NCBI GenBank assembly: GCA_001778275.1
Contig: MFGM01000074.1
Location: forward strand, 14,814 to 52,114
Origin: Candidatus Falkowbacteria bacterium RIFOXYC2_FULL_48_21
Lineage (GTDB): Bacteria; Patescibacteriota; Patescibacteriia; UBA11705; JABHMO01
Direction of reading: 5' to 3'
Length of the DNA: 37,301 bases
Part shown: one piece after another, positions 1-37,301 of the stretch
How the letters are laid out: each line of letters starts with the position of its first letter
How positions within the stretch are numbered: position 1 is the stretch's first letter
Notes under the pieces: model-generated
Database searches by the model: none
What the model saw: only the letters and a program-made list of their open reading frames with translations
Told to the model about the DNA's origin: nothing
Translations under genes and position numbers: made by a program

Positions 1-1
1 G

Positions 2-289
2 ATCGAAGGAATGATACGGATGATGAATAATGAAGGTGGCTTTGAGGGGCCGGTGAATCTGGGCAATCCGCAAGAGTTTTCGATCAAAGAATTGGCTGAA
101 CTGACTTTGCGATTAATTCCCGAATCTGCCAGCCAAATTGTTTATCAACCGTTGCCATCGGACGACCCGCGGCGCAGAAAGCCCGATATTGCGCTCGCAT
201 CAGAAAAGCTGGGTTGGCAACCGCAAACAACGCTGGCTGACGGATTGGTAAAAACCATTGAGTATTTCAGAAAAAAAATATGCGCATAA
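2..289 (+). CDS. UDP-glucuronate decarboxylase (UXS-type extended SDR), C-terminal fragment; the 5' end lies outside the window
   Basis: The frame is open from the window edge. ...GPVNLGNPQEFSIKELAE...YQPLPSDDPRRRKPDIALASEKLGWQP...GLVKTIEYFRKK matches the conserved C-terminal signature of UDP-xylose synthases as I recall it (human UXS1: NLGNPEEHTI...DDPQKRKPDI...LGWEP). Stop is TAA 287-289. Confidence 0.85.
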   Translation: MEGMIRMMNNEGGFEGPVNLGNPQEFSIKELAELTLRLIPESASQIVYQPLPSDDPRRRKPDIALASEKLGWQPQTTLADGLVKTIEYFRKKICA

Positions 290-1569
290 TGATTATCGGC
301 GCCGGCTATGTGGGCTTGGTCAGTAGCGCTTGTTTTGCGGAGCTCGGACACAATGTCGTTTGCGTGGATACCGATAGCGAAAAAATCAAGGGATTGAATC
401 AAGGGATCATGCCTTTTTTTGAGCCGGGCATCAAGGATTTGGTTTCGGCCAACTTGCTGGCGGCGCGTTTGCAATTCAGTTTGTCGATCAAAGATAATAT
501 AAATAACGTTGACGTTATATTTATTTGCGTCGGCACACCACCGAAGAAGACCGGCCAAGCCGATTTGTCTCAAGTTTTTCAAGCGGCAGAGGAAATCGGC
601 CGGAGTATAAAGCAATACGCGGTGATTGTCACGAAAAGTACGGTACCGGTAGGCGCGGCCAAGAAAATCCGAAAAATCATCAGTGCGAATTATCATAGCG
701 AATATGATGTGGCGTCTTGTCCGGAATTTTTGCGGGAAGGCACGGCCATAAAAGACTTTATGTGTCCGGATCGCATTGTGATCGGCACGGAATCGTTGCG
801 CGCGAGAGAGTGGCTGGTGAAGCTGCACGAAAAAATCGAGTGCCCGAAAATTTTGACCGAAATCGCCACGGCCGAAATGATTAAATACGCTTCGAACGCT
901 TTTTTGGCCACGAAAATTTCATTTATCAACGAAGTGGCAAACGTTTGCGAGTTGGTCGGAGCGGACGTCGAGCGCGTGGCGGAGGGAATGGGTTATGACA
1001 AGCGCATCGGTCGGGCGTTTCTCAATGCCGGAATCGGCTATGGCGGCAGTTGCTTTCCAAAAGATGTGCGAGCCTTGCATCACATTGCCGAAGAGAACGG
1101 TTGCTTGTTTCAGCTTCTGAAAGCGGTGATTGAGGTTAATTCCCAGCAAAAGTGGTTGTTCTATAAAAAAATTAAAACCGTGCTTGGCAATTTGGAAGAA
1201 AAAAGTATCGGCGTTTGGGGCTTGTCCTTTAAACCGGAAACGGACGACATTCGAGAATCCATTGCCATCGAGTTGATCGAGAAATTGATTGAGGATGGTG
1301 CGAAGGTGAAGGTTTACGATCCGGTGGCCATGGCCAACGCCCAAAAAGTTCTGGGTGACCGAGTCGGTTATTGCTTTTCCGCGGCCTACGCGGCCGAAGC
1401 GGCGGACGCGCTGTTGATTATGACGGAATGGGATGAGTTTAGAAATTTTGATTTTAACATCCTCCGCGGCCGGATGCGGCAACAAGTAGTTATCGATGGG
1501 CGCAACCTGTATGACAAAGCGGTATTATCCTCGTTGGGATTTAATTATCTAAGTGTCGGTCGACAGTAG
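280..1569 (+). CDS. ugd: UDP-glucose 6-dehydrogenase
   Basis: 429 aa. Contains the Rossmann motif MIIGAGYVGLV, the catalytic-Cys motif GGSCFPKD and the C-terminal UDP-binding region GLSFKPETDDIRES. ATG 280 overlaps the upstream stop by 10 nt; an in-frame alternative ATG lies at 289. Confidence 0.93.
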   Translation: MRIMIIGAGYVGLVSSACFAELGHNVVCVDTDSEKIKGLNQGIMPFFEPGIKDLVSANLLAARLQFSLSIKDNINNVDVIFICVGTPPKKTGQADLSQVFQAAEEIGRSIKQYAVIVTKSTVPVGAAKKIRKIISANYHSEYDVASCPEFLREGTAIKDFMCPDRIVIGTESLRAREWLVKLHEKIECPKILTEIATAEMIKYASNAFLATKISFINEVANVCELVGADVERVAEGMGYDKRIGRAFLNAGIGYGGSCFPKDVRALHHIAEENGCLFQLLKAVIEVNSQQKWLFYKKIKTVLGNLEEKSIGVWGLSFKPETDDIRESIAIELIEKLIEDGAKVKVYDPVAMANAQKVLGDRVGYCFSAAYAAEAADALLIMTEWDEFRNFDFNILRGRMRQQVVIDGRNLYDKAVLSSLGFNYLSVGRQ

Positions 1570-1600
1570 GCGGGGTTTAATGAGTTGATTTAATTCTTTT

Positions 1601-2890
1601 ATGTCAGACATAAAAATCGCCGTTATTGGCTTGGGATACGTTGGGTTGCCACTGGCTGTCGCTTTTGGCCGAAAGTTTGACGATGTTATCGGTTTTGATA
1701 TCAACGAACGTCGCGTTGTTGAATTGCAAGGGGGGATGGATCATAGCGGAGAGTTGTTAGCTGAAGAGTTAACTAATACGCGAGTGAGGTACACGACCAA
1801 TGCTGCCGAGCTACGTCAAGCGAATTTTCTGGTTGTGGCTGTGCCGACGCCGATCGATGACAATTTTCAGCCGGATTTGAAACCGTTGCAAGATGCCTCT
1901 AGGATTGTCGGTGAGAACTTGTTGGCCAATTCGATTGTGGTTTTCGAATCAACGGTCTATCCGGGCGTTACCGAGGATGTTTGCGGCCCAATCTTGGAAC
2001 AATATTCTCATTTAAAATGCGGTAGTGAGTTTAAATTGGGTTATTCGCCGGAGCGAATCAATCCGGGTGACAAGCAGTTTACCGTGGAAAAAGTGATCAA
2101 GATCGTTTCCGGTCAAGATGAACCAACGGCGAATGTCGTGGCGGAAGTATACGGTAAAATTTGCCTTGCGGGAATCCACCGGGCATCAAGTATCAAGGTT
2201 GCGGAAGCGGCCAAATTGATTGAAAACGTGCAACGCGATTTAAATATCGCCTTGGCCAATGAACTGTCGCTGATATTTCAAAACTTGAAAATCAACACGT
2301 GGGACGTACTTGAAGCGGCCGGCACAAAGTGGAATTTTCAAAAATATGTTCCCGGGTTGGTCGGCGGCCATTGTATCGGCGTTGACCCGTATTATTTGAC
2401 ATATCTAAGCACGAAGCTTGGTCACAATCCGGAACTGATATTGACGGCGCGACGCATTAACGAATATATGGCCAGCCATGTCGCTGACATGATGACCAAG
2501 GGGTTGAACGAAGTCAATAAACCATTGGCCGGCGCGAATGTTTTGGTGGCCGGGCTGACTTTCAAGGAGAATGTTAAGGACATTAGAAATTCAAAAGCGA
2601 AAAATATCATTTCTCGATTAAAAAGCGTCGGTATAAATGTTTTCGCCATTGATCCGTTGCTTGATGATGACGCAATAAGGAATTTTGGCGCCGAGCCGGT
2701 GCGGGGATTTGATAATCTGCCGAAAAAAATCGACGGTATTATAATTTGCTTGATTCACGAGCCGTTCAAGTCATTGTCTTTGCGCCAAATTAAGGATGTG
2801 AGCAATGGAAAAGTGGTGATTGTGGATGTGAAAGGATTGTTGCGCGGTGAAGCGGCGAGGGATTTAGGGGTGGCGTATTATAGTTTGTAG
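1601..2890 (+). CDS. Nucleotide-sugar 6-dehydrogenase, TviB/WbpO family (UDP-GlcNAc/GalNAc 6-dehydrogenase-like)
   Basis: 429 aa. Motifs: VIGLGYVGLPLAVAFG, YSPERINPGDK, KVAEAAKLIENVQRDLNIALANEL, PGLVGGHCIGVDPYYL (catalytic Cys), GLTFKENVKDIRNS. Nearly colinear with TviB as I recall it, and less like WecC. Confidence 0.85.
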   Translation: MSDIKIAVIGLGYVGLPLAVAFGRKFDDVIGFDINERRVVELQGGMDHSGELLAEELTNTRVRYTTNAAELRQANFLVVAVPTPIDDNFQPDLKPLQDASRIVGENLLANSIVVFESTVYPGVTEDVCGPILEQYSHLKCGSEFKLGYSPERINPGDKQFTVEKVIKIVSGQDEPTANVVAEVYGKICLAGIHRASSIKVAEAAKLIENVQRDLNIALANELSLIFQNLKINTWDVLEAAGTKWNFQKYVPGLVGGHCIGVDPYYLTYLSTKLGHNPELILTARRINEYMASHVADMMTKGLNEVNKPLAGANVLVAGLTFKENVKDIRNSKAKNIISRLKSVGINVFAIDPLLDDDAIRNFGAEPVRGFDNLPKKIDGIIICLIHEPFKSLSLRQIKDVSNGKVVIVDVKGLLRGEAARDLGVAYYSL

Positions 2891-2904
2891 CATTCGTCGG
2901 CCGT

Positions 2905-4281
2905 ATGCGAAATAAATTTAGAAAAATTATTCTTTTGGCAGGAGATGTCATCTGTTTGTATGGGTCGCTTTGGCTTATGCTATTCTTGCGATACGATCGG
3001 GTGGAAGAGGCACTTTTCAGTAAGCATTTACCGGTTTTTTCGGTAATTTTTTTCATTTGGCTCATCGTGTTTTATATTTCCGGCTTTTATGATTATATTT
3101 ATTGTCGGATCCGGTTGAGCTACTTGCTTAATTTTGTCAAAGTGTTACTTGTTAATTTTTTTATATGTGTCAGTTTTTTTTACATCACCCCGTATCTCAT
3201 TAATCGTGATATTATTACGCCAAAAAGAAATATAATACTGTATTTTTTGGTTTTCTTTTTCGCTCATTTGATTTGGCGCCAGTTGTATTATACCTTTATG
3301 AAATCTCGCGCCATGGTAAACAATATCGCCATCATCGGCGCGACGGATAAGATAGCCGAAATTATCGACCGATTGACCACGGCCTCGACATTAGGATATC
3401 GCTTGAGGTTAATTATGGGGGTGACTGAAAACGATCCAGTACTCTTTGGTGTCGAGACGCTTCAAGTGGTTCCGGAAATTGACAAGCTCACGGCATTATT
3501 TATTGCTCGCGACATCAAGACAATCGTTATTGACGATCACACCAGGATGGATCATGCTTTAGTCCAAAAGTTATACCAATGCCTGCCACTAAAAATAGAC
3601 TTCATTAAATTTTCACAATTTTATGAAAATATAACAGGCAAGGTGCCTGCGTATCTTATAAAAAAAGTCTGGTTTTTGGGTAATCTGAAAGAGGCGCAAA
3701 AAAGAAACTACGAACGAGGCAAGCGGCTGGCAGATTATATTCTCGTTGTTGTGCTGTTTTTCTTTTTTTTAATTGTTCTTCCGTTTGTGGCCCTGGCAAC
3801 AAAAGTCAATTCGCCGGGACCAATATTCTATAGGCAAAGGCGTGTTGGCCGCCATGGCAAAATTTTTGAATTGATCAAGTTTCGTTCCATGATAGTTGAT
3901 GCGGAAAAAGATGGGGCGCAATGGTCGGGCGTCAATGATCGTCGTATCACGAAGTTGGGTAAATTTTTACGATGCACGCACGTGGACGAACTGCCGCAAA
4001 TCATTAATATTTTAAAGGGTGATATGTCCGTGGTCGGACCGCGGCCAGAAAGGCCAGAATTTGTTGAACAGCTGGTCAAAGAGATTCCATATTATCAAAT
4101 TAGACATCTAATAAGGCCGGGGATTACCGGCTGGGCGCAGCTCAATTTTCGCTATGGTGCATCGATTGCGGATGCGATGGAAAAACTGCAGTATGACTTG
4201 TTTTATATAAAAAATCGGTCATTGATTTTGGACTTTAGTATCTTTTTAAAAACAGTAAATCGTATTCTTAAGAGAAATTGA
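2905..4281 (+). CDS. Polyprenyl-phosphate glycosylphosphotransferase (large WbaP/EpsB-type initiating sugar transferase)
   Basis: 458 aa. It has N-terminal TM helices, a central Rossmann-like region ([14 protein letters not shown]) and a C-terminal bacterial sugar-transferase catalytic domain ([26 protein letters not shown]...[24 protein letters not shown]). Confidence 0.9.
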
Positions 4282-4303
4282 AGCAAGCCCGTTTCGTTAT
4301 TCA

Positions 4304-5359
4304 ATGTTGAATAAATACATGAAAAAGGCATTGATCACCGGCATTACCGGCCAAGACGGTTCATATTTGGCCGAATTGCTATTAGAAAAAGGCTATGAAG
4401 TGCATGGCATTATTCGTCGCGCTTCCACTTTTAATACCGGTCGAATTCAACATTTATACCAAGATCCGCATGTGGTCGATAAAACGCTTTATTTGCATTA
4501 TGGCGATGTGGCGGATGCCAGCAATCTGAATCGCTTGATTGAAAAAATTGCCGCCGATGAAATTTATCATCTAGCCGCGCAAAGTCACGTTCGTGTTAGT
4601 TTTGATTTGCCGGAGTATACCTGCGATGTCACGGGTCTTAGTACGACCAGGATCTTGGATGCTATAAAAGAAACGCGAAAAGCAACAAGGTTTTATCAAG
4701 CATCTTCGTCGGAAATGTTTGGTAAAGTCCGACCGGAGGATTTGCCGATAAATGAACAAACCCCATTTTATCCTCGGTCGCCGTACGGTTGCGCTAAGGT
4801 TTACGCATACTGGATGACAAAAAATTATCGCGAAGCTTATAATATGTTCGCGTGCAATGGAATTCTTTTTAACCATGAATCACCACGTCGCGGGGAAACC
4901 TTCGTAACTAGAAAAATCACTCGAGCACTTACGCGCATCAAGCTTGGTCGCGATGAAAAATTGTATTTAGGCAATTTGGATGCTAGACGAGACTGGGGAT
5001 ATGCCAAGGATTATGTTTATGGCATGTGGCAGATGTTGCAGGCGGACAAGCCTGATGATTACATCTTGGCCACCAATGAAGCGCATAGCGTACGGGAATT
5101 TGTAGAAAAAGCAGCTGAGTATTTAGGCATGAGCATTGATTGGAACGGAGTGGGGTTGGCGGAGCAGGGAATTGATCGTCGGTCGGGAAAAGTTATTGTT
5201 GAAATCGACCAGAAATACTTCCGTCCATCAGAGGTCGATGTGTTATTGGGTGATTATTCCAAGGCGAAAAGTGTTTTGCAATGGCAGCCAAGCGTTAAAT
5301 TCGAGCAGTTGGTGGCGTTAATGGTTGACGCTGACTTGAAAGACGCGATTTCGGACTAA
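4304..5359 (+). CDS. gmd: GDP-mannose 4,6-dehydratase
   Basis: Motifs: [31 protein letters not shown], YxxxK (YGCAK), [17 protein letters not shown]. The in-frame ATG at 4319 (MKKALITG...) is an equally plausible start. Confidence 0.95.
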
Positions 5360-5369
5360 TTAAATTTTT

Positions 5370-6311
5370 ATGCAAAAAAACTCATCAATTTATGTTGCCG
5401 GTCATAAAGGTTTAGTCGGGTCGGCAATTGTGCGGCGATTGCTGGATCTCGGCTATACCAACTTGATTTTGCGCAACAGGCGGGAATTGGACCTTTTGTG
5501 CCAAAAAGCGGTGGCGGATTTTTTTTCAGAGCATCGGCCGGAATATGTTTTTTTGGCGGCGGCCAAAGTCGGCGGCATTATGAGCAACAAAACGCACAAG
5601 GCTGATTTTATATATGAAAATTTACAAATTCAGAATAATATTATTCACAATGCGGCGATTTGTGGTATAAGTAAATTATTGTTCTTGGGTTCGTCCTGTA
5701 TTTATCCGCGCGATTGTCCGCAGCCGATGCGAGAGGATTATTTGTTGACTGGATCACTCGAAAAAACGAACGATGCGTATGCCGTTGCCAAGATCGCCGG
5801 CATTAAAATGTGTCAATCGTATAATGAACAATATAATACAAATTTTATTTCAGTGATGCCAACCAATTTGTACGGTATTAATGATAATTTCGATATTGAA
5901 AATGGCCACGTGCTACCTTCGTTGATTCGCAAATTTTATTTGGCAAAAATCAATGAGCAACCTTGCGTTGAGCTGTGGGGGACAGGCGCGCCATTGCGCG
6001 AATTTTTATACGTTGACGATTTGGCTGATGCTTGTGTGTACCTAATGAACAACTACGCACAATCGAGCATCGTTAATATTGGCACCGGTGAAGAGATATC
6101 GATAAAGGACTTGGCCATGCTAATTCGCGATATTGTCGATTATAGAGGCGAGATTATTTGGAACAGCAGTCGCCCGGACGGTACGCCACGAAAACTTCTT
6201 GATGTTTCCAAGCTGCATGTTCTTGGGTGGCAACATCGGGTCACGCTGCGTGTCGGTCTTAAAACGACATATACCTGGTTTTTACAAAATCAGGAAACTT
6301 TACGACAATGA
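5370..6311 (+). CDS. fcl: GDP-L-fucose synthase (GDP-4-keto-6-deoxymannose 3,5-epimerase/4-reductase)
   Basis: 313 aa. Motifs: IYVAGHKGLVGSAI, LGSSCIYP, YAVAKIAG (YxxxK), MPTNLYG. Lies directly downstream of gmd. Confidence 0.93.
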   Translation: MQKNSSIYVAGHKGLVGSAIVRRLLDLGYTNLILRNRRELDLLCQKAVADFFSEHRPEYVFLAAAKVGGIMSNKTHKADFIYENLQIQNNIIHNAAICGISKLLFLGSSCIYPRDCPQPMREDYLLTGSLEKTNDAYAVAKIAGIKMCQSYNEQYNTNFISVMPTNLYGINDNFDIENGHVLPSLIRKFYLAKINEQPCVELWGTGAPLREFLYVDDLADACVYLMNNYAQSSIVNIGTGEEISIKDLAMLIRDIVDYRGEIIWNSSRPDGTPRKLLDVSKLHVLGWQHRVTLRVGLKTTYTWFLQNQETLRQ

Positions 6312-6407
6312 TGACAGCATAATGCCTGCGCAATGGCTTGTGGATTTTGCATAAAAGTTCTACAATGCAAACAAGTTTTATAATTTTTGCCCGTTATTTG
6401 AAAACAC

Positions 6408-7898
6408 ATGTATAGCGAAATTGAATTAAATACGCCTACGGCACCAGAAAGTTTAAGAACCAAAATTGTTCGAGGCAGTATATGGAATATGGCGGGGACG
6501 ATGATGGCACAAGCGGTTAAGATTGTTTCCATGATCGTGATTGCCCGGCTGTTGACACCTGCCGACTTCGCCATTGCCGGCTTATCCACTGCGGCGACCC
6601 AGTTGATAATTTTATTCGGTGGTTTTGGCTTTGGCGAAGCGTTGATCGCGAAGAAGGAAATAACCAAGGAAAGTTGCCATACGGTTTTTTGGGCGACGGC
6701 GGCAATAAAAATAGTGATTGGCTTGATCATTTGCCTTTTGGCAGGGACACTGGCAGATTTTTATCAAAACCAATTGTTGGTAAAGCCGATTATTTTCATC
6801 GGCATCGGTTTCATTTTTTCCATTGGAAATGTTGTGCCGGCCAATTTATTGTATCGAGAAATGCGCTTTTGGGAGCTTAATGTCGTTAATTTTATTGCTA
6901 CGGTCATATCAGTGATTATCGCCGTAATTTTGGCGACAAAAGGCTTCGGCTATTGGTCAATAATTTTCCCGGCCGTTGTAATCACGCCACTCCGTACGAT
7001 TATGCAATCAATCGTTGCCAAGTATTCTCCGCGGCTAAGATTTTCATGGCAAGAGTTGCGACAAATGGCAAATTTTGGATTTTTCGTACTTGGTACCAAG
7101 GTCGCCAGATTTTTCGCTGAAAACGGTGATTATTTAATTCTTGGTCGGTTTTTACCAACGGCTTTATTCGGACAATACTATTTTGCCTACGAGAAAGCAC
7201 GATTGACTATTGATTCCATCGCACCGCAGTTAGAAGGCACACTTTTCCCCGCCTTTAGTAAGATGCAAGATAATGTCGCACGACTTCGCGATAAATGCCT
7301 TGAAGCAACGCAAATGATTACTTGGTTTACCTATCCGTTAAGTATCATTTTGATTTTACTGGCGAAGCCTCTGGTGCCGATCGTTTTTGGCGCACAGTGG
7401 CGGGCGGCGATAGTCGTTTTTCAATTTTTTTGTGCCTATGCTTTCACCTATTATTTGTGGGGTTCGGCGCAAATGACGCTTTATTCACTGAATAAGCCGC
7501 AATCCATATTTTACTTTGAAATCATAAAGATGTTTTTGCTGTTGCCGTTGTTGTTTTGTGCCGGAATAAGTGGAATTACTATTGAGCAGATTGCCTTGTT
7601 TATGCTGATAACCACCTCGATTTTGAATGTGGGAATGACGGTATACATTTATCGATTGCTTGGGACAACGTGGATACATTTTGGACGGCATTTTTATTCT
7701 CTTTGCGCGGCTTGTGGCGTTCTGGCAGTGGTTGGCCTTGTCGTAATTCATCGGCTTGACGGTTTGCGTTTCATTTATACTATCTACAATCTTATTGGCC
7801 TTTGCTTGGCGGGTCTGTTGATTTATGTTATTACCCTCATGATCGTGCAAAAAGGCTTTTGGCAAAAAATTAATTTGGTTTTTCGGTCAATCAAATAA
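6408..7898 (+). CDS. wzx: Wzx-like polysaccharide flippase (MOP/PST superfamily)
   Basis: 496 aa, hydrophobic throughout (about 12-14 helices), with no soluble domain. The N-terminus KIVRGSIWNMAGTMMAQAVKIVSMIVIARLLTPADFA is typical of PST-family flippases. It is preceded by the only sizeable internal gap in the first 15 kb (96 nt). Confidence 0.75.
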   Translation: MYSEIELNTPTAPESLRTKIVRGSIWNMAGTMMAQAVKIVSMIVIARLLTPADFAIAGLSTAATQLIILFGGFGFGEALIAKKEITKESCHTVFWATAAIKIVIGLIICLLAGTLADFYQNQLLVKPIIFIGIGFIFSIGNVVPANLLYREMRFWELNVVNFIATVISVIIAVILATKGFGYWSIIFPAVVITPLRTIMQSIVAKYSPRLRFSWQELRQMANFGFFVLGTKVARFFAENGDYLILGRFLPTALFGQYYFAYEKARLTIDSIAPQLEGTLFPAFSKMQDNVARLRDKCLEATQMITWFTYPLSIILILLAKPLVPIVFGAQWRAAIVVFQFFCAYAFTYYLWGSAQMTLYSLNKPQSIFYFEIIKMFLLLPLLFCAGISGITIEQIALFMLITTSILNVGMTVYIYRLLGTTWIHFGRHFYSLCAACGVLAVVGLVVIHRLDGLRFIYTIYNLIGLCLAGLLIYVITLMIVQKGFWQKINLVFRSIK

Positions 7899-7917
7899 AA
7901 ATAATCTAAATAGCAGT

Positions 7918-9087
7918 ATGCCTATTAGGGAAAAATTTCTTGTTTTTGGTAGTCCGCTTATCGTCGATGACGAAATTAACGAAGTGGTGGCCACCATGCG
8001 TTCCGGTTGGCTCGGCACCGGACCGAAGACCGCGAAGTTCGAGCAAATGATCAAGGAATATGTCGGCACCAAATATGCCTTGGCTGTTAATTCTTGTACT
8101 GCGGGACTGCACCTTTCGTTGATCAGCGCGGGAATAAAACAGGGAGACGAGGTGATTACGACGCCGATGACCTTTGCGGCCACGGCCAATGTTATTTGTC
8201 ACGTCGGCGCGAAACCGGTGTTTGCGGATGTAGATCGCGCGACGATGAATATCGATCCCAAGGAAATCGAAAAGAAAATTACCGAAAAAACCAAGGCTTT
8301 ATTGCCGGTGCATCTTGCCGGCCGCGCGTGCGACATGGAGGCACTCACCGCCATTGCCGCCAAGTATAATCTCAAATTGATCAATGATGCGGCTCATTCT
8401 CTTGAAACCGAATATCATGGTAAAAAAATCGGTTGCTTCGGCGACTTAACCGCTTTTAGTTTTTACGTGACGAAAAATATTACTACGGTTGAAGGGGGTA
8501 TGGTGACGACGGACAATGAAGAATTGGCCAATATGATAAAGATTTATGCCTTGCATGGCATGAGCAAGGACGCGTGGAAGCGATTTTCCGACGAAGGCTA
8601 TAAACATTATCAGGTTATTTATCCGGGTTTCAAGTATAATATGACGGACATGCAGGCCAGCATGGGTATCCACCAGCTGAAACGAATCGAAGCCGGCGCG
8701 GTCAGACGAAAGGCGCTCTGGGAGAAATATAATAATGCGTTTCGTGATTTACCTTGTTTCGTCCCGGCGCCGGTCGAAGTCGATACTCGTCACGCGTATC
8801 ATTTATATACGTTGCTGGTTGATTTGGAAAAGTTAACCGTTGACCGTGACGCTATCATGAATGCGTTGCACAAAGAAAATATCGGCACCGGCGTTCATTA
8901 TACCGCTTTGCATTTACATCCATTCTATGCCAATACATTCGGCTACAAAAAAGGGGATTTTCCAAACGCGGAATATATTTCCGATCGGACATTGTCTTTA
9001 CCGTTTTCGCCAAAACTAACGGATCAAGACGCGGATGATGTTATCAATGCGGTTACAATCGTTTTAAATCGATATAAAAAATCATAG
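7918..9087 (+). CDS. PLP-dependent sugar aminotransferase, DegT/DnrJ/EryC1 family, ArnB-like
   Basis: 389 aa. Blocks parallel E. coli ArnB as I recall it: RSGWLGTGPK, GDEVITTPMTF, FSFYVTKNITTVEGGMVTTD (PLP lysine), PGFKYNMTD, HAYHLY, IGTGVHY, SLPFSPKLTDQDADDVI. Confidence 0.88.
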   Translation: MPIREKFLVFGSPLIVDDEINEVVATMRSGWLGTGPKTAKFEQMIKEYVGTKYALAVNSCTAGLHLSLISAGIKQGDEVITTPMTFAATANVICHVGAKPVFADVDRATMNIDPKEIEKKITEKTKALLPVHLAGRACDMEALTAIAAKYNLKLINDAAHSLETEYHGKKIGCFGDLTAFSFYVTKNITTVEGGMVTTDNEELANMIKIYALHGMSKDAWKRFSDEGYKHYQVIYPGFKYNMTDMQASMGIHQLKRIEAGAVRRKALWEKYNNAFRDLPCFVPAPVEVDTRHAYHLYTLLVDLEKLTVDRDAIMNALHKENIGTGVHYTALHLHPFYANTFGYKKGDFPNAEYISDRTLSLPFSPKLTDQDADDVINAVTIVLNRYKKS

Positions 9088-9096
9088 TGCTTTTAT

Positions 9097-9816
9097 ATGG
9101 AATTTGACGTTTCAATCGTTATCGCTTGCTACAACGAAGAACCGTTGCTTGTGCAAAGTGTCAAGGAGTTGCGCCAAGTGATGGATCAGACGCGCTATAC
9201 ATATGAGTTGATTTTTATTGACGATTGTAGCCGAGATCGAACCAAGGACATCATAATCCAGATTGTCAAGGATTTGCCGAATACGCATTCTTTGTTTCAT
9301 GAAAAAAATAAAGGCCGCGGCGGCACGGTGACCGATGGCTTGAAAATGGCCGCGGGTAAAGTGGCGGGATTCTTGGATATTGATTTGGAAGTGCACGCGC
9401 GTTATATCCCATCGATGGTTCAAGCGATTTTGGACGGCGCTGACGTGGCCACGGCTTACCGATTTTATAATGTTGGCCTAAATCCCGTGGCCGTTTTGCG
9501 GCACGTGCTTAGTATCGGATATCGTAAGCTTATGCGGTTGGTTTTAAAGTTGCCGTTGAACGACACGGAAACCGGTTACAAATTTTTTAATCGTGAGAAA
9601 ATTTTGCCGGTATTGGAGAAAACAACCAATCAGGGCTGGTTTTGGGATACGGAAATCATGGCCTTGGCTTATTTTGTTGGCCTAAAAATAGTTGAAATTC
9701 CTTGTTTGTTTATCAGGCGGACGGATAAAGTTTCCAGCGTTAAAATTTTCAAAGATAGTATCGAATACTATAGGGAGTTGAGAAAATTTAAGCAAAAACT
9801 GAACGGCACGAAATAA
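9097..9816 (+). CDS. Family 2 glycosyltransferase, Dpm1/GtrB/ArnC-like (candidate polyprenyl-phosphate sugar synthase), short form without C-terminal TM helices
   Basis: 239 aa. Motifs: VSIVIACYNEE, YELIFIDDCSRD, GFLDIDLE (acidic DxD-type motif). GT2 membership is solid; the lipid-phosphate acceptor is inferred from context. Confidence 0.8.
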   Translation: MEFDVSIVIACYNEEPLLVQSVKELRQVMDQTRYTYELIFIDDCSRDRTKDIIIQIVKDLPNTHSLFHEKNKGRGGTVTDGLKMAAGKVAGFLDIDLEVHARYIPSMVQAILDGADVATAYRFYNVGLNPVAVLRHVLSIGYRKLMRLVLKLPLNDTETGYKFFNREKILPVLEKTTNQGWFWDTEIMALAYFVGLKIVEIPCLFIRRTDKVSSVKIFKDSIEYYRELRKFKQKLNGTK

Positions 9817-9817
9817 T

Positions 9818-10444
9818 ATGATTAATACAAGGTCGGATAATAAGAGCTTTATCTATTCTTCGCCATTGATTTATCAACTTACCATGCGTCTGCTTTACCG
9901 ATGTGGTTTTGGTTCGCGATATGAGGCGATTGCAAAATACATTCCGGATCATGCCTCCGTTGTTGACGTTTGTTGTGGCGACTGTTATCTATTTCATCAT
10001 TATTTAAAGTATAAAGCCGTTGACTATATCGGGCTGGATATCAATCGCTCTTTTGTCAATGATGCTCTCAAACGGGGGGTCAAGGCGAAACTTTTTGATA
10101 TTAACATTGACCCTTTGCCATCGGCTGAATATATCATCATGCAAGCGAGCTTGTATCAATTTATTCCAAATCAAAAAACAATCCTGGATAAACTTTTCAA
10201 TTCAGCGACTCGCGGTGTTATCATCACAGAGCCGATCCGTAATCTTTCGGACTCCAAAAATCCCGTTATAGCTTTTATCGCCAGGCGGGCGGCCAACCCC
10301 GGATCTGGTCACGCCAAGAATCGCTTTGACGAGAATAGTTTGCTCCAATTGTTGAAGAGTCGACAGCAGCCAATATCCACTTGCTTTAAAATTAAGGGCG
10401 ATAAGGAGTTGGTGGCGATTTTTGAAATAAAAGATACAAAATAA
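9818..10444 (+). CDS. Probable class I SAM-dependent methyltransferase
   Basis: 208 aa. The motif-I-like segment VVDVCCGDCY is followed by IGLDIN (post-I acidic residue) and IIMQASLYQF. This is more divergent than the neighbouring methyltransferases. Confidence 0.6.
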   Translation: MINTRSDNKSFIYSSPLIYQLTMRLLYRCGFGSRYEAIAKYIPDHASVVDVCCGDCYLFHHYLKYKAVDYIGLDINRSFVNDALKRGVKAKLFDINIDPLPSAEYIIMQASLYQFIPNQKTILDKLFNSATRGVIITEPIRNLSDSKNPVIAFIARRAANPGSGHAKNRFDENSLLQLLKSRQQPISTCFKIKGDKELVAIFEIKDTK

Positions 10445-10457
10445 ATGAATACCCAGT

Positions 10458-11192
10458 ATGGAACACGATGTGTATGCTAAAATGTTTGAATTTGAAAAAG
10501 GCTTTTGGTGGTTTGTCGGACGACGAAAGATTGTTTTTAACGAATTAGCGAAGATCACAAGCACACTCGCAAATGTCGTGTTGGTTGACATCGGCTGTGG
10601 CACTGGTATAACCATGGAGCTGGCCACGGGTTTTCAAAAAAAAATCGGCATAGATTTTTCCGAAGAAGCGCTCAGATACGCCAAGACGAGAAATTGCGGT
10701 GAACTGGTGGCTGGTGATATTTATAAAATACCCATAGCAGATAATACTGCTGATTGTGTTTTGCTGATGGATGTTTTGGAGCATTTACGGGACGAGAGCG
10801 ACCCGCTCAAGGAAGTTTTTCGAATATGTAAAAAGGGTGGACGAATTATCGTCACTGTGCCCGCTTATCAATTCCTTTGGGGCGGCGAAGACGAAGTGTC
10901 AATGCATAAACGGCGGTACACAAAAACAAGATTACTTTCGATAATAGAAGAGGCGGGTTTTCAAGTCGAACGCACATCATACTTTAACACAATCTTATTC
11001 CCGATCATTGGCGCAATAATTTTATTTAACCGCTTATTCAATACCAGAGCGAAGCATGAAACGAATATGAAACGATTACCAAAGATATTAAACACCGGCT
11101 TAATAAAGATGCTTTTGCTGGAAGCATGGTTATTGAAAAAAATAACCTTTCCCTATGGCGCATCAGTAATTTGCGTGGCGAAGAAGAATTAA
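10458..11192 (+). CDS. Class I SAM-dependent methyltransferase with a hydrophobic C-terminal segment
   Basis: 244 aa. Motifs: VLVDIGCGTGITME (motif I), IGIDFSEEAL, DCVLLMDVLEHL, GGRIIVTVP. A hydrophobic stretch FNTILFPIIGAIILFNRLF lies near the C-terminus. Confidence 0.85.
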   Translation: MEHDVYAKMFEFEKGFWWFVGRRKIVFNELAKITSTLANVVLVDIGCGTGITMELATGFQKKIGIDFSEEALRYAKTRNCGELVAGDIYKIPIADNTADCVLLMDVLEHLRDESDPLKEVFRICKKGGRIIVTVPAYQFLWGGEDEVSMHKRRYTKTRLLSIIEEAGFQVERTSYFNTILFPIIGAIILFNRLFNTRAKHETNMKRLPKILNTGLIKMLLLEAWLLKKITFPYGASVICVAKKN

Positions 11193-11193
11193 T

Positions 11194-13671
11194 ATGGGAG
11201 TATATATAATTTGGACGGTGGTAGTATTTATCGCATATTTGGCCATCCGGTGGCCTTATTTTAAGTTACCAATCAGCGCCGATTCCGGATTCTACGTGTC
11301 CAATGCGACAATCTTGAATAAAAAAATCGATTTTTCCAAAGGCTGGAACGCGAATTATGCCTTCGGTAGCAAATGGCTGGTAGAATATTTTTACAGTTTA
11401 ATTTATTTATGGTTCGGGAACAAAAAATATAAAGCATATTCACGATTGTTTTTTTCGTTTTTTAATTATTTGACCGGAATAACTGTCGGCTTTTGCGCTT
11501 TTTATTTTGTCCAGGAGAGCTTGACGGCTTATCTCGTCGGTTTAACCGTTTACTGCCTGATTTCATCCGAACCTCATTATGGCGTTTATTTTGAAAGTGG
11601 TGATCAGTTCGAGCCGCTGTTTCAAGCGCTGGGTACGCTCTTTTTAATAATCGGCACATCGGTCGCCAATGAATACCTGATCATGCTGGGTATTTTTTGC
11701 TGGTTGGCGAATGCCGTGCTGGTAAAAATATCAGCCTTACTGCCGGCAATCATCGTGACCATCGGCGTTTTGATAGTGAATAGAACTCATTTTGCCACAT
11801 TGGCGCCGCTCATTGCTATTGACATGTTTGCCGGCACTTTGATTTACCTTTGGATTTTAAGCCGGTCGACATTGGGACTCATGATCCGGCTACGAGCTGT
11901 CTTTGGCCATGAAATCGTTGAGAGCCAGACAATCGATGGGAAGGAAAATTTATTGTTTCGTTTCACGCCGTTTTTGCGTTGTTTGCAAAAGACAAAACAG
12001 ACGCTGATAATCATGGCCGTCAACCCCATTATTCCATGTTTGGCTATTTTTGGCCTTGTTTTGACAATGAAAACGGTCAATCCGATTTTACTCACCGTGT
12101 TGATTTGTTTTGCCGCCGTTTTGGCCAAGTTTTACATCAGTCTGACACCGATTTGGTATTATAATATTCCCTTCCTACCATATGTAAGCATTTTTGCCGC
12201 GCAAGCGGTCGTTTCAATGCTATCTAATGTAAATCAAGGTACGTTAATTATTCTCGCATTATTGGTGATTTGGTTCATTCGAAACATACTTTTCGTAAAA
12301 TTTAAAGCTGTCGACCGGCTGGCCAGCTATGTGTGGCATTTTCAGGTTAAAAATAGAGGGGTGGACAGTTATCGAAGCGATTGTGCGGCAGTCGGAATAG
12401 AAAAAATTATCTCGGCTGACAAAACGATGTTACTTTACGGTCACAATGAATTGTATGTGTTAACTGGAAGGAGTTATGCCATTCCATTCAATACGGCGAT
12501 GGGATATATCGCAGATCTTGAGCCTGCGTGGGTAGAAAAATTGCATCGGCAAATGCTGGTCGCTCCGCCGGACTATATTGCTGATACGTTCGGCATCTGT
12601 GACATAATGGCAATCAAAAACAATTTGGGGCTTAATTATCAACAGGTAAAAACCTTTGGCGAGAATAATCAAATTACCCTTTATCGTTTGATTGACCGAC
12701 GCAATGACGATTTCGCGACTAATCTAAACTTTGCCAGTTTAAAAACAACCCAAAAGCATGCCCCCGCAACGCTTGATTGCCCAATGTGCCAATCGCGAAA
12801 TATCAAAAAGTTGTTTACTGATCACAATCGTCGGGACGGAATTGAATGCGCTGGGACGTACTCTCAGTGTTTGATTTGCCAGCATGTTTTTTTATCTGAC
12901 CGACCGACATGGCTTGCAATCGAACATTTTTATTCCACAGTCAATCAGGGTTGTACCGTCAATGAGCGCACTAATAATCTCGATAATCGGCCGCCTTCTT
13001 TGATCAAAAAGACACTGCGACGGTTACGTTTTCGACCCCATTCATGGCCCCTAGCGTCGGCCAATGAACAGAGGAACCGTTTGCTCGATCTTGGTTGTGG
13101 CACGGGGACGAAATTGCTTGAATTCTCTGAGCGTGGGTATCAAATTTGGGGCGTGGATATCAGTCCAGAAGCCATTGAAATCGCTCGTAAGATTTTACCG
13201 CGAGCAAAATTTTTCGTGTCGGAATTAGATAGCGTTGATTTACCCAATGATTATTTTGATTTCATTCGCATCGACAACACCTTAGAGCACGTTGATGATC
13301 CTGAACGATTGATTGCAAGATGTTCTCAGCTTTTACGTCGAAGCGGGGAGCTAATGATTTATGTCCCACACGGTCAAAGTTTTTCCATGCGGGTATTTAA
13401 AGGAAACTCTGTTTCTTCGTGGATTCCTTTCCATCTAAATTTATTTTCGACTAAATCATTGGCGGACCTATTAAGAAAAAATAATTTCAGCCAAGTCAGG
13501 ATTCGCGGCTACTGTCCGCTAACATGGTTGCCGATTAGCATTGTCCAGAGCGGTTTTGGCTCGATACAACGCAGTAAATGGTTAAATATATTATGTTATC
13601 CGTTTGGTTGGCTGTTTTGTCGAATTGGCATGGCCGAGGAATTAGTTGGTATTGGGACAAAAAATGATTGA
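11194..13671 (+). CDS. Fusion protein: N-terminal ~12-TM polytopic membrane domain (GT-C-like?), soluble linker, Cys4 zinc ribbon, and C-terminal class I SAM methyltransferase
   Basis: 825 aa. Amino acids 1 to about 372 are hydrophobic helices, with DSGFY (nt 11281-11295) in the first loop. CPMC (12778-12789) and CLIC (12868-12879) form a zinc-ribbon-like pair. The methyltransferase part has motif I LLDLGCGTG (13081-13107), VDISPEAIE and FDFIRIDNTLEHVDDP. Confidence 0.7.
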   Translation: MGVYIIWTVVVFIAYLAIRWPYFKLPISADSGFYVSNATILNKKIDFSKGWNANYAFGSKWLVEYFYSLIYLWFGNKKYKAYSRLFFSFFNYLTGITVGFCAFYFVQESLTAYLVGLTVYCLISSEPHYGVYFESGDQFEPLFQALGTLFLIIGTSVANEYLIMLGIFCWLANAVLVKISALLPAIIVTIGVLIVNRTHFATLAPLIAIDMFAGTLIYLWILSRSTLGLMIRLRAVFGHEIVESQTIDGKENLLFRFTPFLRCLQKTKQTLIIMAVNPIIPCLAIFGLVLTMKTVNPILLTVLICFAAVLAKFYISLTPIWYYNIPFLPYVSIFAAQAVVSMLSNVNQGTLIILALLVIWFIRNILFVKFKAVDRLASYVWHFQVKNRGVDSYRSDCAAVGIEKIISADKTMLLYGHNELYVLTGRSYAIPFNTAMGYIADLEPAWVEKLHRQMLVAPPDYIADTFGICDIMAIKNNLGLNYQQVKTFGENNQITLYRLIDRRNDDFATNLNFASLKTTQKHAPATLDCPMCQSRNIKKLFTDHNRRDGIECAGTYSQCLICQHVFLSDRPTWLAIEHFYSTVNQGCTVNERTNNLDNRPPSLIKKTLRRLRFRPHSWPLASANEQRNRLLDLGCGTGTKLLEFSERGYQIWGVDISPEAIEIARKILPRAKFFVSELDSVDLPNDYFDFIRIDNTLEHVDDPERLIARCSQLLRRSGELMIYVPHGQSFSMRVFKGNSVSSWIPFHLNLFSTKSLADLLRKNNFSQVRIRGYCPLTWLPISIVQSGFGSIQRSKWLNILCYPFGWLFCRIGMAEELVGIGTKND

Positions 13672-15064
13672 ATTATTGAGTAAAACAAACCGAATATCGC
13701 AACGCGGGCTGATCTGGAGCTTTCTCGTTATTTGGGCGCTTGGCGTTGCAATCTTCTGGCCGGGGGAAGAGCCGGCCAAGGTCAACACGCTACTGGTTGT
13801 GGGAATAGTATTTGTTTTGGCATATTTAATCATCGCCTATGCCGCTAAATCAAAAATCATTACGTCAAAAATTTATTGGATGGTCGCTTTTTTGGTGATG
13901 ATGACCTTGGTGGCGATTGTCTTGCAGTTTGTACTAACCGTTTCCGATATCGGCCACCGCGACATTGATGGCTTTGATCCAATTCGCTATGACTATGATG
14001 CCAAGGCGGCCGTGGAGAGCGGTTTGGATTTTACGGCCGCTAAGGGCAGTTATAATTTTCTTGGTGTAATTTATTATATTGCGGGCATCTATTGGATGTT
14101 TGGAATAAGTACTTTTTACGTCAGCCTATTTAATCTGTTATTCGTCTTGGTCGGCTTTTTGGCGGTAACAAAAATTTTGATCGATCAAACGGGCGAAGTC
14201 CGGCCGTGGCAAAAAATGGCGTGGGGAATGCTGATTCCCAGCGTTTTATATTATGCCGCCCTTCCGTCCAAGGATATTCTTGCGATGTCATTAATAGCAT
14301 TGATCCTGTGCCTCGTGAGCATACTATTACGAAAACGAAGTTTAAAATTATTTTTGTTCTTGGCCATCAGTTGCACCGGATTGATAATGATTAGAGCCAG
14401 TGCGCTGATTATTGTTGCGATTGTTAGCACCTTTATCATATTCTCTGTCAAAAAGAATAAGCGGCTAGTGCTTTACGCCCTAATTTTACTGGTGGTCGTT
14501 TCCTTGCTCGCTGTCCAATGCGCACCGGTAATAACCAAATTATTGGGTGGCACGCCGTTTAGTGTTTCGAAATTGTTCTCACTACAACCGAAGATTAAAA
14601 TGGCGGAGGAATTGAGCGCGACGGGGTCGTTGAATTTACTATTTATGCCAAGGACGTATGTTCAGGTGGCGCTCTTTATGCCCATCCGAGCATTGTTTTT
14701 TCTTATATCGCCATTTCCAAACGTTTGGATCTGGGGCGGATTGGCAAAAATAAGGTTTGATGTTTTGAGTTTATGGCTTATTTTGTTTTTTGCGCCCGCC
14801 TTGATCGCCGCTACCATATCAAAAAATATTCGCCGCCTAAAAGTATATAATTTCATAGTTATCCCTTTCTGGCTGATGATTTTTACGATTGCGACCGCGT
14901 TATTTATTATTCATGAACGTTATCGATTGATGCTTACGCCCTTTTGGCTGGCAACGGTGCTTATTGCGTACCGTTATGGCAAACCAAACCGCTACCTCAT
15001 GCCGAGTTTGTCTTTTATCTTGGCCGGATTAATTACATATGTAATTTTGAAGTTGGTTGTTTAA
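13664..15064 (+). CDS. Polytopic membrane protein, candidate Wzy-like polymerase or GT-C-like transferase
   Basis: The ORF track starts at a TTG (13646). The first ATG is 13664 and overlaps the upstream stop (13669-13671) by 8 nt. The protein has about 12 hydrophobic helices, an acidic/aromatic loop DIDGFDPIRYDYDA after helix 3 and a ~40-aa polar loop (GGTPFSVSKLFSLQPKIKMAEELSATG). I recognise no soluble-domain motif. Confidence 0.55.
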   Translation: MIELLSKTNRISQRGLIWSFLVIWALGVAIFWPGEEPAKVNTLLVVGIVFVLAYLIIAYAAKSKIITSKIYWMVAFLVMMTLVAIVLQFVLTVSDIGHRDIDGFDPIRYDYDAKAAVESGLDFTAAKGSYNFLGVIYYIAGIYWMFGISTFYVSLFNLLFVLVGFLAVTKILIDQTGEVRPWQKMAWGMLIPSVLYYAALPSKDILAMSLIALILCLVSILLRKRSLKLFLFLAISCTGLIMIRASALIIVAIVSTFIIFSVKKNKRLVLYALILLVVVSLLAVQCAPVITKLLGGTPFSVSKLFSLQPKIKMAEELSATGSLNLLFMPRTYVQVALFMPIRALFFLISPFPNVWIWGGLAKIRFDVLSLWLILFFAPALIAATISKNIRRLKVYNFIVIPFWLMIFTIATALFIIHERYRLMLTPFWLATVLIAYRYGKPNRYLMPSLSFILAGLITYVILKLVV

Positions 15065-15137
15065 TTAAGCGGGGTGCCGTCTATCTTCAGTCGGTAGCAG
15101 TCAACGCCTCGTGTCATCGTCAAAATAAGCAAATCAA

Positions 15138-15914
15138 ATGAACAAGTTGAATGCATTATTTCATTTATTGCCTCGCAATAGCCAGTTGTTATATCGTTTT
15201 TGTCGTAAATATGCCAATCGTTATAATGGTGAAAATGATAACAACATATTAACAAACGGTGAAGTTAATCTTTTGAAAAATTATTTACCCACGTGCCAGA
15301 CGGTTTTCGACGTTGGCTCGCATTTTGGCAGCTGGTCTCGGTTGGCGCTGGCTGTAAAATCAGATATTTCATTGCATTGCTTTGAGCCGAGTTGGAGCAC
15401 ATTTCAGCGGCTTGACGGCAGTCTTTCGCCGAAGACACTATATAATAATTTTGGGCTCGGGCGCGAGCAAGGCACTCGACCATATTACATTTTCGCCGAT
15501 TGCGCCACGACCAACTCTCTTTTTCTGAGAAAAGGATTGGAAGATGGTTGGGGAAAAAAGATGACAAATCGAACGGAAACGGTGTTGATTCGCACGCTGG
15601 ATGATTATTGTCGAGAAAAAAATATTGCCCGCATTGATTTTTTAAAAATTGATACCGAGGGGGGCGAATACGACATTTTATGCGGCGCACGCCAGATGCT
15701 GAGCCAAAATGCTATTGGCATAGTGCAATTCGAATACGGCGGTTGCTTTATTGACGCGCACATATTGCTCAAAGACGTTTTTGAGTATTTTGAACAATTT
15801 CCTCGATATAAATTGTTTAAAATTTTCCCGAACGAAATGAAGATGATCGTCCGTTATGATCAACGTTTGGAAAATTTTCAATATGCCAATTACGTCGCCA
15901 TGATACAAGATTAA
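15138..15914 (+). CDS. FkbM-family SAM-dependent methyltransferase
   Basis: 258 aa. Motifs: VFDVGSHFGSWS and the FkbM hallmark IDFLKIDTEGGEYDILCGA. Confidence 0.88.
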   Translation: MNKLNALFHLLPRNSQLLYRFCRKYANRYNGENDNNILTNGEVNLLKNYLPTCQTVFDVGSHFGSWSRLALAVKSDISLHCFEPSWSTFQRLDGSLSPKTLYNNFGLGREQGTRPYYIFADCATTNSLFLRKGLEDGWGKKMTNRTETVLIRTLDDYCREKNIARIDFLKIDTEGGEYDILCGARQMLSQNAIGIVQFEYGGCFIDAHILLKDVFEYFEQFPRYKLFKIFPNEMKMIVRYDQRLENFQYANYVAMIQD

Positions 15915-15923
15915 ATTTCCGCT

Positions 15924-17108
15924 ATGTCGATTAAGGAAACGCTTAAAAAAATATCATTGATCAATGACTTAAACGCCGCTTTCAAGGCGCGTTGTCAAGA
16001 ACGTCTGGCTCGGATCGAATTGCAACATTATTGGGGCATGGCCGAACGGGCGGGGATCAAAATTTTGGACAAGACACAGATTGCGGTGGCGCTACGAGCG
16101 CGTTTTGCGGCGCGCGGAATTAGCGTGACTGCAAAACCGGTCGGGCAACTCAATCTTTATTTCGTCTGCGGCATAAATAATTGGGAAGCGGCTTTGCCGA
16201 TTGCACTATGTAAATTCGGTACGGTTCATTTGTTTGATTGGCGGGCCCAAGGATTTGACCTTCAAGACAAACAGCACCAAAAGGAGCGCGCCGCGTTGAA
16301 CCGGGCGTTGTTGATTGACTTGCGCCAAGCACATAAACAACACCGAATTGATTTGCTGATCGGTTATTTTACCGACAAGGTCATTCTGCCGGAAACTTTG
16401 ATGGAAATATCAAGGCTGGGTATTCCCCTATGTAATTTTGATCTGGATGATAAACTGTGGTTCAAAAATGTCAAAAATTTGGTTTCAGCCATTGACCTCA
16501 ATCTAACCAACGCACCAGAATGTTTGGTCAAATATTTTGCCTGCGGGGGATTGGCAATGTTCTGGCCGGAGGCGGCCGATCCAGAAATACATAAAGCATA
16601 TGACGTGCCGTTTAAATATGATGTGTCTTTTGTCGGGAAAAAATATGGTTATAGGCCAAAATTTATTGAACGGTTGAGACAACGCGGAATTATGATCAAA
16701 ACGTTTGGAGAGGGGTGGGGAGGCGAGCGACTGACAAATGATGCGGTTATTAAACTATATTCTGAAAGCCGAATCAATTTGGGATTTGGTGGCGTCGGTC
16801 ACTCGCACCAGGTGTTTTGTCTCAAGGGGCGCGACTTTGAAGTGCCTATGAGCAGCGGTTTATATTTGACGCAAGACAATCCGGAGCTGGCGTTAGTGTA
16901 TAAAATTGGTGAGGAGATTTTAACGTATCATGACGCAACGGATTGTGCGAATATAATACAGCATTACCTAAATCATCCAGAGGACGCGGCCAAGGTGCGA
17001 AACGCCGGTTATGAACGGGCGTTTCGGGAACACAAATGGGAAGATAGATTTAGAGATCTTTTTTGTCTAATGGGATCAATAAACTTATGCACTCGCTTAA
17101 AATATTAA
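15924..17108 (+). CDS. CgeB-like glycosyltransferase (DUF3880 / Glyco_trans_1_2-type), paralog 1
   Basis: 394 aa. The C-terminal region VSFVGKKYGYRPKFI...LKGRDFEVPMSSGLYLTQDNPELALVYKIGEEILTYHD...AAKVRNAGYERAFREHKWEDR resembles the CgeB family. It shares the FE(V/I)P block with the products of 19691 and 20859. Confidence 0.7.
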   Translation: MSIKETLKKISLINDLNAAFKARCQERLARIELQHYWGMAERAGIKILDKTQIAVALRARFAARGISVTAKPVGQLNLYFVCGINNWEAALPIALCKFGTVHLFDWRAQGFDLQDKQHQKERAALNRALLIDLRQAHKQHRIDLLIGYFTDKVILPETLMEISRLGIPLCNFDLDDKLWFKNVKNLVSAIDLNLTNAPECLVKYFACGGLAMFWPEAADPEIHKAYDVPFKYDVSFVGKKYGYRPKFIERLRQRGIMIKTFGEGWGGERLTNDAVIKLYSESRINLGFGGVGHSHQVFCLKGRDFEVPMSSGLYLTQDNPELALVYKIGEEILTYHDATDCANIIQHYLNHPEDAAKVRNAGYERAFREHKWEDRFRDLFCLMGSINLCTRLKY

Positions 17109-18394
17109 TTTTAGATGCCAATACTACTTATCACATTGGTAATACGGCATTACTTGATAGTAGTTTAGCGCAATTAAAAGCGGGTTTCCCGGACGCTCGG
17201 TTTACCATTTTGGCGTTTGATCCGGTGTCCATCGCGCAGATGTTCGATCAATATGAGGTGCGCGAGTGTTTGTGGGCAAAACCATTTTCCGGTTTTTCTC
17301 GCTGGCGCAAGATAACGTGGCTAATAGGAGAAAGCGTTTGGGCGTTGGTCAATGCTTTGAATTTTTTATGCAAAAAAAAATTGGGGTTTGGCATAAACCA
17401 TAATGTTTATACTTTTTCGGCCACGAAACAAAAAGTTTTAGCCGCCTACGCGGAAGCGGATATTATTGTTAGTATCAGTGGCGAGATGTTGAGCGGCGCA
17501 AACGTGCGACGCATTGGTTTGTTCTTGTATGGCTACTGGCTTGGACATTTAATGGACAAGGTGGTGGCGATTTTTCCGCAAAGTATGGGGCCGTTTGAAA
17601 AACCGTTAATGAGGATAATGGTGAAATACGTACTCGAACGTTGTGACTTGATTTTACCGCGTGATAAAATCTCGCTCGCCTTTGTCGAGAAATTAAATTT
17701 ACGCAACAACAACGTTCATTTAGTGCCCGATGTTGCGGTAAATCAACTCTACATTCCGCCGGATGAAGCGATGGCCGAGCTTTCAAAAAACGGCTTGTTG
17801 ACCGAGCGACGCCCGATTATTGGCATTACCATATCGAAATTTAAAGATGCTGATTTTGAGCGATATTTTGCCGTCATGCGCGGACTTTGCCTTTTTGTCA
17901 CCAACGAATTGGTCGGTTCAATCATAATTTTTTCTCCCAATATGCCCTATCAGAACGAAGTTGATGATTTATCCGTGGCGACACAACTTTATAACAGTCT
18001 ACCCGAACAAACAAACATTATTATGTTGTCGAAATTGTATAGCGCTCGACAGATAAAGGGCTTGCTGGGCGTTTGCGATGTCTTTGTCACGACCAGGATG
18101 CACGTGGCTATCCTCGCCACGATGAACGAAACGCCCACCATTACCATAAATACTCAGCCAAAATTACGGGGCTACATGGAAATGATCAGCCAAGACGACT
18201 GGTCGTGTGAAATCAAGGCTTTTGATGTTGCCGCGGCGCGTGAAATGTTACAATCAATTTTAAATAAGAGTGCGGCCGTCAAGTCATCGTTGCAACGCGC
18301 AAAGCAAAAAGTCAGCCCAGACGCTTTAGCGGCCACGCGCTATTTGCGCGACGCGTACCAGCGTAAAATCACCAGTCATGATGATAAAAAATAG
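17087..18394 (+). CDS. Polysaccharide pyruvyl transferase family protein
   Basis: The ORF-track start 17063 is a TTG. The first ATG, 17087 (MHSLKILILD...), overlaps the upstream gene by 22 nt. Motifs: ILILDANTTYHIGNTALL at the N-terminus and VFVTTRMHVAILATMNETPTITIN (the R-x-H block typical of PF04230-type enzymes). Confidence 0.85.
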   Translation: MHSLKILILDANTTYHIGNTALLDSSLAQLKAGFPDARFTILAFDPVSIAQMFDQYEVRECLWAKPFSGFSRWRKITWLIGESVWALVNALNFLCKKKLGFGINHNVYTFSATKQKVLAAYAEADIIVSISGEMLSGANVRRIGLFLYGYWLGHLMDKVVAIFPQSMGPFEKPLMRIMVKYVLERCDLILPRDKISLAFVEKLNLRNNNVHLVPDVAVNQLYIPPDEAMAELSKNGLLTERRPIIGITISKFKDADFERYFAVMRGLCLFVTNELVGSIIIFSPNMPYQNEVDDLSVATQLYNSLPEQTNIIMLSKLYSARQIKGLLGVCDVFVTTRMHVAILATMNETPTITINTQPKLRGYMEMISQDDWSCEIKAFDVAAAREMLQSILNKSAAVKSSLQRAKQKVSPDALAATRYLRDAYQRKITSHDDKK

Positions 18395-19694
18395 AAAAAT
18401 CATTCCGACTTTATGTAAGGGGTGCGGCTTGTGCGTCGCGTTGTGTTCGCAATCGGCAATTTCCATGCGACGGGATGAAATCGGTTTGTATGTGCCGCAA
18501 ATCGATCAGGCCGCTTGCATGGATTGCGGCCTTTGCGCAAAGACTTGTCCGGCGGCCAGTGAATACAGAAAGCATATCGTCGCCGACTCGGATATCAGCC
18601 AAACCCTGCTCGGACCGTTTAAAAAAGTTTTTGTCGGCCGGGCCACGGATCTGGATATTCTGAAAAATGCAACGGCTGGCGGAATCGTTACTGCGTTGTT
18701 GACTTCGGCGATGAACAATAAAATTATTGATTCCTGTCTGGAAGTGAAAGCCGATGAGAGTGATCCGTTTAAGTCGCAAGCGGTTATTATTACAAATATT
18801 GAAGATGTTCGTGGCGTTGCCGGTTCACGCTATTTGCCCGTAGAATTAAGCCCCGCGATTAAGAAATTGTGTGTGGATGTGACATTGAAACGAACGGCGA
18901 TTGTGGGACTGCCTTGTCAATTGGCCGGGGTAAATTTAGCAAAAACATTGGTAACTGAGCTGGAACAAAAAATCGCTTTTACGATTGGCTTGTTTTGCAA
19001 ACAAACCAAAGACCTGCGCTTTACGGATTTAATTTTGCGAACAATGAAGTTATCCAAGGAGCAAGTGCGAAACATAAAATATCGTAGCAACGGATGGCCG
19101 GGAGATGTAACCGTTGTATTGAAAAATGGTGAGGTTAAAACCCGCCCCTGCGGCGCATTCAATGCGCTCTGGGGAACGTTGTCCTGCTCTCCCGCCTTTT
19201 GCCTTACATGCACTAATCCACTTGCGGAGACGGCTGATATCGCAATCGGTGACGCGTGGTTGCCGAGATATATTACCTCAAAAAAATGCAGTTCGCTGAT
19301 TGTCATCCGAACGCAAAGAGGAATGGATATAGTCAATCGGGCCGTTGTTGATCAGGTTGTTGAGCTCGAAGAAATTAATCCGGAAGAGGTGTTAGATATT
19401 CAACCAAAATTTATTATTGCAGCAAAAAAAAATAATTATCAGGCCCGGCTTAAGGTTTTAAGATTCTTTTATAAGGATGTTCACTCTTTGCCTACCGATT
19501 ACGCGACGACAATAAACCGTGGTAGCCGGCTCGAAGCTTGGTGGGTCTACCTTGTTCGTGTGATTTCTTCGAGCGCTCTATTTCGTCACGTCTATCGCTA
19601 TTTCCCGAAATGGCTTTTGCAAATAATGAGCGGATTTTGTCTGAGAGCATGGCGTACTATTTACTCGCGCACCAAACCAAACATTGATATATGA
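18378..19694 (+). CDS. FrhB/FdhB-like (coenzyme F420 hydrogenase/dehydrogenase beta-subunit family) protein with an N-terminal 2x[4Fe-4S] ferredoxin domain
   Basis: 438 aa. CKGCGLCVALC (18414-18446) and CMDCGLCAKTCP (18516-18551) are followed by FrhB-like blocks (ATAGGIVTALL, VGLPCQLAG, GLFCKQ). It overlaps the upstream gene by 17 nt and the downstream gene by ATGA. Confidence 0.8.
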   Translation: MMIKNRKIIPTLCKGCGLCVALCSQSAISMRRDEIGLYVPQIDQAACMDCGLCAKTCPAASEYRKHIVADSDISQTLLGPFKKVFVGRATDLDILKNATAGGIVTALLTSAMNNKIIDSCLEVKADESDPFKSQAVIITNIEDVRGVAGSRYLPVELSPAIKKLCVDVTLKRTAIVGLPCQLAGVNLAKTLVTELEQKIAFTIGLFCKQTKDLRFTDLILRTMKLSKEQVRNIKYRSNGWPGDVTVVLKNGEVKTRPCGAFNALWGTLSCSPAFCLTCTNPLAETADIAIGDAWLPRYITSKKCSSLIVIRTQRGMDIVNRAVVDQVVELEEINPEEVLDIQPKFIIAAKKNNYQARLKVLRFFYKDVHSLPTDYATTINRGSRLEAWWVYLVRVISSSALFRHVYRYFPKWLLQIMSGFCLRAWRTIYSRTKPNIDI

Positions 19695-20836
19695 TAAAAG
19701 AACACAAAGGAACAATTTTATTTGCTGGCAATTTTCAATATCAGTTTCGCGAATTCGCTATGGCGCGAGCGTTGAAAGAATTGGGCTGGCAAATTGAACC
19801 GTTTTCATGGGAAGATTATACCCCGCTGACTTTTATCGGCCGAATTTTATTCAAATATATGCTCGGGCGAACCGTAAAAAGGATTAATGCCGATTTGTTG
19901 TCGATTTGTAAGAGGACTAAACCGGACATTGTATTTTTATGTAGACCAAATTATATCAGCACCGCGACTATTATGGCGCTGAAGTCCCATTGTCGCTTGA
20001 TCGCGACTTGGAATCCGGACAATCCGTTCGGTGGGTATAACTTGAATTCGGCGATGAAATATAAACCGACCGGGATATATCGGTTACTGTTTCCATTGAT
20101 AGTGTGCGAAAAGGCAATCTATTTCAGACGGCTCTGGTCAAAGTTATTGCGTGCCTTACCGCTATATGATATTTGCTTTGTTTATCGGTCGGAAAACATT
20201 GAGAAGTATAAGCAGGCCGGTGTAGAAAAAGTTTACCACCTCCCATCGTTTTATGATCCTGCGCTTCATCGACCAATGACATTGATCGACGCGGACAAAA
20301 AGTGCTATGAACGAGATGTTGTTTTTATCGGTCATTTCGAGCCTGACGGACGAGTGCAATATCTCGAAGCGTTACTCGATAATGACATTAAGTTTCAATT
20401 GTATGGGCAAAGCTGGAATTACTATTTGTCGGCTAAAATCAAAAAAATGTTTTCTGATCCGATTCGCCCGATTTTTGGGATAAACTATACTAAGACGATT
20501 AGCGGTGCAAAAATCGCTTTGTGTTTTCTGTCAAAATTGAATTTAAATCAATATACGCGGCGTTGTTTTGAAATCCCGGCTTGTCGAACGCTTTTGTTAT
20601 GTGAACGCACGCCAAAAATGCAAGAACTGTTTATGGAAGACAGGGAAGCGGTTTATTTTTCCGATCCGCTTGAGCTGGTAGCTAAGGTAAAATATTATCT
20701 GGCACACCCGGCGGAAAGAAACGCAATCGCGGTTGCCGGATACGAGCGCTGCATGTCTTCCGGATATGATGTGGCCAATCGAATGAAAATATGCGATGAA
20801 ATCTTTAATCAGGAGTTGTTTTCGACGACAACGTAG
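19691..20836 (+). CDS. CgeB-like glycosyltransferase, paralog 2
   Basis: 381 aa. Motifs: DVVFIGHFEPDGRVQYL and RRCFEIPACRTLLLCERTPKMQELFMEDREAVYFSDPLELVAKVKYYLAHPAERNAIAVAGYERC. The start forms an ATGA overlap with the upstream stop. Confidence 0.7.
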   Translation: MIKEHKGTILFAGNFQYQFREFAMARALKELGWQIEPFSWEDYTPLTFIGRILFKYMLGRTVKRINADLLSICKRTKPDIVFLCRPNYISTATIMALKSHCRLIATWNPDNPFGGYNLNSAMKYKPTGIYRLLFPLIVCEKAIYFRRLWSKLLRALPLYDICFVYRSENIEKYKQAGVEKVYHLPSFYDPALHRPMTLIDADKKCYERDVVFIGHFEPDGRVQYLEALLDNDIKFQLYGQSWNYYLSAKIKKMFSDPIRPIFGINYTKTISGAKIALCFLSKLNLNQYTRRCFEIPACRTLLLCERTPKMQELFMEDREAVYFSDPLELVAKVKYYLAHPAERNAIAVAGYERCMSSGYDVANRMKICDEIFNQELFSTTT

Positions 20837-20858
20837 TGTGCTTGTTTTTAAATTTAGT

Positions 20859-21968
20859 ATGAAAATATTACTTTTTATCGACAATCCGAGCCAAGACTCG
20901 CTTTACACTTTTTGGGCGAAAGCACTACGTAAACTGGGGCACGAGGTTATTTATTTTGAACAAATGCCGGTTTTGTACGCTCAGCCATGGTTAGCAAAAA
21001 GTAACATTTTGCGTAAAATTTGCCAATGGGGACTGCGCGAAAAGCATCTTTGGGGTATTCGACAAATCTGGCCGATCAAAATTGCTGCTCCGTTAATTAT
21101 TGGGGCGCAGAATAAAATGAACAAAAAATTTATTGAAACGGCTCGCACACTTAAACCGCAATTAATTATTGTGTTGAAGGGTCTCGGCATTTATCCCAAA
21201 ACATTACTGAATATTAAACTGGTGACGGATAGCGTGATTGTTAATTTCAACGGTGATGACCCGCACAACCTTTTTAGCTCCAACCAAAATGTCATTGATT
21301 CTCTGGCGGTATACGATCATGTTTTCACTTGGTCGAAAATGTTGGTGAAGCGTTTAACGGACGACGGAGCGACGCGAGTTCATTATTTACCCTTTGCCGC
21401 CGATGCGGATGTTTATAAAGGCTGTGAAAACCCTACAGCGGAAGAACGTAAAATGTATGGCTCTGATATTGTCTTTGTCGGCACGGGTGATCCGGAGCGT
21501 AAATCTGAATTGGAATCGTTGTCCGATTTGGATCTGGGCATTTGGGGCCCGTATTGGGATCGAAATTGCAAAAAATCACATTTAATGGCACGGCTCAGGG
21601 GTGGGCGAATCGATGTCAATACAATGGCCAAAGTTTATCGCAGTTCAAAGGTGGTTTTAAATTTGATGAGAGAACAGAATTTTTCATCACATAACATGAA
21701 AACGTTTGAAATTCCGTCAATCGGCGCCTTTATGCTGGCACCGCGCACGAGCGAGCACGCCGATTTTTTTGAGGAGGGCAAAGACATTGCCTGTTACGGA
21801 TCAGCGCATGAGCTACGAGAAAAAGCGATTTACTTCATTGCACATGACGCCGAACGTGCGGCAATGGCCAAATCGGCCCATGAAAAAACGCTTCGCTACC
21901 ATACCTACATTCAACGGATGACGGAATTGCTACGTTTAATCGCGCTTGAACAACCGCCTCGCGCCTAA
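20859..21968 (+). CDS. CgeB-like glycosyltransferase, paralog 3
   Basis: The ORF-track ATG 20796 would overlap the upstream gene by 41 nt. The in-frame ATG 20859 (MKILLFIDN...), 22 nt after the upstream stop, is preferred. Motifs: DIVFVGTGDPERKSEL and MKTFEIPSIGAFMLAPRTSEHADFFEEGKDIACYGSAHELREKAIYFIAHDAERAAMAKSAHEK. Confidence 0.7.
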   Translation: MKILLFIDNPSQDSLYTFWAKALRKLGHEVIYFEQMPVLYAQPWLAKSNILRKICQWGLREKHLWGIRQIWPIKIAAPLIIGAQNKMNKKFIETARTLKPQLIIVLKGLGIYPKTLLNIKLVTDSVIVNFNGDDPHNLFSSNQNVIDSLAVYDHVFTWSKMLVKRLTDDGATRVHYLPFAADADVYKGCENPTAEERKMYGSDIVFVGTGDPERKSELESLSDLDLGIWGPYWDRNCKKSHLMARLRGGRIDVNTMAKVYRSSKVVLNLMREQNFSSHNMKTFEIPSIGAFMLAPRTSEHADFFEEGKDIACYGSAHELREKAIYFIAHDAERAAMAKSAHEKTLRYHTYIQRMTELLRLIALEQPPRA

Positions 21969-21988
21969 CACTTTCTTTTTACTCGCTT

Positions 21989-23860
21989 ATGGCCGAAATT
22001 AAAAAAAAGTTCGTCTTTCTAAAAGGGAAGTGGCTGTTGATTGCTTACACTGTTTTGATATTGGCAACTTTGCCGTACGATCTGGCGGTTCGCCCAGCTA
22101 TTCTATATTTGCTGTATGCGTTATTTATTCTTATGCTATTTGTTGTCGTTATCAATAGCCCAAAAAACGCCATCGGTCAGCCGACCGTTCCCGGCCGCGA
22201 CCGATTTTTCTTTTGGTTGATAATTTTATCCAGTTTGGTCATTTTATTCACACGCCTATTACCATTTTTGCGATTTGGCGACGCCCCGCTTGGTTATGAT
22301 ACCGGCTTTTATCATGAACGTTCAACCATGCCTGGTGTTTTAGCCGAAACCGAGCCGTTCTACTTTATTTTGGCCGCATTACAAACGTTTGGAATCGAGA
22401 CGATTTGGGCGATTAACATTCTATGCATTGTGGCGCAATTTTTATTGCCAGGCAGTCTTTATTTGATATTTCGGTCATTGAAAGTTAAACATAATTTTGT
22501 TTTCGCGGCAGTCGCTTTTTTCATTTGCGCGGTTTCCGCTACCCAATTTCACGCTTTTTGGTCCATGTTTCCGCAACAAATATTATCAATCAGCTTCTTG
22601 TTCGCAACCGTGGCGCTGATCTTGCGTCAGTCACCGGCCGCTATCTTGTCCGGCTATCTCGGCGCCGCCCTAAATACACCGACCTTTGCTTTATTTTTGT
22701 TGACGTTGATTATCTTTTTAATTGTCATATGTGTATTAAAATTTTATAAGCGCTTGCATTACGACCATCAGTTCTTGCTATACTCTCTCCTCGGATACGC
22801 TGTGGTTTATTTGGTGCTGGTTGTATTATTTGAAGAGTTTTCCGCCGCCCCAAGCGAAGCCTATCACCTCTATCTCGACCGGTTGCTGGGCGGCATCGGT
22901 TGGTTCATTTTGTTGCCGATCGCCATATTACTATTCCAATTGTTTTGGCGTAAACGGATAATCAGTTATAAGATTTTATTGTTTGTAATTTCTGTTTTTG
23001 CCATGTGGAACTTTTTTTACTTGACACATCACACCGGCGAACTGGATGAAATCAATACCACTATCAGCTTCATTACCGAATATCACGGGTTAGCCAGCAA
23101 TTATCCATTTTGGCGAATACCAGAGATCAAGGGTCTGTTCATTAATGTGAGCACGTTTCGGATGATTAACCTGTTATTTATTCCTTTTGTTATTTTGGGA
23201 TTTTGCTTACCGCGACTGTGGGAACATGACGCGGACGAGGAATCTCTTGTGTCGCGCTGGTTGATGTTTCTATACATCATGTTTCTTCTTTTGCTGGTTT
23301 TCGTAACTTTTCCGTTTATTTACCAAAATCGATTTTTGATCGTTTTCGATATTGTTTTCATTCTCGTTATGACGCCGCCGCTCGCCAGGCTATTATTCGA
23401 CTTTGGAAGGAGCCGCGGGGGACAGATTTTGATTATCTTGTTTTTTTTGATTTTTTCTGCCAAAATAGTGGCGCAAGCTTGGCGCCAGCAGCCAATGTTG
23501 CCCGTGAATGAATATCAGGAAATTAAAACTTTAGCCAGTTTGGTTGAGCCGCGCGCTCGTTTGCTCGCCACCAACAGCAACGATACGCCGTGGGTAATGG
23601 GTTTTTCGAAGCTGATCGCTTTTGGTCCGGGCTATGGCGGTGATACTTGGAGTATGGACGAATGGATCGAATTCTGGCGCGGGGACAGTGATGAACGGCG
23701 ACTCAAGTTAATGAATGACAGCGGTTACTCCAACTATCCGTTCTATTTCTATATCGGCGGCCGTGAACCGATCGATTGGCCGTATCAAAAATTTATTCGC
23801 AATAGCGGCCATTTCGAGCAAACGTCAGAGCACGTTTGGAAATATCTGCCATCATTATGA
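21989..23860 (+). CDS. Large polytopic membrane protein with a C-terminal soluble domain (GT-C-like architecture)
   Basis: 623 aa. About 14 hydrophobic helices occupy the first ~500 aa, followed by a ~120-aa polar C-terminal domain (PMLPVNEYQEIKTLASLVEP...WVMGFSK...YFYIGGREPIDWPY). The loop motif GYDTGFYHE (DTGFY at nt 22298-22312) echoes the DSGFY of the 11194 product. Confidence 0.5.
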   Translation: MAEIKKKFVFLKGKWLLIAYTVLILATLPYDLAVRPAILYLLYALFILMLFVVVINSPKNAIGQPTVPGRDRFFFWLIILSSLVILFTRLLPFLRFGDAPLGYDTGFYHERSTMPGVLAETEPFYFILAALQTFGIETIWAINILCIVAQFLLPGSLYLIFRSLKVKHNFVFAAVAFFICAVSATQFHAFWSMFPQQILSISFLFATVALILRQSPAAILSGYLGAALNTPTFALFLLTLIIFLIVICVLKFYKRLHYDHQFLLYSLLGYAVVYLVLVVLFEEFSAAPSEAYHLYLDRLLGGIGWFILLPIAILLFQLFWRKRIISYKILLFVISVFAMWNFFYLTHHTGELDEINTTISFITEYHGLASNYPFWRIPEIKGLFINVSTFRMINLLFIPFVILGFCLPRLWEHDADEESLVSRWLMFLYIMFLLLLVFVTFPFIYQNRFLIVFDIVFILVMTPPLARLLFDFGRSRGGQILIILFFLIFSAKIVAQAWRQQPMLPVNEYQEIKTLASLVEPRARLLATNSNDTPWVMGFSKLIAFGPGYGGDTWSMDEWIEFWRGDSDERRLKLMNDSGYSNYPFYFYIGGREPIDWPYQKFIRNSGHFEQTSEHVWKYLPSL

Positions 23861-24282
23861 CGACATTAGAGCGCCAACGGCGATCAAAATCAATTTGGAT
23901 AATTATGGGTGCGCTAATTGCTCTGGTCATATTGAGTTTATGGTTGCCGATAATGAACATATTGTCCGGTACACTCGGTGTGATTTTGGTTTTTTTCCTG
24001 CCAGGATTCTGCTTAACCGGCCTCATCTTCCCACAAACGCGTCCGACCGACGAACCGACCCGTATCGAAGTGGCCGGACAAGGCTATCAGTCGGGGACAG
24101 ACATGTTCGAACGAATTTTTTTGAGCCTCTTTTTTTCCTTGTCGTTGACGGCTTTAATTTTTTGGGTCATGCGGTATTTTGCGATATTGACATCACTTAA
24201 AATTATCTACACGGAAGTCATCATGAATCTTATTCTAGTTTGCGCTCTGCTGATAGTAAAACGTTGGCACAAAAAACATTAA
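23857..24282 (+). CDS. Small 4-TM membrane protein, DUF1616-N-terminus-like
   Basis: The ORF-track start 23836 is a TTG. ATG 23857 forms an ATGA overlap with the upstream stop. The 141-aa product contains WIIMGALIALVILSLWLP, GVILVFFLPGFCLTGLIFPQT (it resembles the LPGYAL..LFP block I recall from DUF1616 proteins) and two further helices. Confidence 0.5.
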   Translation: MTTLERQRRSKSIWIIMGALIALVILSLWLPIMNILSGTLGVILVFFLPGFCLTGLIFPQTRPTDEPTRIEVAGQGYQSGTDMFERIFLSLFFSLSLTALIFWVMRYFAILTSLKIIYTEVIMNLILVCALLIVKRWHKKH

Positions 24283-24304
24283 TGTCGCTAGTTTTCTTTT
24301 TTTC

Positions 24305-26872
24305 ATGCAAAATTTCAATATGCGTATTGCGATCGATACTTTGGCCGTCAATCGGGACGACTTCGGCGGCGGAGAACAGTATCTCGCCAATTTAGTTTCT
24401 GCCTTGTCAGACATTGACAAACAAAATCAATATTACATTTTTGTTTGTCCACAAAATAAAGAAAAATTCGACTTGACGCGCCCCAATATAAAAATGATAG
24501 AATGCGCAGTTGATAATCGATATAAAATTAGACGTATCCTTTTTGAACAATTTTGTTTGCCGCGCTTGCTGAAGGCATATCAAATCGATATTTATCATGG
24601 CCCGAATAACACTTTACCATTATGGCTACCATGCCCGGCCGTCGTGACGATTCAATTTATGATCAATTTTATTTCCCCAACGCAGTTCAAACCGTTTTAC
24701 AAGCGTTGGTATTTCAATTTATTAATGAAGCGGTCTGTCCGTAAGGCGGACACGGTCATCGCGGTTTCGGAAAGTTTAGCAAAAGAAATTAACGGTCTGC
24801 TCGGCGTTGATTTTAAAAAAATACGGGTGGTACATCACGGCGTATCCAGCCAATTCTGCCAGCGGAAGGAACCGGGGGAGGCCGATAAACTGCGGCATGA
24901 TTTTAATATTACCCGACCGTATATCCTTTGTGTGGCCAACAACGTTTCGAATAAAAATTATTGCGGCTTAATCCACGCTTTCGCCAAATTAAAATCGGCG
25001 CATCAAATACCACATCAACTGATTTTCGTTGGCTCGACGGATATCGACCCGGTCGAAAAAGCCAAAACGTTAAACGTTATAGCGGCACTGCCGCAATCGA
25101 TATCGGCCGATATTTTATTTTTGGGCTTTATTAAGCACGGGGAACTGCCGAGTCTGTACCGCGGTGCCGCCGTATTTGCCTTACCTTCTTTTTGCGAATC
25201 ATTTGGTATTCCGCTCGTGGAAGCCATGGCTTGTGGCGCGCCGATTGTTACTTCCAATGTTTCCGTCATGCCGGAAATTATCAGAAACGCCGGATTAAAA
25301 GTTGATCCTAAAAATCCATCCGCAATCGCTGAAGCAATTTATTCGATTATCAGCAATGAAACGCTACGGCGCAGATTGTCCGATCGAGCCGTTCACCGTG
25401 CGCAATCATTCACCTGGCAAAACGCGGCGGAAAAAACTTTGTCTGTATATTCGGAAATATTCGCAACAGCAATTTCAACCGAGCCGCAAAAAAAACAACG
25501 GGGTGTTTTATTTATAAATCCGCCACGCGAAGTTCCGCAACGCGTTGATTATCCGCCTCTTGGTCTGGCGTATCTTGCGGCATATTTAAAACAAAATAAT
25601 ATCAAAGCCAGCGTCCTTGATGCCGCAGGCATGACGTGGAAACAATTGGTAGCTGCCGTCAAAAAACGCCAGCCTTATATCGTCGGCTTGCCCTGCTGGA
25701 CAGTGGAAAGAGAACAAACGTTCATGGCCGCCAAGCTGGTCAAGTCGTTTATTCCTGACGTCAAATTGATTTTTGGCGGGCATCATGCCACAGTTTTTCC
25801 CGCACAAATGTTTCGTCTAGCTGATGCCGATGCGGTCGTACTCGGAGAAGGTGAGCTGACCACGTTAGAGTTGGTAACATCGTTGTTGGATAATGCTCCG
25901 TTGGCCGGAATAAAGGGCATCGCCTATCGTGAAGCGGGCAATATTGTGATTACCGAACCAAGAGAATTTATCTCTGATTTGGACACAATTCCTTTTCCGA
26001 GCTATGATGATTTTAATTTGGATGACTATCTCGGATTACCGGAAACAACGAGAAAATCAGCGGCGCTGATGACTTCCCGCGGTTGTCCCTACGCTTGTGT
26101 CTATTGTGCCGCGTCAAAATTTTGGAAACGACAATGGCGCGCACGTTCGGCGCAAAACGTTTTAGCGGAAATTGATTATTTGTATCGCACCCACGGCGTT
26201 AGGGCGCTGATGTTTTTTGATGATAATTTTACGATCCGGAAAGATCGCGTAATTGATATTTGCCACGGTATCATTAAACGCCAACTGGACGTTATTTGGG
26301 CCGCTTGCTCTCATGTAAATCAAATTGACGCCGAAATGTTGGATTGGATGAAAAAGGCCGGTTGCTATCGGATTGATTTCGGCGTGGAATCTGGTAGTCC
26401 CGAAGTATTAAAGAATATCAAAAAAAATCAAACCACCGCCAAGGTTGAGGAAACCTTTCGATTATGCCATGAGGCGGGGATCAAGCCGCGAGCTTATTTG
26501 ATGGTTGGTAATCCGGGCGAAAACGATAAAACAATAGACGAAACAATTGCACTGTTAACTAAAATTAAACCGCATGATACCATAAGCGGGCAAATTCTGT
26601 GGATTTTGCCGGGCACGGAAATATATGACATCGCCAAGGCCAAAGGAATTATTTCCGATGACTATTGGTTGAAAAACGATAAATTCATCCCTTATTATAC
26701 GGGCGAGCATACGGAAAAAGAATTAAAAAAATTGCGTGATAAATTAACCCATGGCACAACTAAAATTGATAAAAAATTTACCGCTTATTTAAGTTATTTG
26801 ATCCGAAAAATATATTATCGGTTTCCGGTACTACAAAAGGCGCGCGCTCTTAAAAAAAGATTCAAAATCTAA
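24305..26872 (+). CDS. Fusion protein: GT4 (GT-B fold) glycosyltransferase plus cobalamin-binding-domain (class B) radical SAM enzyme
   Basis: 855 aa; an alternative start is ATG 24320 (MRIAIDTLAV). The GT4 part extends to about aa 385 (FALPSFCESFGIPLVEAMACGAPIVTSNVSVMPEII). The linker is ATAISTEPQKKQRG. The B12-like Rossmann part reads GVLFINPP...PPLGLAYLAAYLKQNNIKASVLDA...KLIFGGHHATVFP. The radical SAM CxxxCxxC is CPYACVYC at nt 26084-26107, followed by FFDDNF and IDFGVESGS. Confidence 0.85.
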   Translation: MQNFNMRIAIDTLAVNRDDFGGGEQYLANLVSALSDIDKQNQYYIFVCPQNKEKFDLTRPNIKMIECAVDNRYKIRRILFEQFCLPRLLKAYQIDIYHGPNNTLPLWLPCPAVVTIQFMINFISPTQFKPFYKRWYFNLLMKRSVRKADTVIAVSESLAKEINGLLGVDFKKIRVVHHGVSSQFCQRKEPGEADKLRHDFNITRPYILCVANNVSNKNYCGLIHAFAKLKSAHQIPHQLIFVGSTDIDPVEKAKTLNVIAALPQSISADILFLGFIKHGELPSLYRGAAVFALPSFCESFGIPLVEAMACGAPIVTSNVSVMPEIIRNAGLKVDPKNPSAIAEAIYSIISNETLRRRLSDRAVHRAQSFTWQNAAEKTLSVYSEIFATAISTEPQKKQRGVLFINPPREVPQRVDYPPLGLAYLAAYLKQNNIKASVLDAAGMTWKQLVAAVKKRQPYIVGLPCWTVEREQTFMAAKLVKSFIPDVKLIFGGHHATVFPAQMFRLADADAVVLGEGELTTLELVTSLLDNAPLAGIKGIAYREAGNIVITEPREFISDLDTIPFPSYDDFNLDDYLGLPETTRKSAALMTSRGCPYACVYCAASKFWKRQWRARSAQNVLAEIDYLYRTHGVRALMFFDDNFTIRKDRVIDICHGIIKRQLDVIWAACSHVNQIDAEMLDWMKKAGCYRIDFGVESGSPEVLKNIKKNQTTAKVEETFRLCHEAGIKPRAYLMVGNPGENDKTIDETIALLTKIKPHDTISGQILWILPGTEIYDIAKAKGIISDDYWLKNDKFIPYYTGEHTEKELKKLRDKLTHGTTKIDKKFTAYLSYLIRKIYYRFPVLQKARALKKRFKI

Positions 26873-26883
26873 TATACGGAAAT

Positions 26884-37301: not shown

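What the first reader, a model, noticed from the sequence alone, without database searches (positions are those of the whole stretch)
7918..13671. Arn-like (UDP-GlcA to lipid-linked aminopentose) logic with methyltransferases in place of formyltransferase and deformylase
**Arn-like components present**
- Ugd (280-1569) and a UXS-type UDP-GlcA decarboxylase (2-289).
- An aminotransferase whose conserved blocks track ArnB closely (SGWLGTGPK, FSFYVTKNITTVEGG, GFKYNMTD, IGTGVHY, SLPFSP..T..DADDVI).
- Immediately downstream, a short Dpm1/ArnC-like GT2 (9097-9816).
- A large polytopic membrane protein in the ArnT position (11194-13671).

**What differs**
This is the ordered parts list of the lipid A L-Ara4N pathway: Ugd, ArnA decarboxylase, ArnB, ArnC, ArnT. 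The ArnA formyltransferase and ArnD deformylase are absent. Two soluble SAM methyltransferases (9818, 10458) occupy those positions instead. The terminal membrane protein carries a third methyltransferase domain.

**Hypothesis**
A polyprenyl-phosphate-linked 4-amino-pentose (or related amino sugar) is N- or O-methylated rather than transiently formylated. It is then transferred to an extracytoplasmic acceptor.

**Alternative**
The aminotransferase may instead use the Gmd product, GDP-4-keto-6-deoxymannose, giving a perosamine-type sugar.
Basis: partly seen in the sequence, partly recalled or inferred. Interest (0 to 1): 0.7.

Follow-up and report, generated by a model that had tools for sequence, protein, structure and literature searches.

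The report
Methylated amino-sugar lipid-carrier module
Inside a large polysaccharide gene cluster sits a conserved five-gene unit that probably makes a methylated amino sugar, loads it on a lipid carrier and hands it to a rare membrane glycosyltransferase-like protein; that protein, unlike all known relatives, is predicted to face the cell interior.

Summary
They are an ArnB-like aminotransferase (40% identical to E. coli ArnB), a 239-aa GT2, two methyltransferases, and an 825-aa membrane protein with a third methyltransferase domain. No formyltransferase or deformylase is present.

Structure prediction supports two parts of the Arn-like reading:
- The GT2 model best matches ArnC, DPMS and GtrB.
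- Residues 1-529 of the membrane protein adopt a GT-C fold, best matching STT3 and ArnT. This family is rare and has no Pfam model.

The same gene order recurs in nine distinct distant loci. The aminotransferase-GT2 pair also occurs elsewhere with classical GT-C enzymes and an acetyltransferase or the same methyltransferase. The general logic is therefore supported.

The Ara4N/lipid A specifics are not supported:
- The decarboxylase is a canonical UDP-xylose synthase.
- Two of three examined close relatives of the aminotransferase sit next to 6-deoxyhexose genes.
- No flippase is present.
- The cluster is a Wzx-type polysaccharide cluster.

One result was unexpected. Charge bias in 52 of 52 family members, plus linker-free fusions to cytoplasmic enzymes, predict that the GT-C active-site side faces the cytoplasm.

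Verdict: a new variant of three-component glycosylation systems; its chemistry and orientation are untested.

The parts
7918..9087 (+). DegT-family PLP sugar aminotransferase (389 aa), ArnB-like but not an ArnB orthologue
   Evidence: PF01041 E=1e-133. NCBIfam ArnB 386 bits (cut-off 631), PseC 378 bits (cut-off 423.5). Best PDB match is ArnB 1mdo at 307 bits; perosamine synthase scores 211 and PseC 186. 40.5% identity to E. coli ArnB. Thousands of homologues in diverse phyla; the best 120 are 63-98% identical.
9097..9816 (+). TM-less GT2 with the polyprenyl-phosphate glycosyltransferase (ArnC/DPMS/GtrB) fold
   Evidence: PF00535. Best PDB sequence hit is DPMS 5mlz over residues 4-230. AF2 model pLDDT 93.4. 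Foldseek top 24 hits are all ArnC (TMq 0.72-0.79), DPMS (0.76-0.81) or GtrB (0.63-0.74). No C-terminal TM helices: 239 aa versus roughly 300-355 residues in the matched chains.
9818..10444 (+). MT1: soluble MetW-like class I SAM methyltransferase (208 aa)
   Evidence: PF07021 E=1.9e-8. No PDB relative. An orthologue (187 bits) sits directly after the DegT-GT2 pair in L042. A hexapeptide acetyltransferase takes that position in L041. A 68-aa ORF with no detectable homology occupies that position in L003.
10458..11192 (+). MT2: Methyltransf_11 SAM methyltransferase (244 aa) with hydrophobic C-terminal segments; the constant partner of the GT-C-like protein
   Evidence: PF08241 E=1.2e-19. Hydrophobic segment at 176-194. 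Orthologues (83-132 bits) lie upstream of the GT-C-like gene, adjacent or one methyltransferase gene away, in L011, L012, L016/L028, L018, L021, L022, L024, L025, L026, L034.
11194..12777 (+). GT-C-fold membrane domain (about 11 TM, residues 1-369) plus alpha/beta domain (370-about 505), from a rare family with no Pfam or NCBIfam model
   Evidence: AF2 pLDDT 83.6, pTM 0.86. Foldseek ranks 1-28 are all GT-C enzymes, led by STT3 and ArnT 5f15/5ezm at TM about 0.55. Only 81 representatives among 1.84 billion proteins. R84, E134 and K178 are invariant; D30, R19 and K266 are nearly invariant. No profile similarity to E. coli ArnT.
12778..13671 (+). MT3: Cys4 zinc ribbon (residues 529-562) plus Methyltransf_23 domain (621-766), fused to the GT-C-like domain with no TM helix between
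   Evidence: PF13489 E=3.8e-23. CPMC...CLIC is read directly from the sequence. No hydrophobic segment lies between residues 370 and about 795. The identical 825-aa protein occurs on independent ENA, JGI and NCBI contigs.
6408..7898 (+). Wzx-type flippase directly upstream (context; the only flippase candidate)
   Evidence: PF13440 E=2e-68. It holds the same position in the syntenic cluster L018.
4304..6311 (+). Gmd and Fcl (context). Gmd is the only 4,6-dehydratase, and so the only 4-keto-6-deoxy-sugar source, in the window.
   Evidence: PF16363 E=9e-150. Fcl scores 471 bits on NCBIfam. Both are also near the GT-C-like gene in L018 and L020.
2..1569 (+). UXS C-terminal fragment (2-289) and Ugd (280-1569) (context)
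   Evidence: The full UXS (L007:9054-10001) scores 419 bits to human UXS1 and about 92 to ArnA. Ugd matches all three Pfam domains.

Best explanation
The interval is one co-transcribed module inside a Wzx-type, Bac_transf-initiated polysaccharide cluster. It most likely adds a methylated amino sugar to that polysaccharide through a polyprenyl-phosphate-linked intermediate.

Proposed steps:
1. The DegT enzyme aminates an NDP-4-keto sugar (family shown; substrate inferred). I consider a 4-keto-6-deoxyhexose, such as the Gmd product, more likely than a 4-keto-pentose.
2. MT1 methylates the new amino group. This is inferred from its position, which an N-acetyltransferase-type protein holds in a related locus.
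3. The TM-less GT2 transfers the sugar to polyprenyl phosphate (fold shown; activity inferred).
4. MT2, which is membrane-associated, and the fused MT3 add further methyl groups at the membrane (inferred).
5. The GT-C-fold protein transfers the sugar to the glycan (fold shown; activity inferred).

This is the Arn / three-component logic with methylation in place of formylation and deformylation. It is not an Ara4N/lipid A pathway.

The face of the membrane where step 5 happens is open. Predicted topology favours the cytoplasmic face, which would place the transfer before Wzx export.
For: - GT2 fold equals ArnC/DPMS/GtrB.
- GT-C fold for residues 1-529, with a nearly invariant Asp in the first loop and invariant or nearly invariant Arg, Lys and Glu residues.
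- Tight operon spacing.
- The cassette DegT, GT2, cupin or MT1, MT2, a second methyltransferase, GT-C-like recurs in L011, L016/L028, L018, L021, L022, L024, L026, L027 and L034, where the GT-C-like protein is only 30-45% identical to the window's. L012 and L025 are cut off upstream but still show MT2, methyltransferase, GT-C-like.
- The orthologous DegT-GT2 pair (about 600 and 313 bits) sits with PMT_2 GT-Cs and a hexapeptide acetyltransferase in L041. In L042 it sits with an NTP-transferase, an SDR, an MT1 orthologue and YfhO.
- A published three-component system shows that sugars can be tailored while on the polyprenyl-P carrier (PMC11127046).
Against: - No enzyme activity or glycan structure is known for any member.
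- No GtrA- or ArnE/F-type flippase is present in any cassette.
- The predicted topology conflicts with the extracytoplasmic transfer that defines three-component systems.
- The methyltransferases match only generic class I folds, so N- versus O-methylation cannot be told apart.
- The source of the 4-keto sugar is not identified.
- In the distant cassettes the DegT is LegC/PseC-like and the GT2 scores only 33-54 bits to the window's GT2. The sugar therefore differs between loci.
Confidence: 0.5

Rival explanations
1. The strict first-reader reading. Ugd and the UXS-like enzyme supply UDP-4-keto-pentose, and the aminotransferase makes UDP-Ara4N (or a related aminopentose). That sugar is methylated, loaded on undecaprenyl phosphate, flipped, and transferred by an outward-facing ArnT analogue to an extracytoplasmic acceptor.
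For: - ArnB is the best-scoring solved relative of the aminotransferase (307 bits; 40.5% identity).
- Ugd and a UDP-GlcA decarboxylase lie in the same cluster.
- ArnC-like and ArnT-like folds are predicted.
Against: - The SDR is a canonical UXS: 419 bits to UXS1, about 92 to ArnA, and 123 bits against a cut-off of 294 for the 4-keto-pentose-releasing family.
- UXS is missing beside Ugd in the syntenic cluster L003.
- The ArnB equivalog cut-off is missed by a wide margin, and PseC scores almost the same.
- Of three close relatives examined, two sit with RmlB- or CapE-type dehydratases and one in a housekeeping context; a further orthologue pair in L042 sits beside an SDR and an NTP-transferase.
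- No flippase is present.
- The GT-C side carrying the conserved residues is predicted to be cytoplasmic.
Confidence: 0.1
2. There is no lipid-linked monosaccharide. The aminotransferase and methyltransferases make a soluble NDP-(methyl)amino sugar. The GT2 is an ordinary glycosyltransferase that extends the Und-PP-linked repeat unit. The GT-C-fold protein is a cytoplasm-facing membrane scaffold, or a lipid-intermediate binding module, that holds tailoring enzymes (methyltransferase, GT2, GT4, WecG) at the membrane rather than acting as a transferase itself.
For: - The family is repeatedly fused at its C-terminus, with no TM linker, to cytoplasmic glycan-building enzymes: MT23, GT2, WecG/TagA and a GT2-GT4-GT2 array.
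- The charge bias points to a cytoplasmic orientation.
- No flippase is present.
- From general knowledge: DPM1-like GT2s also include enzymes that extend lipid-linked glycans, such as the archaeal AglG, AglI and AglE.
Against: - The full-length fold matches of the GT2 are all polyprenyl-P monosaccharide synthases.
- The GT-C-like family keeps a catalytic-looking set of conserved residues: D30, E126, H128, E134, E140, R84, K178 and K266.
- The orthologous DegT-GT2 pair is partnered with bona fide GT-C enzymes elsewhere.
Confidence: 0.2
3. The GT-C-fold protein is an oligosaccharyltransferase-like enzyme. It glycosylates a secreted Ser/Thr-rich protein encoded at the end of the cluster.
For: - STT3 and PglB are among the best fold matches.
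- A protein with a signal peptide and a Thr-rich tract starts at 36554.
Against: - The predicted topology is the wrong way round for this role.
- No WWDYG-type motif or large OST C-terminal domain is present (read from the sequence).
- The Thr-rich gene is 23 kb away and absent from the other cassette loci.
Confidence: 0.05

Closest known systems
Arn (PmrHFIJKLM) lipid A L-Ara4N pathway of E. coli and Salmonella
   Same: - Same order of roles: aminotransferase, then polyprenyl-P sugar synthase, then GT-C-fold membrane protein.
- The aminotransferase is 40.5% identical to ArnB.
- The GT2 model superposes on ArnC at TMq 0.72-0.79.
- The membrane protein matches ArnT at TM about 0.55.
- It shares ArnT's tight hairpin centred on a Lys: TKG in ArnT, VKIS here.
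   Different: - No ArnA formyltransferase, ArnA-type decarboxylase, ArnD or ArnE/F.
- The GT2 lacks ArnC's TM helices.
- No sequence or profile similarity to ArnT.
- The charge distribution is the reverse of ArnT's.
- Methyltransferases are present instead.
- The setting is a Wzx-type polysaccharide cluster, not lipid A modification.
Three-component extracytoplasmic glycosylation systems (GtrA/B/C, GacI/J/K/L, CsbB/GtcA/YfhO; Mann & Whitfield 2016; Kelly et al. 2024, PMC11127046)
   Same: - The hallmarks named in the literature are present at fold level: a lipid-linked donor synthase and a GT-C-fold enzyme.
- Embedded in a polysaccharide cluster.
- A phage-borne family member exists (L006), recalling Gtr seroconversion cassettes.
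   Different: - No GtrA-type flippase.
- A dedicated aminotransferase and two to three methyltransferases belong to the unit.
- The GT-C-like protein is from an unannotated family, and its large loops and C-terminus are predicted to be cytoplasmic.
Mycobacterial PpgS (Rv3631) / Rv3779 galactosamine system (from my own knowledge)
   Same: - A TM-less GT2 of about 240 aa makes a polyprenyl-P amino sugar for a GT-C transferase.
- The NCBIfam PpgS model aligns along the full length of the window GT2, though weakly at 34 bits.
   Different: - There the amino sugar derives from a UDP-HexNAc.
- No aminotransferase or methyltransferase is involved.
- The score is far below the family cut-off of 370.
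NDP-sugar aminotransferase plus N-methyltransferase pairs of antibiotic sugars (TylB/TylM1, DesV/DesVI; from my own knowledge)
   Same: A DegT-family aminotransferase is followed by class I SAM methyltransferases of about 240 aa that methylate the new amino group.
   Different: - Those act on soluble dTDP-3-amino sugars for soluble GT-B transferases.
- TylM1 and DesVI are not among the PDB hits of MT1, MT2 or MT3.
- Here the partners are a lipid-carrier GT2 and a membrane protein.

Membership tests
Arn L-Ara4N pathway | ArnA C-terminal type UDP-GlcA oxidative decarboxylase that releases UDP-4-keto-pentose | tested here: not met
   The full SDR (L007:9054-10001) scores 419 bits to human UXS1 and about 92 to ArnA. 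On NCBIfam it scores 108 bits for ArnA (cut-off 777) and 123 bits for the 4-keto-pentose/UDP-xylose synthase family (cut-off 294).
Arn L-Ara4N pathway | ArnA N-terminal formyltransferase and ArnD deformylase | tested here: not met
   No such Pfam or NCBIfam domain occurs in any window protein. BLASTP gave no ArnD hits and no hit to the ArnA formyltransferase part. None occurs in the related cassettes.
Arn L-Ara4N pathway | ArnB orthologue (UDP-Ara4N aminotransferase) | tested here: not met
   The NCBIfam ArnB equivalog scores 386 bits against a cut-off of 631, and PseC scores 378. Identity to E. coli ArnB is 40.5%, against 63-72% to thousands of proteins of a separate clade.
Arn L-Ara4N pathway | ArnC: polyprenyl-P glycosyltransferase with C-terminal TM helices | tested here: inconclusive
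   The fold criterion is met (TMq 0.72-0.79). The equivalog score is 45.9 bits against a cut-off of 529. No C-terminal TM helices: the protein ends at residue 239, before where ArnC carries them.
Arn L-Ara4N pathway | ArnT (PMT_2/GT83) transferase and ArnE/F flippase | tested here: not met
   No PMT_2 Pfam hit. No BLAST hit to ArnT. hhalign probability 0.2%. Only the GT-C fold is shared. No ArnE/F hits.
Three-component glycosylation system | GT2 that charges polyprenyl phosphate with a monosaccharide | tested here: met
   Met at fold level. The top 24 PDB matches are ArnC, DPMS or GtrB. Full-length sequence alignments are only to such enzymes: DPMS, AglJ, PpgS and Dol-P-hexose transferase. Activity was not tested.
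Three-component glycosylation system | Dedicated small flippase (GtrA, ArnE/F type) | tested here: not met
   No such gene is in the window or in the related cassettes. The small conserved gene in those cassettes is a cupin (PF14667), not a membrane protein. Only Wzx is adjacent.
Three-component glycosylation system | GT-C-fold glycosyltransferase | tested here: met
   AF2 model pLDDT 83.6. Foldseek ranks 1-28 are all GT-C enzymes.
Three-component glycosylation system | GT-C active site on the extracytoplasmic face | tested here: inconclusive
   The prediction argues against it. K+R averages 15.1 on the large-loop side (25 with loop 1) against 1.7 on the other side, in 52 of 52 members. ArnT shows the opposite bias. 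C-terminal fusions to MT, GT2, WecG and GT4 have no TM linker. No coordinates or experiment were available to settle the TM parity.
GDP-perosamine synthase (Per/RfbE) | Closest similarity to characterised Per enzymes | tested here: not met
   Perosamine synthases score 208-211 bits against 280-307 for the ArnB structures. This does not exclude activity on the Gmd product.
UDP-xylose synthase (UXS) | Full-length high similarity to characterised UXS | tested here: met
   419 bits over residues 2-313 to human UXS1 (4gll, 2b69).

The most novel reading that the evidence does not exclude
The 11194-12780 domain would represent a family of GT-C-fold enzymes inserted the opposite way round from every characterised GT-C. 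Its catalytic-looking loops and C-terminal domain would lie in the cytoplasm. There it would use, or present, a polyprenyl-phosphate-linked methylated amino sugar on the inner leaflet, physically coupled to methyltransferases and nucleotide-sugar glycosyltransferases.
Probability: 0.4. Interest if true: 0.85.

Novelty: new variant of a known kind. Interest (0 to 1): 0.6.

Why it matters
Lipid-carrier ("three-component") glycosylation explains much surface-glycan diversity and polymyxin resistance. Known systems add unmodified or transiently formylated sugars outside the membrane. This module would extend that scheme in several ways:
- It adds a built-in aminotransferase and SAM methyltransferases, pointing to a methylated, possibly cationic, amino-sugar decoration.
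- It defines a conserved, portable cassette that is also found on a phage contig.

If the predicted inward orientation holds, it would break the rule that GT-C enzymes work only on the non-cytoplasmic face. The family also comes with a ready test system, because the natural fusions act as topology reporters.

Tried and rejected
1. **ArnT family membership.** BLASTP and hhalign against E. coli ArnT found nothing. Only the fold is shared.
2. **Function of the methyltransferases from solved structures.** MT1 has no PDB relative. MT2 and MT3 hit only generic class I enzymes, and no sugar N-methyltransferase stands out.
3. **The small conserved gene in the distant cassettes as a GtrA-like flippase.** It is a soluble CapF-C-terminal-type cupin (PF14667), not a membrane protein.
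4. **The 472-aa and 623-aa polytopic neighbours as paralogues of the GT-C-like family.** hhalign rejects the first. For the second it finds only a 20-residue motif.
5. **A family-wide genome scan with the 52-sequence alignment.** It failed because no stretch was conserved enough. The 9-sequence alignment was used instead.
6. **A model with 10 TM helices.** This would put loop 1 outside and the C-terminus inside. It was considered and not excluded, but it needs residues 160-195 to be a single span with the invariant Lys178 buried. ArnT has the same Lys-centred hairpin.
7. **A true phylogeny of the aminotransferase against Per, PglE and DesV.** Not done, because the reference sequences could not be exported. 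Bit-score ranking was used instead.
8. **Literature.** Searches found no description of this cassette or of an inward-facing GT-C.

Full report
**1. What is in the window.**
All long ORFs lie on the + strand and form one polysaccharide cluster. In order it encodes:
- a UXS fragment, Ugd, a TviB-like UDP-GlcNAc 6-dehydrogenase, a Bac_transf initiating transferase, Gmd, Fcl and Wzx;
- the five genes of the finding;
- a 472-aa polytopic protein, an FkbM methyltransferase, GT1_2-type transferases and a pyruvyl transferase with an FrhB-like partner;
- a 623-aa polytopic protein, a GT4-B12-radical SAM fusion, a second B12-radical SAM enzyme and another methyltransferase;
- an ADH-GFO/IDH/MocA fusion, a C5-epimerase-like protein, GT4, a WecB-type epimerase, DUF218 and Wzz.

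From Wzx to the 825-aa gene the gaps are 1-19 nt. The identical 825-aa protein occurs on independent ENA, JGI and NCBI contigs. NCBI names it a hypothetical protein of a Candidatus Falkowbacteria bin. The closest syntenic cluster (L003/L014/L018) lies in a Gammaproteobacteria MAG, so the taxonomic assignment of the window is uncertain.

**2. Check of the observation.**
Every stated gene is real.
- The aminotransferase is a DegT-family enzyme.
- The GT2, both methyltransferases and the C-terminal Methyltransf_23 domain of the 825-aa protein are confirmed.
- No formyltransferase, ArnD-type deacetylase or ArnE/F is present.
- One correction: MT2 carries hydrophobic C-terminal segments, so it is not plainly soluble.

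**3. The individual parts.**

*Decarboxylase.* The missing 5' part was recovered from a longer contig (L007:9054-10001). The 315-aa protein scores 419 bits to human UXS1 and about 92 bits to ArnA. It is far below the NCBIfam cut-offs for ArnA and for the 4-keto-pentose-releasing synthase. It is a canonical UDP-xylose synthase. In the nearest syntenic cluster an HTH gene directly precedes Ugd, and no UXS is there.

*Aminotransferase.* ArnB is the best solved relative (307 bits). Perosamine synthase scores 211 and PseC 186. The ArnB equivalog model gives 386 bits against a cut-off of 631, and the PseC model gives 378. Thousands of proteins match it far better than ArnB does; the best 120 are 63-98% identical and come from Bacteroidota, Omnitrophota, Spirochaetes and Halobacteriota. 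Three such relatives were examined in context:
- one sits in a housekeeping context;
- one sits with a cupin, a CapE-like SDR and an Epimerase_2 gene;
- one sits with RmlA-, RmlB- and RmlC-like genes.

The clade is therefore not tied to UDP-GlcA decarboxylation. The only 4,6-dehydratase in the window is Gmd. It also neighbours the cassette in L018 and L020.

*GT2.* Sequence hits that span its whole length are all polyprenyl-P sugar synthases. The AF2 model (pLDDT 93.4) has ArnC, DPMS and GtrB as its top 24 PDB matches, with TMq up to 0.81. It has no membrane anchor: its 239 residues correspond to the catalytic part only.

*Membrane protein.* Residues 1-529 have no Pfam or NCBIfam match. Homologues are mostly stand-alone proteins of 510-570 aa. 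The family has only 81 representatives among 1.84 billion proteins. The AF2 model (pLDDT 83.6, pTM 0.86) matches only GT-C enzymes at Foldseek ranks 1-28: STT3, ArnT, ALG9/12, PglB, AftB and Emb. There is no sequence or profile similarity to ArnT. The conserved residues look like a GT-C active site:
- R84, E134 and K178 are invariant across 52 members;
- R19, D30 in the first loop and K266 are nearly invariant;
- the SEPHYG..ES.EQFE motif is conserved in closer relatives.

**4. Conservation of the module.**
I scanned loci that encode family members with the window proteins.
- Complete cassette: nine distinct loci show the order DegT, a GT2 of about 240-285 aa, a small protein, an MT2 orthologue (83-132 bits), a second methyltransferase of about 200 aa, and the GT-C-like gene. 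These are L011, L016/L028, L018, L021, L022, L024, L026, L027 and L034. L027 has only one methyltransferase, and L016/L028 shows only the MT2-like one.
- Truncated cassette: L012 and L025 are cut off upstream but keep MT2, methyltransferase, GT-C-like.
- Small protein: in the distant loci it is a CapF-C-terminal-type cupin (PF14667).
- Divergent partners: the DegT there is LegC/PseC-like, and the GT2 scores only 33-54 bits to the window's.
- Constant core: MT2 plus the GT-C-like protein is what stays the same, while the sugar-making part varies.
- Exceptions: L013 (sulfotransferase context), L029 (a 1898-aa multi-glycosyltransferase fusion) and L006, a phage contig carrying a GT-C-like::GT2 fusion next to a methyltransferase.

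The window's own DegT-GT2 pair also forms a conserved unit elsewhere.
- In L041 the order is DegT, PMT_2, GT2 (313 bits), hexapeptide acetyltransferase, PMT_2.
- In L042 the order is GT2, SDR, NTP-transferase, DegT (596 bits), GT2 (314 bits), MT1 orthologue (187 bits), with YfhO nearby.

So the gene directly after the GT2 encodes an N-acetyltransferase-type protein or MT1, and the partners are classical GT-C enzymes. It also points to a 6-deoxyhexose in L042.

**5. The unexpected part: orientation.**
The AF2 helices and hydropathy give 11 TM helices. All of the following fall on one side of the membrane, the same plan as ArnT:
- loop 1 (residues 19-84, with D30);
- the acidic motif (125-140);
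- K178;
- loop 223-268;
- the C-terminal alpha/beta domain.

E. coli ArnT also has the tight Lys-centred hairpin between TM5 and TM6. Three lines of evidence say that this side is cytoplasmic.
- **Charge.** Across 52 members, K+R averages 15.1 on that side (25 with loop 1) and 1.7 on the other. The bias holds in 52 of 52. E. coli ArnT shows the opposite: 17 inside and 7 outside in short loops.
- **Fusions.** The C-terminus is fused, with no intervening TM helix, to a SAM methyltransferase (window, P0015), GT2 (P0026, P0056, P0009, P0071), WecG/TagA (P0049) and a GT2-GT4-GT2 array (P0033). All of these need cytoplasmic cofactors.
- **Zinc ribbon.** The window fusion begins with a Cys4 zinc ribbon.

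No cassette contains a small flippase. The robust claim is that the C-terminal domain is cytoplasmic. The stronger claim, that the whole GT-C-like active-site face is cytoplasmic, depends on the TM count. I put it near 0.4-0.6; it needs coordinates or experiments.

**6. Explanation.**
I conclude that the interval is a lipid-carrier amino-sugar decoration module of the cluster's polysaccharide. It has Arn-like, three-component architecture (hallmarks as defined in PMC11127046), with SAM methylation in place of formylation and deformylation.
- **Shown:** gene content, folds, conservation and fusions.
- **Inferred:** every catalytic step, the sugar identity, the methylation site, the acceptor and the membrane face.

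The Ara4N/lipid A reading fails its membership tests. A perosamine-type or other 4-amino-4,6-dideoxyhexose is more likely, but this is unproven.

**7. Novelty and score.**
The pieces belong to known kinds: DegT, a polyprenyl-P GT2, class I methyltransferases and the GT-C fold. My literature searches found no description of the following:
- this conserved combination;
- the unannotated GT-C-like family;
- its fusions to cytoplasmic enzymes;
- its predicted inward orientation.

I rate it a new variant of a known kind, with interest 0.6. The inward-facing GT-C reading would deserve about 0.85 if confirmed.

Noticed in passing
window 21989-23860 and 23836-24282: A 623-aa polytopic protein with no Pfam or NCBIfam hit carries 'RFGDAPLGYDTGFY' after its third TM. 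This is the same PLxxDTGFY motif as loop 1 of the GT-C-like family, but hhalign probability is only 5.6%. It may be a second GT-C-like enzyme. The following 148-aa ORF is a DUF1616-like membrane fragment.
   Followed up: partly
window 36554-37301 (runs off the end): This ORF encodes a protein with a signal peptide, GYGYGAG repeats and a Thr-rich tract that includes a run of ten Thr. It lies directly after the Wzz-like gene. It could be a secreted or S-layer-type protein and a possible glycosylation acceptor.
   Followed up: no
window 24305-29079: A GT4 glycosyltransferase is fused to a B12-binding radical SAM domain (855 aa). It is followed by a second B12-radical SAM enzyme and another class I methyltransferase. 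This suggests further, possibly C-, methylation of the glycan.
   Followed up: no
window 29083-32200: A 716-aa fusion of a zinc-type alcohol dehydrogenase domain with a GFO/IDH/MocA oxidoreductase sits next to a glucuronyl C5-epimerase-like protein. With the TviB-like dehydrogenase (1601-2890) and the WecB-type epimerase (33389-34474), this recalls the WbpA/B/E/I 3-keto/3-amino uronic acid pathway, but the window aminotransferase is only weakly WbpE-like (151 bits).
   Followed up: partly
L006:5333-8030: A phage contig, with portal and capsid genes nearby, encodes a GT-C-like::GT2 fusion (P0009, 676 aa). It is followed by a Methyltransf_23 protein. This hints at phage-borne surface-glycan modification by this family.
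   Followed up: partly
L011:7608-7988 and equivalents in L021, L022, L024, L025, L026, L027, L034: A conserved 125-152-aa cupin (PF14667, the CapF C-terminal type) lies between the GT2 and MT2 in the distant cassettes. In the window MT1 takes its place. No 4,6-dehydratase was detected within 6-10 kb in those loci, so the source of their keto sugar is unexplained.
   Followed up: partly
whole window versus L003/L014: NCBI assigns the identical proteins to a Candidatus Falkowbacteria bin. The nearest syntenic cluster, with proteins 44-87% identical, lies on a 564-kb contig of a Gammaproteobacteria MAG. Either the binning is wrong or the cluster moved horizontally.
   Followed up: no

What the first reader, a model, noticed from the sequence alone, without database searches (positions are those of the whole stretch)
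11194..13671. 825-aa fusion of a 12-helix membrane domain, a Cys4 zinc ribbon and a SAM methyltransferase
**What the sequence shows**
- A single ORF links about 372 aa of polytopic membrane domain to a ~155-aa soluble linker.
- A CPMC...CLIC zinc ribbon follows at nt 12778-12879.
- A canonical class I methyltransferase completes the protein (LLDLGCGTG at 13081-13107; DNTLEHVDDP).

**Topology argument**
SAM chemistry must occur in the cytoplasm. An even helix count would place both termini inside. The first loop, which carries the acidic/aromatic motif ISADSGFY, would then face outward, as in GT-C enzymes.

**Inference**
One polypeptide would therefore combine a cytoplasmic tailoring activity with a membrane-embedded transferase, polymerase or flippase-like activity. 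This could be a physically coupled methylate-then-translocate/transfer device. I do not recognise this architecture as a described family.
Basis: partly seen in the sequence, partly recalled or inferred. Interest (0 to 1): 0.68.

Follow-up and report, generated by a model that had tools for sequence, protein, structure and literature searches.

The report
GT-C-fold membrane enzyme fused to methyltransferase
A real 825-residue protein joins a previously undescribed membrane sugar-transferase module of the 'GT-C' fold to a zinc-ribbon methyltransferase, and sequence evidence suggests that, unlike every characterised GT-C enzyme, its catalytic face points into the cytoplasm.

Summary
The ORF (11194..13671, +, 825 aa) and its motifs are exactly where stated. 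Identical copies occur in three other assemblies.

The N-terminal 505 aa has no Pfam, NCBIfam or PDB sequence match. Its AlphaFold model (pLDDT 93.8) hits only GT-C glycosyltransferases, ArnT best. It belongs to a rare family of 129 clusters among 1.84 billion proteins.

The "155-aa linker" is a conserved folded domain of that family. The Cys4 ribbon is the native N-terminus of a common ~315-aa stand-alone methyltransferase family.

In the closest relative the two halves are adjacent genes: TAA, 3 nt, ATG, in frame. The window has CAA at that codon. A 29%-identical relative in the same gene cassette is also fused.

The helix count is 11, not 12. The catalytic loops, the C-terminal domain and the methyltransferase therefore lie on one side of the membrane. 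That side carries 23.0 K+R versus 1.4 (59/59 sequences). Relatives fuse GT2, GT4 and NDP-sugar-binding domains to it. This predicts a cytoplasm-facing GT-C, which I estimate at about 0.55 probability and which has no experimental support.

The outward-loop topology argument does not.

The parts
11194..12309 (+). GT-C-fold transmembrane core, aa 1-372. It has 11 TM helices (about 2-24, 84-105, 110-123, 136-157, 160-177, 179-195, 197-222, 270-291, 297-315, 321-343, 346-369) arranged as 7 TM + large loop (223-269) + 4 TM.
   Evidence: AF2 model pLDDT 93.8, pTM 0.93. Foldseek finds only GT-C enzymes, with ArnT best at E=1.2e-7 and TM 0.56. TM analysis. No Pfam or NCBIfam hit.
11281..11283 (+). D30 in the first loop (family motif LPLHxDTGFYV; ISADSGFY here). 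Candidate catalytic Asp equivalent to the GT-C EL1 acidic motif.
   Evidence: Present in at least 90% of 59 homologs. Position just after TM1, as in the GT-C model of PMC6801728.
11569..11613 (+). EPHYGVYFESGDQFE, the most conserved motif of the family, in the loop between TM3 and TM4. E134 is invariant and E137 nearly so.
   Evidence: Alignments. Corresponds to the second conserved GT-C loop pattern.
11725..11727 (+). K178, an invariant Lys forming the one-residue loop between TM5 and TM6.
   Evidence: Invariant in 59 sequences. Matches the highly conserved Lys in the short TM5-TM6 loop of GT-C enzymes (PMC6801728).
12310..12708 (+). Conserved C-terminal alpha/beta domain of the GT-C-like family, aa 373-505.
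   Evidence: Present in all stand-alone homologs of 513-571 aa. pLDDT mostly 87-98. No Pfam hit.
12709..12774 (+). True inter-protein linker, aa 506-527. Codon Q520 (CAA, nt 12751-12753) aligns with the TAA stop of the membrane gene in relative L004. H522 aligns with the ATG start of the L004 methyltransferase gene.
   Evidence: No usable in-frame start codon lies between the junction and the first ribbon Cys.
12775..12897 (+). Cys4 zinc ribbon (C529, C532, C559, C562), the native N-terminal domain of the methyltransferase family.
   Evidence: The four Cys are invariant or at least 90% conserved in 34 homologs. Three beta-strands with pLDDT about 90 in the full-length model. The longest Foldseek alignments are to the Zn-domain sugar C-methyltransferases KijD1 and TcaB9.
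13054..13491 (+). Class I SAM-dependent methyltransferase core, aa 621-766, with motif I LLDLGCGTG.
   Evidence: Pfam Methyltransf_23/11/25. PDB sequence and fold hits.
13492..13671 (+). Conserved C-terminal tail of the methyltransferase family (aa 767-825) plus the TGA stop. No TM segment.
   Evidence: Stand-alone homologs cover 95-97% of the C-terminal half. No hydrophobic segment passes the threshold after aa 367.
7918..9087 (+). DegT-family sugar aminotransferase, best match ArnB. A conserved cassette partner.
   Evidence: Syntenic in L001, L011 and L016.
9097..9816 (+). 239-aa GT2 resembling polyprenyl-phosphate sugar synthases (PgfS, PpgS, AglJ, ArnC). A conserved cassette partner.
   Evidence: with all hits below curated cut-offs. 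27.5% identity to E. coli ArnC, E=1e-12. The same 239-aa gene occurs in L001, L011 and L016.
9818..11192 (+). Two further small SAM methyltransferase genes (9818-10444 MetW-like; 10458-11192 Methyltransf_11) immediately upstream. The stop of the second lies 1 nt before the ATG of the fusion gene.
   Evidence: Paired small methyltransferases precede the GT-C-like gene in L011 and L016; L001 has one.
13664..15064 (+). 466-aa polytopic membrane protein with about 13 hydrophobic segments and no Pfam hit. Its ATG overlaps the fusion gene's stop by 8 nt, suggesting translational coupling. Syntenic in L001 and L005-L008. Candidate Wzy-type polymerase.

Best explanation
**What is shown**
- The 825-aa protein is a genuine fusion of two proteins that work together in one polysaccharide-decoration cassette.
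- The first is the founding-type member of a rare, unannotated family with the GT-C glycosyltransferase fold. Its layout is ArnT-like: 7 TM, a large loop, 4 TM, then a C-terminal alpha/beta domain.
- It keeps the GT-C hallmark residues: Asp just after TM1, an acidic TM3-TM4 loop and an invariant Lys between TM5 and TM6.
- The second is a Zn-ribbon class I SAM methyltransferase of a common stand-alone family.
- In the closest relative they are adjacent in-frame genes separated by TAA plus 3 nt. In the window that stop position reads CAA.

**What is inferred about function**
- The conserved cassette is a DegT aminotransferase, a 239-aa polyprenyl-phosphate-type GT2, two small methyltransferases and the GT-C-like gene, with Gmd/Fcl genes nearby.
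- It probably makes a methylated amino- or deoxy-sugar on a polyprenyl-phosphate carrier.
- The GT-C-like module would then transfer that sugar to a lipid-linked glycan, with the fused methyltransferase acting on the same lipid-bound substrate or product.

**What is inferred about topology (about 0.55-0.6)**
- The core has 11 TM helices and no TM follows it. The catalytic loops, the C-terminal domain and the methyltransferase are therefore on one side.
- The requirement for SAM and the extreme K+R bias place that side in the cytoplasm.
- Transfer and methylation would then occur at the inner leaflet, before the Wzx-type flippase exports the unit.
For: **The ORF is real**

**GT-C fold**
- AF2 pLDDT 93.8.
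- The 32 best Foldseek PDB hits are all GT-C: ArnT, STT3/PglB/AglB, ALG9/12/6/3, Aft and Emb enzymes, DPY19.

**GT-C hallmarks**
- D30, E134, K178, the 223-269 loop and four final TM helices match the general 11-TMD model of PMC6801728.
- The same script gives TM1-7 of E. coli ArnT at 6-22, 87-103, 112-128, 137-153, 162-178, 181-197 and 204-220. It gives 2-18, 85-101, 109-125, 142-158, 161-177, 179-195 and 206-222 here.

**Fusion history**
- L004 reads ...SLITN-TAA-AAA-ATG-MQIPCCTIC in one frame.
- P0133 (872 aa) is co-linear over 798 aa, including the CPxC...CxxC ribbon, and sits in the same cassette.

**The methyltransferase half is a stand-alone family**
More than 100 clusters at 45-50% identity cover 95-97% of it.

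**Cassette synteny**

**Same-side, cytoplasmic topology**
- Segment 61-83 is not a TM helix: median dG +8.8, with 2% of members below 3.
- K+R is 23.0 versus 1.4 in 59/59 sequences.
- The ArnT control gives the correct opposite sign, 17 versus 11, where the window protein gives 1 versus 15.
- N-terminal tails are short and uncharged, while the C-flank of TM1 is always basic.
- Family members carry C-terminal GT2, GT2+GT4+GT2, SAM-methyltransferase and PF08484 NDP-sugar-binding domains, and P0167's extension looks WecB/TagA-like by eye (not scanned). No TM helix intervenes in any of them.
- There is no GtrA/SMR-type flippase gene, and no room for one, in the window.
Against: - No characterised GT-C enzyme has a cytoplasmic catalytic face. 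I found no precedent in four literature searches.
- The ArnB-like plus ArnC-like neighbours are exactly what an outward-acting three-component system would have (PMC11127046). A MOP-family flippase gene lies just upstream.
- I could not inspect model coordinates. That the C-terminal domain lies on the same side as EL1 rests on helix parity, on the analogy to the 11-TMD GT-C core, and on end-to-end Foldseek alignment lengths.
- De novo TM counts on individual homologs are noisy, ranging from 5 to 12.
- The full-length AF2 model was poor for aa 364-521 (pTM 0.52) and gives no inter-domain information. It also breaks helix 61-105 at residues 75-78.
- The substrates of both halves are unknown. All NCBIfam hits of the 239-aa GT2 are far below curated cut-offs.
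Confidence: 0.6

Rival explanations
1. The GT-C module has the classical orientation, with the first loop and catalytic residues outside. An even number of membrane crossings puts the C-terminal domain and the methyltransferase in the cytoplasm. The protein then couples cytoplasmic methylation to extracytoplasmic transfer, as the third component of an ArnB/ArnC/ArnT-like system.
For: - All known GT-C enzymes act outside the cytoplasm (PMC6801728; PMC11127046).
- ArnB-like and ArnC-like genes and a MOP flippase gene are adjacent.
- The lower-quality full-length model breaks helix 61-105 at residues 75-78.
- DSSP breaks of only 1-2 residues, for example at 277-278, could hide a re-entrant element that changes the parity.
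Against: - Segment 61-83 is far too polar to span the membrane (median dG +8.8 kcal/mol). It corresponds in position to the periplasmic juxtamembrane region of ArnT.
- With that extra crossing, D30 would lie on the face opposite to E134, K178, R262 and K266. That contradicts the GT-C fold match.
- The would-be cytoplasmic loops (106-109, 158-159, 196, 292-296, 344-345) carry only 1.4 K+R in total, against 23.0 on the other side, in 59/59 sequences. ArnT shows the normal bias under the same script.
Confidence: 0.25
2. The fusion is a recent, neutral or mildly deleterious stop-codon loss with no mechanistic meaning. The two halves work as they would as separate proteins, or one half is on its way to inactivation.
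For: - The closest relative has separate genes, with an in-frame TAA at the position of Q520.
- Most homologs of each half are stand-alone.
- In syntenic locus L001 the membrane gene is followed by an unrelated 324-aa gene and has no methyltransferase partner next to it.
Against: - The same architecture recurs in P0133 at 29% identity with a different linker.
- The family shows at least five other kinds of C-terminal enzyme fusion.
- All family-invariant residues of both halves are intact in the window protein.
- The fused ORF is maintained in several assemblies and strain variants.
- Without the fusion the methyltransferase would have no usable start codon that retains its first ribbon Cys.
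Confidence: 0.1
3. The membrane module is not a transferase. It would be a GT-C-derived lipid-carrier-binding anchor or scaffold, or a flippase, that holds undecaprenyl-(pyro)phosphate-linked intermediates at the inner leaflet for whichever soluble tailoring enzyme is fused or adjacent (methyltransferase, GT2, GT4, sulfotransferases).
For: - The fused and neighbouring partners are very diverse: methyltransferase, GT2, GT4, an apparently WecB/TagA-like extension (read by eye), an NDP-sugar-binding domain and TPR. L010 has four sulfotransferase genes beside the gene.
- A cytoplasmic face makes a polyprenyl-phosphate-sugar donor seem unnecessary.
- P0154 looks like a multi-GT polymerase attached to the module.
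Against: - The residues conserved across the family are the ones that are catalytic or phosphate-binding in GT-C enzymes: D30, E134/E137, K178, R262/K266.
- A polyprenyl-phosphate-type GT2 is a conserved neighbour in the cassette.
Confidence: 0.1

Closest known systems
ArnT (GT83) and other GT-C(A) enzymes (PglB/STT3, PMT)
   Same: - Best structural match: 5f15, E=1.2e-7, TM 0.56.
- Nearly identical spacing of TM1-7, with a first loop of about 65 aa and a loop of about 45-55 aa after TM7.
- An Asp after TM1, an acidic TM3-TM4 loop, a Lys between TM5 and TM6, basic residues before TM8, and a C-terminal alpha/beta domain after an odd number of TM helices.
- ArnB-like and ArnC-like genes next door.
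   Different: - No detectable sequence similarity: Pfam, NCBIfam, a PDB profile search and BLAST against E. coli ArnT are all negative.
- 11 TM helices instead of ArnT's 13.
- A single Asp in a DxGFY motif rather than DxD/DE.
- Reversed positive-charge bias.
- C-terminal fusions to SAM- and NDP-sugar-dependent enzymes.
Three-component extracytoplasmic glycosylation systems (GtrA/GtrB/Gtr*; the GT136 system of Kelly et al. 2024, PMC11127046)
   Same: - A polyprenyl-phosphate-type GT2 plus a GT-C-fold protein in one cassette inside a Wzx/Wzy-type polysaccharide locus.
- The flippase in such systems can be of the MOP/MATE type, and one MOP gene lies adjacent here.
   Different: - There is no dedicated GtrA/SMR flippase.
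- The single MOP protein may simply be the repeat-unit Wzx.
- The GT-C-like protein is predicted to face the cytoplasm and is fused to a cytoplasmic enzyme.
- Known systems act after export.
TcaB9 / KijD1 sugar C3'-methyltransferases (N-terminal Cys4 zinc domain plus class I methyltransferase)
   Same: - Same domain order: CxxC...CxxC zinc domain, then a Rossmann methyltransferase.
- They give the longest Foldseek alignments for the C-terminal half, about 330 columns.
- A relative's extension (P0230) matches PF08484, the C-terminal domain of these enzymes.
   Different: - Only 13% identity.
- Neither PF08421 nor PF08484 hits the window protein.
- A different conserved C-terminal tail.
- The substrate is unknown and could be lipid-linked rather than an NDP-sugar.
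TMTC1-4 and PMT (11-TMD GT-C enzymes with extra soluble domains)
   Same: - 11-TMD core (7 + 4).
- Some members of the present family carry C-terminal TPR arrays, as TMTCs do (PMC6801728; TMTC paper listed).
   Different: In TMTC and PMT the extra domains are luminal. Here the other fused domains (GT2, GT4, methyltransferase) need cytoplasmic cofactors.
WbdD-type chain-terminating methyltransferases of ABC-transporter-dependent O-antigen synthesis (comparison from my own knowledge, not tested here)
   Same: A membrane-associated SAM methyltransferase that acts on an undecaprenyl-diphosphate-linked glycan at the cytoplasmic face, in physical association with the glycan-building enzymes.
   Different: - WbdD is a peripheral protein with kinase and coiled-coil parts and has no GT-C module.
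- This locus is of the Wzx/Wzz type.

Membership tests
GT-C glycosyltransferase superfamily | Polytopic GT-C fold superimposable on solved GT-C structures | tested here: met
   AF2 pLDDT 93.8, pTM 0.93. Foldseek PDB ranks 1-32 are all GT-C enzymes, with probability 0.97-1.00, and probability collapses after them.
GT-C glycosyltransferase superfamily | Common 11-TMD core: a large loop after TM1, short loops, a large loop before the last four TMDs, and the C-terminus on the catalytic side (PMC6801728) | tested here: met
   11 hydrophobic helices, 7 + loop 223-269 + 4. The spacing of TM1-7 almost coincides with E. coli ArnT.
GT-C glycosyltransferase superfamily | Acidic motif (DxD, DD or ExD) shortly after TM1 | tested here: met
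   D30 is conserved in at least 90% of 59 homologs within LPLHxDTGFY. The caveat is that only one acidic residue is conserved.
GT-C glycosyltransferase superfamily | A conserved polar or acidic pattern in the TM3-TM4 loop and a conserved Lys/Arg in the very short TM5-TM6 loop | tested here: met
   EPHYGxYFESxEQFE with E134 invariant. K178 is invariant as a one-residue loop.
GT-C glycosyltransferase superfamily | Catalytic loops face the extracytoplasmic or luminal side | tested here: not met
   This is a prediction only.
- The catalytic-loop side carries 23.0 K+R versus 1.4, in 59/59 sequences.
- The bias is reversed relative to the ArnT control.
- The same side bears fused SAM- and NDP-sugar-dependent domains with no intervening TM helix.
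- It has not been verified with coordinates or by experiment.
GT-C glycosyltransferase superfamily | Uses a polyprenyl-(di)phosphate-linked sugar donor | not testable with these tools
   Contextual evidence only: a conserved neighbouring 239-aa GT2 aligns full-length with polyprenyl-phosphate sugar synthases, but below curated cut-offs.
Any described sequence family of GT-C enzymes (Pfam PMT_2, ArnT-like and others; NCBIfam) | Match to the family's profile | tested here: not met
   There is no Pfam hit even at E<=0.5, no NCBIfam hit and no PHROG hit for aa 1-525. The PDB profile search finds no GT-C.
Three-component lipid-linked glycosylation system | Polyprenyl-phosphate sugar synthase (GT2), dedicated flippase, and an outward-acting GT-C | tested here: inconclusive
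   The GT2 is present but scores below cut-off. There is only one MOP-family protein and no GtrA/SMR gene. The GT-C-like protein is predicted to face inward. A second, remotely related polytopic protein (21989..23860) could be the outward-acting component.
Class I SAM-dependent methyltransferases | Rossmann-type methyltransferase domain with the GxGxG SAM-binding motif I | tested here: met
   Methyltransf_23/11/25/12/31 hits all exceed gathering scores. LLDLGCGTG lies at aa 630-638. The model's pLDDT is about 90 with class I methyltransferase fold hits.
Zinc-ribbon (Cys4) methyltransferase N-domain as in TcaB9 and KijD1 | Two conserved CxxC pairs forming a small beta-structure before the methyltransferase domain, and a match to PF08421 | tested here: inconclusive
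   The Cys4 set is conserved, three beta-strands are predicted, and the longest fold alignments are to KijD1 and TcaB9. There is no PF08421 hit. Metal binding cannot be tested here.

The most novel reading that the evidence does not exclude
This is the first recognised family of GT-C-fold enzymes whose catalytic face points to the cytoplasm. It would be an inverted-orientation relative of ArnT-type transferases that acts on polyprenyl-phosphate-linked sugars at the inner leaflet. That would explain why it can be, and repeatedly is, fused at its C-terminus to SAM- and nucleotide-sugar-dependent tailoring enzymes. The 825-aa protein would then be a single-polypeptide, inner-leaflet "transfer and methylate" unit working on lipid-linked intermediates before they are flipped.
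Probability: 0.55. Interest if true: 0.85.

Novelty: new variant of a known kind. Interest (0 to 1): 0.68.

Why it matters
- **The textbook rule.** GT-C enzymes are treated as the extracytoplasmic or luminal class of glycosyltransferases. That rule is used to predict topology, to assign pathway steps to a compartment, and to annotate three-component glycosylation systems.
- **What an inward-facing family would show.** The fold itself is not tied to one side of the membrane. Lipid-phosphate-sugar donors could then be used at the inner leaflet.
- **An annotation gap.** The family has no Pfam or NCBIfam model, and this protein is labelled only as a methyltransferase.
- **A practical handle.** The natural fusions (methyltransferase, GT2, GT4, NDP-sugar-binding domain) are Rosetta-stone evidence for which soluble enzymes dock on the module. 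That makes the question directly testable with reporter fusions and one structure.
- **If the orientation is classical after all.** The result is still a new GT-C family with a defined cassette for a heavily methylated amino-sugar decoration.

Tried and rejected
1. **Sequence searches on the N-terminal module.** Pfam (also at E<=0.5), NCBIfam, PHROGs, a PDB profile search and BLAST against E. coli ArnT gave nothing. Only the fold search identified it.
2. **"Split ortholog" in syntenic locus L001.** The 324-aa gene after the membrane gene is unrelated to the methyltransferase half.
3. **P0011 as a stand-alone ortholog.** It is 84% identical to the C-terminal half but uninformative. Its contig starts 20 nt before the called start codon (the Met of CPMC). 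The frame is open to the contig end, which is compatible with a fusion.
4. **De novo TM counting on each homolog.** It was too noisy for parity, giving 5-12 segments. I replaced it with the alignment-anchored analysis.
5. **Full-length AF2 with a mixed alignment.** aa 364-521 fell below pLDDT 50 and pTM was 0.52, so it gives no information on domain packing. Model coordinates are not exposed, so I could not measure which face the C-terminal domain sits on.
6. **The p623 family as an internal orientation control.** Its K+R balance is 15.7 versus 15.8, which is uninformative.
7. **The small "Polysacc_synt_C" genes of L011 and L016 as lipid-sugar flippases.** They are soluble, cupin-like proteins with no TM segment.
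8. **Genome scans.** The search for related loci with the broad alignment failed for lack of a conserved stretch. The tighter alignment found only two species genomes.
9. **Literature.** Four searches found no description of this family or of a cytoplasm-facing GT-C.
10. **Independent translation of the methyltransferase half.** The only in-frame ATG near the junction is the Met inside CPMC. It has no Shine-Dalgarno-like sequence, and using it would remove the first ribbon Cys.

Full report
**1. The observation**

The window contains one uninterrupted ORF at 11194..13671 on the + strand, 825 aa.
- ISADSGFY at aa 27-34.
- CPMC at nt 12778-12789 and CLIC at nt 12868-12879.
- LLDLGCGTG at nt 13081-13107.
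- DNTLEHVDDP at nt 13273-13302.

Pfam finds only a class I SAM methyltransferase at aa 621-766 (Methyltransf_23, E=3.8e-23). The first ~600 aa have no Pfam or NCBIfam match.

The protein is already in the public databases as OGF34302.1 / UniRef100_A0A1F5T5T0. There it is labelled "hypothetical protein" or "methyltransferase domain-containing protein" of a Candidatus Falkowbacteria MAG.

The identical 825-aa product is encoded on contigs from two ENA assemblies and one JGI assembly. Cluster variants at 99-100% identity keep the junction. A one-off assembly frameshift is therefore excluded.

**2. Two proteins in one**

Homologs of the N-terminal part (P0002-P0008, 28-65% identical) are 513-571 aa long. 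They end at the position of aa ~515 of the window protein. The family unit is therefore the membrane domain plus the "155-aa linker". That so-called linker (aa 373-505) is a conserved, confidently folded alpha/beta domain. It is not a linker.

The C-terminal 308 aa belong to a common family of stand-alone methyltransferases of ~310-320 aa. More than 100 clusters at 45-50% identity cover 95-97% of this half. In that family the four cysteines C529, C532, C559 and C562 are invariant or nearly so. The zinc ribbon is therefore the native N-terminus of this methyltransferase family.

The full-length model is confident for this half (pLDDT about 90) and shows three beta-strands at the ribbon. Its longest fold alignments are to KijD1 and TcaB9, sugar C-methyltransferases that also have an N-terminal Cys4 zinc domain.

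**3. The junction**

In the closest relative (L004; P0002 is 65% identical) the membrane gene ends ...NFESLITN-TAA. The next codons, AAA ATG, start the methyltransferase gene in the same frame (MQIPCCTICK...).

The window reads ...NFASLKTTQKHAPATLDCPMC. Codon Q520 (CAA, nt 12751-12753) aligns with that TAA, and H522 aligns with that ATG. The window protein therefore corresponds to two adjacent genes joined where the relative has a stop codon.

The direction of change, fusion or fission, is not resolved:
- P0133 (872 aa), a relative only 29% identical, is co-linear over 798 aa including the CPxC...CxxC ribbon, but has a different and longer linker.
- The partial locus L008 is 84% identical in the methyltransferase half. 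Its frame is open up to the contig end, just upstream of the ribbon.
- In syntenic locus L001 the membrane gene is followed by an unrelated 324-aa gene.

In the window, the methyltransferase half has no usable start codon of its own that would keep the first ribbon Cys.

**4. What the membrane module is**

An exhaustive profile search found only 129 representative clusters among 1.84 billion proteins, so the family is rare.

With a 59-sequence alignment, AlphaFold2 gave a very confident model of aa 1-525 (pLDDT 93.8, pTM 0.93). A Foldseek search against the PDB returned GT-C glycosyltransferases at all of ranks 1-32:
- ArnT (best: E=1.2e-7, TM 0.56).
- STT3, PglB and AglB.
- ALG9, ALG12, ALG6 and ALG3.
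- AftA, AftB and AftD.
- EmbA, EmbB and EmbC.
- DPY19.

After these the match probability collapses.

The family also shows the conserved features of the general GT-C model of PMC6801728 (residues):

| GT-C model feature | In this family |
|---|---|
| Acidic residue just after TM1 | D30, in at least 90% of members, within LPLHxDTGFY |
| Conserved acidic pattern between TM3 and TM4 | EPHYGxYFESxEQFE, with E134 invariant |
| Very short TM5-TM6 loop with a conserved Lys | K178, invariant |
| Large loop before the last four TM helices | aa 223-269, with R262 and K266 just before TM8 |
| C-terminal domain follows the last TM | aa 373-505 |

The same script places TM1-7 of E. coli ArnT and of this protein at almost the same positions.

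**5. Gene context**

The window is a ~36-kb polysaccharide locus. It encodes:
- Two UDP-sugar dehydrogenases and a Bac_transf initiating transferase.
- Gmd, Fcl and a MOP-family flippase.
- A DegT aminotransferase (best NCBIfam match ArnB).
- A 239-aa GT2 that aligns full-length with polyprenyl-phosphate sugar synthases (PgfS, PpgS, AglJ, ArnC), though below curated cut-offs.
- Two small methyltransferases, then the fusion.
- A translationally coupled polytopic protein, then an FkbM methyltransferase.
- Several glycosyltransferases, a pyruvyl transferase and two B12-radical-SAM proteins.
- A glucuronyl C5-epimerase-like protein and a Wzz-like protein.

The sub-cassette DegT, GT2(239 aa), small methyltransferase gene(s) and the GT-C-like gene recurs in L001, L011 and L016; L016 is the locus of the fused relative P0133. 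In L010 the module sits among four sulfotransferase genes. In L012 a module-GT2 fusion lies in a phage-like region next to another methyltransferase.

The resemblance to ArnB/ArnC/ArnT and to three-component glycosylation systems (PMC11127046) suggests a polyprenyl-phosphate-linked, methylated amino- or deoxy-sugar donor. This is inference, not demonstration.

**6.

That would put both termini inside and the first loop outside. Three results argue for 11 helices instead:
- Segment 61-83 is not membrane-spanning. Its median insertion free energy across 59 homologs is +8.8 kcal/mol, and only 2% of members fall below 3.
- Family-averaged hydropathy does not detect it as a TM segment.
- In the high-confidence model it is the exposed part of one continuous helix, 61-105, like the juxtamembrane helix that leads into TM2 of ArnT.

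This leaves 11 helices (7 + 4), the universal GT-C core.

*Consequence.* All conserved motifs, the 223-269 loop, the C-terminal domain and the methyltransferase lie on one face. No hydrophobic segment occurs after aa 367.

*Which face.* Four independent lines say cytoplasm:
1. SAM-dependent chemistry needs the cytoplasm.
2. Other family members carry C-terminal domains that also need cytoplasmic substrates: GT2 (P0139, P0009, and by eye P0177 and P0187), GT2+GT4+GT2+TPR (P0154), an extension that looks WecB/TagA-like by eye (P0167, not scanned), and a recurrent small Rossmann-like domain that in P0230 matches PF08484 (an NDP-sugar-binding domain). No intervening TM helix occurs in any of them.
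3. In the alignment-anchored count, that face carries 23.0 K+R per protein against 1.4 on the other face, in 59 of 59 sequences.
4. N-terminal tails are very short and uncharged, while the C-terminal flank of TM1 is always basic.

*Control.* The same script applied to E. coli ArnT recovers 13 TM helices and the correct, opposite bias: 17 K+R on the N-terminal side versus 11. The window protein gives 1 versus 15.

*Flippases.* The window has no GtrA/SMR-type flippase gene and no room for one. The small "Polysacc_synt_C" genes in L011 and L016 are soluble cupin-like proteins, not flippases.

**7. Caveats**

- I could not read model coordinates. The same-side claim rests on parity, on the GT-C core analogy, and on near end-to-end Foldseek alignment lengths with ArnT.
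- DSSP breaks of one or two residues cannot by themselves distinguish kinks from hairpins.
- The weaker full-length model breaks helix 61-105 at residues 75-78.
- De novo TM counts on single homologs are noisy.
- No characterised GT-C enzyme faces the cytoplasm. Four literature searches found no precedent.
- An adjacent MOP flippase and ArnB/ArnC-like genes are what a classical outward-acting system would have.

**8. Most likely mechanism**

*Shown:*
- It is a real fusion of a GT-C-fold module with its neighbouring Zn-ribbon methyltransferase.
- Both halves keep their family-invariant residues.
- The partnership recurs as gene adjacency or as fusion.

*Inferred:*
- The cassette builds an amino- or deoxy-sugar, loads it on a polyprenyl phosphate through the 239-aa GT2, and methylates it.
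- The GT-C-like module transfers it to a lipid-linked glycan.
- The tethered methyltransferase acts on the same lipid-bound donor or product.
- Both reactions probably occur at the inner leaflet, before export by the MOP flippase.

*Rivals:*
- Classical orientation with coupling across the membrane.
- A neutral stop-codon-loss fusion.
- A non-catalytic lipid-carrier-binding scaffold derived from a GT-C enzyme.

**9. Novelty and verdict**

- The protein sequence is already public but effectively unannotated.
- The membrane module is a new sequence family of a known fold.
- The Zn-ribbon methyltransferase is ordinary.
- The architecture and the predicted orientation make this a new variant of a known kind.
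- If the cytoplasm-facing orientation is confirmed, glycobiologists would find it very surprising, and it can be tested directly with reporter fusions or one structure.

Interest 0.68.

Noticed in passing
window 21989..23860 (+): A 623-aa polytopic protein with about 15 hydrophobic segments and a 128-aa C-terminal domain, with no Pfam or NCBIfam hit. It belongs to another rare family in which PLGYDTGxY is invariant. A profile-profile comparison with the GT-C-like family gives probability 72.6% and E=3e-5 over 123 columns (EL1 to TM4). It may be a second, conventionally oriented GT-C-like enzyme in the same locus, but its charge bias was uninformative (15.7 versus 15.8).
   Followed up: partly
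window 13664..15064 (+): A 466-aa membrane protein with about 13 TM segments and no Pfam or NCBIfam hit. Its ATG overlaps the stop codon of the 825-aa gene by 8 nt. It follows the GT-C-like gene directly in L005-L008 and after one intervening 324-aa gene in L001-L003. It is a candidate Wzy-type polymerase or a functional partner.
   Followed up: partly
window 24305..26872 (+) and 26884..28362 (+): An 855-aa fusion of a GT4 glycosyltransferase with a B12-binding domain and a radical-SAM domain, followed by a second B12-binding/radical-SAM protein. Together with at least five SAM methyltransferase genes in the locus, this suggests an unusually heavily methylated (possibly C-methylated) glycan.
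   Followed up: no
window 31223..32200 (+) and 29083..31233 (+): A protein with the D-glucuronyl C5-epimerase C-terminal domain (E=6e-51), the heparan-type epimerase family. Next to it lies a 716-aa fusion of zinc-ADH-like and GFO/IDH/MocA oxidoreductase domains.
   Followed up: no
L012:5333-7363 (P0009): A GT-C-like module fused to a GT2 domain sits in a phage-like region (portal protein, MazG-like gene, many small ORFs). It is followed by a Methyltransf_23 gene and an MptE-like gene. It could be a phage-borne surface-glycan modification module.
   Followed up: no
P0010, not in the window: A 771-aa protein combines a MOP-family flippase (Polysacc_synt / Polysacc_synt_3) with a class I methyltransferase related to the window's C-terminal half. 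This is another membrane-protein/methyltransferase fusion in polysaccharide synthesis.
   Followed up: no
whole window; L014 (= L001 locus): The NCBI record assigns the contig to Candidatus Falkowbacteria (a candidate-phyla-radiation lineage). The best syntenic relative lies on a 564-kb contig of an uncultured gammaproteobacterium. Another homolog sits on a 2.5-kb contig binned as Nanoarchaeota. The taxonomic labels of these bins may be unreliable.
   Followed up: no
L011:5242-5622 and L016:3865-4233: Genes with a precomputed Pfam label of PF14667 (Polysacc_synt_C) encode soluble proteins of 122-126 aa with no TM segment and a cupin-like HYH signature. They may be sugar ketoisomerases, so the precomputed label is misleading.
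   Followed up: partly
P0137, P0141, P0143 and about 20 other family representatives: A recurrent C-terminal extension of ~100 aa on the GT-C-like module, with the pattern YGAGRFT...LDD...DAVVISTDRF. Only the variant in P0230 matches a Pfam model (PF08484, E=8e-8). The others score weakly to PglD_N. It is probably a nucleotide-sugar-binding mini-Rossmann domain.
   Followed up: partly

What the first reader, a model, noticed from the sequence alone, without database searches (positions are those of the whole stretch)
17087..19694. Pyruvyl transferase translationally coupled to an FrhB-like Fe-S/flavin protein: possible two-step carboxyethyl (lactyl) modification
**What the sequence shows**
- A PF04230-type polysaccharide pyruvyl transferase overlaps a 438-aa protein by 17 nt.
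- That protein carries two classical 4Fe-4S motifs (CKGCGLCVALC at 18414-18446; CMDCGLCAKTCP at 18516-18551). They are fused to a coenzyme-F420 hydrogenase/dehydrogenase beta-subunit-like body (GGIVTALL, GLPCQLAG).
- The FrhB-like gene in turn overlaps the next gene by ATGA.

**What is not known**
From memory, this pairing recurs in capsule and EPS loci of unrelated bacteria and archaea. I know of no assigned function for the redox partner, and a simple pyruvate ketal needs no redox step.

**Hypothesis**
By analogy with MurA/MurB (enolpyruvyl transfer followed by flavin-dependent reduction to a lactyl ether), the pair could install a reduced 1-carboxyethyl substituent rather than a ketal. Alternatively the redox protein could supply or regenerate a cofactor. 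This is a hypothesis only.
Basis: partly seen in the sequence, partly recalled or inferred. Interest (0 to 1): 0.62.

Follow-up and report, generated by a model that had tools for sequence, protein, structure and literature searches.

The report
Probable lactyl-ether module in glycan locus
A pyruvyl-transferase gene and an iron-sulfur flavoprotein gene that are almost always neighbours or fused across bacteria and archaea sit inside this small-genome bacterium's sugar-polymer cluster. The pair most likely puts a lactic-acid ether, not an ordinary pyruvate ketal, on the polymer, a reaction never shown in the test tube.

Summary
A PF04230 pyruvyl transferase (17087-18394) overlaps by 17 nt a 438-aa protein (18378-19694). 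That protein has two ferredoxin-type 4Fe-4S motifs, an FrhB-type body and a basic, aromatic-rich C-terminal tail, and it overlaps the next gene by ATGA.

The pairing is far from chance:
- Of 80 species-level loci with the closest relatives of the FrhB-like gene, 62 have a PF04230 gene within 150 nt and 5 are single-chain fusions.
- In the window's own phylum, all 7 genomes of 301 with a match above the family cut-off have it beside or fused to a pyruvyl transferase.
- None of these 7 genomes has the F420-synthesis genes CofE or CofH, so F420 is not the substrate.
- Partnered transferases cluster strongly together on a family tree, apart from most stand-alone ones.

In Klebsiella, the only three capsule types with O-lactyl sugars (K22, K37, K66) are three of the four that carry an unexplained pyruvyl-transferase gene. 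Each has a type-specific redox gene, and in K66 it is a 'coenzyme F420 hydrogenase'.

The MurA/MurB-like reading (enolpyruvyl transfer, then C=C reduction to a 1-carboxyethyl ether) is therefore the best-supported one. It is unproven biochemically. I could not check the family of the E. coli/Shigella glucolactilic-acid genes.

The parts
17087..18394 (+). Polysaccharide pyruvyl transferase family protein (435 aa), proposed enolpyruvyl transferase. Residue 19 is N, where most stand-alone family members have the D of an N-x-G-D motif.
   Evidence: PF04230 E 2e-30. The AF2 model has pLDDT 92 and a GT-B fold. G18, R192, H339 and P350 are invariant among 57 partnered homologues. It lies in the partnered part of the tree. 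Motif comparison.
18378..19694 (+). FrhB-like iron-sulfur flavoprotein (438 aa), proposed enolpyruvyl-ether reductase.
   Evidence: PF04422, PF04432 and Fer4 matches. The AF2 model has pLDDT 89. The best PDB fold matches are 8riu_B, 8rja_E, FrhB, Fsr and HCAR. All FrhB and FpoF equivalog models score below their cut-offs.
18414..18551 (+). N-terminal 2x[4Fe-4S] ferredoxin-type domain. The CxxCxxCxxxC motifs lie at 18414-18446 and 18516-18551.
   Evidence: Sequence read. Fer4 and Fer4_7 hits over residues 7-61. C13, C16, C19, C23, C47 and C50 are at least 90% conserved and C53 and C57 are invariant.
18627..19382 (+). FrhB body (FrhB_FdhB_N residues 84-162, FrhB_FdhB_C residues 171-335) with the SGGIVT motif and four invariant Cys (C180, C207, C275, C278) for a third [4Fe-4S] cluster.
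   Evidence: The profile alignment to 8riu_B lines up the LPCH, LxC and CxxC positions.
19410..19691 (+). C-terminal helical tail (residues 345-438) that is absent from FrhB. It is basic and aromatic-rich and is a possible membrane-interface or partner-docking element.
   Evidence: Helices at 344-432 in the model. It has 16 K/R against 4 D/E and 17 aromatic residues, and it holds the highest hydrophobic moment in the protein. It is present in all 30 aligned homologues. Its role is an inference.
18378..18394 (+). 17-nt overlap between the PvT stop and the FrhB-like start (translational coupling).
19691..19694 (+). ATGA overlap between the FrhB-like stop and the start of the next gene, a CgeB-like glycosyltransferase.

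Best explanation
The two genes form a two-enzyme module that installs a 1-carboxyethyl (lactyl) ether on a sugar of the polymer made by this locus.

Step 1 (inferred): the PF04230 enzyme transfers the three-carbon unit of phosphoenolpyruvate to one sugar hydroxyl. It releases an enolpyruvyl (carboxyvinyl) ether instead of closing a cyclic ketal.

Step 2 (inferred): the FrhB-like protein takes low-potential electrons, probably from reduced ferredoxin, through its two N-terminal [4Fe-4S] clusters and a third cluster to a flavin. The flavin then delivers a hydride to the C=C bond and gives the lactyl ether. This is the MurB reaction carried out on a different scaffold.

The acceptor is probably a lipid-linked oligosaccharide at the membrane. 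This is inferred from the basic, aromatic-rich tail and from what is known of other PF04230 enzymes.

Shown here:
- the domain make-up and fold of both proteins;
- the conserved cluster ligands;
- the near-obligate linkage and the fusions;
- the absence of F420 synthesis genes;
- the correlation with O-lactyl capsules in Klebsiella.

Not shown: the donor, the acceptor, the flavin, the product and the order of the steps.
For: 1. Linkage. Of 80 loci from one-genome-per-species data, 62 have a PF04230 gene within 150 nt and 5 are single-ORF fusions. Six more have one within 5 kb, 5 are cut by a contig end, and only 2 lack one. All 57 neighbours tested match PF04230.
2. Own phylum. PF04432 is above its cut-off in 7 of 301 genomes, and in every one it is adjacent or fused to PF04230. 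PF04230 itself occurs in 47 of 301 genomes.
3. No F420. CofE and CofH are not found above cut-off in any of those 7 genomes. The protein also fails every FrhB and FpoF equivalog cut-off.
4. Electron source. A 2-oxoacid:ferredoxin oxidoreductase alpha subunit is present in the window's genome.
5. Tree. On a PvT tree, partner status needs 6 changes against a mean of 31 in shuffles (0 of 500 as low). The phylum's partnered PvTs sit with partnered PvTs of other phyla.
6. Klebsiella.
   - PMC6856556 Table 1 lists O-lactyl sugars only in K22, K37 and K66.
   - PMC4616057 states that K8, K22, K37 and K66 carry pyruvyl-transferase genes without any pyruvate in the capsule.
   - Its Table S2 shows 'coenzyme_F420_hydrogenase' plus pyruvyltransferase wcqF only in K66, and pyruvyl transferase wclZ plus 'nitroreductase' only in K22/K37.
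7. Campylobacter. A 234-Da sugar proposed to be glucolactilic acid is reported in species whose pgl operon has a pyruvyl-transferase gene.
8. Other polysaccharide loci. The same pair lies in Wzx-type loci of Nostoc, Klebsiella plasmids and Pseudobutyrivibrio.
9. From established knowledge (my memory, not read here). MurB reduces an enolpyruvyl ether with a flavin. BciB, a member of the FrhB family, reduces a vinyl C=C with ferredoxin. The nitroreductase-fold domain of FbiB reduces the enolpyruvyl group of dehydro-F420-0 to a lactyl group.
Against: - No chemistry is known for this organism's polymer, and no member of the pair has been assayed.
- The Klebsiella link rests on published annotations. 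I could not obtain the K66, K22 or K37 sequences to confirm that they belong to the same subfamilies.
- K8 also has an orphan pyruvyl-transferase gene, and I looked up neither a lactyl sugar nor a redox partner for it.
- The partnered part of the tree is not clean. Two stand-alone PvTs lie inside it, and one of these is next to a contig end. The Klebsiella plasmid PvT lies outside it.
- About 17% of partnered PvTs keep the N-x-G-D aspartate.
- The tree compares partnered sequences from many phyla with stand-alone ones from one phylum plus WcaK, so sampling is uneven.
- The flavin and the electron donor are inferred from homology only.
Confidence: 0.62

Rival explanations
1. The transferase makes an ordinary pyruvate ketal. 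The FrhB-like protein does a different redox job on the same glycan or on its precursor, such as reducing a keto-sugar or modifying another substituent, and is linked only because both act on the same substrate.
For: - Every characterised PF04230 enzyme makes ketals (CsaB, WcaK; best NCBIfam matches).
- PvT keeps the family's invariant Arg and His.
- The locus is rich in other tailoring enzymes such as methyltransferases and radical SAM proteins.
Against: - A generic glycan redox enzyme would not be tied to one transferase family in about 90% of loci, and fused to it, across bacteria and archaea in otherwise unrelated gene clusters.
- The Klebsiella types that carry such pairs have no pyruvate ketal at all.
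Confidence: 0.15
2. The pair makes another PEP-derived product, not a lactyl ether. One possibility is that the ketal is formed first and then reductively opened. Another is that the flavoprotein works in the oxidative direction, for example to remodel or remove lactyl or pyruvyl groups.
For: FrhB-family enzymes are reversible hydride carriers. Nothing in the sequence fixes the direction or the substrate.
Against: - Reductive opening of a ketal would still give a 1-carboxyethyl ether, so this is largely a variant of the main reading.
- A degradative role does not fit an operon of biosynthetic glycosyltransferases and a flippase with overlapping reading frames.
Confidence: 0.1
3. The FrhB-like protein has no catalytic role on the glycan. 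It might act as a redox sensor or as a scaffold that controls the transferase.
For: None directly. Fe-S proteins can act as sensors.
Against: - All twelve cluster cysteines and the flavin-region motifs are conserved across very distant homologues.
- The full FrhB catalytic fold is kept at high model confidence.
- In Klebsiella K22/K37 an unrelated reductase family (nitroreductase) takes the partner's place. This argues for a reduction step rather than for sensing.
Confidence: 0.05

Closest known systems
MurA / MurB (UDP-N-acetylmuramate synthesis)
   Same: The proposed chemical logic is the same. PEP-derived enolpyruvyl transfer to a sugar hydroxyl is followed by flavin-mediated reduction of the C=C bond to a D-lactyl ether.
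   Different: There is no homology. PvT has a GT-B fold, not the MurA/EPSP-synthase fold. The reductase is an FrhB-type Fe-S flavoprotein, not the NADPH/FAD MurB fold. The electrons probably come from ferredoxin, and the acceptor is probably a lipid-linked glycan rather than UDP-GlcNAc.
Klebsiella K66 capsule genes HG203 ('coenzyme F420 hydrogenase') and wcqF (pyruvyltransferase); K22/K37 genes wclZ and 'nitroreductase' HG127
   Same: The gene pairing has the same annotation and sits in a Wzx/Wzy polysaccharide locus. These are the Klebsiella types whose capsules carry O-lactyl-Glc or O-lactyl-GlcA and no pyruvate ketal.
   Different: The authors listed the pairs as discrepancies and did not link them to lactyl groups. 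I could not fetch the sequences, so subfamily identity is untested. The enterobacterial relative I could see (the Klebsiella plasmid) lacks the N-terminal ferredoxin domain.
Glucolactilic-acid genes of E. coli O124/O164, Shigella dysenteriae 3 and S. boydii 17 (wfeP and a second gene)
   Same: The genetic evidence is natural. A frameshift in wfeP in O164 goes with loss of the lactyl group (PMC7685785). 'Two new genes' were confirmed for glucolactilic acid (title).
   Different: I could not establish which protein families these genes belong to. Earlier notes of this scan say PF04230 plus an FrhB-family gene, which is unverified here. The review places the step at the UDP-sugar level.
FrhB / FpoF / FdhB / Fsr N-terminal half (F420-interacting Fe-S flavoproteins) and the ferredoxin-dependent relatives HCAR and BciB
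   Same: They share the fold, the [4Fe-4S] ligands and the flavin-region motifs. The N-terminal 2x[4Fe-4S] domain matches FpoF and Fsr.
   Different: This protein scores below every equivalog cut-off. The host lacks the F420 synthesis genes tested. It has an extra 94-residue basic tail. Its partner is a glycan transferase, not a hydrogenase or dehydrogenase.
Ketal-forming PF04230 enzymes (WcaK, CsaB and relatives)
   Same: They share the Pfam family, the GT-B fold and the conserved Arg/His.
   Different: The window's PvT lies in the part of the tree that travels with the reductase. Like most of that group, it lacks the Asp of the N-x-G-D motif that 83% of stand-alone members and WcaK keep.

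Membership tests
PF04230 polysaccharide pyruvyl transferase | Match to the family profile above the curated cut-off | tested here: met
   107.1 bits against a cut-off of 25.3, covering profile positions 2-279 of 280.
PF04230 polysaccharide pyruvyl transferase | GT-B-like two-Rossmann fold | tested here: met
   The AF2 model has pLDDT 92.4. The top Foldseek hits are GT-B enzymes such as WecB-type epimerases and GT4/GT1 glycosyltransferases.
PF04230 polysaccharide pyruvyl transferase | Product is a cyclic pyruvate ketal made from PEP | not testable with these tools
   This needs an enzyme assay or glycan NMR. Comparative data suggest that the partnered subgroup does not end at a ketal.
PF04230 polysaccharide pyruvyl transferase | N-terminal N-x-G-D motif of stand-alone members, including WcaK | tested here: not met
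   The window has H-I-G-N (N19). The Asp is present in 83% of stand-alone members and 17% of partnered ones. Its role is unknown.
FrhB/FdhB/FpoF family (PF04422 + PF04432) | Both family domains above cut-off, and the family fold | tested here: met
   70.8 and 106.2 bits. Foldseek gives E 1e-21 to 8riu_B and 1e-18 to FrhB 6qii_B.
FrhB/FdhB/FpoF family (PF04422 + PF04432) | Four Cys ligands of the [4Fe-4S] cluster in the body | tested here: met
   C180, C207, C275 and C278 are invariant in 30 homologues and align with the Cys of 8riu_B.
F420-reducing hydrogenase beta subunit / F420H2 dehydrogenase FpoF (true equivalogs) | Score above the NCBIfam equivalog cut-off | tested here: not met
   TIGR03289 frhB scores 95.8 against 331.5. 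NF040616 FpoF scores 75.6 against 475.
F420-reducing hydrogenase beta subunit / F420H2 dehydrogenase FpoF (true equivalogs) | The organism makes coenzyme F420 | tested here: not met
   CofE has no match and CofH has none above cut-off in the window's genome or in the 6 other genomes of the phylum that carry the pair. The own genome is only 79% complete.
MurA/MurB | Homology to the MurA (EPSP-synthase-like) and MurB (FAD/NADPH) folds | tested here: not met
   The Pfam scans returned only PF04230 for one protein and FrhB/Fer4 families for the other. The fold searches gave GT-B and FrhB folds. The resemblance is one of mechanism only.
Lactyl-ether gene pairs of enterobacterial antigens (K66, K22/K37, O124) | A PF04230 gene next to a reductase gene in a locus whose polymer carries a 1-carboxyethyl ether | tested here: inconclusive
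   The gene pairing is met. The polymer of this organism is unknown. The enterobacterial reference sequences could not be fetched. The Klebsiella correlation was taken from papers.

The most novel reading that the evidence does not exclude
A distinct branch of the PF04230 family acts as an enolpyruvyl transferase rather than a ketal-forming one. Its obligate partner, an FrhB-type Fe-S flavoprotein fed by ferredoxin that works without F420, acts as an enolpyruvyl-ether reductase. Together they would be the widespread route, not homologous to MurA/MurB, by which bacteria and archaea make the non-murein lactyl (1-carboxyethyl) ethers long known from O antigens, capsules and exopolysaccharides. 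Nitroreductase-type partners would be an alternative second step, perhaps giving the other stereoisomer.
Probability: 0.55. Interest if true: 0.75.

Novelty: new member of a known kind. Interest (0 to 1): 0.6.

Why it matters
Lactic-acid ethers on sugars other than muramic acid have been reported for decades. They occur in Shigella and E. coli O antigens, Klebsiella capsules and the exopolysaccharides of cyanobacteria and mycobacteria. They add charge and act as antigenic determinants. I found no paper in the searchable library that assigns enzymes to them.

If this pair is the route:
- lactyl decoration could be predicted from genomes, which is useful for serotype and capsule typing and for reading glycan loci of uncultured microbes and archaea;
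- the FrhB family would gain a glycan-tailoring, F420-independent function;
- the pyruvyl-transferase family would gain a second reaction outcome.

The pair is compact and in places naturally fused, so the idea can be tested directly by expression and assay.

Tried and rejected
1. E. coli link.
   - I tried to see whether the glucolactilic-acid genes of O124/O164 are a PF04230 plus FrhB pair. The Senchenkova 2006, Liu 2008 and Knirel 2017 papers are not held.
   - The supplements of the E. coli review are not held.
   - A search for wfeP found nothing useful.
   - A blastn search of the Klebsiella plasmid pair against all complete E. coli genomes found no match.
   - E. coli SE15, which I remembered as O150, carries an O16-type cluster without the pair.
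   - The genome search cannot be centred on an enterobacterial locus.
2. My memory that K66 carries lactyl-rhamnose was wrong. The gene and structure tables show no rhamnose, and they show beta-Glc-O-lactyl.
3. A sequence search of the transferase against PDB chains found nothing. Only the fold search was informative.
4. I looked for another redox partner beside 20 neighbours of stand-alone transferases in the phylum. I found only glycosyltransferases, flippases, methyltransferases and membrane proteins.
5. The Klebsiella protein P0121 is not in a chromosomal capsule locus. It sits on a small Rop/Tn3 plasmid, so it does not stand in for K66.
6. The archaeal fusion survey (PMC11237513) does not mention this fusion.


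Full report
**What is there**

The window is one long same-strand polysaccharide locus. It encodes sugar-nucleotide dehydrogenases, a WbaP-like initiating transferase, GDP-fucose synthesis genes, a Wzx-type flippase, an aminotransferase, several methyltransferases, GT-C-like membrane proteins and B12-type radical SAM enzymes.

Inside it, the ORF at 17087-18394 is a PF04230 polysaccharide pyruvyl transferase (PvT; E 2e-30). The ORF at 18378-19694 has two ferredoxin-type 4Fe-4S motifs followed by the FrhB_FdhB_N and FrhB_FdhB_C domains. The motif coordinates are also correct.

**The two proteins**

The FrhB-like protein:
- Its AlphaFold model, built on 30 homologues, is confident (pLDDT 89, pTM 0.91).
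- The model matches the F420-reducing modules 8riu_B and 8rja_E, FrhB itself, the N-terminal half of the sulfite reductase Fsr, and the plant chlorophyll reductase HCAR. A profile search of PDB sequences agrees.
- The eight cysteines of the ferredoxin domain are invariant or at least 90% conserved. The four cysteines of the body (C180, C207, C275, C278) are invariant.
- It scores far below the cut-offs of the true FrhB and FpoF models.
- It carries an extra helical tail of 94 residues. The tail has 16 Lys/Arg against 4 Asp/Glu and 17 aromatic residues, and it holds the strongest hydrophobic moment in the protein. I read the tail as a membrane-interface or docking element. That is an inference.

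The transferase:
- Its model is also confident (pLDDT 92) and has the GT-B fold expected of the family.

**Is the pairing more than chance?**

A scan of one genome per species returned 561 relatives of the FrhB-like protein, and the 80 best were kept. They come from Bathyarchaeia, Methanosarcina, Methanoperedens, Dehalococcoidia, Planctomycetota, Clostridia, small-genome bacteria and others. Among the 80 loci:
- 62 have a pyruvyl-transferase gene within 150 nt, in either order and on either strand;
- 5 encode both proteins in one reading frame;
- 6 have one within 5 kb;
- 5 are cut by a contig end;
- 2 have none.

All 57 neighbours that I submitted to Pfam match PF04230.

In a sample of 301 genomes of the window's own phylum (genomes of about 0.6-1.7 Mb):
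- PF04432 is above its cut-off in 7 genomes, with one gene each.
- All 7 are adjacent or fused to PF04230, and two of them are fusions of 838-840 aa.
- PF04230 occurs in 47 of the 301 genomes. Most transferases therefore work without this partner, but the partner is never found without the transferase.

**It is not an F420 enzyme here**

CofE has no match and CofH has none above its cut-off in any of the 7 genomes that carry the pair. The window's genome does have a 2-oxoacid:ferredoxin oxidoreductase. That enzyme is a plausible source of reduced ferredoxin for the N-terminal cluster domain.

**The partnered transferases are a group of their own**

I built a tree of 105 PF04230 domains. It held 67 partnered or fused sequences, 37 stand-alone ones from the phylum, and E. 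coli WcaK.
- Partner status needs only 6 changes on the tree, against a mean of 31 in shuffles (0 of 500 shuffles as low).
- The phylum's partnered transferases group with partnered ones of other phyla. They do not group with the phylum's stand-alone ones.
- The neighbours of stand-alone transferases are glycosyltransferases, flippases and the like, with no redox gene.
- Stand-alone members and WcaK mostly keep an N-x-G-D motif near the N-terminus (83%). Partnered ones mostly do not (17%). The window has H-I-G-N.
- Sampling is uneven and the clustering is not perfect. I therefore treat this as support for functional specialisation, not as proof of a different product.

**The link to lactyl ethers**

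The strongest outside evidence comes from two published Klebsiella data sets, read together.
- The table of K-antigen compositions lists O-lactyl sugars in only three types: beta-Glc-O-lactyl in K66 and beta-GlcA-O-lactyl in K22 and K37 (PMC6856556). For K22, this agrees with the title of the original structure paper.
- The survey of 79 capsule loci states that four types without pyruvate in the capsule nevertheless carry pyruvyl-transferase genes: K8, K22, K37 and K66 (PMC4616057).
- Its homology-group table shows a 'coenzyme_F420_hydrogenase' and the pyruvyltransferase wcqF only in K66. It shows the pyruvyl transferase wclZ and a 'nitroreductase' only in K22/K37.
- The authors did not connect these facts.

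Other reports point the same way:
- In E. coli, lactyl groups occur in O58, O124, O146, O69 and O150. A frameshift in wfeP in O164 goes with loss of the lactyl group of O124 (PMC7685785).
- A 2006 paper reports two genes for glucolactilic acid in Shigella boydii 17 (title only).
- A 2026 preprint notes that a 234-Da sugar proposed to be glucolactilic acid is found in Campylobacter species whose pgl operon has a pyruvyl-transferase gene.
- I could not determine the protein families of the E. coli and Shigella genes (see tried and rejected). Earlier notes of this scan say they are the same pair. I did not verify that and do not count it as evidence.

**Wider distribution**

A ferredoxin-less subtype of the FrhB-like protein (about 470 aa) sits beside PF04230 in several places:
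- a Wzc-Wzx-type locus of a Nostoc strain;
- a small Rop/Tn3 plasmid found in many Klebsiella assemblies;
- a plasmid of Pseudobutyrivibrio xylanivorans.

tblastn also hits Sinorhizobium megaplasmids and Bacteroidales plasmids, but I did not check their neighbours. From memory, Nostoc and Butyrivibrio-group exopolysaccharides contain lactyl sugars. I did not check this in papers.

**Mechanism proposed**

The PEP-dependent transferase adds one sugar hydroxyl to C2 of PEP and loses phosphate. This is the same first half-reaction that must precede ketal closure. In this subgroup the enolpyruvyl ether is handed to the reductase instead of being attacked by a second hydroxyl. The reductase passes electrons from ferredoxin through three [4Fe-4S] clusters to a flavin, and the flavin reduces the C=C bond.

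Precedents, from established knowledge rather than tested here:
- MurB catalyses the same chemistry on a different fold.
- BciB belongs to the same family and reduces a vinyl group with ferredoxin.
- The nitroreductase-fold domain of FbiB reduces an enolpyruvyl group to a lactyl group in F420 synthesis. This would explain the alternative partner in K22/K37.

**Verdict**

The pair here is one more member of a widespread, catalogued but biochemically untested system. Its likely product class has been known from structures for decades, and partial genetic assignments exist in Shigella and E. coli. The value lies in making the origin of non-murein lactyl ethers directly testable.

Noticed in passing
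window 13646-19694 and L002:1942-9287: A six-gene block is shared, almost in the same order, with a gammaproteobacterial MAG at 44-70% protein identity. The block holds a polytopic membrane protein, an FkbM methyltransferase, two CgeB-like glycosyltransferases, PvT and the FrhB-like gene. That identity is high for such distant hosts and suggests horizontal transfer of the whole sub-module.
   Followed up: partly
L082 (Klebsiella aerogenes plasmid p35_D) and L086-L093: A roughly 13-kb Rop-type plasmid with Tn3 and IS elements carries a five-gene glycan cassette: Wzx-like flippase, ferredoxin-less FrhB-like protein, PvT and two GT2 enzymes. It is listed in 58 index blocks of the public assembly collection; the 24 contigs read are 10.8-13.3 kb and the 8 shown carry the same cassette. 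It looks like a mobile surface-glycan modification module.
   Followed up: partly
window 17138-17143 (PvT residues 18-19): Stand-alone PF04230 proteins and E. coli WcaK keep an N-x-G-D motif. Most reductase-partnered ones have S, E, A or N in place of the Asp, and the window has G-N. This residue is a candidate switch between ketal closure and enolpyruvyl release.
   Followed up: partly
L083:4930-5983 (Pseudobutyrivibrio xylanivorans pNP95): The pyruvyl transferase beside the FrhB-like gene is annotated as two overlapping CDSs, so it may be frameshifted. A radical SAM gene lies directly upstream, which echoes the radical SAM genes of the window's locus.
   Followed up: no
L111:2718-4760 and L120:2095-4659: In the same phylum, PF04230 domains occur in other fusions. 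One is GT2 plus TPR plus PvT (681 aa). The other is an 855-aa protein whose roughly 470-residue N-terminal part matches no Pfam family.
   Followed up: no
window 15924-17108, 19691-20836, 20796-21968: Three paralogous CgeB-like glycosyltransferases (Glyco_trans_1_2, two of them with DUF3880) bracket the pair. Two of them have counterparts in the L002 block.
   Followed up: no
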